Virus record (IMG/VR): IMGVR_UViG_3300017776_000007
Location: 1,664 to 65,663 of that record
Length of the DNA stretch: 64,000 nucleotides
Source: a virus
Taxonomy: Duplodnaviria > Caudoviricetes
Direction: 5' to 3' (one strand)
Shown here: in pieces, positions 1-64,000 of the stretch
How positions within the stretch are numbered: the stretch's first letter is position 1
How the letters are laid out: each line of letters begins with the position of its first letter
Made by a program: the position numbers and the translations under genes
Notes under the pieces: model-generated
What the model saw: only the letters and a program-made list of their open reading frames with translations
What the model was told of the DNA's origin: nothing
The model's database searches: none

Positions 1-79
1 TATTCTGGGCCAGTATAATACAAATGTGTGTATTCGGGTTTATGTTACTAGCCTTTTGGATAATTAATGGAGTAGTAAA

Positions 80-310
80 TTGAATATAGAAATATACAGT
101 AAAGACCAATGCCCATATTGTGATATGGCAGTTCATAAGGCGCAGGCCATGATACAAGAAAGTTCGGATATATCTTATAAGGTTTTAAAACTCGGTAAAG
201 ATTTTGGCAGAGAAGAAATGCTAGAAACTTTTCCTGGTGCAAGAACATTTCCTCAAATAAAAATTGATGGAAAAAACATTGGTGGGTGGTTAGAATTTCA
301 AAAGGTTTAA
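80..310 (+). CDS. nrdC: Glutaredoxin (NrdC-like)
   Basis: CPYC active site, TFPQI and IGG motifs; 76 aa; TTG start after GGAG. Confidence 0.9.
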   Translation: MNIEIYSKDQCPYCDMAVHKAQAMIQESSDISYKVLKLGKDFGREEMLETFPGARTFPQIKIDGKNIGGWLEFQKV

Positions 311-327
311 CAAATAAGGAGTTACTT

Positions 328-540
328 ATGACATACGGAACTGCGCCGACGCATTGGTATGTGCACGATTGTCAATTTTGCTATAAAAGGTCTTTTATAT
401 CCATAGAAGACGAATGGGATACGGACGATAGATTCTGTCCTAACTGTGGTATATCATCAGAGATTGATGCAACACCACATTATGATAGTGCTGATACTAC
501 CGTAGAAACTTTGGACTATGACGAAGATTACGAGGAATAA
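328..540 (+). CDS. Small zinc-ribbon protein
   Basis: CQFC...CPNC pairs, acidic tail; ATG at 328 follows ATAAGGAG. Confidence 0.6.
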   Translation: MTYGTAPTHWYVHDCQFCYKRSFISIEDEWDTDDRFCPNCGISSEIDATPHYDSADTTVETLDYDEDYEE

Positions 541-967
541 TCCCCCATGGCTTTATCAAGGCATCGAGTGGCAACCACCCGAAGAATTCGATCCGACCAG
601 CGTATATGGTTTTGTCTACATAATAACCAATCTGCAGAATCAGAGGAAGTACGTAGGGAAGAAATTCTTTTGGAGTCAGAAAACACTACCTATTACCAAA
701 ACAAGGAAAAGGCGAAAGAAACTTAAAGTCGAATCTGATTGGAGAACCTATTGGGGGTCTAATAGGCACCTAGTGGCTGAGATTGAAGAATTTGGAACTG
801 ATAATTATACCAGAGAGATTCTTCATTTATGTAAGACAAAAGGGGACTGTGCATATATGGAAGCTAAAGAACAGTTTGATAGGGACGTATTACTTACCGA
901 AGAGTATTACAATGGTATCATATCTTGTAAAATTGGTGGACAAACAGTTAAAAATTTAATTAAATAG
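518..967 (+). CDS. GIY-YIG family endonuclease
   Basis: GFVYIITN...KYVGKK motif, YWGS, C-terminal YYN. Confidence 0.8.
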   Translation: MTKITRNNPPWLYQGIEWQPPEEFDPTSVYGFVYIITNLQNQRKYVGKKFFWSQKTLPITKTRKRRKKLKVESDWRTYWGSNRHLVAEIEEFGTDNYTREILHLCKTKGDCAYMEAKEQFDRDVLLTEEYYNGIISCKIGGQTVKNLIK

Positions 968-970
968 GGG

Positions 971-999
971 TTTACATTTATGGAAAAGTGTAGTATAAT
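971..999 (+). promoter_or_regulatory. Early sigma70 promoter, GTTTAC-type -35
   Basis: TTTACA(971-976)-17 bp-TATAAT(994-999); same GGGGTTTAC context as the promoter at 24139. Confidence 0.75.
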
Positions 1000-1008
1000 A
1001 TACCTATT

Positions 1009-1350
1009 ATGAAGAACAATATCATACAATTTCCAACTGAGCGAAGACAAGCACAGATTGAGGAAGAAAAGGAATGGGAGTATGAGAACTTCACAGAAGA
1101 ATGTGTAGACACTGCCCAGTTCGCATTACTCTTATTAGAGGACTATATTGATTCCGATGAGGCAAGTACCTTAAAAGAACTTGATTTTAGAAATCCAGAG
1201 TATGCAGAATCCCGTGATATGTTTGTAGTAGTTAATTTACTGTCTTCTATGTTCATGCGTTATGGTGGTGTAACCCACTTCTTGCAAAAGGACTTGGAGA
1301 CTTTATTCACTAAGATACAAGAAACCAGAGAAAATAATGATTTTACTTGA
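1009..1350 (+). CDS. Hypothetical protein
   Basis: 113-aa ORF directly behind a promoter, overlapping the rnh start. Confidence 0.65.
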   Translation: MKNNIIQFPTERRQAQIEEEKEWEYENFTEECVDTAQFALLLLEDYIDSDEASTLKELDFRNPEYAESRDMFVVVNLLSSMFMRYGGVTHFLQKDLETLFTKIQETRENNDFT

Positions 1351-2191
1351 TTATAGTCAGATCGCACTATCCAACATCATAGTGCAAAAACTTAATGATG
1401 AAAATATGATACGCCACATGATTCTTAACAGTATCCGTATGTATAATAAAAGATACCGACAAGAATATGGCCAAATGGTTATATGTGCCGATGGTATGAA
1501 TACATGGCGAAGAGCATACTTCCCAGAATATAAAGCAATGCGCAGGAAGGGTAAAGAACAATCTGATATGGATTGGAATGAAATTTTTAGGATTCTTAAT
1601 TTAGTACGAGAAGAAATCCAAGAAAATTTACCATATAAAGTACTGCACATGGAAGGGTGTGAGGCAGATGATATTATAGGTGCACTTGCAATAAGAACCC
1701 AAGACTTTGGACAGGGCGAACCGGTTATGATTATTTCATCAGACAAGGACTTTATCCAATTACAGAAGTTTAATAACGTAAAACAATTCTCACCTATTCA
1801 AAAGAAGGCAGTAACAGATAAGAACCCTAGAACATACTTGTTCAACCATATCATGCGAGGTGATAGTGGCGATGGTGTTCCTAATGTATTATCAAAAGAT
1901 GATACCTTTATCAGTGAATCAAAACAAACACCATTAAGACAAACACGCATTGATGATTGGTTAGATAGAAGTGATAATCTGAAAGACGCTATGCCAGAAG
2001 AAGTATATCGCAATTACCAAAGAAACAAAAAATTAATTGACTTGACTGAAATCCCTGAGGACATACAAGAATCAATTATAAATAATTATGATAGTCAGAA
2101 ACCGGCAATGAAAATGAAAGTTTTGAATTATTTAATTAAGAAAAGATGTAACAACCTGATTGAAGTAGTGGAGGAATTTTACAATGGATAA
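1337..2191 (+). CDS. rnh: T4-type RNase H / 5'-3' exonuclease
   Basis: MILLDYSQI, EADDII, SSDKDFIQL, GDSGDGVPN motifs of the FEN/T4 RNase H family. Confidence 0.92.
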   Translation: MILLDYSQIALSNIIVQKLNDENMIRHMILNSIRMYNKRYRQEYGQMVICADGMNTWRRAYFPEYKAMRRKGKEQSDMDWNEIFRILNLVREEIQENLPYKVLHMEGCEADDIIGALAIRTQDFGQGEPVMIISSDKDFIQLQKFNNVKQFSPIQKKAVTDKNPRTYLFNHIMRGDSGDGVPNVLSKDDTFISESKQTPLRQTRIDDWLDRSDNLKDAMPEEVYRNYQRNKKLIDLTEIPEDIQESIINNYDSQKPAMKMKVLNYLIKKRCNNLIEVVEEFYNG

Positions 2192-2612
2192 AACCAGAAT
2201 GGTGTCGGGAGTATTAAAGAATGCTTCTAAGCTAAAAACCAAAAAAGAAAGAGTGGCGTATTTAAAAGAACACGATACACCAGCATTAAGAGATATTATC
2301 AGAATTAATTATGATGCAGATATTGTCTCTTTATTACCTGAGGGCTCCCCGCCCTTCCGAAAAGATGATGCACCCGATGGGCATGAGTACCAAACGTTGC
2401 ATAAAGCACATAAAGGGTTCGCATATTATTTTAAAGGCCCATATACCAAAATGAACCAGATGAAGCGTGAATCCATGTTTGTAAATATGTTGGAGTCATT
2501 ACATGGAGATGAGGCTGAATTGGTAGTTGCTGCAAAAGATAAGTCAATGAATTACAAAGGTATAACCAAACTTCTATGTAAAGAAGTCTGGCCAAATCTT
2601 ATTGTAAAATAG
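2184..2612 (+). CDS. Conserved T4-like phage hypothetical protein
   Basis: 142 aa; LLPEGSPPF and KRESMFVNMLESLH motifs resemble a protein often found after rnh (recalled, not searched). Confidence 0.65.
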   Translation: MDKTRMVSGVLKNASKLKTKKERVAYLKEHDTPALRDIIRINYDADIVSLLPEGSPPFRKDDAPDGHEYQTLHKAHKGFAYYFKGPYTKMNQMKRESMFVNMLESLHGDEAELVVAAKDKSMNYKGITKLLCKEVWPNLIVK

Positions 2613-2692
2613 TTATAACATAAACACGGAGGATCGCCTATAGACAAACCTTTATAATGATAGAATTCAATTAACCAACATGGAGAAACATT

Positions 2693-2857
2693 ATGCATGT
2701 ACAAATTGAGCGCCTTAAAAAAGACCAAAAAGAGGCAATATACTATCAGAAGAAACTGAAACGCAAAGGGAAAGATGTTCTGGCTTATAAGATGCAGAAA
2801 AAAATCGAATACCTGAATAAATATATCGAAGATATGGCGGCAGTTCAAGGAGGTTAA
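2693..2857 (+). CDS. Small basic helical protein (54 aa; not in ORF track)
   Basis: GGAGA SD, ATG 2693, MHVQIERLKKDQKEAIYYQKKLKRKGKD...QGG*. Confidence 0.6.
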   Translation: MHVQIERLKKDQKEAIYYQKKLKRKGKDVLAYKMQKKIEYLNKYIEDMAAVQGG

Positions 2858-2868
2858 AACAGGGTTAC

Positions 2869-2887
2869 GGCCCTGGTCTACAGGGCC
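2869..2887 (+). terminator. GC-rich hairpin (possible terminator or processing site)
   Basis: GGCCCTG-gtcta-CAGGGCC; no clear U-tract. Confidence 0.4.
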
Positions 2888-2895
2888 AAGTACCT

Positions 2896-3189
2896 ATGAC
2901 AAAATATACCAAAGAAGAATTAGAAAATTCAAAAAGAATTTATAAGTCTGCAACACCAAAATATACCTTAGATTGGTATGTTAAATGGGTGGCATCAGTC
3001 TTCGTATTGGCAGCAATGTCAATGAGAGGAATACCAGAATTACAGATGTGGGACTTAGGTCTATCAGTTATCGGAATTACATTATGGTTAGTGGTTTCTA
3101 TTCTATGGAAAGATAGAGCACTAATTCTACTCAATGGAGTAGGACTATTATTTTTATTAAGGAATTTTCTTACTACATTTAATGGTTGA
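2896..3189 (+). CDS. Small membrane protein (about 3 TM)
   Basis: Hydrophobic segments, WKDRALILLN motif. Confidence 0.65.
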   Translation: MTKYTKEELENSKRIYKSATPKYTLDWYVKWVASVFVLAAMSMRGIPELQMWDLGLSVIGITLWLVVSILWKDRALILLNGVGLLFLLRNFLTTFNG

Positions 3190-3214
3190 CAAATACAAAA
3201 AACTGTGATATAAT
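3186..3214 (+). promoter_or_regulatory. Early sigma70 promoter
   Basis: TTGACA(3186)-17 bp-TATAAT(3209) with extended -10 TG. Confidence 0.85.
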
Positions 3215-3223
3215 ATACACATT

Positions 3224-3793
3224 ATGAATATTTTTATACTTAACGAAGACCCAGTAATTGCTGCACAAGAACAATGTGACAAACATGTGGTTAAGATGAT
3301 TGTAGAATCTGCACAAATGTTATCCACAGTACATAGAATGCTAGACGGCTCGATCGAGCAACGTCCATCCAAATCAGGAAAAAGAATCCTAAAATACTAC
3401 AAACTTGACGACAGTAGAGAAGATACTCTCTATAAGGCTGTACATCATAATCATCCATGTACGGTTTGGTCTCGCGAGAGTTGTTGTAATTATTCTTGGC
3501 ATTATGAACACTTTATTGCTCTATGTGATGAATATACATATAGATATGGTAAGACACATTCAACGGATTCTAAATTGAGAGAAATACTAAAAAGAATACC
3601 TAATAATATTCCACGTAATGTCGGTAGAACACATTTTAAATTAGCTATGGGTTCTAATCCAGAGTGTGTAGTACATGGGTTAGGTGGTACGGATGCTGTA
3701 GAATCATACAGAAATTTTTATCAAACAAAACAAGTGAGGTTTAAAATGGATTGGACTAAACGTGAAGTGCCGGAGTGGTTTCAATATGCCTAG
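3224..3793 (+). CDS. Pyrimidine-dimer DNA glycosylase/endonuclease V-like protein
   Basis: MNIFILNEDP...CDKHVVKMIVESAQMLST, HHNHPCTVW, EYTYRYGKTH motifs. Confidence 0.75.
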   Translation: MNIFILNEDPVIAAQEQCDKHVVKMIVESAQMLSTVHRMLDGSIEQRPSKSGKRILKYYKLDDSREDTLYKAVHHNHPCTVWSRESCCNYSWHYEHFIALCDEYTYRYGKTHSTDSKLREILKRIPNNIPRNVGRTHFKLAMGSNPECVVHGLGGTDAVESYRNFYQTKQVRFKMDWTKREVPEWFQYA

Positions 3794-4025
3794 TTACGAT
3801 TTTAAAAATAAGAATACTGGAGAGGTAAAAGAATATTTTATGTCTTATAAAGACCTTGACCAATTTAAAAAGGATAACCCAGATTTAGAACAACAGATAT
3901 CTGCTCCAAATTTTTCATATAAAGAAAGTGCTCTAAAGAGTGCTGGAGACGGATGGAAAGAAGTCCAAGACCGAATTAAGAAAGGCCAACCACCACGATA
4001 TAAGGATAACATTAGAACAAAATGA
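3786..4025 (+). CDS. FmdB-like small phage protein
   Basis: MPSYDFKNKNTGEVKE N-terminus, GWKEV motif; lies directly upstream of phoH. Confidence 0.6.
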   Translation: MPSYDFKNKNTGEVKEYFMSYKDLDQFKKDNPDLEQQISAPNFSYKESALKSAGDGWKEVQDRIKKGQPPRYKDNIRTK

Positions 4026-4714
4026 GTCAGAAACCATCACGTTTAAGAACAGAACATCTTATCACATTGGACCCTCTTACTGAGGCGCAAGAAAATGTAT
4101 TTACATCATGGAAAGATGGATTTAATTTAGTATTATCTGGATCTGCAGGTACAGGTAAAACCTTTATTTCAACCTATCTATCACTATTGGATATTTTGGA
4201 TAAAGAAAAACAGCAGAATAAACTTGTGATTGTGAGATCAGCAGTACCTACTAGAGATATGGGATTCTTGCCAGGAACATTAGAAGAAAAAGAAGATGCG
4301 TACAAAACGCCTTATTATGCAATTCTTTCGGATCTCTTTGAAGATGCCGATGCATGGAAAAAGATAGAAACTGCTAAACAAATTGAATTTTTAACAACTT
4401 CTTTTATAAGAGGTATCACACTTAATGATTGTATTGTTCTCATTGATGAATCACAGAACCTTACATATCACGAACTCTGTTCGGTAATTACTCGACTAGG
4501 AAATAATACAAGAATTATTTTATGTGGAGATTATTACCAAACTGATTTTACGAAACAAAGTGATCAGATGGGGTTAAAGAAATTTCATACTATTTTGGAA
4601 AATATGAAACACTTTGATCACATAGAATTTAAATGGAAAGACATTGTCAGATCTGGTCTGGTAAGAGACTTCATAATGACAAAGGAAATGATAGAAAATG
4701 ACAATTTTAAATAA
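4022..4714 (+). CDS. phoH: PhoH-family ATPase
   Basis: GSAGTGKT Walker A, GFLPG, RGITL, DESQN, GDYYQTD, DIVRSGLV. Confidence 0.93.
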   Translation: MSQKPSRLRTEHLITLDPLTEAQENVFTSWKDGFNLVLSGSAGTGKTFISTYLSLLDILDKEKQQNKLVIVRSAVPTRDMGFLPGTLEEKEDAYKTPYYAILSDLFEDADAWKKIETAKQIEFLTTSFIRGITLNDCIVLIDESQNLTYHELCSVITRLGNNTRIILCGDYYQTDFTKQSDQMGLKKFHTILENMKHFDHIEFKWKDIVRSGLVRDFIMTKEMIENDNFK

Positions 4715-5411
4715 GGGAGAATTTATACATGAAAAGGTTGATTTGGGATATGACGACCTTTCTGCAAAGACAGGCTCTGGTGGTAGAACATACACCGCTC
4801 CTGATGGTAGTACTTATCCTTCTATTACAACAGTACTGTCCATTTTAAGTAGAGAGGCAATCCAGGCATGGAGAGCAAGAGTAGGGGAAGAAGAGGCAAA
4901 CAAGATATCAAGAGTTGCCTCAACAAGAGGAACGGCAGTACACGATATGTTAGAAAAGTATGTGGACAATGATCCAAACTTTGCTGAAGGTGTACTGCCT
5001 CATATTATACAATCATTTTATGATGTAAAAGATGTACTCGATACTAATTTACAAAAAGTTTATGCACAAGAGGCTCCACTGTTTTCTGAACATTTAGGTT
5101 TGGCGGGTAGAGTGGATTGTGTTGGTGTATGGGATGGCAAGAATTCAATTATTGATTACAAGACATCTCGTAAACCGAAAAAGAAAGAATGGATTGATGG
5201 TTACTTCATGCAGTGTGCAGCATATGCAATAATGTGGGAAGAAAGAACCGGAATGCCCATTACACAATTGGTTGTTATGATTGCAGTAGATAATGAAGAA
5301 CCACAGGTCTTTATAGAACATAGAGATAATTGGGTAAAGAAATTATTTGATGTAATCGAACAGTATAAACTCGAAAAGAAACGAGAACATATATTTGGAG
5401 AAAGGAGGTAA
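4698..5411 (+). CDS. PD-(D/E)xK exonuclease
   Basis: YPSITTVL, RGTAVH, AGRVDC, IIDYKTS, QCAAYA. Confidence 0.85.
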   Translation: MTILNKGEFIHEKVDLGYDDLSAKTGSGGRTYTAPDGSTYPSITTVLSILSREAIQAWRARVGEEEANKISRVASTRGTAVHDMLEKYVDNDPNFAEGVLPHIIQSFYDVKDVLDTNLQKVYAQEAPLFSEHLGLAGRVDCVGVWDGKNSIIDYKTSRKPKKKEWIDGYFMQCAAYAIMWEERTGMPITQLVVMIAVDNEEPQVFIEHRDNWVKKLFDVIEQYKLEKKREHIFGERR

Positions 5412-5412
5412 T

Positions 5413-5934
5413 ATGTTAACAGTTGGAGATAAATTCCCTGCGTGTACATTGCAGGGTGTCGATAAAAATAATAGTTTTGTCGAAGTAAAAATTGAGAATG
5501 GTTATACGCCACATAAACAAGATTGGAGTGTGGTTTATTTCTATCCGAAAGATTTTACCTTTATCTGTCCTACAGAAATTGCAGGAATGGATATGTTGGT
5601 AGAAGAAGCAAATGTTATCGGTATCAGTGGTGATAACGAATTCTGCAAACTTGCATGGAAACAGAACAACGAATTAATCGGAAGTATTAATCACGTTCTT
5701 GCTGCAGATTGTGGGTTAGGACTATCACATAGGCTAGGTATTGTCAACGAAGAAGAAGGAGTGTGTTATAGAGCAACCTTTATCTATGATAGAGATATGG
5801 TTATTCAACACGTATCTGTCAATGCATTGGATACAGGTAGAAATGCACACGAAGTATTAAGAACTTTACAAGCACTTAAGGCTGGTGGTTTAACTGGCTG
5901 TGAGTGGAATCCAGGAGAGGAGTTTGTAGCATGA
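5413..5934 (+). CDS. ahpC: Peroxiredoxin (AhpC/TSA)
   Basis: FYPKDFTFICPTEI peroxidatic motif, GRN, C-terminal Cys; AGGAGG SD before ATG 5413. Confidence 0.9.
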   Translation: MLTVGDKFPACTLQGVDKNNSFVEVKIENGYTPHKQDWSVVYFYPKDFTFICPTEIAGMDMLVEEANVIGISGDNEFCKLAWKQNNELIGSINHVLAADCGLGLSHRLGIVNEEEGVCYRATFIYDRDMVIQHVSVNALDTGRNAHEVLRTLQALKAGGLTGCEWNPGEEFVA

Positions 5935-6149
5935 GAGAATCAATGATAACTGCACTAAAGAACCATTATCACGGTGAAATTGGTAAACATAAAATGAACG
6001 TTGAGGCGTTTCTAACCAACCCAGTAGGTGTTGGAGAACATATCGACATTATGGAAACCATATCTGGCGAGATTGGTAAGATTGCCGAATATGAAGATAA
6101 ATTAATGATTTTAGAGACACATTTCACTTCTGAACAGGTAAAAATATAA
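5931..6149 (+). CDS. Conserved phage hypothetical protein
   Basis: NPVGVGEH motif; ATGA overlap with ahpC. Confidence 0.65.
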   Translation: MRESMITALKNHYHGEIGKHKMNVEAFLTNPVGVGEHIDIMETISGEIGKIAEYEDKLMILETHFTSEQVKI

Positions 6150-6159
6150 TAAAAAAGTG

Positions 6160-6188
6160 TTGACAAAGTCCTATAAATGTGTTATAAT
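6160..6188 (+). promoter_or_regulatory. Early sigma70 promoter
   Basis: AAAAAAGTG-TTGACA(6160)-17 bp-TATAAT(6183). Confidence 0.88.
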
Positions 6189-6194
6189 ATACAC

Positions 6195-6662
6195 ATGAAA
6201 AAGGAAAAAAGACATATTATATTTGACGTTGATGGAACCATCGCAGACGTACAACACAGACGTAAGTTTGTAGATGGTTCCCAACAAAAAGATTGGCCTT
6301 CCTTTAAGGCTGCTACAGTAAATGATACCCCTATTCAGTGGGTATGCGAGGCGGCTAAACAACACGTAAAAGATCAAGATGTAGTAATATTCGTATCTGC
6401 AAGGAACACTTCTGAAAAGGATATTACAGTAAAACAAATACAAGAATGGATAGGTATACAAGATCCTATACTATTTTTAAGACCAGACGGCGACTTCAGG
6501 CCTGACCACGAATTTAAACAAGACGTATTGGGTCATATACAAGAAGCCATAGGTGGTAATCCAGACTTGGTATATGACGACAGAAATCAAGTAGTTGATA
6601 TGTGGAGATCAAATGGAATCGAAGTTAATCAAGTAGTTGATAGAACATCAGGTAACTTTTAG
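6195..6662 (+). CDS. HAD-family phosphatase (PseT/PNKP phosphatase-domain-like)
   Basis: FDVDGT, FVSAR, YDDRNQVVDMWR motifs. Confidence 0.85.
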   Translation: MKKEKRHIIFDVDGTIADVQHRRKFVDGSQQKDWPSFKAATVNDTPIQWVCEAAKQHVKDQDVVIFVSARNTSEKDITVKQIQEWIGIQDPILFLRPDGDFRPDHEFKQDVLGHIQEAIGGNPDLVYDDRNQVVDMWRSNGIEVNQVVDRTSGNF

Positions 6663-6663
6663 T

Positions 6664-6732
6664 GAGGATACTAGGTTCGGGACATCATATGACGATTATA
6701 AACTACCCGGTAATCATCGCCCTAGTATCCTC
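6664..6732. other. Intergenic stem-loop, candidate structured RNA
   Basis: Perfect 12-bp inverted repeat GAGGATACTAGG/CCTAGTATCCTC enclosing 45 nt. Confidence 0.55.
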
Positions 6733-6766
6733 TCTAAAATTACTTGAAAAAAGATTAAAAAAAGTG

Positions 6767-6795
6767 TTGACAAATACTTCAAAATGTGTTATAAT
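6767..6795 (+). promoter_or_regulatory. Early sigma70 promoter
   Basis: AAAAAAAGTG-TTGACA(6767)-17 bp-TATAAT(6790). Confidence 0.88.
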
Positions 6796-6818
6796 ATACA
6801 CATATGATAAGGAGAAAT

Positions 6819-7397
6819 ATGAAAGATAATGTAATTTTAATTGACTGTGATGGAGTACTATGTGATTGGGAATACGCATTTACTCAGTTTATGCATCACA
6901 AAGGATTCCCAACAGTTGAACCAAGTGCATATAATGTTGGTACAAGGTTTAATTTTACCAGAGAACAAGGTCATAACTTCGTTAGAGAATTTAATGATTC
7001 AGCGGCCATAGGTTTTCTACCCCCTTTAAGAGATGCAGTTTACTACGTCAAAAGGTTGAATATGTTACATGGATATAAATTCCATTGTATCACATCATTG
7101 AGTACCAATAGGTATGCTCAGAAACTAAGAATCCAAAACCTCGAATTACTATTCGGTAAAGAGTTATGGGAAGATTTTACTTTTCTACCATGCGGAGCGG
7201 ATAAAGACGAAGAACTTGCTAAGTTTAAAGATACTGGATGTTTCTGGATCGAAGATAAACCAGAAAATGCACAAGTCGGTGTGGATATGGGCCTCGAATC
7301 TATCTTAGTCGCTCATACACATAATACTGATGAGGTAAACATTCCTAGGTATTGGAAGTGGAAACATATTTACAAGCACATTGTGGGAGAACTATAA
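6819..7397 (+). CDS. HAD-family nucleotidase (T4 gp30.2-like)
   Basis: IDCDGVL, WIEDKPEN; adjacent to the ligase as in T4. Confidence 0.78.
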   Translation: MKDNVILIDCDGVLCDWEYAFTQFMHHKGFPTVEPSAYNVGTRFNFTREQGHNFVREFNDSAAIGFLPPLRDAVYYVKRLNMLHGYKFHCITSLSTNRYAQKLRIQNLELLFGKELWEDFTFLPCGADKDEELAKFKDTGCFWIEDKPENAQVGVDMGLESILVAHTHNTDEVNIPRYWKWKHIYKHIVGEL

Positions 7398-8665
7398 TGG
7401 AACCATGGGAAATAATTAAACACATCGAAACAGATAACAGTAGGTTATTTAAAGAGGATGTCCTAAAACAACACATGGACAATGAAGAATTTGTCAAGGG
7501 TCTGCAGAAGTGTTTCGACCCTTTGATTACCTTTGGGACAAGGGAAGTACCAGTAAAGAAAGAACCTAACGGGCTAATGGAGCCATGGTTTACATGGTCA
7601 CAATTTGAACAACTCTGTTATAACCTAGAAACCAGAACTCTTACAGGTCATGCTGCAAGAGATGCCATACTCAATGCTATGGCCATTTGTGATCAGACAG
7701 CATGGAATTTTTGGTATCGTAGAATTTTATTAAAGTCTATCGATGCAGGATTTGGAGAAAGAACCATTAATAAAATTGCCAAAGGTACTATACCAAGATT
7801 TAGTTGTATGTTGGCCAAAGATGGTAAGGATGGTAAAGGTCTTGTAGGTAAATGTCTTATCGAATACAAGTATGATGGTGTAAGGTGTATTGCAATTGTA
7901 AAGAATAACGTTGCTACCCTTTACAGCAGAAACGGTAAAGTATTTCCTAATTTTCCTCACATAGAGGCCGCATTAAGTAAACCTGAATTTAATGATTGTG
8001 TCTTTGATGGCGAGATTATGAGTGAGAACTTTCAGGCTCTAATGAAACAAGTTTATAGAAAGTCAGATGTACAAACAGAAGATGCATTTATGGCTCTCTT
8101 TGATATAGTGGACTTACAAGAATGGGAGAAAGGTAAAGGTCAGTTAAATACTTTGGAAAGAAAAGAAATATTGGATAATATGGTCTTTGAAGATTGTATT
8201 AAACCAGTTGATTATACCATGGTAAACTTTGATACAGAGAATGGTAATAATACATTCAAAGCCATGAATAAAGAGGCTTTAGAAAAAGGTTACGAAGGGT
8301 TAATGGTTAAACCTATCGAGTCTTTATATGAATGTAAAAGATCAGCCTCTTGGTTAAAAATCAAACCCATTATTGAAGTCACTCTTATGGTAGAGGCCAT
8401 AGAAGAAGGGCAGGGTAAATTTATAGGTACTACAGGTGCTCTAGTTTGTGAAGGTGTTGATGATGGAGTCAATATTAAAGTAAACGTAGGGTCAGGTCTT
8501 ACAGATGAATTACGAGATGCAATTTGGAATAATCAAGAAGATGTGTTACATCAATTGGTTGAAATTAGAGCAGATGCCATTACTCAAAATGAGGATGGTA
8601 ATTACAGTTTAAGGTTCCCTAGGTTTAAAACATTTAGGGGTTTTGAAATAGGCGAAAAAATATAA
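7397..8665 (+). CDS. ATP-dependent DNA ligase (gp30)
   Basis: EYKYDGVR motif I, FDGEI, EGLMVK, WLKIK, SLRFPRF. Confidence 0.93.
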   Translation: MEPWEIIKHIETDNSRLFKEDVLKQHMDNEEFVKGLQKCFDPLITFGTREVPVKKEPNGLMEPWFTWSQFEQLCYNLETRTLTGHAARDAILNAMAICDQTAWNFWYRRILLKSIDAGFGERTINKIAKGTIPRFSCMLAKDGKDGKGLVGKCLIEYKYDGVRCIAIVKNNVATLYSRNGKVFPNFPHIEAALSKPEFNDCVFDGEIMSENFQALMKQVYRKSDVQTEDAFMALFDIVDLQEWEKGKGQLNTLERKEILDNMVFEDCIKPVDYTMVNFDTENGNNTFKAMNKEALEKGYEGLMVKPIESLYECKRSASWLKIKPIIEVTLMVEAIEEGQGKFIGTTGALVCEGVDDGVNIKVNVGSGLTDELRDAIWNNQEDVLHQLVEIRADAITQNEDGNYSLRFPRFKTFRGFEIGEKI

Positions 8666-8675
8666 GGAGTAAATT

Positions 8676-8912
8676 ATGAGCTTTTCAGGAACTAGTATTA
8701 AATATAAAGGTATTGCAAAGGATTCTACTATTGTGTGGAAACCTAAGAAATACGAGGTCGATGCATTTGATTATGATAAGGTGAAGGCCAGAGTCGAAAA
8801 ATGTAAAGAAGAAGGCGATAGAAAGGCCTTAGAGGTGATCACTAAAAATATTAAAAGGGTATGTAAAGATAACCCAGATATTTTTGATGATTTTTTAAAA
8901 CTTGTAACATAA
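8676..8912 (+). CDS. Hypothetical protein
   Basis: TAAGGAG SD, 78 aa. Confidence 0.65.
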   Translation: MSFSGTSIKYKGIAKDSTIVWKPKKYEVDAFDYDKVKARVEKCKEEGDRKALEVITKNIKRVCKDNPDIFDDFLKLVT

Positions 8913-8920
8913 GGAGAATA

Positions 8921-9115
8921 ATGCCAACAAAATTAGGAAAGTCTTACAAGACTGTTGACAGAGCCACTAAAAAGGTAACTGTAATGAACCCATACATTAA
9001 AGGTATGGCCAAAAAGGATCTCATAGAGAAGTATAACGACAAAAATACTAGACCGAAAGATAAGAGGAAGATTAAAAATGAATTGGTTAGGAGAGGCGGT
9101 GTCGTCTTTAATTAA
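8921..9115 (+). CDS. Small basic hypothetical protein
   Basis: TAAGGAG SD, 64 aa, Lys/Arg-rich. Confidence 0.65.
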   Translation: MPTKLGKSYKTVDRATKKVTVMNPYIKGMAKKDLIEKYNDKNTRPKDKRKIKNELVRRGGVVFN

Positions 9116-9212
9116 GGGATTCTTTAATATAATTAAATGGGTTATAATATTGTTCATAGTAGTAGCAATATGCATGACCGTTATTCAATACGGTAGTATA
9201 ACTCAATTCTAA
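9099..9212 (+). CDS. Small single-TM peptide (37 aa; not in ORF track)
   Basis: GTG after AGGAGAGG; MSSLIKGFFNIIKWVIILFIVVAICMTVIQYGSITQF. Confidence 0.45.
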   Translation: MSSLIKGFFNIIKWVIILFIVVAICMTVIQYGSITQF

Positions 9213-9223
9213 ATCTCTGGCTG

Positions 9224-9231
9224 TATAAATA
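9224..9231 (+). promoter_or_regulatory. T4-type late promoter
   Basis: TATAAATA, 5 nt before ATG 9237. Confidence 0.75.
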
Positions 9232-9236
9232 GATAT

Positions 9237-9395
9237 ATGGCCAGAACAGCAAAAATAATAAAAACAATTGCCACTAAACCCAAGTGTTCTTCACAGGGGT
9301 TAGGTGGTCGTGGTCGTTCAACCAAAATAGGGTTGAGTACTATGAACAAACATAGAAAACGGAGCTATAAGGGTTATCGTGGGCAAGGTAAGTAA
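9237..9395 (+). CDS. Small very basic protein ending YRGQGK (52 aa; not in ORF track)
   Basis: MARTAKIIKTIATKPKCSSQGLGGRGRSTKIGLSTMNKHRKRSYKGYRGQGK*. Confidence 0.7.
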   Translation: MARTAKIIKTIATKPKCSSQGLGGRGRSTKIGLSTMNKHRKRSYKGYRGQGK

Positions 9396-9594
9396 AAACG
9401 ATATTACTGGAGACAGTATTCAAACAAAAGTAGCAAGTAATGCATATTGGGATAACTATGATGCAATATTTGGAAAGAAACAAAAAGTAAAACAACAGTC
9501 AATGACTGAACTTAATTGGGATGGAAATGAAGACCGAGGCAGGTATGGCGAAGATGAGTCGAAACAAAACGAGGTATCATCGAGTTCTGTTTGA
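9379..9594 (+). CDS. Small phage hypothetical protein
   Basis: KNDITGDSIQTK...YWDNYDAIFGKK; GTG start. Confidence 0.55.
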   Translation: MGKVSKNDITGDSIQTKVASNAYWDNYDAIFGKKQKVKQQSMTELNWDGNEDRGRYGEDESKQNEVSSSSV

Positions 9595-9694
9595 TCAGGA
9601 CAGTCCATTCAAGCGTCATCAAGTTGTTCCCAATAAAAAGAAAAATATTCCGCGTAAGTCAAAGAACGGGAATATAAATATAAAAGAGGATTAA
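9545..9694 (+). CDS. Small basic protein (49 aa; not in ORF track)
   Basis: MAKMSRNKTRYHRVLFDQDSPFKRHQVVPNKKKNIPRKSKNGNINIKED*; GAGGCAGG upstream. Confidence 0.45.
   Translation: MAKMSRNKTRYHRVLFDQDSPFKRHQVVPNKKKNIPRKSKNGNINIKED
9673..9680 (+). promoter_or_regulatory. T4-type late promoter
   Basis: TATAAATA followed by AGAGGA SD and ATG 9697. Confidence 0.65.
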
Positions 9695-9696
9695 AT

Positions 9697-9960
9697 ATGG
9701 CAGATTTATTAGATTTTGATTTCGGGTTTACCGCAGTTGATGAAAATGAACTAGAGGCAGTACAAAAGGTTACTACTGAAGCTTCTAGCACGTCTGCTTC
9801 CTTACAAGAAACAGAAGAGAAACTTAACAAATTGTATAACTCGATCTTGCCACTTCTTACTAATTTAAAGAAGAATCCCGAAAAGGAATATATTCTCTGG
9901 CCAAATAGAGTAGAGAAAATAGAGCAATTTGAGGATTTAATTTCGGGGATAATTAAATGA
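9697..9960 (+). CDS. Conserved phage hypothetical protein
   Basis: DFDFGFTAVDE and NLKKNPEKEYILWPNR motifs. Confidence 0.7.
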   Translation: MADLLDFDFGFTAVDENELEAVQKVTTEASSTSASLQETEEKLNKLYNSILPLLTNLKKNPEKEYILWPNRVEKIEQFEDLISGIIK

Positions 9961-11291
9961 CACTAATTTCAAGTGGTGCATTGGCATTAAAAGATTTAGG
10001 AACTAACCCATCCTCTAGTACAATATTGGATACTGGTTATAATGCATTTTCTCTGGCATCTGATACTTCGTTTACTTTAAATCAGGCTTATAGGCTATAT
10101 TATGATGGCGAAGTAAATGCTTGGGAATATGCCAATGATGTGCTTGTTGATGGAACTGCATATGTATATAAAAGGCAATCAACTTCGGCCTATCACGATT
10201 CAGGCCACCAGACAGGTATTTATAGCGCCACTGGTTATACTGCTGATATAGGTACTGCATTAGAACGAACAGGACAAGCAACAGCATACTCTTCCCAAAC
10301 ATATGTTTCTGGAATTGGTTTAAATGCTAGTTCAAGTTCTACACTAGGAAGTTTAACCTCAGCTGCTCAAACATTTGGATCTCCTGATGGTAATACTCGT
10401 ACTATTAGTGATTTCGGATTATGTCAAAATACAAATTCAAATACTGGTTACAACCAATCCCAAGATAAGGGTAATATAATTTGGTTTGGCCTTGTCGGTT
10501 TAGTATCTAATACTGATACTGCTGCATTTTATAATATGACTATTTATGATAGTAGCGGTAATGGAATAACTGGCCTCACTAGATCAAGTGCAACTTATGT
10601 ATATGACGGAAATGTCACAATATGGACTTGGCATAACGTTGCTGATAGCTCTATGAATTATGTGTCACAAAGTGGTATAACCAGAATGATATTAACTTCG
10701 GCAAGTGCAACATCATTTAATAATGGTATTTCAGAAGAAATGTCAGGCGGCACTGATTCTAATCCGATTAAAATGAGCGACTATTATAAAGGTGGAACTT
10801 ATCACAATACCCCGAATATACCCACTTCTGGACAAATAGAATTTTCAGATTTTTATGGAAAGGCAAGAGTTGGGGCAGGCGGCACTAGTATACATGCAAC
10901 TAGTTGGGTTGGGGAATTTAATTGGAACTATGTATCGTTTTCTGGATTTAATAATGCATCAAGTCTAGGATCTATGGGCACTGCTTCTTTTACTTATCCA
11001 AGTAGTACTACTGCATCAATTATTACTCTTTATAATATTAATAACGGAAACACTTATCTTACTTTAAGCGGAAACCAGTTTCCGAATAGTGGTTGGTCGA
11101 ATTTAAAAATATGGGTAAATAATTCCACCGGATCGGGTAGTCCGACTTATACCTTTACCCGAAGTAGTGGAACTAGATCAGTAAACACATCTGCTTCTCC
11201 TAATACAACAACTTGGCTTTGGAGTGGTAGTCACGCATATGCGCCAGCAACTATTGGAGCAACATATAATAACTATTTGGTAATCGACTAA
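9957..11291 (+). CDS. Ser/Thr/Gly-rich putative virion/fibre protein
   Basis: Beta-rich composition; IKMSDYY...IPTSGQIEFSDFYG motif typical of phage fibre-associated proteins. Confidence 0.6.
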   Translation: MTLISSGALALKDLGTNPSSSTILDTGYNAFSLASDTSFTLNQAYRLYYDGEVNAWEYANDVLVDGTAYVYKRQSTSAYHDSGHQTGIYSATGYTADIGTALERTGQATAYSSQTYVSGIGLNASSSSTLGSLTSAAQTFGSPDGNTRTISDFGLCQNTNSNTGYNQSQDKGNIIWFGLVGLVSNTDTAAFYNMTIYDSSGNGITGLTRSSATYVYDGNVTIWTWHNVADSSMNYVSQSGITRMILTSASATSFNNGISEEMSGGTDSNPIKMSDYYKGGTYHNTPNIPTSGQIEFSDFYGKARVGAGGTSIHATSWVGEFNWNYVSFSGFNNASSLGSMGTASFTYPSSTTASIITLYNINNGNTYLTLSGNQFPNSGWSNLKIWVNNSTGSGSPTYTFTRSSGTRSVNTSASPNTTTWLWSGSHAYAPATIGATYNNYLVID

Positions 11292-12175
11292 TGGAATATA
11301 CATATAAAAATTTGGGTGGTGAATCTATACCCGCTGATGAAAACTTACCAAGACCTAAATATCCAATTATTAGAGTTACTGATAAGAATGGTAGTTTTTC
11401 TGAAAAACAAATGGTCTATACTGACAATGCATTAGACTTTGATAAAAGTCAAAGATCAGTTTTGGCAGATTATGAAATGGCTATAGGTCAAGGTAAGACC
11501 CACATGGACTATACTTTTGCAAATTTAGGAAAGGTATGGAGAGATGATGTATATATGGCTGGGGAATTAGCCAGACAAGATATTTCTATCTCAACAGATG
11601 AAGGGTCTTCTATAGTAGATAAATTAGAAGCAGGATGGGACGGATTTGTTCCTGATTACAGGACACGGAATATTAATTTAGTATCAGAGTTTACTCCTTT
11701 GAGAGCGCCGTATGTCAATAATAGTATTTCTTTTTATGAACAGAATTCTCCAAGCGAAGAATTAATTACTCAATATGGTCTACCCTATGAAACATATTTG
11801 CCATGGTACGGTTTAAAATTCGACAAGGTCACTAACTCTGTTGCAATGAAGGCTGTATTACCATTCGTTGAAATGCACAGAGTTCACTCAGACATTGCTA
11901 CGAAAATAGAAAAGTTAATACCAGTTTGTGGTAATCATTTCTTTGCAGTTATATATAATACAGAGAAAAAAATAAATAGTAATATTGATGTTTATTTTTA
12001 TGCAAGTCACGATACTGTTTCAAACTGGATTAATACTAAAAATCCGGATATGGCATTACCATATACAGATACTTCATTAAATGATAAACTATGGATTTGG
12101 GGCGCTGTATATAATACAGAATTAAATAAACTTACGCATCTTAAGGCGTATATAAGATATTATTTAGAGGATTAA
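11291..12175 (+). CDS. Hypothetical protein
   Basis: 294-aa ORF coupled to the upstream gene (TAATG). Confidence 0.6.
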   Translation: MEYTYKNLGGESIPADENLPRPKYPIIRVTDKNGSFSEKQMVYTDNALDFDKSQRSVLADYEMAIGQGKTHMDYTFANLGKVWRDDVYMAGELARQDISISTDEGSSIVDKLEAGWDGFVPDYRTRNINLVSEFTPLRAPYVNNSISFYEQNSPSEELITQYGLPYETYLPWYGLKFDKVTNSVAMKAVLPFVEMHRVHSDIATKIEKLIPVCGNHFFAVIYNTEKKINSNIDVYFYASHDTVSNWINTKNPDMALPYTDTSLNDKLWIWGAVYNTELNKLTHLKAYIRYYLED

Positions 12176-12176
12176 T

Positions 12177-12641
12177 ATGTTTTTTAATAGAGACAAAGAT
12201 ATTGACGTTGATCAATTAAGAGAACAACTTATTATAGATGAGGGACAAGTAAATGAAATTTATAATGATCACCTCGGTTATGCTACATTTGGCATTGGAC
12301 ACTTGGTACTGGAAGGAGACCCAGAACATGGGATGGAGGTCGGTACTCCAGTGGCAGAGGATAGAGTCATTGAATGTTTTGCCAAGGATGTAGAAACAGT
12401 TATCAAAGATTGTAAAAAATTACATGATGGTTGGGACGGTTACCCACAAGAGGTGAAACAAATCGTTGCAAATATGATGTTTAATATGGGACTCACGCGC
12501 TTGAGCAAATTTAAGAACCACAACGCAGCGCTGCAATGTGGTGATTGGAAGGAGGCGGCTGTAGAAGGTCGTGATTCAAGATGGTACAAACAAGTGACAA
12601 ATCGAGCGGAAAGACTTATGTCGAGACTAGAGGCGGTATAA
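12177..12641 (+). CDS. Phage lysozyme (GH24, T4 lysozyme-like)
   Basis: DEG...YNDHLGYATFGIGHL catalytic E-D-T pattern, NMMFNMG, SRWYKQVTNRAERL. Confidence 0.92.
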   Translation: MFFNRDKDIDVDQLREQLIIDEGQVNEIYNDHLGYATFGIGHLVLEGDPEHGMEVGTPVAEDRVIECFAKDVETVIKDCKKLHDGWDGYPQEVKQIVANMMFNMGLTRLSKFKNHNAALQCGDWKEAAVEGRDSRWYKQVTNRAERLMSRLEAV

Positions 12642-12766
12642 ATTATTATCATACCGACGAACCTCAAACTGAAAAAGGATGGTATTGGTGTTACGAAAAG
12701 AAAGGTCTTTTCAGATACACTGATTGGAATATAACTAAAGAAGAAATGGAGAAGAAATATGGCTGA
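12581..12766 (+). CDS. Possible small Trp/Tyr-rich protein (start uncertain)
   Basis: Fills the gap between lysozyme and 12759; KGWYWCYEKKGLFRYTDW. Confidence 0.35.
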   Translation: MVQTSDKSSGKTYVETRGGINYYHTDEPQTEKGWYWCYEKKGLFRYTDWNITKEEMEKKYG

Positions 12767-13007
12767 CTCAGTCGAACTTTTGGGATCTGAAACAAATTTA
12801 GCTTCTGCAACTAGTGTAGGTAATGCTACCTTGGTTAGAGTATATAACTCTGGTAATGCTGGATTGGTCACTCTTAAAGATGGATCAACAGTAGTAGGTA
12901 CAGTTACACTAAAGCAGTATGAATGCTTAAATATGCAAAAGGCCCCAGCACATACGTTAGAGGGTGGTTCTGGTTTTAAGGTTGTTAAAATAGCCTTTAC
13001 GAACTAA
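12759..13007 (+). CDS. Small beta-rich hypothetical (possible virion) protein
   Basis: GGAGA SD, 82 aa. Confidence 0.65.
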   Translation: MADSVELLGSETNLASATSVGNATLVRVYNSGNAGLVTLKDGSTVVGTVTLKQYECLNMQKAPAHTLEGGSGFKVVKIAFTN

Positions 13008-13033
13008 TTTACACTTTCTTAAGGTCATACCTA

Positions 13034-13041
13034 TATAAATA
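13034..13041 (+). promoter_or_regulatory. T4-type late promoter heading the curli/cyclase cluster
   Basis: TATAAATA, 5 nt before ATG 13047. Confidence 0.75.
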
Positions 13042-13046
13042 AAAGT

Positions 13047-13343
13047 ATGGCCGAAATCTTTGAATTAATTGCTCAAGTCGGTGCTCCTATTGCGGGAGCA
13101 CTCGCTATGGGCGTCTTTATTTTCCTAATTATAAAACAAATTTTAGAAGGGCTAGTCGGGCAGATTAGAACCCTTACACTGTTTTGTGAGTCATTGGAAA
13201 ATAGAGCAAGAACTATGGCGAATGAAATGATTAAAATTGATATGTTAGTCAGTAGTGCGCTTGAATTGAGGCCAGATATAGAAAGAGTTGCACGTGCAGA
13301 AAACTTTGTTGAAGATGGTAAAGTTGATGTGAGACGTGACTAA
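13047..13343 (+). CDS. Single-TM coiled-coil membrane protein (holin-like)
   Basis: IAQVGAPIAG TM segment followed by a helical soluble tail. Confidence 0.55.
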   Translation: MAEIFELIAQVGAPIAGALAMGVFIFLIIKQILEGLVGQIRTLTLFCESLENRARTMANEMIKIDMLVSSALELRPDIERVARAENFVEDGKVDVRRD

Positions 13344-13450
13344 TGGTAGACGAAGTCGAAATGGTTGAATATTCATTTACTAGAGACTTTATTCTAATGT
13401 GTTCATTAGGACTGAATGTGGGATTTTTCATAAGTTTATTATTTATTTAG
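13343..13450 (+). CDS. Small TM peptide (35 aa; not in ORF track)
   Basis: TAATG coupling; MVDEVEMVEYSFTRDFILMCSLGLNVGFFISLLFI*. Confidence 0.5.
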   Translation: MVDEVEMVEYSFTRDFILMCSLGLNVGFFISLLFI

Positions 13451-13459
13451 GAGAATAAT

Positions 13460-13711
13460 ATGGATCAATTGGTAAACGGTATTTCAGATTATGGATTCCC
13501 AATTGTTGCATGTGTTGGTTTTGGCTACTTTCTATATTATATTTGGTGTTTTATTTCAGATGTAATAGAACCTGAAATAGAGAAGATGCATATGGCATTA
13601 ATTAGAGTTATTGACCAAACAAGAATGCTCGATCAGGATTTAATAAGATTGCAGCAAAAGGTCAATGTGGTTTTGGAATATAAGGAAAATGAAAAAAAGA
13701 AACGCGAATAA
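13460..13711 (+). CDS. Single-TM coiled-coil membrane protein (YvrJ/BhlA-holin-like)
   Basis: ISDYGFPIVAC TM motif, coiled-coil tail; AGGAG SD; resembles the 13047 protein. Confidence 0.55.
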   Translation: MDQLVNGISDYGFPIVACVGFGYFLYYIWCFISDVIEPEIEKMHMALIRVIDQTRMLDQDLIRLQQKVNVVLEYKENEKKKRE

Positions 13712-14258
13712 CAGAGAATGGGAATTATTAAAGAGCGCTGTAGGCCCTAGAATTTGGGATAGATGGGATTTATTTCATGCATTTATTTTTGGATGTATTA
13801 TAACATTTTTATTTATGTCGCCTGCTGCTTTTGCAGATGAAATAAAATTTGGGTTTAAAAATCCATCTTTTAGTGGACAAGGTACTGGAGCTCATTATTT
13901 AACAATTGAGAATCAAGAACATTCCCGTAAAAAGGCAATAGAAGATGCCTTAGAGGCCGCTAGAAAGGCAGCCGAAAGAGAAGAAAATAATACAACACTT
14001 GCTAAGTTTATACGAAACTTGGAGAGCAGAATTTATGCTCAAATGGCCAAACAGATGGTTGAATCCATGTTTAGTAATGATGGCTCAGTAAGATATGGTT
14101 CATTTACATTGGAAGGCAGTGTGGTAACATACGAAGTACTTACCAATGAGGATGGTTCAGAATATATTAAAATGACAATAGTAGATTCTGAGGGAACAGA
14201 AACTATAATTGAGATTCCTGTAGGCACAGGTAACTTCGGGCAAGACTCGGATGGCTAA
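13689..14258 (+). CDS. csgF: Curli assembly component CsgF-like
   Basis: Signal peptide ending AFA, then EIKFGFKNPSFSG (CsgF N-terminal F-x-NP-x-F-x-G motif); directly upstream of csgG. Confidence 0.75.
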   Translation: MKKRNANNREWELLKSAVGPRIWDRWDLFHAFIFGCIITFLFMSPAAFADEIKFGFKNPSFSGQGTGAHYLTIENQEHSRKKAIEDALEAARKAAEREENNTTLAKFIRNLESRIYAQMAKQMVESMFSNDGSVRYGSFTLEGSVVTYEVLTNEDGSEYIKMTIVDSEGTETIIEIPVGTGNFGQDSDG

Positions 14259-15225
14259 GTATATTGGAATCATATTTTTAAGTATTTTAACTGGTTGTGC
14301 ATCTATACCGCAATGGAGTCCCGATCCGAAAGACTGTAACGATTTGGCTGGCAAGTATGATGAAGGTTTTAATCGACATCTTCAAATGGGTATACAGAAG
14401 ACTATGTCCAGAAAGTATATCTGTGTGGATGAACCAACTGCAGTTAGGTTACCAGCATATGTGGACTTATTAAATCTTCCACCTGCTAAGGAAAGACCAG
14501 TAGTTGCAGTATATAGTTTTATTGATAAAACAGGTCAAAGAAAATCAGTAGATAATATTGCATCATTTTCTACTGCAGTTACCCAAGGTGGTACAGAATT
14601 ATTAATAGATGCTCTAAAAACTGCAGGTGGAGGCACCTGGTTTAGAGTAGTAGAAAGGCAAGGTATTGATAACCTAGTCAGAGAAAGACAAATAGTAAGG
14701 TCGACACGACAAGATGTAGCAAAAGCATCAGGTGTAGACGCTAAAGGTGTGGGACCACTCTTATTCGCAGGAATGATTATAGAGGGTGGTATTATTGGGT
14801 ATGATACTAATACCGAAACTGGTGGCCGTGGAGCACGAACACTTGGTATCGGGTTTAGTAAAATGTATCGTAAAGACGTTGTAACGGTTTCTGTAAGAGC
14901 AGTATCGGTACTAACGGGTGAAATATTATTAAACGTTCAAGCCAAGAAATCGGTACTTTCTTATGGTGGTGGGGGTGATGTGTTCAGGTTTATAGAGCAA
15001 GGCACCCAATTAATTGAATATGAAGACGGAGTGGGAAATAATGAGTCAGTGACATACGCAGTACGGTCTGCCATTGAGGCTGCTGTACTTGAATTAATAT
15101 ACCAGGGGCATGACCGTAACTTCTGGGACTTAACCGAGGGCCACAGGCATCCGCATCAGTCTAACGGAGCGAATGCAAGGCACTCATTAAAAGAGGATAA
15201 CGAAAATGATGAAGAAAAAGATTAG
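14251..15225 (+). CDS. csgG: Curli secretion channel CsgG family lipoprotein
   Basis: Lipobox LTGC; VAVYSFIDKTGQRK, STAVTQG, WFRVVER.G.DNL.RERQI, EGGIIGYD motifs. Confidence 0.92.
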   Translation: MAKYIGIIFLSILTGCASIPQWSPDPKDCNDLAGKYDEGFNRHLQMGIQKTMSRKYICVDEPTAVRLPAYVDLLNLPPAKERPVVAVYSFIDKTGQRKSVDNIASFSTAVTQGGTELLIDALKTAGGGTWFRVVERQGIDNLVRERQIVRSTRQDVAKASGVDAKGVGPLLFAGMIIEGGIIGYDTNTETGGRGARTLGIGFSKMYRKDVVTVSVRAVSVLTGEILLNVQAKKSVLSYGGGGDVFRFIEQGTQLIEYEDGVGNNESVTYAVRSAIEAAVLELIYQGHDRNFWDLTEGHRHPHQSNGANARHSLKEDNENDEEKD

Positions 15226-15940
15226 TTTATTGTTCTTAATATCTATGGCGAGTTCATCAGTTTTCGCTGATGCAGATGATAATGAAATCATGATAGAACA
15301 GAGTGGTGACACTTTGACTCTATATATTGATCAAGTGGGATATGGTAACAAAATTGGTGGTAATGACTTTTCATCGTCACCTAGTGATATGGTAATTACA
15401 GGTTCTAGTTTAACATTTAATCTTGACATGATTGGTAACCAAAACTTGATTTATGGGCCTTTAACACTTGATTCATCCAGTTTAACATTTAATCTGACTG
15501 GTGATTCTAACGAAGTAGATTGGAGTGTTGGAGTAACTGGAAGTTCTGATACTTCAAATTATAACTTTGCAGTGACCGGTGATTCAAACACATTTGATAT
15601 TGATCAAGGTGCCGTAGTAAGTGCTGAAAGATTGGATGCAGATTTAATATTATTAGGTAATTCTAATGTATTCGATTTGGATTTTGAATCTGATGATGCT
15701 ACTTGGAACTTTGATATTACTGGAGATAGTAATAATGTTAATACTCTCCAAAAGGATGGTGAACATACTATAACAGTAGAATGGAATGGCGACGGCGGAG
15801 ATATTGATATTAATCAGTTAAGTGGTACTTGTGTTGGAGGTTCGCCTTGTGCAACACCTAATGCAATTATCAATTTAGATATTACATCTGACAATGCTAC
15901 AGTCCAAATTAATCAGACAGACAAAGCTAACGATAGTTAG
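15206..15940 (+). CDS. Secreted curlin-like beta-repeat protein
   Basis: Signal peptide; repeated (I/L/V)xGxxNxV/F units (TGDSNEV, TGDSNTF, LGNSNVF, TGDSNNV); acidic. Confidence 0.7.
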   Translation: MMKKKISLLFLISMASSSVFADADDNEIMIEQSGDTLTLYIDQVGYGNKIGGNDFSSSPSDMVITGSSLTFNLDMIGNQNLIYGPLTLDSSSLTFNLTGDSNEVDWSVGVTGSSDTSNYNFAVTGDSNTFDIDQGAVVSAERLDADLILLGNSNVFDLDFESDDATWNFDITGDSNNVNTLQKDGEHTITVEWNGDGGDIDINQLSGTCVGGSPCATPNAIINLDITSDNATVQINQTDKANDS

Positions 15941-17009
15941 TTTTTTACTATTCGCCAGTGGGGTTAAAGCTGATTCCATTGGTGATATAGTAGAGTCAAC
16001 TGGTGTTGGCCAGATCGTTAGAAATAACGAGCAGATAACTGTTACTGGCCAAAAAATACCTGTACAGTTATATGATGAGGCGAAAACTGGAAACGGAAGA
16101 ATATTAATTGAATTCTTAGATAAGGCAGAACTGGCCTTAAAAGAGCATTCAGAGGTATTAATAGACGAAATATATTATGACCCGGATCCTTCACTCTCAA
16201 AAATGAGTATGAAGTTTACAATGGGTACAGCTAGATTTGCATCTGGTAGATTGGGTTTAGTAAATAAAGCCAATATAGACATCTCAACCCCTACTGCATC
16301 GATTGCTGTTAGGGGAACAGATTTTACTACTACCGTAGATGAATTGGGCAGATCGCTTATTATATTATTACCAGATGATAATGGTGACCCTTCGGGAGAA
16401 ATAGTAGTTTCAAATGAAGGAGGCGAGGTTACCTTAACTCAGGCCTATGCGGCCACAATGGTATCTTCACTAGACCAATCACCAACACAAACAGTTGTCG
16501 TTAATGGTATCACACCAGCTTTAATTGACAATATGTTTATTGTTGCACCTCCGCCTGAGGTTGAAGATCAAATAAAAGAAGAAATGGCGGATGATGCAGA
16601 ACAGGATAAAGGTCTTCTTGATATTGACTTTTTAGAATTTGATGAATTAGAAAAGGATGAATTAGAAGAAACAGAAGAAGACTTAGATTTTAACGAACTT
16701 GATATTGATGAATTAAATGTCGATTTTTTAGTTGACGTTTTAGATATTATTGATTCTTCCGATTTATTTGATACCTTAGGTGAATTTAATATTAAGGGCG
16801 CAGCAAAGGGGTTCAATGATGAATCCCAATTTAATGTATTCTTAGAAGACGGCGCATTGGTTCTATATAGAAATGTGAATGGTAAAATAAGAATTAAAAT
16901 TGGAGCTGGTGGTAATTTTACAGTGGACTCCATAACACCAACTTGGGAAGGTATCATAACAGGGAATGAGGGAGAAGATATCCTCATTTATATTAATCAG
17001 GTGAATTAA
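15894..17009 (+). CDS. FecR-domain periplasmic protein
   Basis: D.AKTGNGR..I.F.D, TPTASIAVRGTDF FecR motifs; N-terminal signal; acidic C-terminal linker. Confidence 0.85.
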   Translation: MLQSKLIRQTKLTIVSFLLFASGVKADSIGDIVESTGVGQIVRNNEQITVTGQKIPVQLYDEAKTGNGRILIEFLDKAELALKEHSEVLIDEIYYDPDPSLSKMSMKFTMGTARFASGRLGLVNKANIDISTPTASIAVRGTDFTTTVDELGRSLIILLPDDNGDPSGEIVVSNEGGEVTLTQAYAATMVSSLDQSPTQTVVVNGITPALIDNMFIVAPPPEVEDQIKEEMADDAEQDKGLLDIDFLEFDELEKDELEETEEDLDFNELDIDELNVDFLVDVLDIIDSSDLFDTLGEFNIKGAAKGFNDESQFNVFLEDGALVLYRNVNGKIRIKIGAGGNFTVDSITPTWEGIITGNEGEDILIYINQVN

Positions 17010-17741
17010 ATGAAAGTAACAGGAACACATTTAGGCATATTAATTATATTATTATTCTTTACAGCACAAATATTTGCTGATGATAATATAATCTCGTTAG
17101 AACAATCTGGAGATAATTTACAGTTAGGTGTTGATCAGATTGGATATGATAACGAAATTACAATGTTAGATGGTAATTCATATATTAATGCATCAAGCCT
17201 TGGTATGTACTTGGTTCAAGTGAATACAAGCACTGGTTCTAATCCTAACACAATCACATTCGATGAAGTGAGTGGAACAGGTAATAAAATGAAACTCGGT
17301 CAAGGTATTGCTTGGACTACACTTGATTCTGATACTGATTTAACATGGTACTATGATAATTACGAAGGTGGTGGCCATGAGATTGATATAACCATGTATG
17401 GCGACTATAATGAATTAGCAGTTCAACAAACAAACCAAACAGGTGCATTAGATGGACATGATTTTGATTTACACTTGGCTGGTGATTATAACGATGTTCA
17501 AATAAAGCAACAAAGTAATGGTGCAAAAAATATAGACCTTACAATATATAACGACTATAATGATGTATTCATTCGGCAGAAAGGTGCCAATGCAACTCAC
17601 AGTGCAAATGTAACACTTGATGGGTTATATGGTACCGACTTAACATTAAAACAATTAGGAACTACAACACAAACATATAGTATTAGCATTAACTGTATGA
17701 CAGTAGGTGGTTGTTCTACAACAGTCGAGCAAGGTAATTAA
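17010..17741 (+). CDS. Secreted curlin-like beta-repeat protein (second paralog)
   Basis: Signal peptide; GDYNELAVQQ, GDYNDVQIKQ, NDYNDVFIRQ repeats; N-terminus resembles the 15206 protein. Confidence 0.72.
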   Translation: MKVTGTHLGILIILLFFTAQIFADDNIISLEQSGDNLQLGVDQIGYDNEITMLDGNSYINASSLGMYLVQVNTSTGSNPNTITFDEVSGTGNKMKLGQGIAWTTLDSDTDLTWYYDNYEGGGHEIDITMYGDYNELAVQQTNQTGALDGHDFDLHLAGDYNDVQIKQQSNGAKNIDLTIYNDYNDVFIRQKGANATHSANVTLDGLYGTDLTLKQLGTTTQTYSISINCMTVGGCSTTVEQGN

Positions 17742-17743
17742 TA

Positions 17744-18010
17744 ATGGAAGAATTTAAATGCCCAGAAGATATGATTTGCATGACAGACGAACAGTGGTAT
17801 GATTTTGTAAATGAATACGAAATAGACCTAAGTGGCGAATTAGAAATGGCAGAAATAAGTGACGCCCAGGCAGTTGCTGATTTTACATGGCAAGTATTAT
17901 TCTTAACTCCATGGGAGTTGGCATATATTGCATTACCGATGAGTGTCTTGGCCTTCTACGGGTTAAGTATATACGCAATCTTTAAATACATTCAAAGAAG
18001 ATTTAGCTGA
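17744..18010 (+). CDS. Small membrane protein
   Basis: Acidic N-terminus with CPEDMIC, C-terminal TM helix. Confidence 0.6.
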   Translation: MEEFKCPEDMICMTDEQWYDFVNEYEIDLSGELEMAEISDAQAVADFTWQVLFLTPWELAYIALPMSVLAFYGLSIYAIFKYIQRRFS

Positions 18011-18090
18011 TGAATTCTTATCAAAGATTTCTTCGTCTTAAATATGGGTGGGGTATTCCTAAAGGCTTATATATAGACGTATACGCATGA
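18010..18090 (+). CDS. Possible 26-aa coupling peptide
   Basis: TGATG overlap with the upstream stop and ATGA overlap with the cyclase start. Confidence 0.35.
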   Translation: MNSYQRFLRLKYGWGIPKGLYIDVYA

Positions 18091-19931
18091 AATATATTAC
18101 TTCGATATGGACTACAATAGTTCTAATAGCATGTATTCTTTTTGTAAGAATAAATGATCCTGAATTCTTACAACAGATCAGACTAACAGTCTTTGATCAA
18201 TATATAAACACACTACCAGAAAAACATTCAGACCAAGTTGTTCTCTTAAATATTGGAGAAGAATCCCTTGGAGAATTTGGCCAGTATCCCTTTCCTCGTC
18301 AGCAGTATGCACAATTAATATCCGATTTAAGAAATGCCAATGCAGGTATGATAGGGTTTACTATTATGTTTCCAGAGGCAGATAGGTTTGGTGGGGATGA
18401 AGTCTTTGCGTCATGGGTAAAAGATAATGGGATTATACTCTCACAAGATGCAGATAATAGTGGGAGAAGTTCAAAGGCTCCCTATGTAGGTACTGCTGTA
18501 TTTGGTAGTGGAGATCCTTTAAACCATGTAATTCGATATAATGGACTTGTAACAAATATATCTGAAATAGAAGAAGGTGCCTGGGGCCATGGATTAATCA
18601 ACGCTATGCCAGAAGTTGATGGAGTGGTAAGACGAATACCTCTAATCTCTCAAATAAATGAAGAATTATATCCATCATTTGCACTAGAAATGATACGAGT
18701 GTTAAACGAGAAAATATCTTATACGGTAAAGGTTAACGAAGTAGGGTTAGAAGAAATCATATTGCGACCTTTCAGAATATCAACTGATGTGAATGGCTCG
18801 ATCTGGATTAATCCTAGATACCATTTTCAGGATATAGAATATACTTCTGATCCTCTTCCGAATCTACAGGGTAAGACTGTACTTGTGGGTCTAACTGCAA
18901 AAGGTCTTGCATCTCAGATTCCAACTTCTCAAGGATTAAAATCGGCTCATCAGATTCAAGCATCTGCGATTCAGACGATAATAAATGGGGATCAGATAAC
19001 CCGTCCTCTTTGGGCTGATATTGTGGAGATTGGTCTATCTCTGATTGGGGCTTTATTGATCGTAGGAGCAGTTTATTATCTTCCGATTTGGAGTAGTGGT
19101 TTAATCTTCTTTGCCGTTGTTGGGTTATCATCCTACGGCGCATTGTTTTTCTGGAACGAATTTGGATATCTCCTTGACCTTAGTTATTCACTAATATTAT
19201 ATATACTTTCGTTCACTTCAGCATCGTTTAATAATTTCTATAAACAGTTTGCACTCAGACAACAAATTAAGAAACAGTTCGGAACCTATCTATCACCTGA
19301 TATGGTTTATATGTTACAGAAGGATCCTTCACTACTAGCACTTGGAGGTGAAAGAAAAGAGATGTCGTTCTTATTTATGGATATCTGTGGGTTCACCCCC
19401 ATCAGTGAGCACTATAAGAATAACGACGATCCCGAAGGATTGGTAGAATTGGTCAACGAATTCTTAGATTCCATGACAAAAATCATACTTAATAACGGCG
19501 GAACAATAGATAAGTATATGGGAGATTGTATTATGGCATTCTGGAATGCCCCTATCCCATGTGAGAATCATGCTGAGATGGCCGTTAAATCATCAATAGA
19601 AATAGAGGCTAAAACAAATGAACTTAAAGAAATATATAAGGCAAGAGGTCTTCCTGATATTAATGTCGGTACTGGCATTAACACCGGCGATTGCATTGTT
19701 GGTAACATGGGTTCTGAATCCAGATTCGATTACTCAGTCATTGGAGATGCAGTCAACCTTGCAGCCCGTCTCGAGGCCACTGCCGCTCGGCACGAGTATG
19801 TAGAATATAAGACAATCATATCATCATTCACCCGAGACCAGTTACCTGAACAGTATAAGTGTGAAGAAATTGGTAACATAAAGGTAAAAGGCAAAGACGA
19901 ACTTATAACCATTTATTCTCCTAAGTTATAA
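18087..19931 (+). CDS. CHASE2-domain class III adenylate cyclase
   Basis: N-terminal TM, CHASE2 (GQYPFPR, DGVVRRIPL), about 3 TM, cyclase motifs FMDICGFT, IDKYMGDCIMAFW, FDYSVIGDAVNLAARLE. Confidence 0.92.
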   Translation: MKYITSIWTTIVLIACILFVRINDPEFLQQIRLTVFDQYINTLPEKHSDQVVLLNIGEESLGEFGQYPFPRQQYAQLISDLRNANAGMIGFTIMFPEADRFGGDEVFASWVKDNGIILSQDADNSGRSSKAPYVGTAVFGSGDPLNHVIRYNGLVTNISEIEEGAWGHGLINAMPEVDGVVRRIPLISQINEELYPSFALEMIRVLNEKISYTVKVNEVGLEEIILRPFRISTDVNGSIWINPRYHFQDIEYTSDPLPNLQGKTVLVGLTAKGLASQIPTSQGLKSAHQIQASAIQTIINGDQITRPLWADIVEIGLSLIGALLIVGAVYYLPIWSSGLIFFAVVGLSSYGALFFWNEFGYLLDLSYSLILYILSFTSASFNNFYKQFALRQQIKKQFGTYLSPDMVYMLQKDPSLLALGGERKEMSFLFMDICGFTPISEHYKNNDDPEGLVELVNEFLDSMTKIILNNGGTIDKYMGDCIMAFWNAPIPCENHAEMAVKSSIEIEAKTNELKEIYKARGLPDINVGTGINTGDCIVGNMGSESRFDYSVIGDAVNLAARLEATAARHEYVEYKTIISSFTRDQLPEQYKCEEIGNIKVKGKDELITIYSPKL

Positions 19932-19980
19932 CGTTATTCCAAAATATTCTAAAAAAATACAATTATTTTTAATAAATGTG

Positions 19981-20008
19981 TTGACAAACTGGTTGAGCAT
20001 GATATAAT
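19981..20008 (+). promoter_or_regulatory. Early sigma70 promoter
   Basis: GTG-TTGACA(19981)-16 bp-TATAAT(20003), extended -10. Confidence 0.8.
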
Positions 20009-20039
20009 ATACCTATATTAAATGATAAGGAGTTTAATT

Positions 20040-20201
20040 ATGACAGATACCGAAATCAAAGATTTTTTCCCAATCTTGGATGCACTACGTGATAGTGGTG
20101 CAATGAACATGTTTGGTGCACCCCGTTGGTTAATAGACAATATGGATATAACCAAACAAGATGCAAAAACTGTTTTCCTTGCTTGGTTAAAAACATGCTA
20201 G
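20040..20201 (+). CDS. Small early protein (53 aa; not in ORF track)
   Basis: TGATAAGGAG SD; MTDTEIKDFFPILDALRDSGAMNMFGAPRWL... Confidence 0.75.
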   Translation: MTDTEIKDFFPILDALRDSGAMNMFGAPRWLIDNMDITKQDAKTVFLAWLKTC

Positions 20202-20590
20202 ACATTGTCATTACTTCCCACATCAAACATAAGAATGACGTATATGATTATGTTTGGGACATCTGTAAAGACCTTAAAATACACAGGTTGAATCGAGATA
20301 TAACAATCAAATATAAATCAAGACTAGAAGATGATGCCTGGGGCTGGGCCGTAGGTGATACCGACGAATGCGACATTGAAATTAATCGTAGTATAGAATG
20401 GCATCAGCAATTGATAACCTTAGCCCACGAATTGGTTCATGCAAAACAATATTTCAGAAAAGAACTTGATGCATCGTTTGCATGGAAAGGAAGAAATTGG
20501 AAAAAGTGTGCATACGAATGGCAACCATGGGAGCGACAAGCACACGCTCTAGAGCTTAAACTTTATAAAAAGCATTGGTTGGGATTATAA
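20195..20590 (+). CDS. HExxH zinc metallopeptidase-like protein
   Basis: TLAHELVHAKQ and PWERQA motifs. Confidence 0.75.
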   Translation: MLDIVITSHIKHKNDVYDYVWDICKDLKIHRLNRDITIKYKSRLEDDAWGWAVGDTDECDIEINRSIEWHQQLITLAHELVHAKQYFRKELDASFAWKGRNWKKCAYEWQPWERQAHALELKLYKKHWLGL

Positions 20591-20630
20591 TGTTACATTT
20601 GTGTTACAACTTTGTAACATTTATGAAACT
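20591..20630. promoter_or_regulatory. Four heptamers in 11-bp phase, candidate transcription-factor operator
   Basis: TGTTACA(20591), TGTTACA(20602), TGTAACA(20613), TGAAACT(20624). Confidence 0.55.
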
Positions 20631-20645
20631 TTTTAAAAAAAAGTG

Positions 20646-20674
20646 TTGACAAATGGTGCTAGATAGGTTATAAT
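20646..20674 (+). promoter_or_regulatory. Early sigma70 promoter
   Basis: AAAAAAAAGTG-TTGACA(20646)-17 bp-TATAAT(20669). Confidence 0.88.
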
Positions 20675-20706
20675 AGTACCATAATTAAGTGATAAGGAGT
20701 TAAATT

Positions 20707-21213
20707 ATGAAAAAGATTGTTATTAATACCCAGTATATGGAAAACTATGGGGATTCTTTAAACCCATACATGAAGTTCAAAGGTGGTTCCACCTATGTCG
20801 TCAATACCCTCAATGACGGTATTACGGAGAACGAAGTAGCTACAATCGTGGCTCAGGTTCGTCCCCTAATTCAAATGACTATGGCCGACACGAATGGCGG
20901 CTGTGAGGAATACATTATTGACTTCCAAGTGTATGACACTATAGGTGAGGCATGTATTCCAGAGTGGGAAACAATTACCGAACTTTGGTTTGATGACAAG
21001 CCAGGTGGTGGGTCATGGAAGGCTCTCAAGGTCACTGACAACAGAGACAATGGTTGGATGAGGAAAGAAATCCTTGAAAAGACCGAGGCCTGGACTTGTG
21101 GTTTGGCCCAAGAAAGGAGTGACTATTCCGTTTCATTCCTCTTGGAAGACGGCGACATTGTCGATAGTAATAACGAACTTAAAGAATGGTTAGATGCCAA
21201 GGAGGCAGCGTAA
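20707..21213 (+). CDS. Early hypothetical protein
   Basis: TGATAAGGAG SD; TQYMENYG...KFKGGSTY motif. Confidence 0.75.
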   Translation: MKKIVINTQYMENYGDSLNPYMKFKGGSTYVVNTLNDGITENEVATIVAQVRPLIQMTMADTNGGCEEYIIDFQVYDTIGEACIPEWETITELWFDDKPGGGSWKALKVTDNRDNGWMRKEILEKTEAWTCGLAQERSDYSVSFLLEDGDIVDSNNELKEWLDAKEAA

Positions 21214-21416
21214 TGAAGAATAAACTAAAAGGAATTTTATACGGTACTATTTTAGGAGTACTATTCGGATATGGTTTACATCTTGGGTTTTCAATACCCG
21301 AGGTTCAAATGAGCCATTCAACTGGCGAGTGTGTTAAGGTTATTAACTTTCATAAGGACGACCACTTTACTTGCGAAAATCTTCCCTCTCGTTATAACCA
21401 CGTGTGGGTTAAATGA
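21213..21416 (+). CDS. Small membrane-anchored hypothetical protein
   Basis: AAGGAGG SD, N-terminal TM, two Cys. Confidence 0.65.
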   Translation: MKNKLKGILYGTILGVLFGYGLHLGFSIPEVQMSHSTGECVKVINFHKDDHFTCENLPSRYNHVWVK

Positions 21417-21712
21417 TTAGGGTTCTACAAGAAATAACCGACTGGGGTGATTTAAAAATTGCCAATGGCATATATTATGTTAATGAGCATGGTCATCTTG
21501 TTCAACACAACGATAAGGTATTTAAAACACCTATGAAACAATTTTCTACAGCACGTAGAAAGTTTAAGGAACTTCGTGTCATTGATAATGGCAATTCAGG
21601 CACACCAGTAAAGGGATCCAAGGGGAATACATACTATATTAAAAATGGTAAATGTACTTGCCCTGGGTTTAAATTTAGAGGGACTTGTAAACATTTAAAG
21701 GAGGCGGCATAG
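21413..21712 (+). CDS. SWIM zinc-finger protein
   Basis: GSKGNTY...CTCPGFKFRGTCKH. Confidence 0.8.
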   Translation: MIRVLQEITDWGDLKIANGIYYVNEHGHLVQHNDKVFKTPMKQFSTARRKFKELRVIDNGNSGTPVKGSKGNTYYIKNGKCTCPGFKFRGTCKHLKEAA

Positions 21713-21921
21713 TGAATTCAAGAGCACCTTATATCGCATGGTCGGTAATAGTACCAGCACTCAACACCGAGGCAATGTCCAGTGTAGGGCTTCTTGCCTC
21801 ATGTTCTAATCCAAAAGAAATTCCACCCCCACGTGGATATGTATCCAATCATAAACAAGAAATGATAGTGGTAGACGAAGACGGTAAAAAATATAAAATA
21901 ACCGTACAAGATATAGCATGA
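21712..21921 (+). CDS. Hypothetical protein
   Basis: GTG start after AAGGAGG; coupled on both sides. Confidence 0.55.
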   Translation: MNSRAPYIAWSVIVPALNTEAMSSVGLLASCSNPKEIPPPRGYVSNHKQEMIVVDEDGKKYKITVQDIA

Positions 21922-22967
21922 AAATATTAATGCCCTATAAGGCAGATCGAGGTTTTAATTTATCGGAAGATAAAGTAACCGGTGGCATAGAAAAATTTAT
22001 ATCAGATGTTAATAATAACTTTGATGTGATACCCGTGCGTCTACCTTTAGGTCATTCCAAATTTAATGGAAAGAATCGTAAACAAATTATGGCAGAAGCA
22101 ATTGCCAAATATAACCCAGACCTAATTTTTCTAAACAGTATTGAATTAACCAGAGGAATGCTACGACATGGTATTCCAATTGTTGCTATTTTTCATATAG
22201 GAATAGAAAAGGGTATTACACTTTTAAGCAGTTTACCAGCACTTCAAATGTTAACAGATGAAGGACATCATATTTACTTTGTAAGTGAACATCAATATAA
22301 TTTCTGGAATAAACACTCAAAAAGATTAAATCATCCATTTGAGATTAAAGGGTATATTAACCCATCATACGTTTCAAATACCAATAATGTATCGGATATT
22401 AAATATGATGTGGCCACAATAGGTAGGTGTTCAACATGGAAAAAGCCGTTTTTATTACATAACAAGAGTAAGGATAACCTTTCTAGTTTAGTTATAACAA
22501 CTGCACCTAACGAATCTAGCATGCAAAAGGAGTTAGATTACTACCAGAATAACCTTAATTGGTCACCACCCCAAACAACAATATGGGACTTACCCCACAC
22601 CCAAGTAATAAAAGAAATAAGTAAGGCATCTGTTTATTGCTCAACTTGCCCCGATGAATCGTACGGTATCACCTCGCTAGAGGCGTTATCTCAAGGATTA
22701 CCTATTATACTATTATGTGATAAAACTATGAATCATGCGAGCGAATGCATTCCAGCTAGTAGTACGCATTATGTGAAGTTATCAAATAAGTGTAGTTCCG
22801 ATGAATTTAAAGAAGCAGTAGATTCACTACAAGTGCTAGATCGAGCAGAGATTGCCGATATGACTAGGGAAAAACATTCATTGGAGAATTGGGAGAGGTC
22901 TATACAAACTATATTTGATAATAGACTTAATGATAAAAACATACATAATTTATTAAACTTTTTTTAA
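21918..22967 (+). CDS. GT-B glycosyltransferase (group 1 / GT4-like)
   Basis: TGGIEKF N-terminal motif, IGR, ESYGITSLEALSQGLP (E-x7-E). Confidence 0.85.
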   Translation: MKILMPYKADRGFNLSEDKVTGGIEKFISDVNNNFDVIPVRLPLGHSKFNGKNRKQIMAEAIAKYNPDLIFLNSIELTRGMLRHGIPIVAIFHIGIEKGITLLSSLPALQMLTDEGHHIYFVSEHQYNFWNKHSKRLNHPFEIKGYINPSYVSNTNNVSDIKYDVATIGRCSTWKKPFLLHNKSKDNLSSLVITTAPNESSMQKELDYYQNNLNWSPPQTTIWDLPHTQVIKEISKASVYCSTCPDESYGITSLEALSQGLPIILLCDKTMNHASECIPASSTHYVKLSNKCSSDEFKEAVDSLQVLDRAEIADMTREKHSLENWERSIQTIFDNRLNDKNIHNLLNFF

Positions 22968-22974
22968 AAAAGTG

Positions 22975-23003
22975 TTGACAAATATAAAAGTATGTGATAT
23001 AAT
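22975..23003 (+). promoter_or_regulatory. Early sigma70 promoter
   Basis: AAAAAAGTG-TTGACA(22975)-17 bp-TATAAT(22998), extended -10. Confidence 0.88.
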
Positions 23004-23035
23004 ATACATATAATTTAATGATAAGGAGTTATTTT

Positions 23036-23314
23036 ATGGATAGATTAAAACTAATCAAAGCGGCCGCAGAAAAGGCCCAAATTAAAAAGGCAATAAACGA
23101 TGTTGCCAATCGTAAGGCGGCAATCAAGGCCGAAATGAAACTTCATAAGAAGTTAACCAAATCAGTTAAAAAGGCAGAACATCAAGCGCCTAAAAGTTTA
23201 GAGGCCTTCTCAGAAGATAACCTCTATTATACCGAGAGGGAGACCCAAGACTATCTTGCTGGAACCTCTTACATGGAAACATACCAATCTATGAGGTCAC
23301 AAGATGAATACTAA
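23036..23314 (+). CDS. Early hypothetical protein (Lys/Ala-rich helix)
   Basis: TGATAAGGAG SD before ATG 23036. Confidence 0.7.
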   Translation: MDRLKLIKAAAEKAQIKKAINDVANRKAAIKAEMKLHKKLTKSVKKAEHQAPKSLEAFSEDNLYYTERETQDYLAGTSYMETYQSMRSQDEY

Positions 23315-23477
23315 AATTGACAGTGTCAGTTTAGATGTTATAGAAAAATTGGTAAAAGATTATCCCAACAATATGCAATTGGGTGAAGAAGTCAGAAAGC
23401 TGTACCATAAAATTATGGACATGCCAATTGTCGATGATGCCGGATGTGATATCAAGACAGGGAAGTTTTTAGGATGA
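23304..23477 (+). CDS. Small hypothetical protein (57 aa; not in ORF track)
   Basis: MNTKIDSVSLDVIEKLVKDYPNNMQLGEEVRKLY...; GAGG SD. Confidence 0.6.
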   Translation: MNTKIDSVSLDVIEKLVKDYPNNMQLGEEVRKLYHKIMDMPIVDDAGCDIKTGKFLG

Positions 23478-23644
23478 TGTCCATGGAACTAGCCATGAAA
23501 AGGCTAAACGCACTAACTAAGGCCGAAGAGAAAGCCACTAACCCAGACTTTAAGAAACTATGGGCCAGTAAAAGAAAAGAACTGGTAGAAATATTACAAT
23601 CAGGTAGCTCGTATGATGAGTTATCGGGAGAATACATATGCTAG
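23474..23644 (+). CDS. Small hypothetical protein (56 aa; not in ORF track)
   Basis: ATGA overlap; RLNALTKAEEKATNPDFKKLWASK. Confidence 0.6.
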   Translation: MMSMELAMKRLNALTKAEEKATNPDFKKLWASKRKELVEILQSGSSYDELSGEYIC

Positions 23645-23844
23645 AAACATTAAGTGCTTATGCAATTATGTTTGTAGTCTTAATACTGTCATATATTGGA
23701 ATACATATGACCTTTGAGAAAGACGCAAAGAAACATATCCCATTAATTTGGGAAAAAGGTGGTTTATTATATAAACTATTTTATCCAGAAAGTCAACCGT
23801 TTGACAAATCAAAAACAACATATCGTGACGGAGATAACACATGA
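23638..23844 (+). CDS. Small membrane protein
   Basis: GGAGA SD, N-terminal TM. Confidence 0.6.
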   Translation: MLETLSAYAIMFVVLILSYIGIHMTFEKDAKKHIPLIWEKGGLLYKLFYPESQPFDKSKTTYRDGDNT

Positions 23845-24080
23845 GCGATGGACAAATGAAGTATATGGAACTTAGTTCCTACTTTGAAAAGAACCGAAAG
23901 GCCGATGTAGTAAGAACAGTCGGTCTTATGGAAAATAACTATTTTGGAGTACGCTACAGTATTGATAACAACGTGCTAGGCATTGAATGGTATCCTACTA
24001 AATCTGAAGCCTACTCCGAGAGTGCAGCAGAGAATTATGTAATGGGGATTAAGGAGTACCCCTCTAATCCTGCACTTTAA
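23841..24080 (+). CDS. Hypothetical protein
   Basis: GGAG SD; KSEAYSESAAENYVMG. Confidence 0.65.
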   Translation: MSDGQMKYMELSSYFEKNRKADVVRTVGLMENNYFGVRYSIDNNVLGIEWYPTKSEAYSESAAENYVMGIKEYPSNPAL

Positions 24081-24084
24081 GTTT

Positions 24085-24150
24085 GTAAACCCTCTGATGG
24101 CCCCTTCAACTCCTTATCACACGAATGCCATCAGGGGGTTTACTTTTATT
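24085..24150 (+). terminator. Terminator-like hairpin with anti-Shine-Dalgarno loop (candidate regulatory RNA)
   Basis: 17-bp stem GTAAACCCTCTGATGGC/GCCATCAGGGGGTTTAC (one G:U), 25-nt loop containing AACTCCTTATCAC, followed by TTTTATT. Confidence 0.65.
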
Positions 24151-24167
24151 AAAAAGCGTGGTATAAT
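24139..24167 (+). promoter_or_regulatory. Early sigma70 promoter, GTTTAC-type -35
   Basis: TTTACT(24139)-17 bp-TATAAT(24162), extended -10 TG. Confidence 0.75.
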
Positions 24168-24193
24168 ATATCCATATCAATTAAGGAGTAATT

Positions 24194-25369
24194 ATGGTAA
24201 GTAAAGCATTAGAAAAGAAAAGAGTTAAGGGCAGGAAGAATCGTGTCACTATTGAAGATAAGTATTTAGGCCCAGAGCCATGGTGGGATGAGGATAATCC
24301 ACCCCCAACTGACCAGGGTGAACGAAATATTGCATGGACAAAAGGTGCCCATTGGTATAACTACTTTTATAAGGCAAAAGATTATATTCCTTTTATTATT
24401 CGTTATGCAGAAGAAGTATGTAAGTTTGATAAAAAGTCAATTGATGCAATTAAGGCATTAAGGGACTGGGAAATACAGCAAGGATGTGGCGCAGTCGCCC
24501 GATTACATTTTCGTGGATGGAACCATGAAGAGGCATTACAAGAACGAGTACTTACAGAATTAAAATCCAAAGTCGAAAAAGGTAAAGAGCTACTAAAAGA
24601 AAAGAAAGAAATTAAAAAGAATGCTCCACCTGTCATCAGTCCTGCACAAAGGGCATATATGAACATGATGGAAACTATTCATGCTGATTGGGATGAAATG
24701 GTAATCGATAGTTGGATGGATGGAAACTTTAAACCAGACTTTAATGTTTATGAATTATGGAAGAAACACGGTCTGAAAGGTAATGTGATTAATGCCTTTA
24801 AAGAAAAAGTACAAATGGAATATGATGTAATTTCTGACGCTTACAACAATAATTGTGACCAAGCCGTAGAGGCATATTCCCATATCACAAGACGAAGACA
24901 AAAGAAGATGTTGAACCTAATGGATAATGTCTTCTCCGATCTTGATAAATTAAAAGATAGTTTCAAGGCAGTAAGAATGCCAAGAGCTAAGAAACCAAAA
25001 TCAACAGATGCTCAAGTTGCAGGTTTAAAATACATGCAAGAAGACATCGAATCAAAAGTAACCTCTATTAATCCTGTACTAATACCAGGCAAAGAACACT
25101 TACTTGTATATAATGTAAAATACAGGTCACTTGCTCATTATGTCAGTACTGCTACTAAAGGGTTTGAGGTAAGAGGTACTACACTTTATAACTTTGATGA
25201 AAAATTATCAAAGGGCGCTAAATTAAGAAAACCTGAAGATGTATTACCAGATGTGTTGAAATTCACCCCCAAACAAATTGATAAAAGAATTTGGGATAAA
25301 TTAACAACGAAGATAGGTAGTCCAAACGGTCGAATAAACAAAGACTGTATACTACTTAGGGTAATATAA
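24194..25369 (+). CDS. Conserved T4-like phage protein of unknown function
   Basis: 391 aa; WYNYFY, KLRKPE, NGRIN motifs; upstream of gp33. Confidence 0.7.
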   Translation: MVSKALEKKRVKGRKNRVTIEDKYLGPEPWWDEDNPPPTDQGERNIAWTKGAHWYNYFYKAKDYIPFIIRYAEEVCKFDKKSIDAIKALRDWEIQQGCGAVARLHFRGWNHEEALQERVLTELKSKVEKGKELLKEKKEIKKNAPPVISPAQRAYMNMMETIHADWDEMVIDSWMDGNFKPDFNVYELWKKHGLKGNVINAFKEKVQMEYDVISDAYNNNCDQAVEAYSHITRRRQKKMLNLMDNVFSDLDKLKDSFKAVRMPRAKKPKSTDAQVAGLKYMQEDIESKVTSINPVLIPGKEHLLVYNVKYRSLAHYVSTATKGFEVRGTTLYNFDEKLSKGAKLRKPEDVLPDVLKFTPKQIDKRIWDKLTTKIGSPNGRINKDCILLRVI

Positions 25370-25376
25370 GGAAGGC

Positions 25377-25613
25377 ATGATTGAGCAAAAAATTATGACA
25401 AGGAAAAGGTTCTCTACTGCGGTAGAGAGTCTTGTTTCAGAAAGTAAGGGGTTGTCCTATATTGAGGCAGCTGCTTACATTATAGAAGAAAGAGGAATGG
25501 ATTTTAAAAGTCTGAACAGGCTATTATCTGATTCTCTTAAACAGAAAATCGAGGCAGAGGCCATTGATTTAAATTTACTTAGGACAAAACAGACAAATAA
25601 GTTGCCGGTATGA
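25377..25613 (+). CDS. Late-promoter transcription coactivator gp33
   Basis: SYIEA..., LKQKIEAEAIDLNLL...KLPV; gene order 33-59-32. Confidence 0.85.
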   Translation: MIEQKIMTRKRFSTAVESLVSESKGLSYIEAAAYIIEERGMDFKSLNRLLSDSLKQKIEAEAIDLNLLRTKQTNKLPV

Positions 25614-26197
25614 TGGATCCATTTGAATCTTATAAATTATATAATGCATTAAAATTGCATTTTGAAACCGACGGGTATGATGCGGTAAAGTATAATTATA
25701 AATCCAATGTTACACCACAGTCCTTTTTTAAAAGAAAGGATAAGTATTTCTTTGCTAAATTGGCAAAGAAGTATAATGGAAATTTAAAGGACTTCTACAT
25801 ATCACAATTCGTTAACACAGAATCATATGTTGGCGATATGATGGATGAAGAGGCAGATAAACATTATACAAACTATAAAAGAATTCAAGAAAGCATACAT
25901 CGTGTGTTTTCAATTGATATAAATAAACTAGGTGAACAAGAAAGGAAGTTCGATGAGCTCTTTAAGAGTTATCACGGACAACTACCCTTGGTCATCAAGT
26001 TATGGCTTCAGGATGAAATCAGTTTAGAAACTGTAGTGATTCTTGATTCCATACTGGGGTTTATAGAACGTGAATCCGATAAAATATCAGATACCATTAT
26101 ATGGCCTGATTTAAAAAGGAGAATCAATAAATATAAACCCTTCGTAAATTATACGAAAGATAAATGCATGAAGTTGTTGACAAATGTGTTTGTTTGA
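25610..26197 (+). CDS. Helicase loader gp59
   Basis: Y.ALKLHF...YD.VKYN, KRKDKYFFAKL, ISLETVVIL. Confidence 0.88.
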   Translation: MMDPFESYKLYNALKLHFETDGYDAVKYNYKSNVTPQSFFKRKDKYFFAKLAKKYNGNLKDFYISQFVNTESYVGDMMDEEADKHYTNYKRIQESIHRVFSIDINKLGEQERKFDELFKSYHGQLPLVIKLWLQDEISLETVVILDSILGFIERESDKISDTIIWPDLKRRINKYKPFVNYTKDKCMKLLTNVFV

Positions 26198-26205
26198 TGT
26201 ATAAT
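26177..26205 (+). promoter_or_regulatory. sigma70 promoter for gp32
   Basis: TTGACA(26177)-17 bp-TATAAT(26200). Confidence 0.82.
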
Positions 26206-26287
26206 ATACATATAATTATGAATAAAGTGAAATACAACAGAAACGACTACACTAGAGTCGTAATACAACGCAATACGGAGATATAAA

Positions 26288-27190
26288 ATGTCATTTGCAA
26301 ATTTAAAGAGCACCCGAGGCTCGTCAATCGACAAACTCGTTAAGGCTGCAGAAGCAGTTTCTACTAAAACAGAATCAAGTTCCTATGGGGATGACAGATT
26401 CTGGAAACCTACCAGAGATAAAGCAGGAAACGGTTATGCTGTGATTCGTTTCTTACCTGCCAAAGAGGGTGAAGACCTTCCATGGGTAAGATATTGGGAT
26501 CATGGTTTTAAGGGCCCTACTGGTCTATGGTATATCGAAAACTCTTTAACTTCTATTGGACAAGATGATCCAGTATCAGAGATGAACTCTGTTCTGTGGA
26601 ACTCTGGCCGTGACGAAGATAAAGCGATTGCGAGAGAAAGAAAAAGACGTTTACATTATGTAAGTAATGTGCTCGTTGTTTCTGATCCAAGTAATCCGGA
26701 AAACGAAGGAAAGGTATTCTTATACAAGTTTGGTAAGAAAATCTTTGATAAGATTATGGAATCAATGCAACCTGCATTCGAAGACGAAGATCCTATCAAC
26801 CCTTATGATTTCTGGGAAGGTGCGGAATTTAAAATTAAGATCCGTAAAGTAGAAGGATGGGTGAACTATGATAAATCAGAGTTTTCAAATCAGTCTGCAC
26901 TATATGATGGTGATGAAGAAAGATTAGAAGTAGTATATGATAAACTGTATTCACTACAGGACTTCCTTGACCCTTCTAATTATAAATCATATGATGAATT
27001 GAAATCTAAAATGAATAAAGTTTTAGGTATCGATGCAGGCGCTCCTTCTATGGAAATGCCAGAAATGAATGTAGTTGAAACAACTCCTATGGCAGCAACG
27101 GCTACAGCCGCTCCTGTTATGGAAGAACCAGCTGCAAGTGATGAAGATGATACATTATCATACTTCGCTAAATTGGCTAAGGAGTCATAA
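26288..27190 (+). CDS. Single-stranded DNA-binding protein gp32
   Basis: DDRFWKP, GNGYAVIRFLP, HGFKGPTG.WYIENS, FGKKIFDKI, acidic tail. Confidence 0.95.
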   Translation: MSFANLKSTRGSSIDKLVKAAEAVSTKTESSSYGDDRFWKPTRDKAGNGYAVIRFLPAKEGEDLPWVRYWDHGFKGPTGLWYIENSLTSIGQDDPVSEMNSVLWNSGRDEDKAIARERKRRLHYVSNVLVVSDPSNPENEGKVFLYKFGKKIFDKIMESMQPAFEDEDPINPYDFWEGAEFKIKIRKVEGWVNYDKSEFSNQSALYDGDEERLEVVYDKLYSLQDFLDPSNYKSYDELKSKMNKVLGIDAGAPSMEMPEMNVVETTPMAATATAAPVMEEPAASDEDDTLSYFAKLAKES

Positions 27191-27214
27191 TAATAAAAAG
27201 CAATAACCTTTTTT

Positions 27215-27239
27215 GAGGGCCTTCGGGCCCTCTTTTTTT
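27215..27239 (+). terminator. Rho-independent terminator with cUUCGg tetraloop
   Basis: GAGGGCC-TTCG-GGCCCTC-TTTTTTT between convergent genes. Confidence 0.9.
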
Positions 27240-29094
27240 ATCTACTGGCTACTTGCTCTCTTGTTTTACTAGGTTTAGGAGGAGCCATCATAATAGTATC
27301 TCCACCTCTAGTTGTTGAATTATCTGTTTGAACTGCCACATTACTTGCAGCAGGGGCTTGAGAATTTACTGCCCTAAGGTCTACATTTTCTGCTGATACA
27401 TTCATTATACCAACGCCTGTTGTATTTTCATTTGTACCAATAGAAGTACCATCACTGATTTCTAAACTGAGTGCACCCTTTAATTTATTAATAGATGCAA
27501 CTGCCTCATCAACTCCTTCTATATTTGCAAGACCTTTATATTCGGTATTAATACCACGAAAATCTGTACCACCCTCAACTGCAATTCTTATTAACTTGGA
27601 TGCCTTTAATAAATCTTCGCTCATTTCTTCTAGGCCTAAATCGCCTGAAACTTTACCTAAATTACCAAACTTGTCTAGTTCTTCTCTAAACATTGTTAGT
27701 GAATTCACCCCAGAATTAATTAATGCAGATTTTTCTCCAAGTTGTAATGCCTGGTCTATAGGTGATTTACTACCACTTAAAAAGTCTAGGGCCGCTCCAG
27801 CTGCACCTGCAAGAGAACCTACGAATGAACCAGTGCCGAATGCCGCAAGTCCAGTACCTAATGCTCCTAGTGCAAGTACCGTTTTATCAATCTTGTCTAT
27901 ATTGCCAAGACCACCTATTGCAAGTAATTCAGCAACTTCATTACGAATACCCTCACCGCTCATTACTGCATCACCCAGTCCAGCAAAGAATGATCCTACT
28001 CCAAATGCTGCAAGACCTGTACCCAGTGCTCCTAATGTTCCTACTGCAGTAGCAACTCCCTCACCTGTTGCATTAGGATCTTCTGCAATAGAAAGTAAGT
28101 GACCAACAGTATCTCTTATGGCCTCACCTTGGCCTTCGTGTGAACCTTTTGCAAAGAAAGCGCCTACACCAAACTTAAATAGGCCGCCCGATAAAGCAGT
28201 TAAATCATCTGATACTACTTTACCTCCACCTATATTTGGATCATTCTGAATAGAAAGTAGTGTTGCGACCGAGTCTTTTACAGTCTGAGCATCATCTGCA
28301 CTTGCTGCCTTTGCAAAGAAAGACCCAACTCCGAATGCCGCCAATCCAATACCTAGGGCACTTAATGTTCCCATTACTCTGGCCGAATCACCTTCTTCGC
28401 CTGGTAAATCACTAATACTTAAATATGTTTGTACTGCCTTCTTAACTTCCTTTGCGGTATCATCTGATGCGGCCTTGGCAAAGAATGCACCTATACCAAA
28501 TGCGGCCAGACCAATACCAATGGCGCCTAAGGTGCCCATTACCCTTAGAGAATCTCCTTTCTCTCCAGGCAAATTTGCAATTTCTAATAGGTCTTTGACA
28601 TTGGCAACAATCTTTTTGCCATCCATATTTTCTAATGTATCAAGTAAGAAAGAACTTGATGCGAATACGGCTGCTATACCTGCAGCTGCAATACCTATAC
28701 CAGTACCAGCACCTTTAAGTAAACTGCCTATACCACTTCCGCCACCACCAGATGAACTACTAGACCCACCATCCTTCTGTGGTATACCTGATGCTCTCAT
28801 TGCCTTCAATTCATCACGTATCTCTTCAAAGATACTGGCTCGTTCATTTGCCTTTTCTTGGTCGCCAAGTTTATTGGCGTTCATTGTTTCAAAGAAATTA
28901 TCAAATCCTACATTGACTCTATCACTCATTTCCAACGAGGCCTGTTGGATCTTCTTCATCTCCAATAGGTGTCTTCTTGTATTTCTACCATCACGCTCGA
29001 TCTCGCTAGTCGCACGATTATTCTCAGTCATGAGTTCTACAAGTTGGGCTAAACTAGATTCTTCTTTATTTGGTGGTGTAGGATTATCTTCCAT
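27238..29094 (-). CDS. Putative tail tape-measure / baseplate hub protein (gp29-like position)
   Basis: N-terminal coiled coil, five GxGLAAFGxGxFF-like hydrophobic repeats; lies downstream of gp26/gp51. Confidence 0.55.
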   Translation of the reverse strand: MEDNPTPPNKEESSLAQLVELMTENNRATSEIERDGRNTRRHLLEMKKIQQASLEMSDRVNVGFDNFFETMNANKLGDQEKANERASIFEEIRDELKAMRASGIPQKDGGSSSSSGGGGSGIGSLLKGAGTGIGIAAAGIAAVFASSSFLLDTLENMDGKKIVANVKDLLEIANLPGEKGDSLRVMGTLGAIGIGLAAFGIGAFFAKAASDDTAKEVKKAVQTYLSISDLPGEEGDSARVMGTLSALGIGLAAFGVGSFFAKAASADDAQTVKDSVATLLSIQNDPNIGGGKVVSDDLTALSGGLFKFGVGAFFAKGSHEGQGEAIRDTVGHLLSIAEDPNATGEGVATAVGTLGALGTGLAAFGVGSFFAGLGDAVMSGEGIRNEVAELLAIGGLGNIDKIDKTVLALGALGTGLAAFGTGSFVGSLAGAAGAALDFLSGSKSPIDQALQLGEKSALINSGVNSLTMFREELDKFGNLGKVSGDLGLEEMSEDLLKASKLIRIAVEGGTDFRGINTEYKGLANIEGVDEAVASINKLKGALSLEISDGTSIGTNENTTGVGIMNVSAENVDLRAVNSQAPAASNVAVQTDNSTTRGGDTIMMAPPKPSKTREQVASR

Positions 29095-29103
29095 TTCTTA
29101 TAC

Positions 29104-29427
29104 CTATTTTTTAGTAAAGGCTTGGGCTCCAAAGAATGCTGCTACAATACCTGCAACTGCAACAAAATATGTTGGTGCCATGTCCCCTAGTGTTTTCTGT
29201 GCCTGATCAAGACCTACAAGGGATGCAACTACTACAGCAAATGGATATAATAACATGCCGCCTAAGGCGAACCATGCCATCTTTCTCTGAGCATCTCTCA
29301 TCGCATCTTGGTCGTCGCGTTCCTTTCTTTTAAATTCCAAGTACATTTCTTGTTCTGCTTTAGAAACTTTACCATCACCATTAGTATCGGCAGGGTGATG
29401 ACCACTTGCTTTAATTTCTTCTTCCAT
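29104..29427 (-). CDS. EF-hand-motif membrane protein (2 TM)
   Basis: DTNGDGKVSKAE loop; two hydrophobic helices. Confidence 0.65.
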   Translation of the reverse strand: MEEEIKASGHHPADTNGDGKVSKAEQEMYLEFKRKERDDQDAMRDAQRKMAWFALGGMLLYPFAVVVASLVGLDQAQKTLGDMAPTYFVAVAGIVAAFFGAQAFTKK

Positions 29428-29624
29428 TACATACCTCTATAACCCGTTTTGGATTTATGTTTTAAATTTTCTTCCTCTATATGTTGTTTTAAAAGGGCAA
29501 CATATATTTGCCTCTCCCATGGTATCATACCTTCTAATTCATTCAACCTATATCCATGATGTTGCATTAATGCAAAATTAGTTTGGTAAAAATTCTCCAA
29601 ACTTTCATGCGAGAGGCCTATGAA
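29427..29624 (-). CDS. Baseplate hub assembly protein gp51-like (not in ORF track; start uncertain, possibly reached by frameshift)
   Basis: LSHESLENFYQTNFALMQHHGYRLNELEGMIPWERQIYVALL; first in-frame ATG only at 29567. Confidence 0.8.
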   Translation of the reverse strand, partial: FIGLSHESLENFYQTNFALMQHHGYRLNELEGMIPWERQIYVALLKQHIEEENLKHKSKTGYRGM

Positions 29625-30337
29625 AAAAAACTATTCAGTCCTTTCAGTTCAACCTCATTCACAGTACTACATTTATTGCATGTAAATTCTGTATAGTATG
29701 ATACTGCTGGAGTATCCTGGAAAAATGCCTGAACTAATTTAAACTGTTCTGAACTTAAACTCTCAATGAATTCCGCCAAATCACTTCTGGTTTCATTCTT
29801 TGCATCGAACACATTATCTTCATCAAAGATTGTATCAATACATTCAATAATTAAGTCCATAATTCCTTCAACAGAATTAAATTTTTCTGGATCAATTTTT
29901 CCAATAACGTCAACGGATGGGTATTTCATTTTTACCCCAACACCCTGTTTCTCATCAAGAATAATAGTATCATTAATTTCCTTTTCAGGTTTTGAAATAC
30001 TAATATCATCAATGTTTATAGAAATAGGATTCATTGACTCACATTCCTTTTCCTTGCACTTTACTTGGATATTCATTTCTTCACCAACAGATTTGGCTCT
30101 CAGTTGTAAAAACAACATTTCGATATCAAATACTGTTAAGTTATCTAATGTATCCAATTCATAACAAGATTTGATGACATCTCTAACTGCAGCAGTTATT
30201 TGTACGGGGTCGTTTGACTCCAAGGCAATCATCAGTACCTTTTCTTCTTTTACCAAATATGGTCTCATATTTAATACTGCTCCAGTAGAAGGTAAGTTTA
30301 CCTGATACCGAGGCACATTCATTTTTGGTAATGCCAT
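29618..30337 (-). CDS. Baseplate hub subunit gp26
   Basis: MALPK..P.Y.V.LPSTG, RPYLVKEEKVL, FDIEMLFLQLRAKSVGE, MKYPS. Confidence 0.88.
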   Translation of the reverse strand: MALPKMNVPRYQVNLPSTGAVLNMRPYLVKEEKVLMIALESNDPVQITAAVRDVIKSCYELDTLDNLTVFDIEMLFLQLRAKSVGEEMNIQVKCKEKECESMNPISINIDDISISKPEKEINDTIILDEKQGVGVKMKYPSVDVIGKIDPEKFNSVEGIMDLIIECIDTIFDEDNVFDAKNETRSDLAEFIESLSSEQFKLVQAFFQDTPAVSYYTEFTCNKCSTVNEVELKGLNSFFS

Positions 30338-30352
30338 TATATTCTCCTAATA

Positions 30353-30979
30353 TTATATACCGAGGGCACCTAATGCACTTCTAAACCCAGATAGGGTAGA
30401 AGATAGGGGGCCTTCGGGCACGTAGTTATCGTAACTAAATGTCACGGTCATTTTCTGGGCAGCATTTTCACTATTGTTGTCCAGTGTAATTCCGGCTACA
30501 GTAGTAGGAAAGGCATTCTCTAACCTAATACCATATACGGGAATATCTTTTTCATTCAGTTGCTGTATTACAACATCTGAAGTAAATTCTGATTTATATT
30601 TTGCGTGATACTTATCCGTATCAAAAACTTGTTCTAACCAATTATCAAATAATGTTTTCATATAATAATCATTGGTTAATAGAAATGTACATTGCACATC
30701 TTCGTTAATAAATGTATAAGGAACTTTAACTGCTTGTTTTTCAGCAATGTAATCTAGGGTTGTAACATTACGTCCGGGGATTGTCACATTCTCACATAAC
30801 ATAGATATATCTCTTGGGTCATTTACTAACGACTTTAAACCACCACCTGACGTCAACGCGCCAATAATATTTCCACCAAGTAATGATCCTTGAGGCGGCG
30901 TAAAGATAACTTGAAATCTATTTGCCTTTGCAAGACCACCACGTTTACCTATAGTGCTTTTTAATTTATCAATGGACAT
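30353..30979 (-). CDS. Baseplate tail-tube initiator gp54-like
   Basis: GGLAKANRFQV, tube-fold motif LENAFP, VTFSY. Confidence 0.7.
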   Translation of the reverse strand: MSIDKLKSTIGKRGGLAKANRFQVIFTPPQGSLLGGNIIGALTSGGGLKSLVNDPRDISMLCENVTIPGRNVTTLDYIAEKQAVKVPYTFINEDVQCTFLLTNDYYMKTLFDNWLEQVFDTDKYHAKYKSEFTSDVVIQQLNEKDIPVYGIRLENAFPTTVAGITLDNNSENAAQKMTVTFSYDNYVPEGPLSSTLSGFRSALGALGI

Positions 30980-30982
30980 ATA

Positions 30983-31579
30983 TTATCTCCCGCCCTGGTA
31001 AATTTTTCTGGAATCTGCCCAGACTGTTCTAGAGCTCTTTTTCTTAAACTGTTGTATTGGAAGATATATTGCTGTTTCCCAGTCAGTCATAGGTACTCTT
31101 GACAGTTGCGACTTAACGTGAGATGTTAAATATCTTTTAAAACATGGCTCAAATTCCTTGTATTTTCTTACACCCTGCAATAAATCATAACGTAATCTCA
31201 TTAATCTGCTATCTGGTTTTAATTCCTTAGGTGCAAGTTTAAATAATTCATTAAGTAATCTTGCACGTGCAATAGGGTTAATATAGTGTAAATTTAATCC
31301 AGTAAATCCGCCTGGTGCAGGACCCACAATAATAGTCAAAGGGAATCTGTCGTAATATGGTAGATCCTCTTTTGTCTTAGGGTCATAGAAATACATAACC
31401 ATATCACCTACCAAAGGCTTAGTTCTTTTTTCTAATGCTGTATCCTTAAGTAATTTAGTCCTAGATGGGATGGTTAATTCTTTTACCTTCTGCGCGAACC
31501 ATTCCTCAGACTTAGGAGTCCTAGATCGGATTCCTGCCCTAAATGCCGCTGCACTGATTGTGTCAAATATTGATGCCAT
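30983..31579 (-). CDS. DNA end protector gp2
   Basis: YDPKTKEDLPYYDRFPL, GLNLHY, KRYL..HV.S. Confidence 0.88.
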   Translation of the reverse strand: MASIFDTISAAAFRAGIRSRTPKSEEWFAQKVKELTIPSRTKLLKDTALEKRTKPLVGDMVMYFYDPKTKEDLPYYDRFPLTIIVGPAPGGFTGLNLHYINPIARARLLNELFKLAPKELKPDSRLMRLRYDLLQGVRKYKEFEPCFKRYLTSHVKSQLSRVPMTDWETAIYLPIQQFKKKSSRTVWADSRKIYQGGR

Positions 31580-31584
31580 ATAAC

Positions 31585-31592
31585 TATTTATA
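31585..31592 (-). promoter_or_regulatory. T4-type late promoter
   Basis: TATAAATA on the minus strand, 5 nt before the gp2 ATG. Confidence 0.78.
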
Positions 31593-32039
31593 TTAGCCTT
31601 TAAGTAGTTTTATACCAAGATTAGATAAAGTGTCTTCGGTCCAGATTTGAAATTTCCAACCTTTGTGATCTGCATACTGTTGTGCAGCAGTCCATTTTGA
31701 TGTGTTCTTTATATAAGTAGTGACTTCGTTAATATACCTTTTTGTCTTACGAGAAGGTTTCTTTGGCGGTGTTGTTTCCTTTTTTGGTTTAATTTCCACT
31801 AGGATAATGTCTTTATTATCCAATTCGACCAATAAGTCCACATAATACCTATGTATTTTATTATCTGTTTTACATTTATACGGAACAACTATTTCTTCAC
31901 TATTCCATTTCTTCACTTTAGGATTGGACTCACACCACCTAAATGCTTGTCTTTCCCATAATGAACGATACACAACCTTGGTCGGATCGCCCATATACTT
32001 TCGTTTATTCTTAATTGTGTATTTCCCTTTGTAAGCCAT
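31593..32039 (-). CDS. Head completion nuclease gp4
   Basis: MAYKGKY, YRSLWER, WNSEE, HRYYVD, EIKP, KW.AA. Confidence 0.9.
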   Translation of the reverse strand: MAYKGKYTIKNKRKYMGDPTKVVYRSLWERQAFRWCESNPKVKKWNSEEIVVPYKCKTDNKIHRYYVDLLVELDNKDIILVEIKPKKETTPPKKPSRKTKRYINEVTTYIKNTSKWTAAQQYADHKGWKFQIWTEDTLSNLGIKLLKG

Positions 32040-32074
32040 TATAAATACTCTTATATGTTAAAATATTATTTATA
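32040..32074. promoter_or_regulatory. Pair of face-to-face late promoters
   Basis: TATAAATA at 32040-32047 (+) and at 32067-32074 (-). Confidence 0.7.
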
Positions 32075-32086
32075 AGGTAAATAAAG

Positions 32087-32884
32087 ATGGCCGACCCTAA
32101 AACCGAAACCGATAAGCAGAAAAAAGATACCGAAACATTAGTATTTCCTTCAAAGTTAAGAAGTGAGGCTGGTAGTGGTGCTGCCCATGTAAGATTCCAG
32201 GCAATAGATAGTGATGGAGTAGGACCGGTTGTACATTTATTTGTTCCTCAAGGATTTTCAGTACCTGATGCCGCGGCATATACTACTATGGATTTAGGCA
32301 CGGTAGGACAACTTGCTGGAGTCGGTGACGGACAACTTACTGAAGCAGATGGTATTGCAAAGGCCGCTATGGTAGGTGGTCTTATTGATATGAAGGCAGG
32401 TGGCATGACTTTAGGTTTAGGTGCTGCAACAGGAGGGTTTCAGGCATTAAGAAAAGGTATTGCCGCTAACCCATATACAGAAACACAATTTACAAACAGT
32501 AATATCAGGTCTTTTGGTTTCACTTTTAAACTTGTATCAGAAAACGAAGAAGAATCCGATACTGCATTAGCCATAGAAAATTTCTTTAGAGAGAATATGT
32601 ATCCTGAAGTTGCAGGTGCTGTTGCATTAAAATACCCAAATAAATTTAAAATAGATTTTTATAATGGTGGTAGTCCTAATAAATTTATGCCTAAAATTGC
32701 AGAGTGTTATTTGGCAACATTTAATACTACCTATAATGCAACAGGTAATTCATTCCATAAAGGTGGACAACCAGTCGAAATAGATATTGCCTGTACTTTC
32801 CAAGAAACAAAGGCACTTACAAGAACCGACCTATACCCTGATGAAGATACGGGTGAGACACAAGAAACATCGGAGGATAGTTAA
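32087..32884 (+). CDS. Baseplate tail-tube cap gp48-like
   Basis: NPYTETQF....RSFGFTFKL, YP..F.I, TFQETKALTR. Confidence 0.78.
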   Translation: MADPKTETDKQKKDTETLVFPSKLRSEAGSGAAHVRFQAIDSDGVGPVVHLFVPQGFSVPDAAAYTTMDLGTVGQLAGVGDGQLTEADGIAKAAMVGGLIDMKAGGMTLGLGAATGGFQALRKGIAANPYTETQFTNSNIRSFGFTFKLVSENEEESDTALAIENFFRENMYPEVAGAVALKYPNKFKIDFYNGGSPNKFMPKIAECYLATFNTTYNATGNSFHKGGQPVEIDIACTFQETKALTRTDLYPDEDTGETQETSEDS

Positions 32885-33699
32885 TGTCATTTTTTAAATT
32901 ATTTCCAAAAGTAGGATATGACTTATCAAATACTGGCGTTCTACAAAATATTGTAAACCTATACAGATCGGTAAGACCGTTACAGGAATTTGTAGATGAT
33001 GTTTCTGCATATAAACTTTATGAAATTAAAAATGGAGAAAGGCCAGACATAGTATCTCAAAGACTATATGGAACTCCAGATTTTTATTGGACATTTTTTA
33101 TTGTGAATGAATATTTACATGATGGTCTTGCTTCTTGGCCTATGTCACAAGAAGATTTACAAACATATATGAATACAGAATATAATGGATTTGCAATTAC
33201 TACAAGACCAGTAGTTATAAGAAACAGTGACCAACTTATTATCGATTTCCAAAATTCTCTTGCAGGTAGATTTCAGTTAGGAGAAAAATTAACCGGTTCT
33301 GCAAATAATGCAACAGGTACAATTACCAGAAAGAATATAGATTTAAACCAATTAATAGTGCAAGATTGTACGGGGACATTCGTAGGTAATCCAGATTCTA
33401 GTCCTAACGTAACTGAAACCGTAACAGGTGGCACATCTGAAGATTCAGTTGATACATATAGAGTATTTAAATATATTGATGCTCCATACTATTACCATTT
33501 AACTGGAGATCCAGAGGAAAGAGTAATGGATAATGGTATTTTTATTGATGGGGGAGAACCAGAAAGTAATTTAAGTTATGTATCAAATAGAGCATGGTTA
33601 GAAAGATCCAATGATGAAAGATCACGAATGAGAGTTATTGATCCACGATTTATTTCTCAATTCGTAGATAAATTTGAAGAATTAATTAACAATGAGTAG
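32884..33699 (+). CDS. Baseplate wedge gp53
   Basis: SFFKLFPKV.Y, GERPDIVSQRLYG.PDFYW. Confidence 0.85.
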   Translation: MSFFKLFPKVGYDLSNTGVLQNIVNLYRSVRPLQEFVDDVSAYKLYEIKNGERPDIVSQRLYGTPDFYWTFFIVNEYLHDGLASWPMSQEDLQTYMNTEYNGFAITTRPVVIRNSDQLIIDFQNSLAGRFQLGEKLTGSANNATGTITRKNIDLNQLIVQDCTGTFVGNPDSSPNVTETVTGGTSEDSVDTYRVFKYIDAPYYYHLTGDPEERVMDNGIFIDGGEPESNLSYVSNRAWLERSNDERSRMRVIDPRFISQFVDKFEELINNE

Positions 33700-35017
33700 A
33701 AATACAACCAGACTTTTTGGAGAAAAGTCGTTAACACCATCTTCGTTTTTCTTATCGAAGTGCACGTTATTTACAACTGACGGCCAAGAAATAGACATTA
33801 GAGAACTTGTTGCGAATATTACCATTACGGAAAGTTTGTATATGGGTTCTATTGATGCTGAATTAATTATATTAGATGCTGTTAACTTATTAGAAGAATT
33901 TAAAATTAACGGCGATGAAAAAATAAAATTAGAAATAAAAAGAACTCCACTTGATGATACCATAAAAGAAAAACATCAACACGATTTTTATATTTCAGAA
34001 ATAATTAATTATGCAAGAAGTAAACCAGGTTCTGCAACGTATGTTTTTAGATGTGTGTCTAAACATGCATATATTAATAATACATTAACCGTTACAGGAT
34101 TTAAAAATGGTACTATTGGAAAAATTATTAATGGTATATGTAAAGAAATAGGAGTCAAGGGTAATAACATTAATGAGTCTACTACAAAGACTATTAATTG
34201 TATTATACCTAGACTGCGACCATTTGCTGCAATTAAATGGCTAAATAATAATGCATTTACTACAACAGGAGCTCCTTTTTATTTTTATGAAACATTAAAA
34301 GAAAAAGTAAAGTATCAATCATATGAAGATTTTGTTGATCAAGATCCTATAGCAATATACGAACACAAACCATTCTTTGATAAAACAATCGGAGAAGTAG
34401 ATTATTTTACGGAAAGTAAATTTAAAATTATAAAGGTTTCATCAGAACTTAATTTGTCAAAATATATATCCACAGGCGAAGGTGCATTTGCCTCTACAAC
34501 ACATTCTATTGACATTTCAACAAAAGAGTATAAAGAAGCCAAAGAATTTAAATACGGAAATAAAATAAAGAAATTAAATCAACATGATCCGTATCCCGAT
34601 CGAGCAGATTATGAACAATATAATGATAAGAAACTTAATGAATTAAAAAGTGGTAAAAATTATTTTATATCAGAAAATAAATTTGCATATAAAGAGAATG
34701 ATAATTTACATTCCACTTTGAGAGATAATTTATCCACCTCACAATCATATTTATCTACCGAAGATATTTTATCGCATGATATAACCATATCTGGTAATTT
34801 TGATTTAGAAGTAGGTAATATTATAGAAGTAAAGGTAGAAAAAACAAATATTTCTGATCATGGTTCCGACCATCTTGATAAAATGCAATCGGGTAAATAT
34901 ATTATATCAAGTATTATTCATAAATTCGGAGATGAATATACCCAAGAATTAGAAATAAAAACAAATTCTTTTAATGCGGATTTAAATAGTATATTACAAA
35001 TCGAAGGTGGCTCATGA
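33692..35017 (+). CDS. Putative baseplate hub protein (gp27-like)
   Basis: Between gp53 and gp5; I.ESL, FYFYET, SGKYIISSIIHKF motifs. Confidence 0.6.
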   Translation: MSRNTTRLFGEKSLTPSSFFLSKCTLFTTDGQEIDIRELVANITITESLYMGSIDAELIILDAVNLLEEFKINGDEKIKLEIKRTPLDDTIKEKHQHDFYISEIINYARSKPGSATYVFRCVSKHAYINNTLTVTGFKNGTIGKIINGICKEIGVKGNNINESTTKTINCIIPRLRPFAAIKWLNNNAFTTTGAPFYFYETLKEKVKYQSYEDFVDQDPIAIYEHKPFFDKTIGEVDYFTESKFKIIKVSSELNLSKYISTGEGAFASTTHSIDISTKEYKEAKEFKYGNKIKKLNQHDPYPDRADYEQYNDKKLNELKSGKNYFISENKFAYKENDNLHSTLRDNLSTSQSYLSTEDILSHDITISGNFDLEVGNIIEVKVEKTNISDHGSDHLDKMQSGKYIISSIIHKFGDEYTQELEIKTNSFNADLNSILQIEGGS

Positions 35018-35505
35018 GAAGTGATGAATTTATAGGTGGCCAGTTTGAATGGTTTACTGGTATTATAAAAGACATTGATGACCCTAAAGGATTAAACCGA
35101 GTAAAGGTTCATTGTCTTGGATTTTATGATGGGGTAGATAAAAAAGATTTGCCCTGGGCAACAGTGGTCATGCCAGTTACCAATGCGGGAATAAAAGGAA
35201 ACGGTGGTAACCATCACTTAGAAGAAGGGTCATGGGTTGTTGGATTCTTTAGAGATGGCCCGAGTGCACAAGACCCAATGGTGATAGGTGCTATTGCAAC
35301 ACAAACGGATGGAACAAAGGATTTACCAGATGAGGCGTCAGTAGACAATAAAGTATATAAGTCAAAATCTGGCCACTTAATTGAAATCGATAATAGTGAT
35401 GGCGGAGAAAGAATTAATATTAAACATAAATCCAATTCAAGGATTACAATGAATGCGGATGGTACTATTACTATCATCGCCTCTAATATTAAATTAAATG
35501 CGTAA
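35014..35505 (+). CDS. Baseplate spike gp5-like (OB-fold plus short beta-helix, no lysozyme domain)
   Basis: WFTG...DP..LNRVKV, LPWA, GSWVVGFFRDG..AQ.P, SGHLIEIDN. Confidence 0.85.
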   Translation: MRSDEFIGGQFEWFTGIIKDIDDPKGLNRVKVHCLGFYDGVDKKDLPWATVVMPVTNAGIKGNGGNHHLEEGSWVVGFFRDGPSAQDPMVIGAIATQTDGTKDLPDEASVDNKVYKSKSGHLIEIDNSDGGERINIKHKSNSRITMNADGTITIIASNIKLNA

Positions 35506-36851
35506 TGACAAGTACAACAATTACAATACCATGCGAGGGAAGTTTATTACCAAAACCTGCTGATCTGACTAATATATTTAATCAGATTACAAATTCTATT
35601 GCAACTTTAGAATTGGCAGGACTTCCTGAAGAAGCACAAAAAGTCAGAGATATTTTAGACGATATTGAATCAGTCTTGGGTAATTTTCCTGTCTCTATTT
35701 CTAAGCCAGTATTTGGTACATTAGAAATACCAGAAGTAGAATGGGAAAAAAGAATTAATGCGATGATAGAAGAATATCATCTTTTTATTCAAGCCAAGTT
35801 TATGGAAATAATTAATAAAGTATTACCTATTTCTTTTGCTATACCCGTACCACCTTTTGGAATATCAGTAGATGTTGTAAAATTATTTTCTGACCCTGCA
35901 TATAAAGGTACTATTAAACAACAATTTGTGGATGAAGTGGAGACATTCTATCCTATGTTACCAGATATTTATAAGTCATTTGATGGCACTTATGGATTAG
36001 AATCTGCAGATATGAAAGCAGAGGCAGTCTGGGAATATGTAATGTCTATGTTAAATAAGGGTGCACTAGGGATTCTACATGGAGCCTTTGGAGGTTTAAT
36101 AGGTAAATTTAGTGAAATATGGGATGCACTTGGGTTACCTGCTCTCCCAGGGTTGACAAATTTAAATGTCCAGAGTATAATAGAAGGAATGATATCCTCA
36201 ATCGAGGATCAAATAAAGTCTGCCCCGGATGACCTAAAAGACGAATTGAGAAAACAAGCAATTGAACAGTTGGAATCTATTTCTATTGTAGGATTCTCTC
36301 TTATGGATTTATTAGGTGGTGAACCTACTGACTTTGTTGAGAGTATGGAAAGAAAGATGGATAGATTTAAACGAAGACTGAAGAACTTTGGAGAAGAATG
36401 GCCTAAATATCTAATACAAGAATGGATGCAATTAGTACAGAAATTCTTTAAGGCTATCGGCCTCGGTGCATTGATAGAATGGATTACGTTTACTTTCTGT
36501 GATTTCTTAAAAATAATTGGTCTACCGAGTAGTATTACACTCAGTACTGAACAGATTATCACAGGTGTTATAGGAGCAACTGCAACATCACTTCCAAGTT
36601 TATCTCCAGTAACAACTGTAATGATCGGAGACCCAAATAGTCCAGACATACATGAATATACAGCGACCGAAGGTCAAACTGATTTTGTATTCCCAGGTGG
36701 TACACCTCAGTTAGTAACCGTTAACGGCGTTGTACAACATACAATAGTCGAAGAACCTTACAGCAAGACCGTTCATTGGACAATAATAAATACTATACTT
36801 CGCCTCGATAATTCTACAAAAGAAGGCGATAATGTTCTTATAATCCTTTAA
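35505..36851 (+). CDS. Hypothetical baseplate-region protein
   Basis: 448 aa helical region plus a C-terminal YTATEGQTDF beta module similar to modules in the 56537 protein. Confidence 0.6.
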   Translation: MTSTTITIPCEGSLLPKPADLTNIFNQITNSIATLELAGLPEEAQKVRDILDDIESVLGNFPVSISKPVFGTLEIPEVEWEKRINAMIEEYHLFIQAKFMEIINKVLPISFAIPVPPFGISVDVVKLFSDPAYKGTIKQQFVDEVETFYPMLPDIYKSFDGTYGLESADMKAEAVWEYVMSMLNKGALGILHGAFGGLIGKFSEIWDALGLPALPGLTNLNVQSIIEGMISSIEDQIKSAPDDLKDELRKQAIEQLESISIVGFSLMDLLGGEPTDFVESMERKMDRFKRRLKNFGEEWPKYLIQEWMQLVQKFFKAIGLGALIEWITFTFCDFLKIIGLPSSITLSTEQIITGVIGATATSLPSLSPVTTVMIGDPNSPDIHEYTATEGQTDFVFPGGTPQLVTVNGVVQHTIVEEPYSKTVHWTIINTILRLDNSTKEGDNVLIIL

Positions 36852-36859
36852 TAAAAGTG

Positions 36860-36867
36860 TATAAATA
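36860..36867 (+). promoter_or_regulatory. T4-type late promoter
   Basis: TATAAATA, 5 nt before ATG 36873. Confidence 0.8.
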
Positions 36868-36872
36868 GTTAT

Positions 36873-37334
36873 ATGGCAACTACAGGTTCAACAAAGATAC
36901 TATCCGATAGAAGTGTTATTGGAGATGTAAAGAAGGCAAAGATTACTTCCAGAGTCAAGGGTTGGAGGGATTTGGACTTGTCTTTAAAATTACATCCTAT
37001 TAGAAAAGATATTATTCCTTTAAAGGATGATAATGCTATTAAAAATGCAGTAAAGAATTTACTGATATCAAATTTTTATGAAAGACCTTTCAGTAAAGAT
37101 ATAGGTGCAAATTTAAGAGCACTATTATTTGAACCAGCCGATGCAATTACTGAAATTTCTATAAGAGAAAACATTAGAAGGGTTATCAGAAAATATGAAC
37201 AAAGGGTTCTTATAAAGGACATCAGAGTTCAGAATATGGATGACCAAAATGCATATCGTATCACGGTAAGCTTTAAAATTAAAGAAGACGATACTAGACA
37301 AGATGTTGAAATCGTGTTAAGAAGGTTAAGGTAA
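36873..37334 (+). CDS. Baseplate wedge gp25
   Basis: DLDLS...HP, AIKNAVKNL, ERPF, LLFEP. Confidence 0.9.
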   Translation: MATTGSTKILSDRSVIGDVKKAKITSRVKGWRDLDLSLKLHPIRKDIIPLKDDNAIKNAVKNLLISNFYERPFSKDIGANLRALLFEPADAITEISIRENIRRVIRKYEQRVLIKDIRVQNMDDQNAYRITVSFKIKEDDTRQDVEIVLRRLR

Positions 37335-37337
37335 AAT

Positions 37338-39218
37338 ATGGCGAGTAATTTAAATGTAACGGAACTAGATTTTGATCAGATAAAACAAAATCTAAAAAAC
37401 TACTTAAAAACTCAATCAGAGTTTAACGGATACGATTTTGAAGGATCTGGTTTAAGTACCCTTCTTGATGTATTGGCATATAATACTCACTATAATGCTA
37501 TTGCTGCTCACTTCTCTCTTAATGAGGCATTCTTGGACTCAGCACAGATTCGTGGTAACGTAGTCACAAGAGCTAAACTTTTAGGTTATGTCCCACGTTC
37601 AGTACTTGCACCTAGGGCAACAGTTAATGTAACAATTGATGTAACCAATGAAGTGGGAACATTACCAAATACTCTTACAATGCCAAGAGGAACAAAATTA
37701 AGTACTTCTGTTGCACAGGAAAGTTATCAGTATGTTACATTACAAACACAAACTGCAACATTAGAAGTAAATACAACCACTACCCCAAATACAAAAACAT
37801 ATACATTTAATAATGTTGAAATTGCACAGGGATATTATAAGTCATTAAAATATAGAGTTGATAATGATATAGAAAATCAAAAATTTCAATTATCAGATAA
37901 TGATGCAGATACAAGTTCACTTAGAGTTCGTATACAAGAAAATGAAGAATCAACTTCGTTCGACATTTATACCAGATTTGAAACACTATTAAACGTAGAT
38001 TCTACTTCACAAGTATATTACTTACAAGAGAATGCTGGTGGGTATTACGAAATATATTTCGGTGATGGGGTAACTGGCCGTAAACCTAGTAATAATAATA
38101 TTATCACACTGGATTATGTATATACAGAAGGTGCTGAATCAAATGGTGCAAACGTATTTACATTATCTGATTCTATTGGTGGGTTCGGTAGTTCATCTGT
38201 TAGTACAGTAAGTCCTGCAGCAGGTGGGGCAGAACAAGAAACTTCAGAATCAATTAGGTTTAATGCTCCATTAACATTTACATCTCAGAACAGAGCGGTT
38301 ACATCCGACGATTATAGAGCAATTATTCAAAGAGAATTTACAAACATCTCTTCCATTTCTTGTTGGGGTGGAGAAGATAATGATCCACCTGATTACGGAA
38401 CTGCATATATTTCTATTAAACCTATTATTGCAGAAACACTTACTCAGGCAGAAAAGGATGAAATTACTGGTACTATTCTTAAAGGTAAGAACGTAGTATC
38501 CATTACGCCAGAAATTGTAGACCCAAATTATACTTATTTGGAACTGGACGTATTCTTTAAATATAATCCAAACCTTACTGATAGAACAGCAGTAGAATTA
38601 ACATCGGTTGTCAGAGATACAATTTCTGATTATAATTTTAACCAGTTAAATAAATTTGATGGTGTGTTTAGACATTCACAGATTACATCTTTAATTGATA
38701 ATTCTGATCCTGCAATACAAAACTCTACAGTAAGACCTTATATGTTTATGAATATTACCCCTTCAATAACTGAAGGCGTAAATAACTTTACACTAAAATT
38801 CACCTCACCATTTTATAAATCAGGAGCGAGTACAGATTTTATCTTAACATCAACTTCATTTAAATTAGGATATTCTGCAAGTATTGATCATTACTTTGGA
38901 GATATACCACTTGCTGGAACAGTAAATAGACAAGTAATTATTTACAAGATTGTTGATGGTATTAATGTTACTGTAGTAAATGATGCAGGAATAATTGATC
39001 CTGATAAAGGTACTGTTACATTAAATAACTTCACTACATATAATACAGATCCAATCAGACTTACTATTACACCTGATTCATTAGATTTGGCTCCAAAAAG
39101 AGATCAGTTAATTGCCATCGACCCTCTCAGAGTTCAAATTACTCCAAGCGTTGATACTATTTCTGTGTCTGGTTCTACTGGAACAATTAATTACACAACT
39201 CCATCGAGATTGAGATAA
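37338..39218 (+). CDS. Baseplate wedge gp6
   Basis: LDFDQIKQNLK, YDFEGSGLS.LLDVLAYNTHY, FGDG, QNRAVT.DDY. Confidence 0.93.
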   Translation: MASNLNVTELDFDQIKQNLKNYLKTQSEFNGYDFEGSGLSTLLDVLAYNTHYNAIAAHFSLNEAFLDSAQIRGNVVTRAKLLGYVPRSVLAPRATVNVTIDVTNEVGTLPNTLTMPRGTKLSTSVAQESYQYVTLQTQTATLEVNTTTTPNTKTYTFNNVEIAQGYYKSLKYRVDNDIENQKFQLSDNDADTSSLRVRIQENEESTSFDIYTRFETLLNVDSTSQVYYLQENAGGYYEIYFGDGVTGRKPSNNNIITLDYVYTEGAESNGANVFTLSDSIGGFGSSSVSTVSPAAGGAEQETSESIRFNAPLTFTSQNRAVTSDDYRAIIQREFTNISSISCWGGEDNDPPDYGTAYISIKPIIAETLTQAEKDEITGTILKGKNVVSITPEIVDPNYTYLELDVFFKYNPNLTDRTAVELTSVVRDTISDYNFNQLNKFDGVFRHSQITSLIDNSDPAIQNSTVRPYMFMNITPSITEGVNNFTLKFTSPFYKSGASTDFILTSTSFKLGYSASIDHYFGDIPLAGTVNRQVIIYKIVDGINVTVVNDAGIIDPDKGTVTLNNFTTYNTDPIRLTITPDSLDLAPKRDQLIAIDPLRVQITPSVDTISVSGSTGTINYTTPSRLR

Positions 39219-41650
39219 TGCCGCATAAAGATAGCTCTTTTTATTCTAATGACATATCCTCGCCAGGGTATATAGAATCAACTGCATCTTCTACTAGGAA
39301 GAGTAAGGAAAAATTAAGAGTTGATTCACTTATACCATCAGAGATATTAGAAAATTCAGAAGGTATCAAAAATTTATTAGAAGCGTATTATACGTTTATG
39401 AATTTGGATGAATTTATCTATGCTGAGAATGAATCCTTTGAAGATGTTATACTTGATGGTAAAGCAGTATTTAGAATTTCAGATCCTAAAAATGAGAACG
39501 ATGAATTCTTTACAGATGAAACAGGTGCTGATTCTATTCTACTTGTGACACCAGTTACTGGTAATCCCGTTACAGTTACTTTAACAGATATCAATGTAAA
39601 TATATCAAACGGTAATGAACTGCCGGGAAGTTTGGCAACACTTACATCTGAAGTTGGTAAAACATTTCAGGTAAATGGATTAGATGCATATAATGGTGGT
39701 GTTGCAAAATTAACCACACCTATAAAACACTGGGTGGGCCCAGGGCCTTCTCATGTTATGAATAATATTGAAAGGGCAATGGACATTGATAATAATACTC
39801 AAAAGTATTTAGAATTAATGCAGAAAGAAATCGCATCAGTAATACCCAGAGATATTACAGTTAATAAAAGAAACCTATATAAGAACATTATTGATTATTA
39901 TAAAGTTAGAGGTTCTGCAGATTCTATTGAAATCTTTTTCCGACTACTTTTTAATGATGAAGTGGAAGTACAGTATCCATGGGATAAAACTTTAATTCCT
40001 TCTTCAGGCAATTGGGATATAAATCCAAATCTACCAAAAGGTGGTCAGTATCTGGATAATAAAGGACAATTATCTAACGTAATTAGATTACAAGATTCCT
40101 TACGATACCAAAAATTCTCATATCTGATTAGAACAGGTCAAAACGTTTCTACTTGGGAGAACGTATTTAACAGATTGGTTCACCCTGCTGGATTTAAATT
40201 CTTTGGAGAAATTCTTTTAATTATAGAATTATCTAAGGCCATATTGGGTGAAGACGTTACTGAAGGAGATACCTTATATCGTAAAGTATTATCTGCTATG
40301 CCGGAAAGACAACCAGGGGCAATTGGTGTTGAAGATTTACCTGTATTGGTAGAAATGTTTGCCTCGGTATTCTTACCTTCTATTAGGGGAAAGATACACA
40401 GAAGTGGTTCTATTGCATTAAATATTCATAATGGAGTTATTACTACTGTTAATATAACTTCTGCCGGAAGTGGGTATTTAACAGCTCCTACTATTAATAC
40501 TGCTGACTTAGGCATACCTGCAGGATTTACTTCTGCTGCATTTACTACAACACTTGCAAATGGTGGAGTCAATAGTATTACAATTACTAATGGCGGAAAG
40601 GATTATCAAAGTCCTTCTGTTACTGCAGCTGCTCCAGCTCCCATTGTTTTTAATGGCAGTAGTGCACCAATAGTCAATATAACAAATAATACTATTACAC
40701 TTACTGCAGAACAACAACAATCGTTTCCAGTAGGTTCCCAATTGACATATAATTCTGGAGGTGGGACTTCTATAGGTGGATTAGTATCAGGTAATACATA
40801 TTTTGTTAAAACATCTTCGGGTGGATTAATTACTTTATCAGCATCAAATGGTGGCGCGGTGGTTAATATTACATCATTAGGTTCGGGTGCAACTCATAGA
40901 TTTACAGGCACTACTGCAACTTTCACTGCTACTAAAACCGATGGTCAAATAGGTGGTGGTGAGATAAGAGAGGCAGGGTTTGGATATACTTCAAATCCTA
41001 CTATTACAATTAATGGTAGTCCTATATCCGGCAGTAGTATTTCTAATGCAACTGTGACTGTAGGTAGAGATTCTAAGGGAAGATTAGAAATTGATACTCT
41101 TACTGTAAATAACCCAGGAGCAAATTATGCCCAGGCCTTTGCATCGGTAGCGGCAAACCCACTTGATGGAAAAATGGCCACTATAGAAATTGTAGGTGGT
41201 GCAGATAAAAATTATAATAGTGCTCCATCAATTATAATATCAGAACCTACAGCAAAAGATGCTGATGGTGTATTACTATCAACTAACGTACAGGCAACTG
41301 CAACACTTACGCTAGATTCTAATGGCGAAATTAACGGGTTTACTATACCCAATATTGGATCGGGCTATACTTCTGATCCAATTTTACGAATTGACTCTAA
41401 TGCTAATAACGAAATTAGGGGCAAGGACATTAAACCTATCTTAATATTATTATTAAACCACTTGACTGATAGGTCGAAAACACAACCACAGAATAATTAC
41501 TTTAATCTGAAAAGCGACACGTATCTAAACTCATCCAAGAAGTTTGATTTTAATGAAAGGATAGAAGAATTTGGCAACGTCCAAATCCAAAGTACTGATA
41601 CAACCAATATAAATAAATATAATGTGAATTCTTTTATTCATACTAATTAA
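39218..41650 (+). CDS. Baseplate wedge initiator gp7-like
   Basis: Between gp6 and gp8; LQDS..YQ.FSY, HPAGFKFFG; G.GY..P beta repeats. Confidence 0.75.
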   Translation: MPHKDSSFYSNDISSPGYIESTASSTRKSKEKLRVDSLIPSEILENSEGIKNLLEAYYTFMNLDEFIYAENESFEDVILDGKAVFRISDPKNENDEFFTDETGADSILLVTPVTGNPVTVTLTDINVNISNGNELPGSLATLTSEVGKTFQVNGLDAYNGGVAKLTTPIKHWVGPGPSHVMNNIERAMDIDNNTQKYLELMQKEIASVIPRDITVNKRNLYKNIIDYYKVRGSADSIEIFFRLLFNDEVEVQYPWDKTLIPSSGNWDINPNLPKGGQYLDNKGQLSNVIRLQDSLRYQKFSYLIRTGQNVSTWENVFNRLVHPAGFKFFGEILLIIELSKAILGEDVTEGDTLYRKVLSAMPERQPGAIGVEDLPVLVEMFASVFLPSIRGKIHRSGSIALNIHNGVITTVNITSAGSGYLTAPTINTADLGIPAGFTSAAFTTTLANGGVNSITITNGGKDYQSPSVTAAAPAPIVFNGSSAPIVNITNNTITLTAEQQQSFPVGSQLTYNSGGGTSIGGLVSGNTYFVKTSSGGLITLSASNGGAVVNITSLGSGATHRFTGTTATFTATKTDGQIGGGEIREAGFGYTSNPTITINGSPISGSSISNATVTVGRDSKGRLEIDTLTVNNPGANYAQAFASVAANPLDGKMATIEIVGGADKNYNSAPSIIISEPTAKDADGVLLSTNVQATATLTLDSNGEINGFTIPNIGSGYTSDPILRIDSNANNEIRGKDIKPILILLLNHLTDRSKTQPQNNYFNLKSDTYLNSSKKFDFNERIEEFGNVQIQSTDTTNINKYNVNSFIHTN
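41608..41615 (+). promoter_or_regulatory. Possible late promoter for gp8
   Basis: TATAAATA about 50 nt upstream of ATG 41665. Confidence 0.5.
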
Positions 41651-41664
41651 TAGGAAACAGAAAA

Positions 41665-43068
41665 ATGACTGCAATAGTAACATCAAATTTTAGGGTAATA
41701 AATGCCGAAAATTTCAAACAAGATGTAGCTGATGCTAATACCAGTGTGTATGTGGGAATTGGAAAGTCAGATGTATGGTCTTTAACCACATCAGATACGA
41801 CAGATACTACCCCATTTACACCCGTTGATGCATTAGATTCATTGGGTGAGGCATACCAAAATATGATTGGTATGAAATTAATCGGAACCGCGGATATATC
41901 GCATGTAGTGCCAAGACATACTTGGGCATCAGATACGAGTTATCATGCATGGGATTCAGATGATGGTTCAATATTCGATAAGAAATTCTATATTGTAACC
42001 TCAGAATTTAAGGTTTATAAGTGTATTAAGGCAGGTGGTTCAGTATCTACTGTTCAACCAACACAAACACTAACGGACCCAACTGCAGAATCAGATGGAT
42101 ATATCTGGAAGTATATGTATACAATTTCTGTTGCTGACGCTGAAAAATTCCTAACAAATAGTTATATGCCCGTTAAAACAATTAATCCAAGAGCAGGAGG
42201 GCAGTCATCTGATTATGCAAGTGATAGTACTGCTGAAGCGGCACTATCTGAGGCAGATTATGCACAATATCTTAACCAAAAGGCCTCTACTCAATCAAGT
42301 ACGGCAGCAGGTATTGAAAGAATTGAAGTTACTGCCGGTGGAACATATTCTTCTACTCCTACTGTTATTATTTCTGGAGATGGAACAGGAGCTACTGCAA
42401 CTGCAGTCATGAGTGGTTCTGGTTCTAACCAAGCTGTTGCAAGTATTACTATAACTAATAAGGGCACTAATTACACAGTAGCTGATGTAGTATTCAGTTC
42501 AGGTGATGCAGCTGCAAGAGCAGTAATTGCGCCAGAACTCGGCCATGGTACACAACCTATTAAAGAACTCGGTGCATTTTTCATTGGTCTTAATACTCAA
42601 TTAACTGGTACTGAAAATAATGACCTCACAGTAGGTAATGATTTCAGACAGGTTACACTTATTAGAAACCCAAGATTATATGGGCCTGGTGCAATTGCAA
42701 CTGCAGCTACACTTAAGGCACTTAGGTCTTTGGACTTTACTTCAGGCGTTACATTAACTGATTACCAAGTCGATGAACTTATCGTTGGTGGTACATCAGG
42801 TGCACAAGCATATGTGGTGGAAATTGATTCAGGTTCTGGATATATTTACTATCACCAAAATTCTAAAACTGGTTATAAGTCGTTTCAGAATGGAGAAAGC
42901 ATTGTGGGACAAACAAGTAATACATCAGGTGGTTTAGAATCTTCTAATGCATTACGTAACCCAGAAGTGCACCCAGGCACAGGTGATATTATGTTCTTGG
43001 AGAATAGAAATCCTATTAATAGAACAACAACACAGATTGAAGATATCAAAGTTATTATTGAATTCTAA
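41665..43068 (+). CDS. Baseplate wedge gp8
   Basis: FR..NAENF, VYKCI, DGYIWKYMYT, ENR.PI.R...QIEDIKVIIEF. Confidence 0.88.
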   Translation: MTAIVTSNFRVINAENFKQDVADANTSVYVGIGKSDVWSLTTSDTTDTTPFTPVDALDSLGEAYQNMIGMKLIGTADISHVVPRHTWASDTSYHAWDSDDGSIFDKKFYIVTSEFKVYKCIKAGGSVSTVQPTQTLTDPTAESDGYIWKYMYTISVADAEKFLTNSYMPVKTINPRAGGQSSDYASDSTAEAALSEADYAQYLNQKASTQSSTAAGIERIEVTAGGTYSSTPTVIISGDGTGATATAVMSGSGSNQAVASITITNKGTNYTVADVVFSSGDAAARAVIAPELGHGTQPIKELGAFFIGLNTQLTGTENNDLTVGNDFRQVTLIRNPRLYGPGAIATAATLKALRSLDFTSGVTLTDYQVDELIVGGTSGAQAYVVEIDSGSGYIYYHQNSKTGYKSFQNGESIVGQTSNTSGGLESSNALRNPEVHPGTGDIMFLENRNPINRTTTQIEDIKVIIEF

Positions 43069-43107
43069 TATACATATAAGTGTATTACTAAAAAGAGAAA
43101 GGACAAC

Positions 43108-46100
43108 ATGAGCACAACTACAATCAAAAATTATCCTATAGCGCCCTATTATGATGACTTTGACGAGACAAAGAATTATCATAGGATTCTATATCGCCCT
43201 GGGTATGCAGTTCAGGCAAGAGAACTTACTCAAATGCAAACTGCACTACAGGCACAACTTGATAGATTTGGTCAATATGCATTTAAACATGGCTCTAGAG
43301 TTGTAGGTGGTAAAGTAACTGTTAATATTGCAGATGACTTTATTAAAATTGATTCATCATTTTCACATACAGTAGGCGGTACTTTAAACAGTGATAGCTA
43401 TCTTTCTCAATTCGTAGGTACTACTATTACAGGTGGAGCCAACTCTGGTACTCAAATTAAAGCAAAAGTTATTTCTGTAGTTGCGTCAGACGGTTCTGAC
43501 CCAAACACTCTTTATATAAAATATATCAATAAGGGTGGATCAAATAGAAACGTAGCAACATTTGCCGCTGGAGAAGAATTCCAATCAGACGGATCAACAA
43601 CTTATTATGGACAAGTTCAATCCACTGGAACTCCTACAGGACTAGGTTCTAGTGCTAATATCGAAGAAGGTGTTTACTTTATTTCTGGTACATTTATTTA
43701 TGTTCCAGCCACTTCTTTAATTTTAGACAAATATACTAATACGCCTTCATATACTATAGGTCTTAATGTTTCAGAATCAATTATTGATACAGACAGTGAC
43801 GTAACACTGAAAGATAACGCGCAGGGTACACCCAATGAAGCGGCACCTGGCGCAACAAGATACAGAATTTCTACAACAATGGTTAAGGAATCCCTTACCA
43901 ATCTTAACAGTTCAAATACAAACTATGTAACACTTTTAAGAATAGAAAACGGTATTACACAAGTAGATAAAACTGATGCAACAAATGTAACCAGTGAATT
44001 ATCTAAGAGACTTGCAAGAAGAACTTTTGAAGAATCTGGTAACTATGCAGTAAAACCATATCAGTTGGATATTAAAGAACATCTTGACACTGGCGATAAT
44101 AACGGGTATATACTTTCAAACAATGGCGGTGATGCTGATAAACTTGCAATAGGTGTTGAACCTGGAGTATCTTATGTGCAAGGATTCAGAAATGAAAACA
44201 TTGCTACAAAATATATTATTATTGATAAACCCAGAGATGCTACAGATTCTATTAATATTGATGCTAATGCAAACGTTGCAACACCAGTGGGTAACTATGT
44301 AAGAGTAACAGAATCCAGTATTAGAGGTGCACCTGACTTATCTTCATTTACCACAATGAATTTACATAGTGCGCCCAATCAAGGCGGATCTGTTGTAGGT
44401 ACTGCACGTGCAAGAGCCATTGAAAATGTTGGCGATACAGTCAGTGCTTCAGATGCAACACCTTGTTTAAGACTTCACTTATTTGATATTAATATGACTT
44501 CGGGTACATTTAGTGCAGTAAGAAGTTTTGATCAAACTACAGCCAATGGGATCAATTTTAAAGGTAACATTGCTGATTCAACTGCCTTAAGATTTGATAT
44601 TGGTAATAACGGATTGGTATTTAAACTTCCATATACGGCGATTAATACACTCTACAACGGTTCTACAAATACTACTGAATACACAGTAAAAAGAGATTTT
44701 AGTACATCAGTAACATCTAATCAATGTACTATCAGTATTCCTTCTGGCCAGGGTCACTTTACAAATGTAAATACTGCCACAATGATTTCAGTTGGTACTG
44801 CCGCACTTGATACTACACCAACATTTGTGGGAAGTAGTAATGATGGTGTTACGTCTCTAACATTCTCGGTATCAGCCGCTAATGGTACTGCAGTACGTGT
44901 TGTTGCTGATGTAGAAGTTGATGGGTCTGATAAAGTACAAAAAGAAAAAATAAGACAGAATAATCAAGTAGTCACTAAATCGGCTAGTTCAGATGGTTCA
45001 TATTCATTAGATAAAGCAGATATTATTAGAATTGTTTCTGTTGTAGATGCAACAGGAACGAATGTTACAGAAAGATTTACACTTGATAATGGTCAAAGAG
45101 ATAACTTTTATGGGACTGGTAGAATTATTCAAATACCAGGCACATCTCCTGTATCTGGTAATCTTACTATTACATTTGATTTTTATACCCATGGTGCTGG
45201 AGATTACTTTACAGTAGATTCATATCCTAATACAGATTATGATAGTATTCCTACCTTTAACTCTGCTCAAGGTGTTGTAGAATTAAGAGACTGTGTAGAC
45301 TTTAGACCAAGAAAGGCAGATACAGCAAATGACTTTACAAGTACAGGTGCTGCACTTTCATCTGCGCCTGATCCTTCACACGCAATGTCTATGTTTATAA
45401 AGTATTATATGCCTAGAATTGATAAATTATATATTACAAAAGAGGGTGAAATTAAAACAGAGAAAGGTGTACCATCCGATAATCCTAAGGCTCCTGCCGC
45501 ACCGGATGATTCAATGGGGTTATATGATTTAAAACTTGCGCCGTATGTATTTGACGTTGGTGATGTTATACCAAGATTAATTGATAATAAAAGATACACC
45601 ATGCGAGATATTGGTGCAATTGATAAAAGAGTTAAGAACCTAGAATATTATACATCACTTTCACTCTTGGAACAACAAGCGGCTAATACACAATTATTTG
45701 ATGGAAGTAATTTTAGTAGAACCAAGAATGGTTTTGTTGTAGATGGGTTTAGAGGCCACAATGTTGGTGATACTTCTAACCCAGATTACCAAGCTGCTAT
45801 AGATAAACAGAGTGGTACTTTACGACCTAAGTTTGATGAACGAAATATTAATTTAATTCGTAAGCCTGGTGATTCAGGAGCGGTTGTACAAAACGCGTCA
45901 CTGTGTACTTTACCTCATACCTCAGCAAATTACATTAATCAACCATATTCATCAATTGCCATTAATGTAAATCCATACAACGTATTTACTTGGAGTGGTA
46001 TGATTACTCTATCACCCGAATCAGATGAATGGAAAGAAACCGATGTTAGACCAGATGTTATTATTAATGACGAAGGACTATATGATCAGTTTGTAGCTAT

Positions 46101-48333
46101 GGCAGAAGAAACTGGTATCCTAGGAACAGTATGGAATGAATGGGAAACTAACTGGACTGGGGTTGAAACAGATGTAAGTGTTGAAAGAATTACTGGAGGT
46201 GGACGTGGTGGTGATTTCTGGTGGGATTTTGGTGAAGAGCAATTAGGAAGATTTAGAGGCCCAGGACGTGGTAGACAAGGAACACAAACAACAACTGCTA
46301 CTACAGTAACAGAACAACAGTCAAGAACAGGTCTTACAACTTCTATTTCTGCTGATACGGTAAATAAAGAATTAGGGTCTAAGGTAGTTGAAGTCAACTT
46401 CGTGCCATTTATGAGATCAAGAAAGATTTACTTTAAGGCTGAGTTACTTAAGCCTGACACTAAGGTATATCCATTCTTTAATGATACAGATGTATCAACT
46501 TATTGTAGAGAAGAAACATTCCAAGAGTTTTCTGGTAGAACAGATATTGTAACCTATGAGGGTGCCACAACCCATCCGGCAGGAAGTAGTGCACTGGTAT
46601 CGGATTCTACTGGTAAAATAGAAGGTTCATTTGTTATACCTAGAAACTCCTCATTGAGATTTAAGACAGGTACAAGAACATTTAAACTAACTGACTCAGC
46701 TACAAATAATTCTAGTGATGGTAGCGAAACAACTTTTGCAGAGGCACAATTCCATGCAGAAGGTTTAATCGAGTCAGTACAAAAAGAAATCTTATCAACT
46801 AAGGTCCCATCATTTGTGACTTCGGAATTAAACGATAATAGAACACTAGTTGATACTACAGTAAATACTACAACCGAGTGGGTAGATCCACTTGCTCAGA
46901 CATTCTTAATTGATACAGATGGTGGTATATTCTGTAAGTCACTTAATTTATATTTTAATACTAAAGATCCATTGATTCCGGTTAGAGTAAGTATCAGATC
47001 GGTAGAGAATGGTATTCCTACTCAAAAGATTGTCCCAGGTGCTGATAAAGTAGTTTATCCATCTAGTGTTAATACAAGTTCGGATGCATCTGCAGCAACT
47101 GCAATTACATTTGATCATCCTATTTACCTGGCACAAAATCAAGAATATGCAATTGTAATCATGGCCCAGTCCGATGCGTATGAGGCATGGGTTGCTGAGA
47201 TGGGCGGATTTGATAAGACAAACCCAAATAACAGAATTACAAAACAACCATACGGCGGTGTATTCTTTACTTCCCAGAATGCTTCTACATGGACTCCAGA
47301 ACAAAGTAGAGACCTTAAATTTACTTTAGAAAGATGTGTATTTAGTGGATCGGGTGCAGAATTAAACTTAGTGCATGATGCTGTACCTGCAAGACTTTTA
47401 CCTCTTAACCCTATGTCAACTACAAGTGGTAGTGGAGTGGTAACAGTAGTACATAAAAATCATGGTATGCAAAATGCAAATAACCCAGTCGTGGTAATTA
47501 GTGGAGCAACTGCATTCAATGGAATAGCAGCAAATAATCTGAATGGTAGCCATTCTATTAGTAATGTGACACATGATACTTATCAATTCACTGCAAGTAA
47601 TTCCGATACTGCTAGTGCAACAGGTTCTGGTGGTGGTTCAGGAATGTATGCTACTGAAAATAGACAAATGGATGTAGTAAGACCAGTTATTCAGGCACTT
47701 GCTGTACCAGGAACTAATATTAGATTCTTCATGACACCTTATAGTGAAACAGAAGTTGCATCAACAGAAGGTGAAGTACTTGCAAATCAGAACGTAATAT
47801 TTGCCACACCAAAATCAATTGCTTCTAATGCAAATTCAACTACTAAAACATTTAATTTAAGATGTGTCTTTAACACAACTAAGGATACTATTTCACCTGT
47901 TATTGATATGAATAGAACATCACTATTTACAATACAAAATAGAATTATTGATAACAGTGCAGGAAATGAATTATCATCCACAGGCGGTAACCAATTAGCA
48001 AGATATATAACCAAGAAGGTTGAACTTGCAGAAGAGGCCGATAAAGTAGACGTGTTTATTAATGTTAATAGACCAAGATCTGCGAACGTTGATTTATATT
48101 GGAGAGTATTAGAAGGCGGATCAAGTTCAGAAATTTCAGATGTTGCATGGACTGCGGCAGTACCGAATGAAGGTATTGCTGTTAATGATAACCCGTCGGT
48201 ATTTAAAGAAGTGCAATACGAAATTGATCCTACAGGAAGTTTTGGTACTATGCAATTTAAAATCGTGCTTCGATCGAGCAATAGTTCAACAGTTCCTTTA
48301 GTAAAAGACTTTAGAGCAATTGCATCAACATAG
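43108..48333 (+). CDS. Large virion structural protein (DUF4815/VrlC-like)
   Basis: PYYDDFD..KNY.RIL.RPG..VQARELTQ.Q, LARRT.EESG.Y, LEYYT.LSLLE, DPLAQTF. Confidence 0.8.
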   Translation: MSTTTIKNYPIAPYYDDFDETKNYHRILYRPGYAVQARELTQMQTALQAQLDRFGQYAFKHGSRVVGGKVTVNIADDFIKIDSSFSHTVGGTLNSDSYLSQFVGTTITGGANSGTQIKAKVISVVASDGSDPNTLYIKYINKGGSNRNVATFAAGEEFQSDGSTTYYGQVQSTGTPTGLGSSANIEEGVYFISGTFIYVPATSLILDKYTNTPSYTIGLNVSESIIDTDSDVTLKDNAQGTPNEAAPGATRYRISTTMVKESLTNLNSSNTNYVTLLRIENGITQVDKTDATNVTSELSKRLARRTFEESGNYAVKPYQLDIKEHLDTGDNNGYILSNNGGDADKLAIGVEPGVSYVQGFRNENIATKYIIIDKPRDATDSINIDANANVATPVGNYVRVTESSIRGAPDLSSFTTMNLHSAPNQGGSVVGTARARAIENVGDTVSASDATPCLRLHLFDINMTSGTFSAVRSFDQTTANGINFKGNIADSTALRFDIGNNGLVFKLPYTAINTLYNGSTNTTEYTVKRDFSTSVTSNQCTISIPSGQGHFTNVNTATMISVGTAALDTTPTFVGSSNDGVTSLTFSVSAANGTAVRVVADVEVDGSDKVQKEKIRQNNQVVTKSASSDGSYSLDKADIIRIVSVVDATGTNVTERFTLDNGQRDNFYGTGRIIQIPGTSPVSGNLTITFDFYTHGAGDYFTVDSYPNTDYDSIPTFNSAQGVVELRDCVDFRPRKADTANDFTSTGAALSSAPDPSHAMSMFIKYYMPRIDKLYITKEGEIKTEKGVPSDNPKAPAAPDDSMGLYDLKLAPYVFDVGDVIPRLIDNKRYTMRDIGAIDKRVKNLEYYTSLSLLEQQAANTQLFDGSNFSRTKNGFVVDGFRGHNVGDTSNPDYQAAIDKQSGTLRPKFDERNINLIRKPGDSGAVVQNASLCTLPHTSANYINQPYSSIAINVNPYNVFTWSGMITLSPESDEWKETDVRPDVIINDEGLYDQFVAMAEETGILGTVWNEWETNWTGVETDVSVERITGGGRGGDFWWDFGEEQLGRFRGPGRGRQGTQTTTATTVTEQQSRTGLTTSISADTVNKELGSKVVEVNFVPFMRSRKIYFKAELLKPDTKVYPFFNDTDVSTYCREETFQEFSGRTDIVTYEGATTHPAGSSALVSDSTGKIEGSFVIPRNSSLRFKTGTRTFKLTDSATNNSSDGSETTFAEAQFHAEGLIESVQKEILSTKVPSFVTSELNDNRTLVDTTVNTTTEWVDPLAQTFLIDTDGGIFCKSLNLYFNTKDPLIPVRVSIRSVENGIPTQKIVPGADKVVYPSSVNTSSDASAATAITFDHPIYLAQNQEYAIVIMAQSDAYEAWVAEMGGFDKTNPNNRITKQPYGGVFFTSQNASTWTPEQSRDLKFTLERCVFSGSGAELNLVHDAVPARLLPLNPMSTTSGSGVVTVVHKNHGMQNANNPVVVISGATAFNGIAANNLNGSHSISNVTHDTYQFTASNSDTASATGSGGGSGMYATENRQMDVVRPVIQALAVPGTNIRFFMTPYSETEVASTEGEVLANQNVIFATPKSIASNANSTTKTFNLRCVFNTTKDTISPVIDMNRTSLFTIQNRIIDNSAGNELSSTGGNQLARYITKKVELAEEADKVDVFINVNRPRSANVDLYWRVLEGGSSSEISDVAWTAAVPNEGIAVNDNPSVFKEVQYEIDPTGSFGTMQFKIVLRSSNSSTVPLVKDFRAIAST

Positions 48334-48341
48334 GAATTATT

Positions 48342-48545
48342 ATGCCAAGAACTAAAAAAATAAAAGATAATCCTGACCTAATTAAGGATACTACTTCGCA
48401 GGCAGTTATAAATACTAATAGAACTGCGATACAGGCGAGAAGAGCACAACTTGCTCTTAATAAACAGAAAGAAGATGAACTACAATCAATGAAAGATGAT
48501 ATTGCAGAAATCAAATCATTGTTAAAAAAGTTAGGTAATAAATAA
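48342..48545 (+). CDS. Small coiled-coil phage protein
   Basis: AVINTN..., DIAEIKSLL. Confidence 0.7.
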   Translation: MPRTKKIKDNPDLIKDTTSQAVINTNRTAIQARRAQLALNKQKEDELQSMKDDIAEIKSLLKKLGNK

Positions 48546-51500
48546 TGGCCAATAAAGAAACAAGAGTACTAAAGTCAAATACCTTTGAAGAATTTAGACA
48601 AAAGACAAATGAAGTATCACTTAACGTAGGTGATAATGAACAATTAAATGTATCTCTAAAAGATAAAACATTTGATTTTGCTAATGTAAGTGCAGGTTCT
48701 ACTCTTTTTGACGGACTTGATAATAATAATAAAAGTGTAGAATTTTCAATTAAGGCAGAAGAAACTCTGGATAATACCGGTGGATATATTATTCTTACTG
48801 GTGCTCCTTCTATTACGGGTTTCACCCCAGGTGTTACCATATCCCAAACAGGTGGGTATAGTGCGATAATCGTTTCAGCTACTACTTCTAAAATTCTGGT
48901 AAAGAATTCCACAGGAATATTTAATTCTTCACAAAATCTTACTGCAGGTACAAATAATATTCTTGCATCAAAGGTTGTAAGAATTATTGCAGAAGCATAT
49001 AAGGTTGGTGTAGTCAGAGTATATATTAATGGAACAGAGATTAGTCAAAATTTACAGGCTGGTGGTTTCCATGTAGCTAACTATAGTGGTGAAGTGCCAC
49101 TATTAAATAATCCTACAGTAACTGATTTTACTGAAGGCGCGACAGTTTATCAAGGAAGTAGTTTAGCAAATGCAACATTTAGTGGTACAATATTAAGTTG
49201 CTCTTCTACTAAATTAAGGCTAAAAACACGTACCGGCAACTTTAGTGAGTCCATATTAATAAAACTAGATGGTTCTTCTTCAACTATCACTGGATCAAAT
49301 CACGGTGCTCTCGTTGCAGTTAACCCTACTCTCTTAGGTCATGTAATTGAATTAAATACTCCAGCCAGTGCGAATGACGATATTAAAATATTCTCTATGA
49401 ATGTTGTAGAAGCAATTAATGAACTACAAGATGATGTGGGTATTACAGAAAATCTTGCCACCGAATCCGGTAACCTAGTAGGTGCCATAAACGAAATCGA
49501 ATCAGTATTTGATGCTTCGACACGTGAAATTAGTGCAGGTGCAAACCCATTTAATGTTACATCTGGATTATTTACTCTTGACTCTAGTGCAAATATTAGT
49601 TTAGATGCTGACGGGGGTAATGTAGAACTAAAAGATGGTGGTACCCTCTACGGAAGATTAACAAGTAGTGGTAGTAATTTAATTATTAAATCTGGTTCGG
49701 CCACCATGCTTACTGGTAATGGATCAAATGCTACATTTGCAAATGACTTAACCGTAATTCAAGATGTTGACATTGATAGAAATTTAAATGTGGACGGAAT
49801 TACTACATTGGATGAAACTACTGTTGATGGAACATTTAATGTAACTGGCGCAACTGATTTAGATACTACTCTTAACGTTGACGGTGCAACTACTTTAATT
49901 GGGCAATTAAATACAATATCCGATAACTTCTTAGGTAATGGGCCCGGCGATGATACAACTATTTCTGGAGACTTAATTGTAACCGTAGACGGAACGGTAG
50001 GTGGTAATTTTACAGTTAATGGTACTGAAGCAGAAATTAATGCTAATCTTGATGTAAACGGAAATGCAGATATTTCTGGTACTACTGATCTACATGGTGC
50101 TGTAGAAATGAATAGTACTCTAGGTGTAGACGGCAACTTTAGAGTTGGAACGAATAACAGCACACCCTTTAGGGTTTTTGCAGCCACAGGCAATACAAAC
50201 ATTGTTGGAACTTTAGAAGTAGACGGAACTATAGGTGTTGATGGGAACTTTAGAGTTGGTGGTACTGATTACAATAATGCGACATTTAAAGTAGACGAAT
50301 CAAACGGTAATACAGTTATTGCAGGAAATACTCAAATTGATGGTGTACTTAATATTGGAACACTCAGTACCCAATTTACCCAGGCAAATAGAAATAATGT
50401 AAAACTTGCGCTTAACGAATTACATTCGGAATTAGGTAATGCAGTTATTACAGGTTCAGGAACTCCGGCAGACGGTCAAGCTAATATTACTAATGCTGTA
50501 AATGCAATTGATGCAGAAATCGGTTCTACTACATATCTTGCTGGAAGTGGAGCAAATGCTACCATTACATATGCAGTAGATGCAATCCAAGATTATATCG
50601 GAACATATAGTAGTGGAGTTCCTGTTGCAAATACAGTATCTTCTACTATTACAGGTGCACTTAACCAACTACACACAGAACTCGGTTCATCTTCACTTAC
50701 TGATAATTTACCAAGTGATTTTGCTTATAATGTAACTGATCACACTACTGCAACAAACACAATGTCTTCCTTTATTGGTAATACTTCTATTGCGGACATC
50801 GGAACTACTGATACTGTAACAGGTGCATTACAAAAATTACATGCAGAGATTGGTAATTCTAATTTATCTGTATTTGATGCAACTGATATATCAGCGGCAT
50901 TAAGAGAACTAGAGAGTGAGAAAGTTTATTTAACTTCTGATACTCAACAAGAAATTAATTCCAAATTAGGTATTACAGGTAATGTAACATTTAAAGATGG
51001 TGGTACTAATAAAGATACCATGACATTTAACTCTGGTACTACACTAGACCTAAGTAATGCTTCTTTACTCTTGCCTGGTAATTCATCTAATGTTAACATC
51101 TTTAGTACTTCATTCTTGGAAGTAGATGGTAACGTACAGATTCAAGGTTTTAGTGTCGACAGACAACACGTAACTACTATTACTGATAAGGCTGATGTAA
51201 GATTACAATGGAACGAAAATCATGCAGATGGTACTTCTGTTACTAAACCTGCTCGATCTTGGCAACTACAGGGTCTTGATGATGCAGCTGCTTCTCATAC
51301 AACAGACATTGTAACTTTCTATAATGCAAAAGAATTATTTAATATAGAATCAACACCAAGTGGTTATGATTTTTCATCAGATAAAGGTATTAATGCATAT
51401 TGGGATTCAAGTAATGAAAAAGTCTCGTTCGATGTTAATGATCCCACACTTACATTTACTGGAGATGTTACAGGTTCTGGAACACTAACTAATTTAGGTA

Positions 51501-54274
51501 ATTTAAGTATTGCACTTACTGTTCAACCTAATTCGGTTGCACTAGGAACGGATACTACTGGTAATTATGTTAAGACAATTGCTGGTACACAATATCAAGT
51601 AACTGTATCACCTTCTGCACATTCAGAAGGTAAAGATGCAACTCTTTCTATTCCAACTGACTTTAGAATGCCTGGAACTGCTAGAGTATTAAGTACGACC
51701 CAATCATCATTGTCAAGTGCTACAGATGGTGCACTAGTTGTTGATGGTGGTGCTAGTATTGCTAAGAACCTGTATGTTGGCGGAGACTTAATTGTAAAAG
51801 GCTCGGAGGTAAAACTTGAAGTATCAACTTTAGAAGTTGAAGATACATTAATTCTTGCAGGTAATAACCTTTCATCAGAACCTTCATCTGGAGGTTTTGG
51901 TATTGAAACCGGTCCTATTACAAGTCCGAATGGTGTTGCTTCAGGAGTCACTGGTGCACATAGTATTGTATACAACTATGGTAATGACAGATGGGAAGCA
52001 GACGGTTCTCTTATTCTTTCAGAGGCAACATTGGCATCTCCTGGGTTGGAAGTTGATGGAACTGATGTAGGTAGTCTAACTGGTTCTAAAACTCTGGACC
52101 TCATCGCTGGAACTGGAATAGGTCTGACATCAACCGTAAATGGTGATGACTTTGAAGTTACAATTAATAATACGTTAGACGGTTATTCAGGATGGGAATT
52201 ATACGTACAAAATGCCGATAAAGGGTTTATTATAGATGATGAAAGAGTTGATTTCTTTGGCGGAACTCTTATTACTGCAGTACATAGTAATACAAATACA
52301 AACCGAGTTACATTTAACCATGATAATGTTAACACTACTACATCGGCAGCAACCGATGATGGTACTTATATTAAAGGTATAACTCTTAATGACCAAGGTC
52401 ACGTAACGAATATTGATTCTGGTGACTTTGATGACTATTATAATAATTATTCATTACCCCTAGCTACAAGCTCAGATAGAGGTGGTATTAAAATTGGATA
52501 TACTGAATCTGGCAAGAATTATCCAGTTGAATTGTCTTCAGAGAAAGCATACGTTAATGTACCATGGCAAAATACAACTTATAGTATTTCATGTGTTGAC
52601 GGCGCTGCGGACTCCGAAGAAAAGATTAGATTAACTGCAGGTGGTAGTGGCAGTGGGACAGATGATATTGTCTTAGCATCATCAACCGGTTTAACAATTG
52701 CTAGAGATGGTGATAAAATTACCTATACAAACTCTGCACCTAACGTAACAACTAATTTATCTACCGCAGAAACAGAGACAACCGTAACGATTAATTCATC
52801 AGATGGCACCAATGCAGAAATAGGTGCAGCAAGTACATCACAAGCTGGTGTTATGACAAAGGACTTGTTTGATAAACTTGATGGAATTCCATCAGACGCT
52901 AATAACTCCACTAATAATGTAACAACTGATATCTCCATTACCCATGCAGTCTCAACTGTAAAAGTAAATTCATCTGATGGTCTTGATGGAACAATTAATG
53001 GTGCTGCAGCCACAGCTGCTGATACTGGAACAGCTGGTGTCATGAGTACAGCTGATAAATATAAACTAGATAATATTGCAACAGGCGCTCAAGTTAATGT
53101 AGCAACTAATTTAACCTATACTGGAACCACTAGAGTTCTTGCATCATCTACAGGTACTAATGTAACATTACCACTTGTTGTATCTGAGGGGAACTCTGGT
53201 CTAATGACTGGAGATGATAAGAAAAGGCTAGATGGAATTGCCGATGGAGCAACAAACACAGCGGCGCCTCATTATACATCTGCAGTACCAGCTGCGATTG
53301 CTGAGGGTGCTACTGGCGCAGCATCTGGTTTAATGACAGCGGCCGATAAGAAAAAGCTAGATGAAATTGCCGATGGAGCAACTGCTACATCTGCACCTCA
53401 TTATACTAGTGCAATTACCTCTACTGATGTTACAGGTGCACTTGGATTTACCCCAGGGACATCATCACTAACTATTGGTACAACCGCGTCTACAGCAATG
53501 GCAGGTAATACTTTCATACCTGGCATACCCGGCATAGTTAATGATGGTTCAGGAAATGTGAGTTTTAGTACTGATGTAACGGCACTAGCAATTAGAGCTC
53601 TAATTGGAGCAGGTACTAGTAGTTCAGATGATACAGGTGTACCTGCAATTTTAAGTAACGGAACGTCACCAACTTTAAATTCAGGTATAAGTGCAGCAGA
53701 GATTAGAAGTTTAATCGGAGCTGGTACAGCAACAGTCAATGATACAGGTACTCCTGCAATTTTAAGTGACGGAACGTCACCAACTTTAAATTCAGGTATA
53801 ACAGCGGCTGAAGTTAGAAGTTTAATCGGGGCAGGTACCGGTAATGGTACATCGAATCAGAATCTTGGTTCAAGTAGTACTTTACAACTATTAGCCTTAG
53901 GTGTTGGTGTGGCGAACTCAACGTCTGGTACAATTAAAGCCTCGGGAGATATTATTGCATTCCAATCTTCTGATGAAAGATTAAAAGATAATATAAAAGT
54001 AATTGAAAACGCTTCTGATAAAGTATCACAATTGCGTGGTGTTGAATTCGATTGGAATGATAATCAAGAAATATATGAAGGCCATGATGTTGGTGTTATA
54101 GCACAAGATGTTGAAAAGGTTTTACCTGAATTAGTAGACACAAGAAAGGATGGTTATAAAGCAGTTAAGTATGAAAAAATGGTTGCTCTTTTAATTGAGG
54201 CAATTAAAGATTTACAAGAAGAAAACAAAGAAATTAGGTCAGAACTAGAGAACCTAAAAAGTATAAATAGATAG
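48545..54274 (+). CDS. Long tail fibre with C-terminal intramolecular chaperone (peptidase S74)
   Basis: NTFEEFRQKTN start, beta-helix repeats, SDERLKDNI...GVIAQDVEKVLPELV...Y...VALLIEAIK. Confidence 0.85.
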   Translation: MANKETRVLKSNTFEEFRQKTNEVSLNVGDNEQLNVSLKDKTFDFANVSAGSTLFDGLDNNNKSVEFSIKAEETLDNTGGYIILTGAPSITGFTPGVTISQTGGYSAIIVSATTSKILVKNSTGIFNSSQNLTAGTNNILASKVVRIIAEAYKVGVVRVYINGTEISQNLQAGGFHVANYSGEVPLLNNPTVTDFTEGATVYQGSSLANATFSGTILSCSSTKLRLKTRTGNFSESILIKLDGSSSTITGSNHGALVAVNPTLLGHVIELNTPASANDDIKIFSMNVVEAINELQDDVGITENLATESGNLVGAINEIESVFDASTREISAGANPFNVTSGLFTLDSSANISLDADGGNVELKDGGTLYGRLTSSGSNLIIKSGSATMLTGNGSNATFANDLTVIQDVDIDRNLNVDGITTLDETTVDGTFNVTGATDLDTTLNVDGATTLIGQLNTISDNFLGNGPGDDTTISGDLIVTVDGTVGGNFTVNGTEAEINANLDVNGNADISGTTDLHGAVEMNSTLGVDGNFRVGTNNSTPFRVFAATGNTNIVGTLEVDGTIGVDGNFRVGGTDYNNATFKVDESNGNTVIAGNTQIDGVLNIGTLSTQFTQANRNNVKLALNELHSELGNAVITGSGTPADGQANITNAVNAIDAEIGSTTYLAGSGANATITYAVDAIQDYIGTYSSGVPVANTVSSTITGALNQLHTELGSSSLTDNLPSDFAYNVTDHTTATNTMSSFIGNTSIADIGTTDTVTGALQKLHAEIGNSNLSVFDATDISAALRELESEKVYLTSDTQQEINSKLGITGNVTFKDGGTNKDTMTFNSGTTLDLSNASLLLPGNSSNVNIFSTSFLEVDGNVQIQGFSVDRQHVTTITDKADVRLQWNENHADGTSVTKPARSWQLQGLDDAAASHTTDIVTFYNAKELFNIESTPSGYDFSSDKGINAYWDSSNEKVSFDVNDPTLTFTGDVTGSGTLTNLGNLSIALTVQPNSVALGTDTTGNYVKTIAGTQYQVTVSPSAHSEGKDATLSIPTDFRMPGTARVLSTTQSSLSSATDGALVVDGGASIAKNLYVGGDLIVKGSEVKLEVSTLEVEDTLILAGNNLSSEPSSGGFGIETGPITSPNGVASGVTGAHSIVYNYGNDRWEADGSLILSEATLASPGLEVDGTDVGSLTGSKTLDLIAGTGIGLTSTVNGDDFEVTINNTLDGYSGWELYVQNADKGFIIDDERVDFFGGTLITAVHSNTNTNRVTFNHDNVNTTTSAATDDGTYIKGITLNDQGHVTNIDSGDFDDYYNNYSLPLATSSDRGGIKIGYTESGKNYPVELSSEKAYVNVPWQNTTYSISCVDGAADSEEKIRLTAGGSGSGTDDIVLASSTGLTIARDGDKITYTNSAPNVTTNLSTAETETTVTINSSDGTNAEIGAASTSQAGVMTKDLFDKLDGIPSDANNSTNNVTTDISITHAVSTVKVNSSDGLDGTINGAAATAADTGTAGVMSTADKYKLDNIATGAQVNVATNLTYTGTTRVLASSTGTNVTLPLVVSEGNSGLMTGDDKKRLDGIADGATNTAAPHYTSAVPAAIAEGATGAASGLMTAADKKKLDEIADGATATSAPHYTSAITSTDVTGALGFTPGTSSLTIGTTASTAMAGNTFIPGIPGIVNDGSGNVSFSTDVTALAIRALIGAGTSSSDDTGVPAILSNGTSPTLNSGISAAEIRSLIGAGTATVNDTGTPAILSDGTSPTLNSGITAAEVRSLIGAGTGNGTSNQNLGSSSTLQLLALGVGVANSTSGTIKASGDIIAFQSSDERLKDNIKVIENASDKVSQLRGVEFDWNDNQEIYEGHDVGVIAQDVEKVLPELVDTRKDGYKAVKYEKMVALLIEAIKDLQEENKEIRSELENLKSINR
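53216..53840 (+). repeat. Intragenic tandem duplications in the tail fibre gene
   Basis: Unit starts at 53216 and 53345 (129-bp period) and at 53630 and 53741 (111-bp period), highly similar at DNA level. Confidence 0.8.
54262..54269 (+). promoter_or_regulatory. T4-type late promoter
   Basis: TATAAATA upstream of ATG 54291. Confidence 0.7.
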
Positions 54275-54290
54275 GTAAGAAGAAAAAGAT

Positions 54291-54626
54291 ATGGCAATAT
54301 ATTCAAACCTTACAGTAGACCAAGGGTCTAACTTTCTCGCATATGTTGATATAACAGATTCGGAAGGCAACCCCTTGAATCTTTCAGGATATACCGTTGC
54401 AGGACAGATAAGAAAAACTTATTCTTCCTTAACGGCCGTAAATTTTTCGGCTGCAGTTAATAGTGCCTTAAATGGAACTATTAGTTTAACTTTAAGTGAT
54501 ACTGTAACCAACGGTATGAAGGCAGGAAGATATGTTTATGATGTTGAAATTCTGTCCAATAGTGGTTCCAGAACACGAGTTTTAGAAGGTCAAGTAGAAG
54601 TAACACCAGGAGTGACACAAGTATAA
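54291..54626 (+). CDS. Virion structural protein (Ig/BppU-like)
   Basis: NL.VDQG, L.GYT...QIRK, GRYVYDVEI, RVLEG.V.VTPGVT. Confidence 0.75.
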   Translation: MAIYSNLTVDQGSNFLAYVDITDSEGNPLNLSGYTVAGQIRKTYSSLTAVNFSAAVNSALNGTISLTLSDTVTNGMKAGRYVYDVEILSNSGSRTRVLEGQVEVTPGVTQV

Positions 54627-54844
54627 TGACTCAGAGACTGAAAGCAAAAATTAAAACAGCAGATACTATTGTAGCACAGACAGTAAAGATAGGTTCAGGA
54701 TTAAGACTGGGAGACTTATCTGATGTAGATGTTACAAACCAGAGTGATGGAGTTATGATGATATTTAATTCCACAACTGGTAATTACGAGGTAACAACAC
54801 AGATTCAAAACGAGAATCTTAATATAATAGGAGGCACATACTAG
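54626..54844 (+). CDS. Small fibre-associated protein
   Basis: L.DLSDVD repeat motif, C-terminal IGGTY. Confidence 0.65.
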   Translation: MTQRLKAKIKTADTIVAQTVKIGSGLRLGDLSDVDVTNQSDGVMMIFNSTTGNYEVTTQIQNENLNIIGGTY

Positions 54845-56442
54845 TGGCTAAATTAACAAGAATTAAAATTCTTACTACGGGTGCAACCACCAGCGCTCCT
54901 AGTAATATCAAAACTGGTGAATTAGCATACTCTTATGTATCTGGTACACAAGGAAATAATGGTTATAGACTATACATTGGTACAGGTGCCGAATCTGGTG
55001 GTGTTGCATCCAATGTAGATATTATCGGCGGTAAGTATTTTACTAACCTGCTCGATCACGTACATGGTACAACTACTGCTAATAGTGCATTAATTGTAGA
55101 TAGTAACAAACATGTAGATGCATTGAACATTGGTTCTCTTGCACTTGAAGCGTCTGGTGGGTCGGGTCAAGTTGTAACAGCCATTTCAACTAGTACAAAT
55201 TTAACAGGTGCAAGTAATTCTCAATTAGCTACAGCACTTGCAGTTAAAACATATGTTGATACAGTAGTTACTGCACAAGATGTAGATTTTGCTGGCGATA
55301 GTGGAACAGGATCGGTTGATTTAGATTCTCAAACATTTACAATTTCAGGTGATACAGGTATTACAACAGTTGCAAGTGGACAAGGACTTTCTATCGACCT
55401 AGATGATACCGCAGTAACTGCTGGTTCATACGGTTCTCAAACACAGATTCCAACATTCACTGTTGACCAACAAGGTAGATTAACTGCCGCAGGTCAAGTT
55501 GCAGTTGCTACTGCTCTTACTATTGATTCAGATGGAGTTGCAACAGAAGATGTTGACCTACTTACTGATGACCTAAAAATTATAGGTACTACAAACGAAG
55601 TTAATACTGCAGTAACTAAGTCAGGAACTGATGTAACATTACAAGTTGGTTTACCAAATGATGTAACCATTGGAAATGATTTAACCGTAACAGGTGATTT
55701 AAATGTTAATGGTTCTTCTATTAACCTTGGTAATGGTTCTACCGATAATGTAGTTATTTCTGGTAACCTTACAGTACAGGGTACTACAACTACTGTTGAA
55801 TCTACTACTATTACATTAGATGATCCAGTCATTGCATTAGCAGATAATACAACCTCAAATACATCGGACGGTCTTGATCGTGGTGTAAGATTTAAGTGGG
55901 GAACAGGTTCTGCAGTTGCAACAGGATTCTTTGGATTTGATATTCAATCCGAAAGATTTGTAATGAAGAAAGACGTTGGTAGTGATACCGGCGATGATAA
56001 CTTTGTTTCACCATGGACTGATGCAGAGTTTGGAAATATATACGGTACTGGTGCTGATCTTGGAAATATCCAAATTGCCATTACAGGTGATAATGAAATT
56101 GATACAGTATCTGGTAACTTAACTATTGATTCAGCTGGTGGTTTAACTACTATTGATGATAATTTAAGTGTTTCAGGAACTGCCACAATTACAGGTCAGG
56201 TAACACTATCTGACGGAAGTGGTTTAAGAGTTAACCAAGGTGGTACAGGACAAAGAAGTTTCACTGGAGACGGAGTATTTATTTCTAATCCAGCTGGTAC
56301 TGCAATGTCACAACTTGACAGTTCTAACCCAGTACCTAATAATAGTGATAACCCTGGTGCAACAACTAATGGTGATTTAATCCAGTTTAGTACTACTGGT
56401 GTTCCTATTGTTACAGACATCATTGATGGTGGTACCTACTAA
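54844..56442 (+). CDS. Tail fibre-like protein
   Basis: GELAYS...LYIG N-terminal motif, GNLTVQGTTTTV, C-terminal IDGGTY; GTG start. Confidence 0.75.
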   Translation: MAKLTRIKILTTGATTSAPSNIKTGELAYSYVSGTQGNNGYRLYIGTGAESGGVASNVDIIGGKYFTNLLDHVHGTTTANSALIVDSNKHVDALNIGSLALEASGGSGQVVTAISTSTNLTGASNSQLATALAVKTYVDTVVTAQDVDFAGDSGTGSVDLDSQTFTISGDTGITTVASGQGLSIDLDDTAVTAGSYGSQTQIPTFTVDQQGRLTAAGQVAVATALTIDSDGVATEDVDLLTDDLKIIGTTNEVNTAVTKSGTDVTLQVGLPNDVTIGNDLTVTGDLNVNGSSINLGNGSTDNVVISGNLTVQGTTTTVESTTITLDDPVIALADNTTSNTSDGLDRGVRFKWGTGSAVATGFFGFDIQSERFVMKKDVGSDTGDDNFVSPWTDAEFGNIYGTGADLGNIQIAITGDNEIDTVSGNLTIDSAGGLTTIDDNLSVSGTATITGQVTLSDGSGLRVNQGGTGQRSFTGDGVFISNPAGTAMSQLDSSNPVPNNSDNPGATTNGDLIQFSTTGVPIVTDIIDGGTY

Positions 56443-56536
56443 GGTATTATAAGTACTTCTATATAATTCCTGTACATACAGGGTGAATGACATTTTTATA
56501 AACCCTATATAGGGATTGAATTAGGAGACGCCAAAA

Positions 56537-57802
56537 TTGGCTAGATTAACGAATATAAAACTAAGGCGTTCGGGAACATCCGGTAACGTCCCCACTACGT
56601 CCCAGCTAGACCTGGGCGAATTAGCAATTAATACTTACGATGGTAAACTTTATTTAAAGAAGAACGTAAGTGGAACAGAAAGCATTGTTGATGTCGGCGG
56701 TAGTGGCCAATCTGCAGTATATAAAGAATATGTTTATACTGCTACTTCTAATCAAACCACATTTACGGGTTCTGATGACAATTCACAAACCCTTTCATAC
56801 ATACCAGATTTTTTACAAGTATTTTTAAACGGTGTTCTATTAGAAAATGGGACCGATTATGCTGCAACTTCACTTACATCTGTTGTCCTAGTAAATGGTG
56901 CATCAGCAGGTGATATATTACAGATTTCTACTTTCGTAAAGGTATTAGGTACAGGAGATATTGTTACTGATACCTTTACTGGAAATGGAAGTACTGCCGC
57001 ATATACATTATCAGCAACTCCAGATACCGAAGATAATATAAGTGTCTTTGCCGATGGTGTATATCAAGAAAAATCCACTTATTCACTTTCAGGTAATACA
57101 TTAACCTTTAATGCAAATTTACCCAATGGGGTAACTGCTGAAGTTGTTATCGGTAGTAGTAATGTAACCCTTACAAATATTGCTGATTTAAATATAGGTG
57201 GCAACTTAACACTTGTTGATAATAAAAAGATTTCTTTGGGGAATAATGGCGATTTAGAAATTTATCATGATACAAATAATAGTATTATTAAAGACAATGG
57301 AACAGGTCATGTTCAGGTAAGGTCTGGGACAGTAACAATTGGTAATGCGGCATTAAATAAAACTTCAGCATTATTTAGTTCAGGTGGTGCGCAGACATTT
57401 TATCACGACAATTCACCTAAATTGGCAACCACTTCAACAGGTATTAATGTAACTGGAGAAGTCAAACTTAGTAATACAGCAGTATCTAATACTGCCAGTA
57501 CAAATACCTCAAGCACATCTCAAACTCAAATTTATGCATTTAGTGCATCAGTATATAGATCAGCCAAATTCACTATTCAAGTAACTAATAATACTGATGA
57601 TACTTATCATATTACTGAATTACTTTTAGTGCATGATGGCACAACACCTTCTATAACAGAATTTGGAGAAATACACACTGGTAGTGCAGTAGAGGCGACA
57701 TTTGACGCAGATATTAGTTCAGGCAATGTTCGACTACTTGCAACTCCTGCCGCTTCCGACTCTATGACCTTTAAAGTTCTTGCACATAATATCATAGTCT
57801 AA
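56537..57802 (+). CDS. Tail fibre-like protein
   Basis: IKLRRS...GELAINTYDGKLY; YTATSNQTTF modules; YRSAKFTIQV C-terminal domain; TTG start after AGGAG. Confidence 0.75.
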   Translation: MARLTNIKLRRSGTSGNVPTTSQLDLGELAINTYDGKLYLKKNVSGTESIVDVGGSGQSAVYKEYVYTATSNQTTFTGSDDNSQTLSYIPDFLQVFLNGVLLENGTDYAATSLTSVVLVNGASAGDILQISTFVKVLGTGDIVTDTFTGNGSTAAYTLSATPDTEDNISVFADGVYQEKSTYSLSGNTLTFNANLPNGVTAEVVIGSSNVTLTNIADLNIGGNLTLVDNKKISLGNNGDLEIYHDTNNSIIKDNGTGHVQVRSGTVTIGNAALNKTSALFSSGGAQTFYHDNSPKLATTSTGINVTGEVKLSNTAVSNTASTNTSSTSQTQIYAFSASVYRSAKFTIQVTNNTDDTYHITELLLVHDGTTPSITEFGEIHTGSAVEATFDADISSGNVRLLATPAASDSMTFKVLAHNIIV

Positions 57803-57813
57803 AAACTAATTTA

Positions 57814-57821
57814 TATAAATA
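57814..57821 (+). promoter_or_regulatory. T4-type late promoter
   Basis: TATAAATA upstream of ATG 57855. Confidence 0.7.
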
Positions 57822-57854
57822 GATATATAATTAAACCGTGGAGAGTGAAACGGA

Positions 57855-60800
57855 ATGGCGACAGAAAAAGATTTCAAGGTAAAGAACGGCCTACAGGTAG
57901 GTAATGGCCTAATCAATGCAACTAGTGGTGATGTCTCGCTTAGAAGAGGCATGTCATCTACAAACAGAATTAGAATTACCAGTGGTAATATCATAAATGA
58001 TACCAATGTTATTATTTCTGGTAATTTGGAAGTTAGTGGTAATTTTAATATTACCGGTGATATAAACCAAACCTCAGTCACAACTCTCGACGTAACCGAT
58101 AAAACAATTACAGTAGCAAATAATGCTGGTTCAGCTTCAAATGCAAATGGCGCTGGTATTATAGTTGATACTGGCACTAATAATCCACAAATGATTTACA
58201 CTAGTGCTACTGATGAGTGGGACTTTAATAGAAGTATTGATATAAATGGCGGATCAGGTACTGGTCTTAAAATCCATTCTGGTGGAGCTATTGTTGGTGC
58301 TAAATCAGGTGGTGATACTCAGTTAATGTATTGGGGTGGTGGCCCCGTATATTATGGTAGAAGTAATTTAGGTGGAACAGTATCAGGGCATGAATTTAGA
58401 ATTGGTGGTGTTACAAAATTAAACGTTGATTCAAGTGGAGATACTGTAGTATCAGGTAATTTAAAACTTGGTGCTAATGATTTATTATATACAGGTGGTG
58501 TTAACTTTGATATCAAACACACCGTTTCTTCTCAAAATATAACTTTACATACTACTACTTCGGGTGGTGCCACTAGTGAAATAGTAAGAGTTACCCATAA
58601 TAAACGTGTCGGAATTAATATTCAATCTCCAGATGCTCCTTTACACGTTGAAGATTCTCCAGCAGGAACAAGTGCTTATGGAGGACTTAAGGTTGTAGGT
58701 GCAGGAACTGGTTCAGGTTCAAGTAATGTTCGACAGATTGCAGATTTCGGAAGAACAAGTTCTGGTAGTGATAGTGGTGCATGGATAGGGGGAAGAACAG
58801 ACGAAACAACAGCAATCTTTGGCGCAAAAACTGCATCAGGTAATATTGCATTCGAGGTCTATCAGAGTGGCTGGAAAGAAAGAATGCGTATTAAGAATGA
58901 TGGAAAAGTTGGAATTGGTACTGCAACTCCAATATCTCAATTACATTTAAATAAAGATACTTCTGGACATAATACAGATGGAATTACTATAGGTAAAGTA
59001 GAAGCTAATGGTTGGATAGACACAGATGAAGAAATGGGTAGATTGGGTTGGGCTGCAAGTTATGGCTCTTCATTTACTCCAGGCATAGGTGCTTATATTT
59101 CTGCTAAAGCAGATGCCAATTGGAATGGAACTGAAACTCCTACTAGACTAGGATTCTTTACAGCGCCCGAAAGTTCTACAACTCCTGTTGAAAGATTAAG
59201 AATTACCAAAGATGGTTATGTAGGAATTGGAACTGGCAGTTCTACTCCAATAGCAACATTACAAGTTGTAGGAACGGCCATGGTCGGTGTTAATGACTTT
59301 GGTTCTTATGATAGTGCTGATGGTAATTTAATGGTAAGTAATGGAAATAGTTCTACATCCATTTTACTCTATAATGACGCAAGTGCATATCACTCTGCTC
59401 TAGTAAATTATCATTCAGGTTTATTAAGCATAGGATTAAACAATGCTAATACTGTTAACAGTATTAAGACTGATACTGCAATATATGTTAATGCAGATGG
59501 TGTTGGTATTGGTAATAGTGCTCCTGATGCCAGATTGCATGTACAATCAAATCATTCTAGTGATTATATTGCTATATTTAAACAGACTCATACCTCAAAC
59601 TTAGGTACTGTACAAATTGATACACCTACAGATAATAATTCAAGACCTTCTCGATTAGACTTTGCCAGAGGTGGAACCGTTAAATGGAAAACCGGTATGG
59701 TTTATGGAGATACCTCGAATGGTTGGGGTTTATCCGATGCTACTGCATCAGGTACTGCTGTACAACAGACAAGATTTTTAGTACAACCTGGTGGCAACGT
59801 AGGTATAGGCACCACGCAACCGGTTGCGCCCCTCCACATCCAATTTTCAAACAATGACGGAGGTGTTGGAGGACACTTAATAAAAAATACCAATACAGGT
59901 ACTACAAGTAACTTTGCAAGTTTATCTACACAGGCGGTAAACGGAACAATACAAGGCACCTTTGGATCTGCCCATTATAGTAGTTGGGGTGGGGCTGTCG
60001 TTTTTGCAGGTTCTCAAAGCGCGCATCCGTTGAAAATTATAACAGGAAATAGTGTAAGAGCTACTTTTGATACCGGTGGTAGACTCGGAATAAATCAAAC
60101 TCCTTTAGCAAATAACTTTGCTCTTCAAGTTACTGGATTAGGTGGAGGTAGTAACGATGCACGAACTGTATACCTTAAAGGCGCTGGCAATCATACTGGT
60201 ATTGGAAGCACAGGACCAACACTCGTTTTACAGAATACAGACAATACAGCAAATAACATAGTTAAGTTAAGTTTTGAATCAGCAAGTGCTGGAGAAACAG
60301 TTTCGATTAATGCTATTAATACGAATCATAGTTCACACTATGGTGATATGGCATTTAATACCAGAGGCTCTTCTGGATACTCTGAAAAGATGCGTATTAA
60401 GTCTAATGGAGACGTAAAAGTAGGGACCTTAGCAGTAGGGAGTGCAACAACTGCTCCACTTCATGTGGCAAAAGCAAGTACGGATGTACAAGCAATTTTT
60501 GGAGATAATAATTCAAGTATTGATGATCCTTCAATAAGAATTATAGGAAGAAATAGCGCCAATAATGCTATTCGTTATACATTTTTAGGATTAGATGCTG
60601 ATGCTAATCATGGTTATCTTGGTTATAATGCAGGTGCTGGTGGGTTTATAAATGCATTAAGTTTTAATACTGATGGAATTATAACAGTAGAACAACATTT
60701 ACAACTAGCAGCAATTAATACCACTCATTCGTCAACACAAACTCAAAAAGTATTTATTTATGATACTAGGAAAGATAGTGATGGTGGTGCATGGAGACAT

Positions 60801-62984
60801 AGAACACAACACACTTCTTGGTATAATGAGGCAGCCTCTAGTACAAGAAGTGCAACTAAAAAATTCCCACAAGTAGCCGTTATTGTATCCACTTCAGATA
60901 AAGTATTTATTTATGATGGAGATGATCCAGATATGCCGGTGTGGATGGAATTTACATTATCAGATCATTCTGTTGCATCAAACTGGGCAAGTACTTCGGT
61001 CGGTTTAGGATCTCCATCATTCCAAAATGCTAATCCAAGAAGTGTATGTATGTTAAATGGATTACTCGTTATAGGATGTCAGTCAGGGAGCAATTTAGGT
61101 GGATATTTAGTAAACTTTATTAGTGAATGGATGTGTGATATGGTTAGCTATGGAACTGCCACTAGCCAATTTTATACTAAATTTGCAAATGGTATTGTAG
61201 AAAGAAATGTATCAGGTACCCGAGCAGTACCTCAAAGATATTCAGTTAGTGATCCTAATCCTAAAATTGTAGGAAGATTAAATAATGGCGCAGTTAATGA
61301 TGTTGATATGTGCGTTTTACCTGATGCACCTATTGACCCTTCAACTGGATTACCTGAACCTACAATTGCACTTGCAACTAACCAAGGCGTTAACATTATT
61401 ACCGACCAAGGAACAGTAGCATATATTACTGCTGGTGCAGGTAGTGCTTATAATCCTGCATCTTATGTAAGAATTACCGATAATTATAATTTAATATTTG
61501 AACAAGACTCTGCAGGAAGAGCTCAGTTTTATATACCATTAACAGAATCTAGTAGAACAACGCAAACGAGTGACGGTTCTATTACAGATAAAGTTATTAT
61601 GAGATGGTATGAAAGTGGAGGAAGTCATTACTTCCCATATTATAAAGGAACTGGAGTACAAAATGGCGAAGCGATGAAAGGAGATAGACATGCTCTCATA
61701 GGTGTTGAGGGTGACTTAACCTTAGTTGATCCACATGATGTATCCAATACAGATAACTATTCTGCCGCATATATTGGTTCAGATTATAGTACAGGTTGGA
61801 TGACAGGTGCAGGACATCTTGCAACTCTAAATGGAAAAACAACAGGTAATCTTACCACTTCTGATGTTTTAGGTGGAATTGGTAACTTTACATCAAGTGG
61901 TCTATGGACCATTCCATCTGGTTGGTCATTAAGTAGTAACATTGCTACAGGTAGTAATGCATCTGGGTATCTAACTCCTGCAACCGGTGGTCAATTAACA
62001 ACAGGAGACCAGTATCAGGTTACAATAACACAATCATCATGGAGCAGTGGTTATGCATATATCTATATGGGAACAGGTGCACCAAGCGGTAAAAATCATT
62101 ATATTAATTTACCTCAATCAACTGGGACCTTTACATATACTTTAACAGCATATAATACTAATTTTGGAATTTATGCGGCAAATTATAGTGGTGTTTTGGA
62201 TAATGTTACGGTTAAAAGGGTAGAACCTGATAGAACACCACATGAAGAAGGAGTATTACCTCACGGGACTATTACTAGAACTGCAGTTGAAACAGGAGCA
62301 GAACTTGTAGGTTATAGTGGATTTAATGCTAATAATTATTTAAGACACCCTGGATTTACTTTTGGTGGTGAATTTGTGGTATCATTTTGGATGAAAACAA
62401 ATACAAACTTCGGGTGTGCATTTCATACAGCACAAGGAACTAGAGTAGAATTTGCTGGCAGTGCCGTTAGGTTTACAATGTATGACGGAAGTTATACGGT
62501 TGATTTAAGGGATGAAGTATTCCCTACTCACGAATGGACAAAAGTTGATTGTATCAGAGATGGAGATTATGGGGCATTATATGTAAATGGCAGATTTGTA
62601 GAAGAAGAAACCCGTTCCAGTTTTGGAACTTTAAATGGTGATGGCGGCACTTTAACAATTGGTAATAGATCAGATTCGGCAAATGAGGCATTTGATGGAT
62701 CACTTGCCTTATTTAGAATTTCTAAGAAGGGAAGGCCAACAGCTGCACAAATACTTCAATACTATGAAGAAGAAAAACACTTATTCCAAGAAAATGCATA
62801 TATGACACTTGGTGGTACTAGTGATGTAGTAACTGCTCTTGCCTATGACCATGATACTGATTTATTACACGTTGGTAATTCATGGGGTAAATCTACCTTT
62901 AGTGGACTTAGAATGGTAGATTATACAAGTGATGTAGTTGCAAGTGATATAGACGCCAGTGGCGGAATGATAGTAGAGGATTAA
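57855..62984 (+). CDS. Long tail fibre / receptor-binding protein with LamG-like C-terminal domain
   Basis: KDFKVKNGL start, repeated ERMRI...G.VGIGT..P...LHV units, LYVNG...IGNR...FDG LamG-like motif. Confidence 0.8.
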   Translation: MATEKDFKVKNGLQVGNGLINATSGDVSLRRGMSSTNRIRITSGNIINDTNVIISGNLEVSGNFNITGDINQTSVTTLDVTDKTITVANNAGSASNANGAGIIVDTGTNNPQMIYTSATDEWDFNRSIDINGGSGTGLKIHSGGAIVGAKSGGDTQLMYWGGGPVYYGRSNLGGTVSGHEFRIGGVTKLNVDSSGDTVVSGNLKLGANDLLYTGGVNFDIKHTVSSQNITLHTTTSGGATSEIVRVTHNKRVGINIQSPDAPLHVEDSPAGTSAYGGLKVVGAGTGSGSSNVRQIADFGRTSSGSDSGAWIGGRTDETTAIFGAKTASGNIAFEVYQSGWKERMRIKNDGKVGIGTATPISQLHLNKDTSGHNTDGITIGKVEANGWIDTDEEMGRLGWAASYGSSFTPGIGAYISAKADANWNGTETPTRLGFFTAPESSTTPVERLRITKDGYVGIGTGSSTPIATLQVVGTAMVGVNDFGSYDSADGNLMVSNGNSSTSILLYNDASAYHSALVNYHSGLLSIGLNNANTVNSIKTDTAIYVNADGVGIGNSAPDARLHVQSNHSSDYIAIFKQTHTSNLGTVQIDTPTDNNSRPSRLDFARGGTVKWKTGMVYGDTSNGWGLSDATASGTAVQQTRFLVQPGGNVGIGTTQPVAPLHIQFSNNDGGVGGHLIKNTNTGTTSNFASLSTQAVNGTIQGTFGSAHYSSWGGAVVFAGSQSAHPLKIITGNSVRATFDTGGRLGINQTPLANNFALQVTGLGGGSNDARTVYLKGAGNHTGIGSTGPTLVLQNTDNTANNIVKLSFESASAGETVSINAINTNHSSHYGDMAFNTRGSSGYSEKMRIKSNGDVKVGTLAVGSATTAPLHVAKASTDVQAIFGDNNSSIDDPSIRIIGRNSANNAIRYTFLGLDADANHGYLGYNAGAGGFINALSFNTDGIITVEQHLQLAAINTTHSSTQTQKVFIYDTRKDSDGGAWRHRTQHTSWYNEAASSTRSATKKFPQVAVIVSTSDKVFIYDGDDPDMPVWMEFTLSDHSVASNWASTSVGLGSPSFQNANPRSVCMLNGLLVIGCQSGSNLGGYLVNFISEWMCDMVSYGTATSQFYTKFANGIVERNVSGTRAVPQRYSVSDPNPKIVGRLNNGAVNDVDMCVLPDAPIDPSTGLPEPTIALATNQGVNIITDQGTVAYITAGAGSAYNPASYVRITDNYNLIFEQDSAGRAQFYIPLTESSRTTQTSDGSITDKVIMRWYESGGSHYFPYYKGTGVQNGEAMKGDRHALIGVEGDLTLVDPHDVSNTDNYSAAYIGSDYSTGWMTGAGHLATLNGKTTGNLTTSDVLGGIGNFTSSGLWTIPSGWSLSSNIATGSNASGYLTPATGGQLTTGDQYQVTITQSSWSSGYAYIYMGTGAPSGKNHYINLPQSTGTFTYTLTAYNTNFGIYAANYSGVLDNVTVKRVEPDRTPHEEGVLPHGTITRTAVETGAELVGYSGFNANNYLRHPGFTFGGEFVVSFWMKTNTNFGCAFHTAQGTRVEFAGSAVRFTMYDGSYTVDLRDEVFPTHEWTKVDCIRDGDYGALYVNGRFVEEETRSSFGTLNGDGGTLTIGNRSDSANEAFDGSLALFRISKKGRPTAAQILQYYEEEKHLFQENAYMTLGGTSDVVTALAYDHDTDLLHVGNSWGKSTFSGLRMVDYTSDVVASDIDASGGMIVED

Positions 62985-62986
62985 AA

Positions 62987-63538
62987 ATGGCAATAAAAGT
63001 TACAAAACCCGAAATTAATTTAAGAGAAAAACTAGCAGAACTAGACTTTGATCAAGTACCTTATCATAAAATACCTAAGGGCAGTAGTATTCAAACAAAT
63101 TATACACTGTTAGCAGGAAGTGGTAGTGCAAATGAATCTGAAACAAACTCCAGTAGTTTTCAACAAACTAATTTTACTGTGTCAATAAATCCTAGATTTA
63201 AAAATAGCCTTTTCAAAGTAGAGGCAGCACCTAATGCAAAAATGAATGGAGCTAGTGCGTATCAAGCAGTGGGCCTTTTTAGAAAAATTGGAGATGGCGA
63301 CTTCGTTCAGATACCTAATAATAGTACTCTTTCTCCACACGGCCAAATGACTTTAAGATGGTTAGGGTCTTCTACATGGTGGGGAATTGTTCCTATATTA
63401 GTATTTGATAATCCTAATACACTTGAAACAGTCGAATACAGAATATTCCAGAGAAATAGTACTAATGGTTCATTTCAAGTAAGAATAGGAGAAAACGGTG
63501 CTGATGAACATATAAGTGTAACGGAGATAAAACAATGA
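62987..63538 (+). CDS. Fibre-associated protein
   Basis: KPEINLREKL N-terminus, beta-sandwich-like C-terminus ending VTEIKQ. Confidence 0.65.
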   Translation: MAIKVTKPEINLREKLAELDFDQVPYHKIPKGSSIQTNYTLLAGSGSANESETNSSSFQQTNFTVSINPRFKNSLFKVEAAPNAKMNGASAYQAVGLFRKIGDGDFVQIPNNSTLSPHGQMTLRWLGSSTWWGIVPILVFDNPNTLETVEYRIFQRNSTNGSFQVRIGENGADEHISVTEIKQ

Positions 63539-64000
63539 TAACAAAGGGTGATGTATTATTAAGTTTAAGGCCTGGTGCTGAATGGAATGTAGTGGGTGGT
63601 GTTATCACTTGGTTAGACACAGAGCAAACTGAACCTACTGCTGATGAAATTAGAGATGAACTTGTTAGATTACAATATAAGGCAGAGGTAGAGGATTATA
63701 AAGAAAAGAGAGCTGGTGAATATCCCCCAAAAGAGGACTATTTAGACGGTGTAGTAAAAAATGATCAAGATCAAATAGATGCCTACGTTGCTGCATGTCA
63801 AGCAGTGAAGGATAAATATCCTAAAGCAACTATGGATGATGATGAACTCGCGTCTAGGCAAGCACAAGCATTATTTGATGAACAGGCAATTAATTATACT
63901 AATGCAAAAGAAAGATTAGAGCAGTATTTAGTATCTGAAGGTAAAGAATCAATTACTACTACGGAAGTAATAGGTCAAGATTTAAATGATGAAACAAATG
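63535..64000 (+). CDS. Tail fibre assembly protein (XkdW-like), truncated by the window end
   Basis: LRPGAEW, PT..EI, Y...R..EYP, VKDKYPK. Confidence 0.65.
   Translation, partial: MITKGDVLLSLRPGAEWNVVGGVITWLDTEQTEPTADEIRDELVRLQYKAEVEDYKEKRAGEYPPKEDYLDGVVKNDQDQIDAYVAACQAVKDKYPKATMDDDELASRQAQALFDEQAINYTNAKERLEQYLVSEGKESITTTEVIGQDLNDETN

Follow-up and report, generated by a model that had tools for sequence, protein, structure and literature searches.

A curli-like secretion block with a late-promoter-like motif, a FecR-domain protein and a probable CHASE2 adenylate cyclase in a marine T4-like myophage

Curli-like, type VIII secretion genes are already in print for pelagiphages, in which the order small proteins, CsgF, CsgG, curlin, FecR, curlin and cyclase is shared, with HTVC008M and the Methylophilales phage Melnitz as representatives (Zaragoza-Solas et al. 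2020, PMC7029224; Wittmers et al. 2022, PMC9599517), and the latter paper gives this order, FecR and cyclase included, for both podophages and myophages of SAR11. In the main texts, the small proteins are called histidine kinases and the term CHASE2 has zero occurrences. Here, we analyzed a window of 64,000 nucleotides from an IMG/VR virus record (IMGVR_UViG_3300017776_000007, positions 1,664 to 65,663), the genome of a marine T4-like myophage, which is also the setting of the published module. An earlier note, made from the letters of this DNA alone, had mentioned csgF and csgG in marine T4-like phages; this is borne out in print but is an understatement, because the entire block, with FecR and cyclase, is described there for pelagiphages (PMC9599517). 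The block is therefore not new but published and functionally unexplained, and the additions made here are the CHASE2 domain, the recurrence of FecR-CHASE2 pairs, the copies in Caulobacteraceae, the lack of support for the kinase label and the conservation of a promoter motif.

The block occupies positions 13034-19931 (+ strand) of the window and has ten parts, a late-promoter motif and nine genes. All of the open reading frames described earlier exist and lie on the + strand, and adjacent ones abut or overlap by 8-47 nt, except for intervals of 116 nt between 13343 and 13460 and of 76 nt between 18010 and 18087. The operon-like layout holds; the domain assignments of the earlier note (CsgF, CsgG, FecR, CHASE2 and Guanylate_cyc) were likewise confirmed by Pfam. 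The end of the block is marked by a perfect match to a sigma-70-type promoter (TTGACA-16-TATAAT with TG; 19981..20008, +) that opens the next gene set, with a further perfect match at 20646-20674, although the promoter scan as a whole showed no enrichment (39 found versus 46.6 expected). In the window, the helicase-loader and ssb genes lie downstream of the block, whereas in HTVC008M and Melnitz the block itself follows ssb; the window's CsgG is 51% and 46% identical to theirs, respectively, compared with 65-98% to 80 IMG/VR loci, and its block falls in a separate, populous subclade. Near-identical DNA turns up in seawater or viral metagenomes, in 13 runs that represent at least 10 studies.

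Conservation was assessed in these loci, the best 80 of 237 IMG/VR CsgG relatives. FecR is present in all 62 loci with enough contig, the cyclase in all 44 and both small membrane proteins in all 74 that reach far enough, the gene order is unchanged throughout, and the curlin-like genes always adjoin csgG and csgF; HTVC008M and Melnitz carry the block in the same gene order. The association of FecR and cyclase with csgF and csgG, on which the proposal of a signaling relay had been made to depend, is thus complete in the loci examined (62/62 and 44/44), and this sequence pattern indicates that selection acts on the block as a unit.

A T4-type late-promoter-like motif, TATAAATA (13034-13041, +), is separated by five bases from the ATG of the first gene at 13047. 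Of 76 related loci, 52 keep the motif no more than 70 nt ahead of the orthologous first gene, in most cases with the same spacing (start at -13 or -14), and this geometry is seen again in front of two structural or late genes elsewhere in the window (36873; 31579, minus strand). The late promoter proposed from the sequence is accordingly upheld by position and conservation but not by any enrichment across the window, where the motif was found 15 times versus 12.7 expected (28 of 100 shuffles reach 15). Late expression of the block is suggested because the motif is kept in these 52 loci and sigma-70-type promoters start the next genes. Near-identical contigs from four RNA libraries span parts of csgG, curlin 1 and curlin 2 but also flanking genes, and could include DNA carry-over; metatranscriptome matches to the module are reported by Wittmers et al. 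2022 (PMC9599517).

The secretion part of the block can be compared with E. coli curli. The CsgF-like protein (13665..14258, +; PF10614, 7.9e-16; phrog_35372) has a signal-peptide-like segment only at aa 34-58, for which reason its true start may be further downstream than 13665; the mature N-terminus is DEIKFGFKNPSFSG, with the FxFxNPxFxG stretch aligning with E. coli CsgF of 6l7a. CsgG (14251..15225, +; PF03783, 6.7e-52), the outer-membrane lipoprotein that forms the type VIII secretion channel, carries the lipobox LTGC inside its N-terminus MAKYIGIIFLSILTGC and matches E. coli CsgG (4uv2; 1.1e-45 over residues 65-296). Thus, the fold family and lipobox of CsgG, the N-terminal peptide of CsgF and repeat-bearing, solenoid-like substrates are common to both systems. 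In contrast to E. coli, CsgG retains the constriction stretch only in part, there is no CsgD in the block and no CsgE, CsgC or CsgH family among its open reading frames (Pfam), the substrates without their signal peptides are about 220 aa long, with repeats below the Curlin_rpt cut-off, and the operon also includes a FecR-domain protein and a cyclase.

Curlin-like proteins 1 (15206..15940, +; Curlin_rpt 1.3e-3, 19.1 bits) and 2 (17010..17741, +; 1.2e-3, 19.2 bits) both fall below that cut-off (20.7 bits) but are homologous to each other (hhalign 98.5%, E 2.5e-15). Each carries a signal-peptide-like segment at its N-terminus and a conserved Cys pair, located in protein 2 near the C-terminus (C229 and C235, invariant in 12 sequences), and protein 1 is acidic in composition. 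The AF2 model of protein 1 is all-beta (pLDDT 73.8), and VIA-align places it with beta-helices at Z of about 16, among them Pontibacter CsgA (8c50_A; Z 15.6, rank 4); SufD-type helices score as high as CsgA, that is, the match is to a generic beta-solenoid, as which protein 1 is predicted to fold. The identification of both as curlins depends on sub-threshold Pfam matches, mutual homology and a predicted beta-solenoid fold, and we refer to them as curlin-like. Several tailspike-type beta-helical proteins stand lower in the fold list, beta-helical repeats being common in tailspikes, and the late-type promoter is what structural genes would have, so the two proteins might be virion or tail-fiber parts for which the block is no secretion system. 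We regard this as highly improbable given the signal-peptide-like segments and Cys pairs, the constant adjacency to csgG and csgF, and the presence of curlin-like proteins in bacterial chromosomal copies of the block.

The block opens with two paralogous membrane proteins of 98 aa (13047..13343, +; phrog_18771, 3.5e-24) and 83 aa (13460..13711, +; phrog_18771, 4.1e-24), each with one N-terminal hydrophobic segment by hydropathy, followed in the first by a helical tail. The first contains no His and has no Pfam match at E<=0.01, and the listed Pfam matches (E<=1) of 22 members of the second's family include neither HisKA nor HAMP nor any kinase family; the label of histidine kinase given in print is thus not supported. 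A third small protein, acidic and of 88 aa (17744..18010, +), is tail-anchored by a C-terminal hydrophobic segment, occurs in a minority of related loci (tblastn) and has no match in Pfam, PHROG, NCBIfam or PADLOC.

A holin family is among the nearest named Atlas clusters of the 98-aa protein, at a score (0.85) below the level that counts and hence as a lead only, and 34 of the 63 loci with room, the window among them (12177-12641), have a phage lysozyme gene no more than 2.6 kb upstream of csgG. Both observations would fit the proposal of Buchholz et al. 2022 for Melnitz (PMC9004378) that CsgG or the CsgG-CsgF channel is a secretin- or pinholin-like pore timing lysis, with the other genes modulating its opening. 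However, the lysozyme gene is missing at the other 29 loci and is linked to the block neither in HTVC008M nor in Melnitz, an outer-membrane pore does not depolarize the inner membrane, and the invariable retention of two secreted repeat proteins and CsgF would be left unexplained, all of which makes a lysis pore very unlikely.

The last gene of the block encodes an inner-membrane CHASE2 class III adenylate cyclase (18087..19931, +; CHASE2 4.5e-39; Guanylate_cyc 4.6e-20). By hydropathy, TM1 is followed by a periplasmic CHASE2 domain, a hydrophobic block (aa 307-357) and a cytoplasmic catalytic domain; the sensor domain of the module's cyclase is CHASE2, which is new relative to the published descriptions. 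The active site is intact, as originally read: the five motifs (FMD 430, DKY 475, GDC 479, FDY 547 and NLAAR 557) align with the matching positions of P. aeruginosa CyaB (3r5g; 3.8e-32), and all seven catalytic and ATP-selecting residues are present. Among 12 phage cyclases 32-79% identical to the window's, D432, K476, D480, R546 and R561 are invariant, D548 and N557 are retained in at least 90%, and many CHASE2 positions are invariant as well. Because the catalytic domain also matches Pycsar cyclase profiles (1.6e-24), the product call comes from the specificity residues, which indicate that the product is probably cAMP. Unlike in Pycsar, in which a PycC cyclase is paired with an effector, the gene is on a phage and not in a defense island, its Lys/Asp pair is of the ATP-selecting type, its best solved relative is an adenylate cyclase, and no Pycsar effector was seen in the phage; six phage records, namely the window's own (39% complete) and five related ones that include two complete genomes, yielded no cNMP_binding domain.

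Between the two curlin-like genes lies the gene for a secreted FecR-domain protein (15894..17009, +; PF04773, 9e-8; phrog_37870, 1.1e-67). Its signal peptide is followed by the FecR domain (about aa 30-210), which a very acidic linker joins to a small domain at the C-terminus. Asp and Glu account for 70 of 371 residues and the model has pLDDT <50 from residue 212 on, the linker probably being disordered. The N-terminal domain matches the C-terminal cell-surface signaling domain of PupR (6ovk_R; E 4.4e-4, 155 columns, rmsd 3.3). In Fec/Pup signaling, a TonB-dependent transducer, the FecR/PupR anti-sigma factor and an ECF sigma factor act together; the phage protein shares the FecR-domain fold but has no cytoplasmic anti-sigma domain and, by hydropathy, no transmembrane anchor, and the 15 open reading frames scanned around the block (Pfam) include neither an ECF sigma factor nor a TonB-dependent receptor.

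In bacteria, CHASE2 sensors repeatedly have FecR-domain proteins as neighbors, which gives the pairing suggested earlier a precedent both in synteny and in print. A Burkholderia operon ('BiofilmReg') encodes a LysM/FecR protein and a CHASE2 kinase (PMC5192318), and S. meliloti cyaD1 adjoins the FecR-domain gene smc02177 (PMC5498481); in both, as in the phage, the gene for a secreted FecR-domain protein adjoins that for an inner-membrane protein with periplasmic CHASE2, and the function of this FecR partner is likewise unproven. The phage differs from Burkholderia in that its FecR protein has no LysM domain and its output is a cyclase fused to a type VIII secretion block instead of a two-component kinase. 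In S. meliloti, smc02177 is dispensable for plant-signal perception and is itself a cAMP/Clr target, therefore downstream, not upstream, of the cyclase (PMC5498481). Using a phage-FecR profile, we found a FecR-type open reading frame in the flanks of 21 of 80 loci from a bacterial collection and no match at the other 59, many of which are short. Pfam places FecR beside or near the cyclase at ten loci, but of 12 loci whose neighbors were scanned with Pfam only four had FecR among the scanned neighbors; in loci with FecR, it is often within an RTX-type secreted giant protein adjoining type I secretion genes.

Two Caulobacteraceae MAG contigs carry CsgF, CsgG, curlin, curlin, FecR and CHASE2 cyclase between ordinary metabolic genes. 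The small membrane proteins were not found in these bacterial copies, one of which has a PycTM-type membrane protein after the cyclase. Their cyclases form one clade with those of the phages (SH-aLRT 100) and lie outside the phage subclade (98), as its sister.

The position of the FecR gene between both curlin genes, the very acidic linker and the missing CsgE, CsgC and CsgH families would suit a periplasmic curlin chaperone or gate replacing one of these factors, with the cyclase as an independent host-takeover enzyme flooding the cell with cAMP. This is unlikely: the bacterial FecR-CHASE2 pairs occur without nearby curli genes, and the invariant CHASE2 positions indicate that the full sensor domain is under selection.

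We tentatively read the block as a late-expressed type VIII (curli-like) secretion module from a bacterium, genetically fused to a FecR-domain/CHASE2 adenylate cyclase sensor pair. Late in infection, the CsgG-CsgF channel would be built and the curlin-like proteins exported to the surface. By sequence, a soluble periplasmic FecR-fold protein accompanies an inner-membrane cyclase, the CHASE2 domain of which faces the periplasm and the class III domain the cytoplasm. This cyclase would remain inactive until a cue reaches its periplasmic domain, probably the secretion or fiber-assembly state reported by the FecR-domain protein, and then make cAMP; by analogy with S. meliloti CyaD1, deletion of CHASE2 should yield a constitutive enzyme. 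The cAMP would act on a host receptor, since none is encoded in the phage records searched.

According to Wittmers et al. 2022 (PMC9599517), the fibers would instead be the whole purpose, and FecR and cyclase would only control how much of the secretion system is made or how active it is: amyloid-like fibers would hold sibling cells together for the next infection cycle or shield against competing phages, and cAMP would feed forward onto the module without reporting on the envelope. Besides being in print, this view draws on the signal peptides and Cys pairs of the curlin-like proteins and the beta-solenoid model, and a low-GC marine alphaproteobacterial locus, where the CHASE2 cyclase lies between a type I secretion adaptor with a cNMP-binding domain and another cNMP-binding protein, fits cAMP-controlled secretion. 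Yet transcription from a T4-type late promoter can do without a cAMP-dependent factor, and the records searched encode none, Melnitz-infected cultures did not clump (Buchholz et al., PMC9004378), and a periplasmic sensor points the other way, so that we consider fibers alone possible but doubtful.

For the putative relay from envelope to cAMP, which was first proposed to run from curlin/CsgG through FecR and CHASE2 to cAMP, candidate pay-offs are aggregation ("sibling capture"), a superinfection shield and the timing of late events, with superinfection sensing and control of lysis timing being speculation. CHASE2 as the periplasmic sensor domain implies that the input to this phage module is outside-in.

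The window accounts for 64 kb of a 65.7-kb IMG/VR virus record (CheckV completeness, 39%) and has the gene content of a marine T4-like myophage, including genes for replication (DNA ligase, PhoH, helicase loader and a gp32-type ssb) and for virion structure (baseplate hub and wedge, tail tube, head completion and a long tail-fibre). Its GC content is 31–40%, and no tRNA gene hinting at the host was found in it. The block considered here (13034–19931, plus strand) has the replication genes on one side and the helicase-loader/ssb pair on the other; it starts at a late-promoter motif and encodes two small membrane proteins, CsgF, CsgG, curlin-like protein 1, a FecR-domain protein, curlin-like protein 2, a small acidic protein and a CHASE2 cyclase. 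All ORFs of the block are on the plus strand and abut or overlap by 8–47 nt, except for gaps of 116 nt and 76 nt. The small acidic protein is 88 aa long with a C-terminal hydrophobic segment, and this tail-anchored type occurs in only a minority of related loci. The parts of the block proved to be what the earlier note had named, in domains as well as in residues.

Directly 5' of the block (12177–13007), the window carries a phage lysozyme gene (PF00959, 4.1e-7) and an 82-aa ORF (phrog_19805). Of the 63 related loci with room for it, 34 have a lysozyme gene no more than 2.6 kb upstream of csgG; HTVC008M and Melnitz, two known carriers of the same gene order, do not. On the 3' side, behind a perfect sigma-70-type promoter, a small ORF (20126–20590) resembles Zn-metallopeptidases (Peptidase_M91, 2.3e-4, below the cut-off) and matches phrog_16532. 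Many related loci have a relative of it, at 28–45% identity, downstream of the cyclase.

The genes that make up the block have been published before, so that the window represents a further member of the pelagiphage T8SS module. Zaragoza-Solas et al. 2020 described CsgF, CsgG and three neighbours in pelagimyophages, in a main text from which the words cyclase, FecR and CHASE2 are absent (PMC7029224). For Melnitz, Buchholz et al. 2022 suggested a pore that times lysis, and they mention neither the cyclase nor FecR (PMC9004378). Wittmers et al. 2022 listed “HK,” CsgF, CsgG, CsgA/B, FecR, a second CsgA/B and adenylate cyclase, identified this module in HTVC023P-type podophages and, by HMM, in myophages, and reported metatranscriptome matches and an alphaproteobacterial origin (PMC9599517). 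CHASE2 is not named in the main text of that paper; its supplements may name it or show FecR-bearing bacterial operons (PMC9599517). Our literature search yielded no paper that connects CHASE2 with curli genes of phages. Because the window is one more carrier of a described module, the result for the window itself is ordinary; what is new here is that the “histidine kinase” label is unsupported, that FecR is recurrent beside CHASE2, and that the block is present in bacteria.

A scan of IMG/VR with the window CsgG yielded 237 relatives, of which the best 80 (65–98% identity) were examined. Among these best 80 of 237, gene order is constant: both small membrane proteins precede CsgG in all 74 loci with room for them, FecR follows CsgG in 62 of the 62 loci that reach far enough, and the cyclase follows in 44 of 44. 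The same order is seen in the Pelagibacter phage HTVC008M, with a cyclase 43.5% identical to that of the window, and in four records of the Methylophilales phage Melnitz, where the cyclase is 34.6% identical. The window thus has the full set that marks the pelagiphage T8SS module, namely, small membrane protein(s), CsgF, CsgG, curlin, FecR, (curlin) and adenylate cyclase in a marine phage. The earlier note had proposed a trans-envelope relay from curlin/CsgG through FecR and CHASE2 to cAMP, and had regarded a lack of co-conservation of FecR and cyclase with csgF/csgG in related phages as one of the observations that would count against it; in the loci examined, co-conservation is complete, and this objection falls away.

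Each of the small membrane proteins, of 98 and 83 aa, has a single N-terminal hydrophobic segment; both match phrog_18771 and are therefore paralogues. At this position, the head of the module, Wittmers et al. 2022 list “HK” (PMC9599517). A histidine kinase would comprise a HisKA/DHp and an ATPase domain, for which proteins of 83–98 aa without a Pfam match at E ≤ 0.01 offer no support. The Pfam matches listed for 22 members of the family include no kinase at E ≤ 1, a PDB profile search returned only generic coiled coils (E ≥ 0.049), and small membrane protein 1 lacks any His. In the ESM Atlas, protein 1 fell at the counting level into unnamed viral clusters only; the named clusters below that level were YvrJ (0.87) and Holin_BhlA (0.85).

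CsgG (PF03783, 6.7e-52; 176.3 bits against a cut-off of 20.8) carries the lipobox LTGC of a CsgG-family outer-membrane lipoprotein, and its residues 65–296 align with E. coli CsgG (4uv2, 1.1e-45). The stretch corresponding to the E. coli constriction, with Tyr, Asn and Phe as the constriction residues, appears from the alignment to be only partly kept: E. coli KPYP-ASNFSTAV is matched to KSVDNIASFSTAV in the window, with Phe retained, Asn replaced by Ser, and Tyr not kept. CsgF (PF10614, 7.9e-16; 58.9 bits against a cut-off of 25.8) begins, after a signal-peptide-like segment, with DEIKFGFKNPSFSG; in the alignment, this corresponds to the N-terminal peptide of E. coli CsgF (6l7a), FGFKNPSFSG of the window being matched to FQFRNPNFGG of 6l7a_J. 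In published structures, this N-terminal peptide plugs the CsgG barrel. The CsgF ORF also has a long N-terminal extension (13665–13790; ...NNREWELLKSAVGPRIWDRWDLFHAF...) that resembles extensions of curlin-like protein 2 (...NEERAWEMLKQAQGPGIWTGKDLFKAF...) in some relatives (L013:12772–12960; L075:4460–4650), and such extensions may represent a common extended leader before the signal-peptide core.

Each of the two curlin-like proteins starts with a signal-peptide-like segment, contains repeated GDxN...Q units and has a conserved Cys pair, and the two are mutually homologous (hhalign 98.5%, E 2.5e-15). Neither reaches the Curlin_rpt cut-off of 20.7 bits, with one repeat each at 19.1 and 19.2 bits (1.3e-3 and 1.2e-3). 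The AlphaFold model of curlin-like protein 1 is all-beta (pLDDT 73.8, from a 13-row alignment) and has no Foldseek match in the PDB at E ≤ 0.001; in a wider search with VIA-align, it matched SufD-type beta-helices at Z of about 16 and CsgA of Pontibacter (8c50_A; Z 15.6, rank 4, 19% identity), the latter being tied with unrelated beta-helices. We read both proteins as curlin-like solenoids, not as established members of the Pfam family. CsgE, CsgC/CsgH and CsgD families are absent among the block ORFs (Pfam, E ≤ 0.01), and Wittmers et al. 2022 likewise report them missing (PMC9599517).

In the FecR-domain protein, the FecR domain (PF04773, 9e-8; 32.9 bits against a cut-off of 24) spans approximately aa 30–210 and was modelled at pLDDT 70–89. 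The model is similar to the C-terminal cell-surface signalling domain of PupR (6ovk_R; Foldseek E 4.4e-4, 155 columns, rmsd 3.3) and also matches a Bacteroides anti-sigma factor. The protein can be ruled out as a Fec-type anti-sigma factor: its N-terminus is signal-peptide-like, and both a cytoplasmic domain and a membrane anchor are missing. Nor were families of a partner ECF sigma factor or a TonB-dependent transducer found in the 15 ORFs scanned. The remainder of the protein consists of a very acidic linker and a small C-terminal domain, with D+E making up 70 of the 371 residues of the whole protein; past residue 212 the pLDDT is below 50 and the fold of the C-terminal domain is not readable. 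Because the end of the protein (...INQVN) resembles the curlins, this domain was considered as a fibre-joining curlin-type repeat, an idea left unsupported by the comparison of the FecR alignment A2 with alignment A3 (hhalign probability, 0.2%). Complex prediction for the periplasmic CHASE2 domain (aa 22–308, alignment A1) and the mature FecR protein (aa 27–371, alignment A2) scored 0.00 in both runs, for which controls were not folded, so that the score bears on binding in neither direction.

The last gene of the block encodes a 614-aa protein with a CHASE2 domain (PF05226, 4.5e-39, 135 bits, aa 14–325) and a class III cyclase domain (PF00211, 4.6e-20, 72.4 bits, aa 424–608), the closest solved relative of which is P. 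aeruginosa CyaB (3r5g, 3.8e-32). Hydrophobic segments at aa 1–24 and 307–357 point to a periplasmic CHASE2 and a cytoplasmic catalytic domain. All motifs named in the earlier note are present (FMD 430, DKY 475, GDC 479, FDY 547 and NLAAR 557), and the protein holds the metal-binding Asp residues, the Lys/Asp ATP selectors and the transition-state Asn/Arg (D432, D480, K476, D548, N557, R561 and R546). D432, K476, D480, R546 and R561 are invariant in 12 phage cyclases that are 32–79% identical to that of the window, and D548 and N557 are kept in at least 90% of the same 12. Judged by these residues, the active site is intact and the protein is predicted to be a CHASE2 class III adenylate cyclase. 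In S. meliloti, a CHASE2-deleted CyaD1 was used as a constitutive cAMP source (PMC5498481), which supports CHASE2 as an inhibitory input domain.

Unlike a Pycsar system, the block matches PycC through the cyclase catalytic domain only; the other eight ORFs have no PADLOC match, and the record showed no cNMP_binding domain. Such a domain was found neither in the record of the window nor in five related phage records, including two complete genomes, so that any cAMP receptor would be a host protein.

The abstract of Wittmers et al. 2022 implies that the module was assembled in phages from curli genes and unrelated regulators (PMC9599517). Two bacterial contigs bear on this view. On these contigs, from Caulobacteraceae MAGs (L085:4992–12084 and L113:5029–11049; GC 55–57%), CsgF, CsgG, two curlin-like proteins, FecR and the CHASE2 cyclase occur together, without the two small membrane proteins. 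They are flanked by ordinary chromosomal genes that differ between the contigs (among them methylmalonyl-CoA mutase, acyl-CoA dehydrogenase, TauD, TonB-dependent receptor and glycosyltransferases). In a cyclase tree of 84 sequences, comprising 14 from phages and those of 70 of the 80 loci from the bacterial scan described below (ten with a short, interrupted or opposite-strand match were omitted), all phage cyclases form one clade (SH-aLRT 100) with L085, L113 and two short contigs, L084 and L086; within it, a subclade (98) unites the phage cyclases with L084, leaving L085 and L113 outside. The tree is rooted at midpoint only and so does not fix the direction of transfer. The phage-type FecR (A2, E ≤ 1e-30) was detected in 1 of 301 genomes of the order to which the Caulobacteraceae MAG belongs, this one being the MAG itself, so the bacterial form is rare among the genomes searched. 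Apart from the two small membrane proteins, the block was probably taken up as a single unit, not built in phages from curli genes and unrelated regulators.

The two short contigs look like phage fragments mis-binned into MAGs: L084, binned as Rhizobiaceae, carries a cyclase that is 62% identical and nested in the phage clade, and L086, binned as Saprospiraceae, has a curlin 2-like ORF upstream of its phage-clade cyclase. After the cyclase, L085 encodes a PycTM-type (Pycsar effector) membrane protein (PF18967, 8.8e-25; PADLOC PycTM, 9.6e-18), and L113 has a TetR-like gene instead.

The pairing of FecR with CHASE2 recurs in bacteria. A LysM/FecR protein and CHASE2-kinase operon is known from Burkholderia (PMC5192318), and in S. 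meliloti cyaD1 adjoins the FecR-domain gene smc02177 (PMC5498481). The latter gene is a target of cAMP/Clr and is dispensable for signal perception (PMC5498481), which argues against a simple FecR-to-CHASE2 order. We scanned species-representative genomes with the cyclase alignment, obtaining at least 582 matching stretches, and kept the best 80. Within the fetched flanks, an ORF matching the phage-FecR profile was present in 21 of these best 80 loci; FecR was confirmed with Pfam in L117, L135, L124 and L156 among 12 loci with neighbours scanned, and also in L138, L110, L142, L123, L131 and L091. In several of these loci, the FecR domain heads a large RTX-repeat protein adjoining type I secretion genes, and in L138 the secretion adaptor itself bears a cNMP-binding domain. 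The theme that recurs combines a secretion system with a secreted FecR-domain protein and a CHASE2 cyclase.

L138 belongs to a cyclase clade of low-GC (31–34%) marine alphaproteobacterial SAGs/MAGs (L138, L110, L120, L132, L147, L150 and L159). Its gene order (5067–13578; 17328–20087) is C39 ABC exporter, HlyD adaptor with the cNMP-binding domain, CHASE2 cyclase, cNMP-binding protein and DUF1538 protein, with a large FecR-bearing RTX protein a few kb off, an arrangement that looks like cAMP-gated type I secretion. In SAR86 (L121:6796–11800; L087:7461–11728), the CHASE2 cyclase lies between a TPR protein and a DUF481 protein, and FecR was not found among the neighbours scanned.

As for expression, the late-promoter motif TATAAATA occurs 15 times in the window against 12.7 expected, that is, without enrichment. 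The copy at 13034 is separated from the ATG by five bases, and the same geometry is found before the baseplate-wedge gene (36873) and the DNA-end-protector gene (31579, minus strand). In 52 of 76 related loci, a copy of the motif is found no more than 70 nt ahead of the first small gene, in most cases starting at −13 or −14; in most loci without it, this gene abuts the preceding ORF. We infer a late transcription unit spanning 13034–19931, the first cistron of which is possibly leaderless; beyond the cyclase there are two perfect sigma-70-type matches, at 19981 and 20646. In all three motifs (13034–13049, 36860–36875 and, on the minus strand, 31577–31592), the spacing to the ATG is exactly five bases, as kept in most of the 52 motif-bearing loci. 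Five bases are too few to accommodate a ribosome-binding site, and the late transcripts of these phages may have no leader or almost none.

The RNA evidence is weak. Four RNA libraries belonging to two studies yielded contigs that match parts of csgG and of the genes for curlin-like proteins 1 and 2, with 0–2 differences per 151–539 bases. These contigs also match flanking genes, and DNA carry-over is possible; parts of the block have no such contig, and the contig data carry no transcript start, strand or level. Near-identical DNA was present in seawater or viral metagenomes, in 13 runs that come from at least 10 studies.

Taken as a reading of the gene set, the trans-envelope cAMP relay is reasonable and testable, and it is strengthened by the complete co-conservation, the intact active site and the bacterial FecR–CHASE2 synteny. 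A further-reaching reading, which we consider unlikely, is that the phage installs a complete outside-in pathway in a host without one, running from the state of the fibre or channel through FecR and CHASE2 to a cAMP pulse. A surface fibre would be exported via CsgG–CsgF, and the periplasmic FecR-fold protein would read the state of the fibre or channel and gate the CHASE2 cyclase. Through the resulting cAMP pulse, an infected cell could detect contact with other cells or phages and tune late events, the timing of lysis for instance.

The ocean's most abundant viruses include the phages of SAR11 and OM43. In their genomes the block occupies some 7 kb, and it has stayed intact in many lineages. 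The pairing of a CHASE2 sensor with a FecR-fold protein turns what seemed an odd gene set into a testable circuit, in which cAMP output can be measured against the upstream genes. If the outside-in reading is true, the combination of a secretion system, a secreted FecR protein and a CHASE2 cyclase would be a general, so far unrecognised bacterial circuit for sensing the cell's own secreted surface structures, of which the loci with type I secretion, RTX-FecR and cNMP-binding proteins would be further examples.

Follow-up and report, generated by a model that had tools for sequence, protein, structure and literature searches.

A conserved hairpin with a loop complementary to early ribosome-binding sites: a candidate regulatory RNA in marine T4-like phages

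Why should a hairpin at the end of an early operon carry in its loop the exact complement of a distant ribosome-binding site (RBS)? The window, as we call the whole 64,000-nt stretch of DNA that was analysed, derives from an uncultured marine T4-like phage resembling pelagimyophages, and the hairpin lies at the 3' end of its block of small early genes. A first-pass annotation had described a 17-bp stem, a 25-nt loop and a T-rich tail, and had suggested an RNA that silences early genes. The structure is present as described, and the locus is laid out as follows.

23841-24080, + strand: final gene in the early operon, encoding 79 aa without a match to any family and ending with a stop codon 4 nt ahead of the stem.
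24085-24101, + strand: 5' arm of the hairpin, pairing with 24127-24143 and covarying with the 3' arm in 14 relatives.
24102-24126, + strand: hairpin loop of 25 nt, from sequence reading and fold.
24105-24107 (TTC) with 24123-24125 (GAA), + strand: inner 3-bp helix in the loop, leaving a 15-nt apical loop.
24108-24120, + strand: anti-RBS core AACUCCUUAUCAC (DNA AACTCCTTATCAC), exact complement of 20689-20701.
24127-24143, + strand: 3' arm of the hairpin, from reading, fold and covariation.
24144-24150, + strand: T-rich tail TTTTATT, a possible terminator U-tract, from reading; not conserved in relatives.
24139-24167, + strand: the next early promoter, of the form TTTACT-N17-TATAAT and carrying TG at -15; the 3' arm contains its -35 box, as had been claimed.
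24194-25369, + strand: conserved 391-aa gene, phrog_11903, function unknown; RBS AAGGAGT at 24183-24189, ATG at 24194.

The stem comprises 16 Watson-Crick pairs and one U.G pair. The segment 24070-24165 folds with -34.3 kcal/mol (z -5.34), and none of 200 shuffled sequences was equally stable. The loop core 24108-24120 is predicted to be unpaired in three transcript contexts (P = 0.997), and a partition-function fold of 23841-24260, a model that does not include pseudoknots, likewise leaves the loop free. A potential kissing partner, GGGGATTAAGGAGTACCCC at 24043-24061, was rejected: it is made of plain G-I-K-E-Y-P codons and is not kept in relatives. On the minus strand of the loop, TTG immediately follows GGAG and there is no other start codon within 12 nt; the earlier statement that a properly spaced start is missing there is borne out, and a minus-strand open reading frame in the window was rejected for this reason. 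A scan of 23000-25000 against the Rfam covariance models, with E values up to 10, returned five weak matches to unrelated families at the level of chance. Among the folds upstream of the 10 early-type promoters in the window, the hairpin (-31.3 kcal/mol) stands apart from the other nine (-4.7 to -21.9 kcal/mol). In a scan of seven records, six gave one strong hairpin each with CTCCT in the loop and none gave more; the hairpin of the seventh, a clade E record (G007), lies outside the stem criteria of that scan.

Is the structure maintained by selection? The upstream regions of relatives were gathered solely via the neighbouring 391-aa protein, identical regions were counted once and six were left out as too short (L016, L063, L079, L306, L326 and L348). 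A hairpin with CUCCU in its loop occurs in 47 of the 58 distinct regions from viral contigs and in 61 of the 69 from metagenome contigs, two sets that share some contigs and are not independent; it is missing in 11 and 8, respectively. The stems of the relatives are G+C-rich, 11-20 bp long and belong to at least nine unrelated sequences. In the alignment of clades A and B (14 sequences) 98.9% of the cells pair and 7 of 20 pairs have changed on both sides, and the inner 3-bp helix is paired in 97.6% of the cells; in clade J (13 sequences) pairing is complete (100%) and 10 of 14 pairs have changed on both sides. The covariation score was reached by 0 of 500 shuffles in either alignment. With covariation in both alignments and at least nine unrelated stem sequences, the structure is real and selected. 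The strand can also be read from these alignments. Cells with G.U on the + strand number 29 in clade A/B and 19 in clade J, against 3 and 0 non-pairs. As such cells become A.C mismatches on the minus strand, the wobble pairs fit a + strand RNA only, and a minus-strand RNA was rejected on this ground.

The loop, in turn, is fixed. It keeps ACUCCUU, mostly as ACUCCUUAUCA, down to about 41% protein identity; in the metagenome set the core is NACTCCTTATCA in 46 of 61 hairpins, and clades A, B, C, H, I and J show no variation in the 11-mer ACTCCTTATCA. Some relatives (L086, L088 and L340) even have ACUCCUU twice within one loop. The hairpin always sits between the same two genes, whether a promoter follows or not, and the 79-aa gene gave 102 tblastn matches in the loci of relatives. 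One clade has the hairpin about 20 nt ahead of the next start codon with no promoter between them, and clade E, which has no promoter 3' of the hairpin, nevertheless keeps the loop motif, even doubled. Cultured phages gave no megablast match to 22900-25400. By tblastn the 391-aa protein reaches at most 24-33% identity, in Cr30, phiM12-type, PA5oct-type and other phages, and none of the 12 ACTCCTTW sites in the cultured relatives HTVC008M and Melnitz falls in the loop of a strong hairpin. The hairpin is a ready marker for this uncultured phage group.

The description as a terminator holds in part. Stem and TTTTATT tail are present in the window. The loop measures 25 nt (15 nt if counted from the inner helix), and the hairpin is absent from the list of an intrinsic-terminator scan of the window that accepts loops of 3-8 nt only. 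The U-tract is a feature of the window that many relatives do not share (for example L010, L027 and L068), and in clade E no promoter comes after the hairpin.

What does the fixed loop match? The sites in the window, all of them RBSs, are the following.

20689-20701, + strand: candidate target RBS GTGATAAGGAGTT of a first gene of 168 aa; promoter at 20646-20674; exact 13-nt complement.
20023-20034, + strand: candidate target RBS TGATAAGGAGTT; promoter at 19981-20008; 12-nt complement; RNAduplex -16.9 kcal/mol.
23019-23030, + strand: candidate target RBS TGATAAGGAGTT in the hairpin's own operon; first gene 23036-23314; promoter at 22975-23003; 12-nt complement; RNAduplex -17.1 kcal/mol.
6805-6814, + strand: candidate target RBS TGATAAGGAG; promoter at 6767-6795; 10-nt complement; RNAduplex -14.8 kcal/mol.
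314-323, + strand: RBS ATAAGGAGTT of an internal gene, not promoter-proximal; 10-nt complement.

The motif TGATAAGGAG is present five times in the window, on the + strand at 6805, 20023, 20690 and 23019 and on the minus strand at 24110, against a mean of 0.12 in shuffled sequences, none of which (0 of 100) reached five copies. With at most one mismatch GTGATAAGGAGTT occurs four times where 0.07 would be expected, the copy at 20689-20701 being exact. All four + strand copies of TGATAAGGAG lie 9-15 nt after the -10 box of a GTGTTGACAAA-N16/17-TATAAT promoter and have an ATG 4-7 nt downstream; the annotation had assigned them to the first genes behind early promoters, and its count of matches, including the one at 314-323, was reproduced. 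Matches of the loop of at least 12 nt number three in the whole window, each on a promoter-proximal RBS. The duplex with the 20689 RBS (-20.7 to -20.9 kcal/mol by RNAduplex) is the best + strand match in the window, and the loop-RBS duplexes as a group, at -14.8 to -20.7 kcal/mol, compare with about -8 kcal/mol for a generic anti-SD sequence. When the whole loop is run along the window, about a dozen G-rich sites that are not RBSs also reach -17 to -20 kcal/mol, so that energy alone does not single out targets.

Based on these sequence relations, we propose that the element is, on balance, probably an anti-RBS regulatory RNA hairpin, made from the + strand, which damps the translation of early genes. 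Its targets would be the extended SD (U)GAUAAGGAG(UU) of the first genes after sigma-70-type early promoters; the loop core of the transcribed hairpin would pair with these RBSs and block 30S binding. Two routes can be envisaged. In cis, the loop may act on long early transcripts that run into the hairpin; in trans, it may be carried by a stable 3' terminal fragment left by termination or decay. Translation of SD-led early genes would in this manner be self-limiting and would be shut off as the RNA accumulates, and genes devoid of a strong SD would be unaffected.

The loop might instead act on its immediate neighbour only, silencing the RBS of the next gene (AUAAGGAGUA, 391-aa gene) on early transcripts that read through, so that this gene depends for its expression solely on its own promoter, which yields transcripts without the hairpin. 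The same logic of read-through silencing applies to the T4 genes e, 49 and I-TevI. The -35 box inside the 3' arm, which leaves the loop out of promoter-derived transcripts, speaks for this arrangement, as does the complementarity between loop and downstream RBS (window, 8 nt; L021, 9 nt; clade B, 10 nt). However, clade E has neither a promoter nor an AAGGAG-type SD at this place and still keeps the motif, L086 and L104 have at most a weak GAGA or GUGAGU, the distant early RBSs of the window match over 12-13 nt compared with 8 nt for the downstream one, and the partition-function fold leaves the loop unengaged, pseudoknots lying outside that model. We regard a cis-only role as improbable.

If the hairpin is a regulator of early RBSs, do loop and RBS change together? 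Early RBSs in relatives, including very distant ones at about 41% protein identity, keep the complement of the loop, (U)GAUAAGGAG(UU), and matches of 12-13 nt between loop and promoter-proximal RBS are found in L021, L112, L114, L104, L097, L350, L358, L349 and L359. The strongest case of a joint change is a single contig, L097, with the RBS AUUGAUUGAGGAG and the loop CUCCUCAAUCAAU: the match of this loop is 13 nt long on its own early leaders and 5-8 nt on those of the 16 other genomes, whose loops in turn match the L097 leaders over 5-7 nt. Between the window and L021 a C:G to U:A exchange is seen at the same gene, and clade E has U-rich loops that fit AAAAAGGAGUA and AAAUAAAAGGAG leaders along 11-12 nt. 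The complementarity extends 4-7 nt past the SD core, and these extensions are lineage-specific (GUGAU in the window, AAUUGAU in clade C, AUUGAUUG in L097 and AAAUAA in L104). Tracking is nevertheless coarse. It is seen between three groups of loop types and not inside the largest group, and among clades A, B and C a loop from a foreign clade can match the window RBS over 14 nt, against 12-13 nt for its own loop. For loop types D and F, the match to the respective early leaders (8 nt) does not exceed the control. The best-matching RBS sits on different genes in different clades, and in some of them the match is poor at the leading gene of the operon that ends with the hairpin. The record G002 (65 kb, 39% complete) has three ATTGATAAGGA RBSs but lacks the hairpin, both at the locus and in the rest of the piece. 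The expectation of the annotation for relatives was realized for the conserved hairpin, the covarying stem and the fixed loop, and only coarsely for a loop that follows the early RBS: L097, one contig, has changed both, but G002 keeps the extended RBS without the hairpin, and types D and F do not conform. Loop and RBS tag, 11-13 nt each, form a compact testable pair for which L097 offers a natural compensatory variant.

A fixed loop on a covarying stem is also typical of protein-binding hairpins, such as lambda boxB. The hairpin might be a boundary terminator or mRNA-stabilizing stem-loop of the PeSL type, with a loop kept as the binding site of a protein (RegA, the product of a flanking gene or host S1) and an RBS complementarity that is a by-product of a pyrimidine-rich, anti-SD-like loop. 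According to extracts of PMC4122927, PeSLs of T4-type phages are repeated cassettes with roles as terminators and points of recombination. The order of stem-loop (24085-24143), sigma-70-type promoter (24139-24167), SD (24183-24189) and ATG (24194) is the PeSL layout given in the same extracts, except in clade E, and the place at the edge of a small variable early-gene region of a T4-like genome is also that of PeSLs there (PMC4122927). The constant position between the same two genes, with or without a following promoter, suits this explanation; RegA homologues were found in two of the six related records searched (G001 and G002), and the extended RBS could be kept for another reason, for instance as a RegA operator. 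Set against this, the lineage-specific extensions of 4-7 nt past the SD core and the placement of the matches on promoter-proximal RBSs are left unexplained, and searches with the flanking proteins revealed no RNA-binding family. Pfam has no match for the 79-aa protein, DUF1127 included, and none for the 391-aa protein, which in a PDB profile search gave E values of about 0.1 at best (its AlphaFold2 model, mean pLDDT 48, was left out of use). No other early promoter of the window is accompanied by a comparable hairpin, and the element is thus not a repeated cassette; PeSLs occur in many similar copies across hyperplastic regions, whereas one strong hairpin per record is found here. Nor do the extracts of PMC4122927 mention a conserved loop or anti-SD sequence for PeSLs, and relative to PeSLs as portrayed there the 25-nt loop, its fixed core and the RBS complementarity are new. 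We consider a PeSL-type protein site unlikely. If the loop has an anti-RBS role, information resides in the loop of at least one PeSL-like promoter-terminator junction.

The 10-13-mer occurs near promoters in both orientations, which raises the question of whether the conserved element is double-stranded DNA: a phage DNA-binding protein might recognize TGATAAGGAG(TT) whichever way it faces, with sites around +10 to +20 of early promoters and a single one ahead of the 24139 promoter. The sites of one such protein would change jointly in a genome, which would also produce the L097 pattern. But a DNA site needs no covarying stem that tolerates G.U pairs on the + strand only, clade E has the hairpin without a promoter after it and every + strand copy lies at SD distance from an ATG; the chance that this explanation is correct appears very slim. 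A remnant of an inverted promoter cassette was rejected as a sufficient explanation, as the similarity ends with the 11-13-mer.

Could the anti-RBS hairpin have a broader reach? In T4-type phages temporal control is protein-based, relying on AsiA/MotA, RegA, RegB and gp33/gp55. A rather doubtful extension of our model is that the hairpin acts as a phage-made substitute for the 16S rRNA tail, shifts translation to another mode and times the early-to-late transition. As it accumulates, it would cover the strong SDs of early genes, and perhaps of SD-led host mRNAs, and replication and late genes, without a strong SD or leaderless, would stay translated. Three observations count in its favour. All 11 AAGGAG-led starts in the window, five of them promoter-proximal, occur no further downstream than 24183, at the 391-aa gene or upstream of it; AAGGAGT is scarce in related records (3-13 sites per 35-66 kb); and several early promoters have an ATG 9-12 nt past the -10 box. 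According to extracts of PMC7029224, middle or late promoters of pelagimyophages could not be predicted in that study. A scan of genome contigs for the 16S tail plus the next letters of the loop hit at least 120 scattered taxa, including SAR86, Colwellia, Ruegeria and Cyanobium, and is uninformative on the host and on mimicry of the tail. Were this extension true, RNA alone would time the early-to-late transition.

Fourteen sequencing runs with small shares of the stretch were listed, and four of them, labelled as RNA, were examined. They yielded 10 contigs at a depth of 2-5, of which nine (151-312 nt) lie wholly or almost wholly on the stretch and the tenth (358 nt) overlaps it by 34 nt. One contig of 151 nt (24018-24168) crosses the hairpin and continues beyond the T-tract, and may stem from DNA carry-over. 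These data are contigs, which hold no 3' ends, joints or small RNA.

How does the candidate anti-RBS hairpin compare with known RNA regulators, as extracts of the cited papers present them? The literature search, from which the PeSL and pelagimyophage supplements were excluded, found no loop-conserved anti-RBS hairpin described for T4-like phages or pelagimyophages. The c4 antisense RNA of phages P1 and P7 exposes sequences that pair around the RBS of a phage mRNA and block translation (PMC12197685). It resembles the hairpin as a phage-encoded structured RNA with an exposed RBS-complementary sequence. However, c4 has no Rfam match in 23000-25000 at E up to 10, and it serves one immunity operon of a temperate phage, whereas the hairpin belongs to a lytic T4-like phage, follows the last gene of an operon and would address a class of early genes. 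In icaR of Staphylococcus aureus, the pyrimidine-rich anti-SD motif UCCCCUG located in the 3' UTR binds the SD of its own mRNA; this 5'UTR-3'UTR pairing prevents initiation and generates a substrate for RNase III (PMC3868564). Our proposed mechanism, in its cis form, is of this type, and the 12-nt complement to the RBS at 23019-23030, in the operon that ends at the hairpin, would allow a similar arrangement; icaR is a single bacterial gene, whereas our motif is placed in a hairpin loop and has several candidate targets. The Cuckoo/CcsR sRNAs of Alphaproteobacteria combine highly variable stems with a common CU-rich loop motif (PMC4615179, PMC8034643) and, like the hairpin after the 79-aa gene, follow a small gene. 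They differ in carrying CCUCCUCCC in two to four adjacent hairpins (alpha-r14), compared with ACUCCUU(AUCA) in a single hairpin here, and the hairpin region 23000-25000 has no Rfam match to them.

In T4 itself, RegB cuts GGAG and early mRNAs are inactivated through their SD regions (PMC1702504). A search for RegB gave 0 of 6 partial related records and no match in control genomes either, and is thus silent on absence. The task of RegB and RegA, the shut-off of early mRNAs via the SD, would be the same as that of the hairpin, with proteins as the agents in T4 and RNA here. If the proposed mechanism is true, abundant ocean phages possess an RNA-only layer of control over a whole class of early genes.

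The hairpin separates small early genes, grouped in a block with sigma-70-type promoters, from a conserved module in which the gene for a 391-aa protein is followed by those for gp33, gp59 and gp32. The features of this region are as follows.

24085-24143, + strand: hairpin whose inverted-repeat arms form 17 pairs, of which 16 are Watson-Crick and one is U.G
Between the stem arms, + strand: loop of 25 nt
24108-24120, + strand: loop core AACTCCTTATCAC, the exact reverse complement of 20689-20701
Directly after the stem, + strand: tail TTTTATT
25377-25613: gene for the gp33 late-transcription coactivator

The first-pass annotation is correct in all that it says about the sequence. RNA of 24070-24165 folds to -34.3 kcal/mol, 5.3 SD under dinucleotide shuffles (0/200 equally stable). 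Within the loop, UUC and GAA form an inner 3-bp helix that reduces the apical loop to 15 nt. Partition-function folding in three transcript contexts predicts the 13-nt core to be unpaired (P = 0.997). As had been noted, the -35 box of the following promoter (TTTACT-N17-TATAAT, TG at -15) falls inside the 3' arm; upstream of the nine further early-type promoters of the window that were folded, there is no comparable hairpin. In one relative (L014, 3906-3975) the early promoter is tandemly duplicated between hairpin and 391-aa gene.

The window comprises 64 kb of a 65.7-kb IMG/VR record with an estimated completeness of 39%, and also encodes the gp59 helicase loader and gp32, the latter sharing 55-57% identity with gp32 of Pelagibacter phage HTVC008M, OM43 phage Melnitz and T4-like cyanophages. 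Pelagimyophages have been described as peculiar in carrying curli genes (PMC7029224). The 391-aa protein (24194-25369) is conserved across the phage group, and its distant kin (24-33% identity) are hypothetical proteins encoded by Caulobacter phage Cr30 and by phages of the Sinorhizobium phiM12 type and the Pseudomonas PA5oct type; Pfam has no match for it, and its AlphaFold2 model is poor (pLDDT 48). In Melnitz (MZ577097.1; locus L279, 3485-3937), an annotated tmRNA gene lies just ahead of the gp33-gp59 module, in the region that the hairpin and the 391-aa gene take up in the window's phage group. In the stretch before gp32 (26177-26287), a promoter is followed, 12 nt past its -10 box, by ATGAATAAAGTG(A/G)A(A/T)A..., a short leader or mini-ORF of about 22 codons in the window that ends just ahead of the gp32 start at 26288. 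This leader is conserved in all clades (also at L007 5984, L078 5242, L350 6955 and many other loci) and may correspond to the translational operator of T4 gene 32. Homologues of the RegA translational repressor (Pfam PF01818, E about 2e-45) are encoded in two related records (G001:C1:82008-82370 and G002:C1:62769-63131).

Because the 391-aa gene behind the hairpin served as anchor, relatives were retrieved independently of the hairpin itself. A first search of viral contigs gave 18 loci with 72-95% identity; the hairpin is present in every one of the 15 whose upstream sequence is complete, and its 3' half is visible in a truncated sixteenth. Profile searches found 122 relatives among viral contigs and 86 among metagenome contigs, 80 of each being kept. 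The anticipated recurrence of the hairpin in related phages was borne out: once identical upstream regions had been collapsed, a hairpin whose loop contains CUCCU stands just upstream of the 391-aa gene in 47/58 viral and 61/69 metagenome regions, two sets that are not independent because some contigs are common to both, and is missing in 11/58 and 8/69, respectively. It is partly deleted in the near-identical L072 and L073. In one further lineage (L119/L126, about 1700-1760, and L343), with stem GATCAGACTAC and loop CCACAACTCCTTATCAT, about 130 nt of other sequence separate it from the anchor gene. A loop-conditioned pattern scan returned 30 places, 27 of them the same hairpin before the same gene and three chance matches in coding sequence. 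Six of seven long records examined hold one such strong hairpin each; in the seventh (G007, clade E) the known hairpin falls outside the scan's stem criteria and no other is listed.

The stems belong to at least nine unrelated sequence types, and the loop retains ACUCCUU across complete stem replacement. Loop types are lettered A to J. Among metagenome loops, 46/61 cores read NACTCCTTATCA. Type J, a remote group (41-46% protein identity to the metagenome profile-search query), has the full 13-mer of the window, which is itself of type A, yet an unrelated stem and unrelated loop flanks. Some lineages have U-rich variants such as ACUCCUUUUAUUU, three loci (L086, L088, L340) contain ACUCCUU twice within one loop, and the single contig L097 reads ACUCCUCAAUCAAU. 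Across 14 distinct type A and B sequences, the proposed stem pairs in 98.9% of cells, both sides have changed in 7/20 pairs, and the covariation score lies above all 500 shuffles and collapses once the partner is slid by 1-3 columns. In 13 type J sequences every cell pairs (100%), both sides have changed in 10/14 pairs, and 0/500 shuffles reach the score. Cells that are not Watson-Crick are nearly all + strand G.U (29 in A/B and 19 in J, versus 3 and 0 non-pairs). As the opposite strand would turn G.U into A.C mismatches, the selected structure is RNA or a single strand of + polarity, which is the polarity of the surrounding genes. This strand-specific stem has to be weighed against the proposal that the loop sequence is a DNA operator read in both orientations.

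What might the loop recognize? The claim that it is antisense to early ribosome-binding sites holds, with an exact 13-nt complement at 20689-20701 and copies of TGATAAGGAG at early RBSs. The genome-wide count suggested earlier yields enrichment in the window, with five occurrences versus 0.12 expected. The four + strand copies belong to promoter-proximal starts: each follows a near-consensus GTGTTGACAAA-N16/17-TATAAT promoter, 9-15 nt past its -10 box, and precedes an ATG by 4-7 nt. Loop-complement matches of at least 12 nt occur in the window only at the promoter-proximal RBSs at 20023, 20689 and 23019; 10-nt matches occur at RBS 6805 (promoter-proximal), RBS 314 (internal) and two chance sites on the other strand without an SD. 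In relatives, (U)GAUAAGGAG(UU) recurs at first genes behind early promoters, including type J, whose early RBS AAAUUGAUAAGGAGUUAAUAUG matches the loop over 12 nt. Predicted energies of the loop-RBS duplexes run from -14.8 to -20.7 kcal/mol, roughly double that of a generic SD/anti-SD duplex; ranking by energy alone is unspecific, as some dozen G-rich sites also come to -17 to -20 kcal/mol. Strong SDs characterize the early block: the 11 AAGGAG-led starts of the window are all found within 316-24183, at or upstream of the 391-aa gene, and the 40 kb downstream, with replication and structural genes, have none. At several early-type promoters (window 971 and 3186, and in relatives) the ATG lies just 9-12 nt past TATAAT, implying leaderless or near-leaderless early mRNAs beside SD-led ones.

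When 17 loops are compared in a matrix with the early leaders of 17 genomes, three groups emerge. Among types A, A2, B and C, loops and leaders match over 9-14 nt. Within type E, the loops of G007 and L104 fit their own AAAAAGGAGUA and AAAUAAAAGGAG leaders over 11-12 nt, whereas the loops of L094 and L086 fit their own over just 8 nt. For L097, the match of the loop is 12-13 nt with its own two AUUGAUUGAGGA(G/A) leaders and 5-8 nt with the leaders of all 16 remaining genomes; the 16 remaining loops fit the L097 leaders over 5-7 nt. Compared with type C, L097 has one substitution and one inserted base, each mirrored in the loop and in two RBSs. Between the window and L021 there is a C:G to U:A exchange at a homologous gene. 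Loop and early RBS are thus clearly co-conserved in these comparisons. Their co-variation is supported, but thinly, because foreign loops can equal the genome's own in the A-C group, matches of type D and F loops are not above control, L097 is one contig, and the 65-kb record piece of G002 keeps three ATTGATAAGGA RBSs and has no hairpin anywhere. The expectation of covarying stems around a conserved loop that tracks the RBS is accordingly upheld for stems, loop conservation and the joint change in L097, and falls short in the A-C cross-matches, types D and F, and G002.

The window hairpin resembles a large-loop intrinsic terminator, and the label 'terminator-like' in the first-pass annotation holds in part. 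In relatives, the tail behind the stem simply comes from the -35 region of the promoter that follows, often without a U-run. In type E (L080/G007, L086, L094 and L104) no promoter intervenes and the hairpin ends about 20 nt before the ATG of the 391-aa gene, which has no AAGGAG-type SD (at most weak GAGA or GUGAGU in L086 and L104). Because the U-run is often lacking and type E has no promoter, termination is not the common denominator; what all types share is a stable hairpin within or at the end of early + strand transcripts, displaying an anti-RBS loop. Two further proposals are that the conserved loop is a protein-binding site on a boundary terminator, or that the hairpin silences the downstream gene in cis on read-through transcripts. 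Like the DNA operator, each leaves at least one of three features unexplained: the clade-specific extensions of complementarity, the type E layout or the strand-specific stem.

The most economical reading of these sequence patterns is that the loop would base-pair with the extended SD of promoter-proximal early mRNAs. A scan of the window found no strong hairpin between the promoters at 19981, 20646 and 22975 and the hairpin, and long early transcripts may therefore carry both partners, permitting cis action, for which icaR (PMC3868564) offers a model. The 6805 site would need a trans-acting fragment, since it lies 17 kb upstream; such a fragment might act like c4 of P1/P7 (PMC12197685) or 3'UTR-derived sRNAs. 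The available RNA runs yielded only tiny low-depth contigs. If pairing occurs, translation of SD-led early genes would be self-limiting by either route.

Anti-SD loops in regulatory RNAs are already known from cuckoo/CcsR, icaR and c4, and the hairpin matches none of these families. The literature on T4-like phages and pelagimyophages, supplements aside, yielded no description of such a hairpin. PeSL cassettes of T4-type phages (PMC4122927) have the same order of stem-loop, early promoter, SD and ATG; the hairpin described here, however, is single-copy and has a loop that carries conserved information, a feature that the consulted part of that account does not mention.
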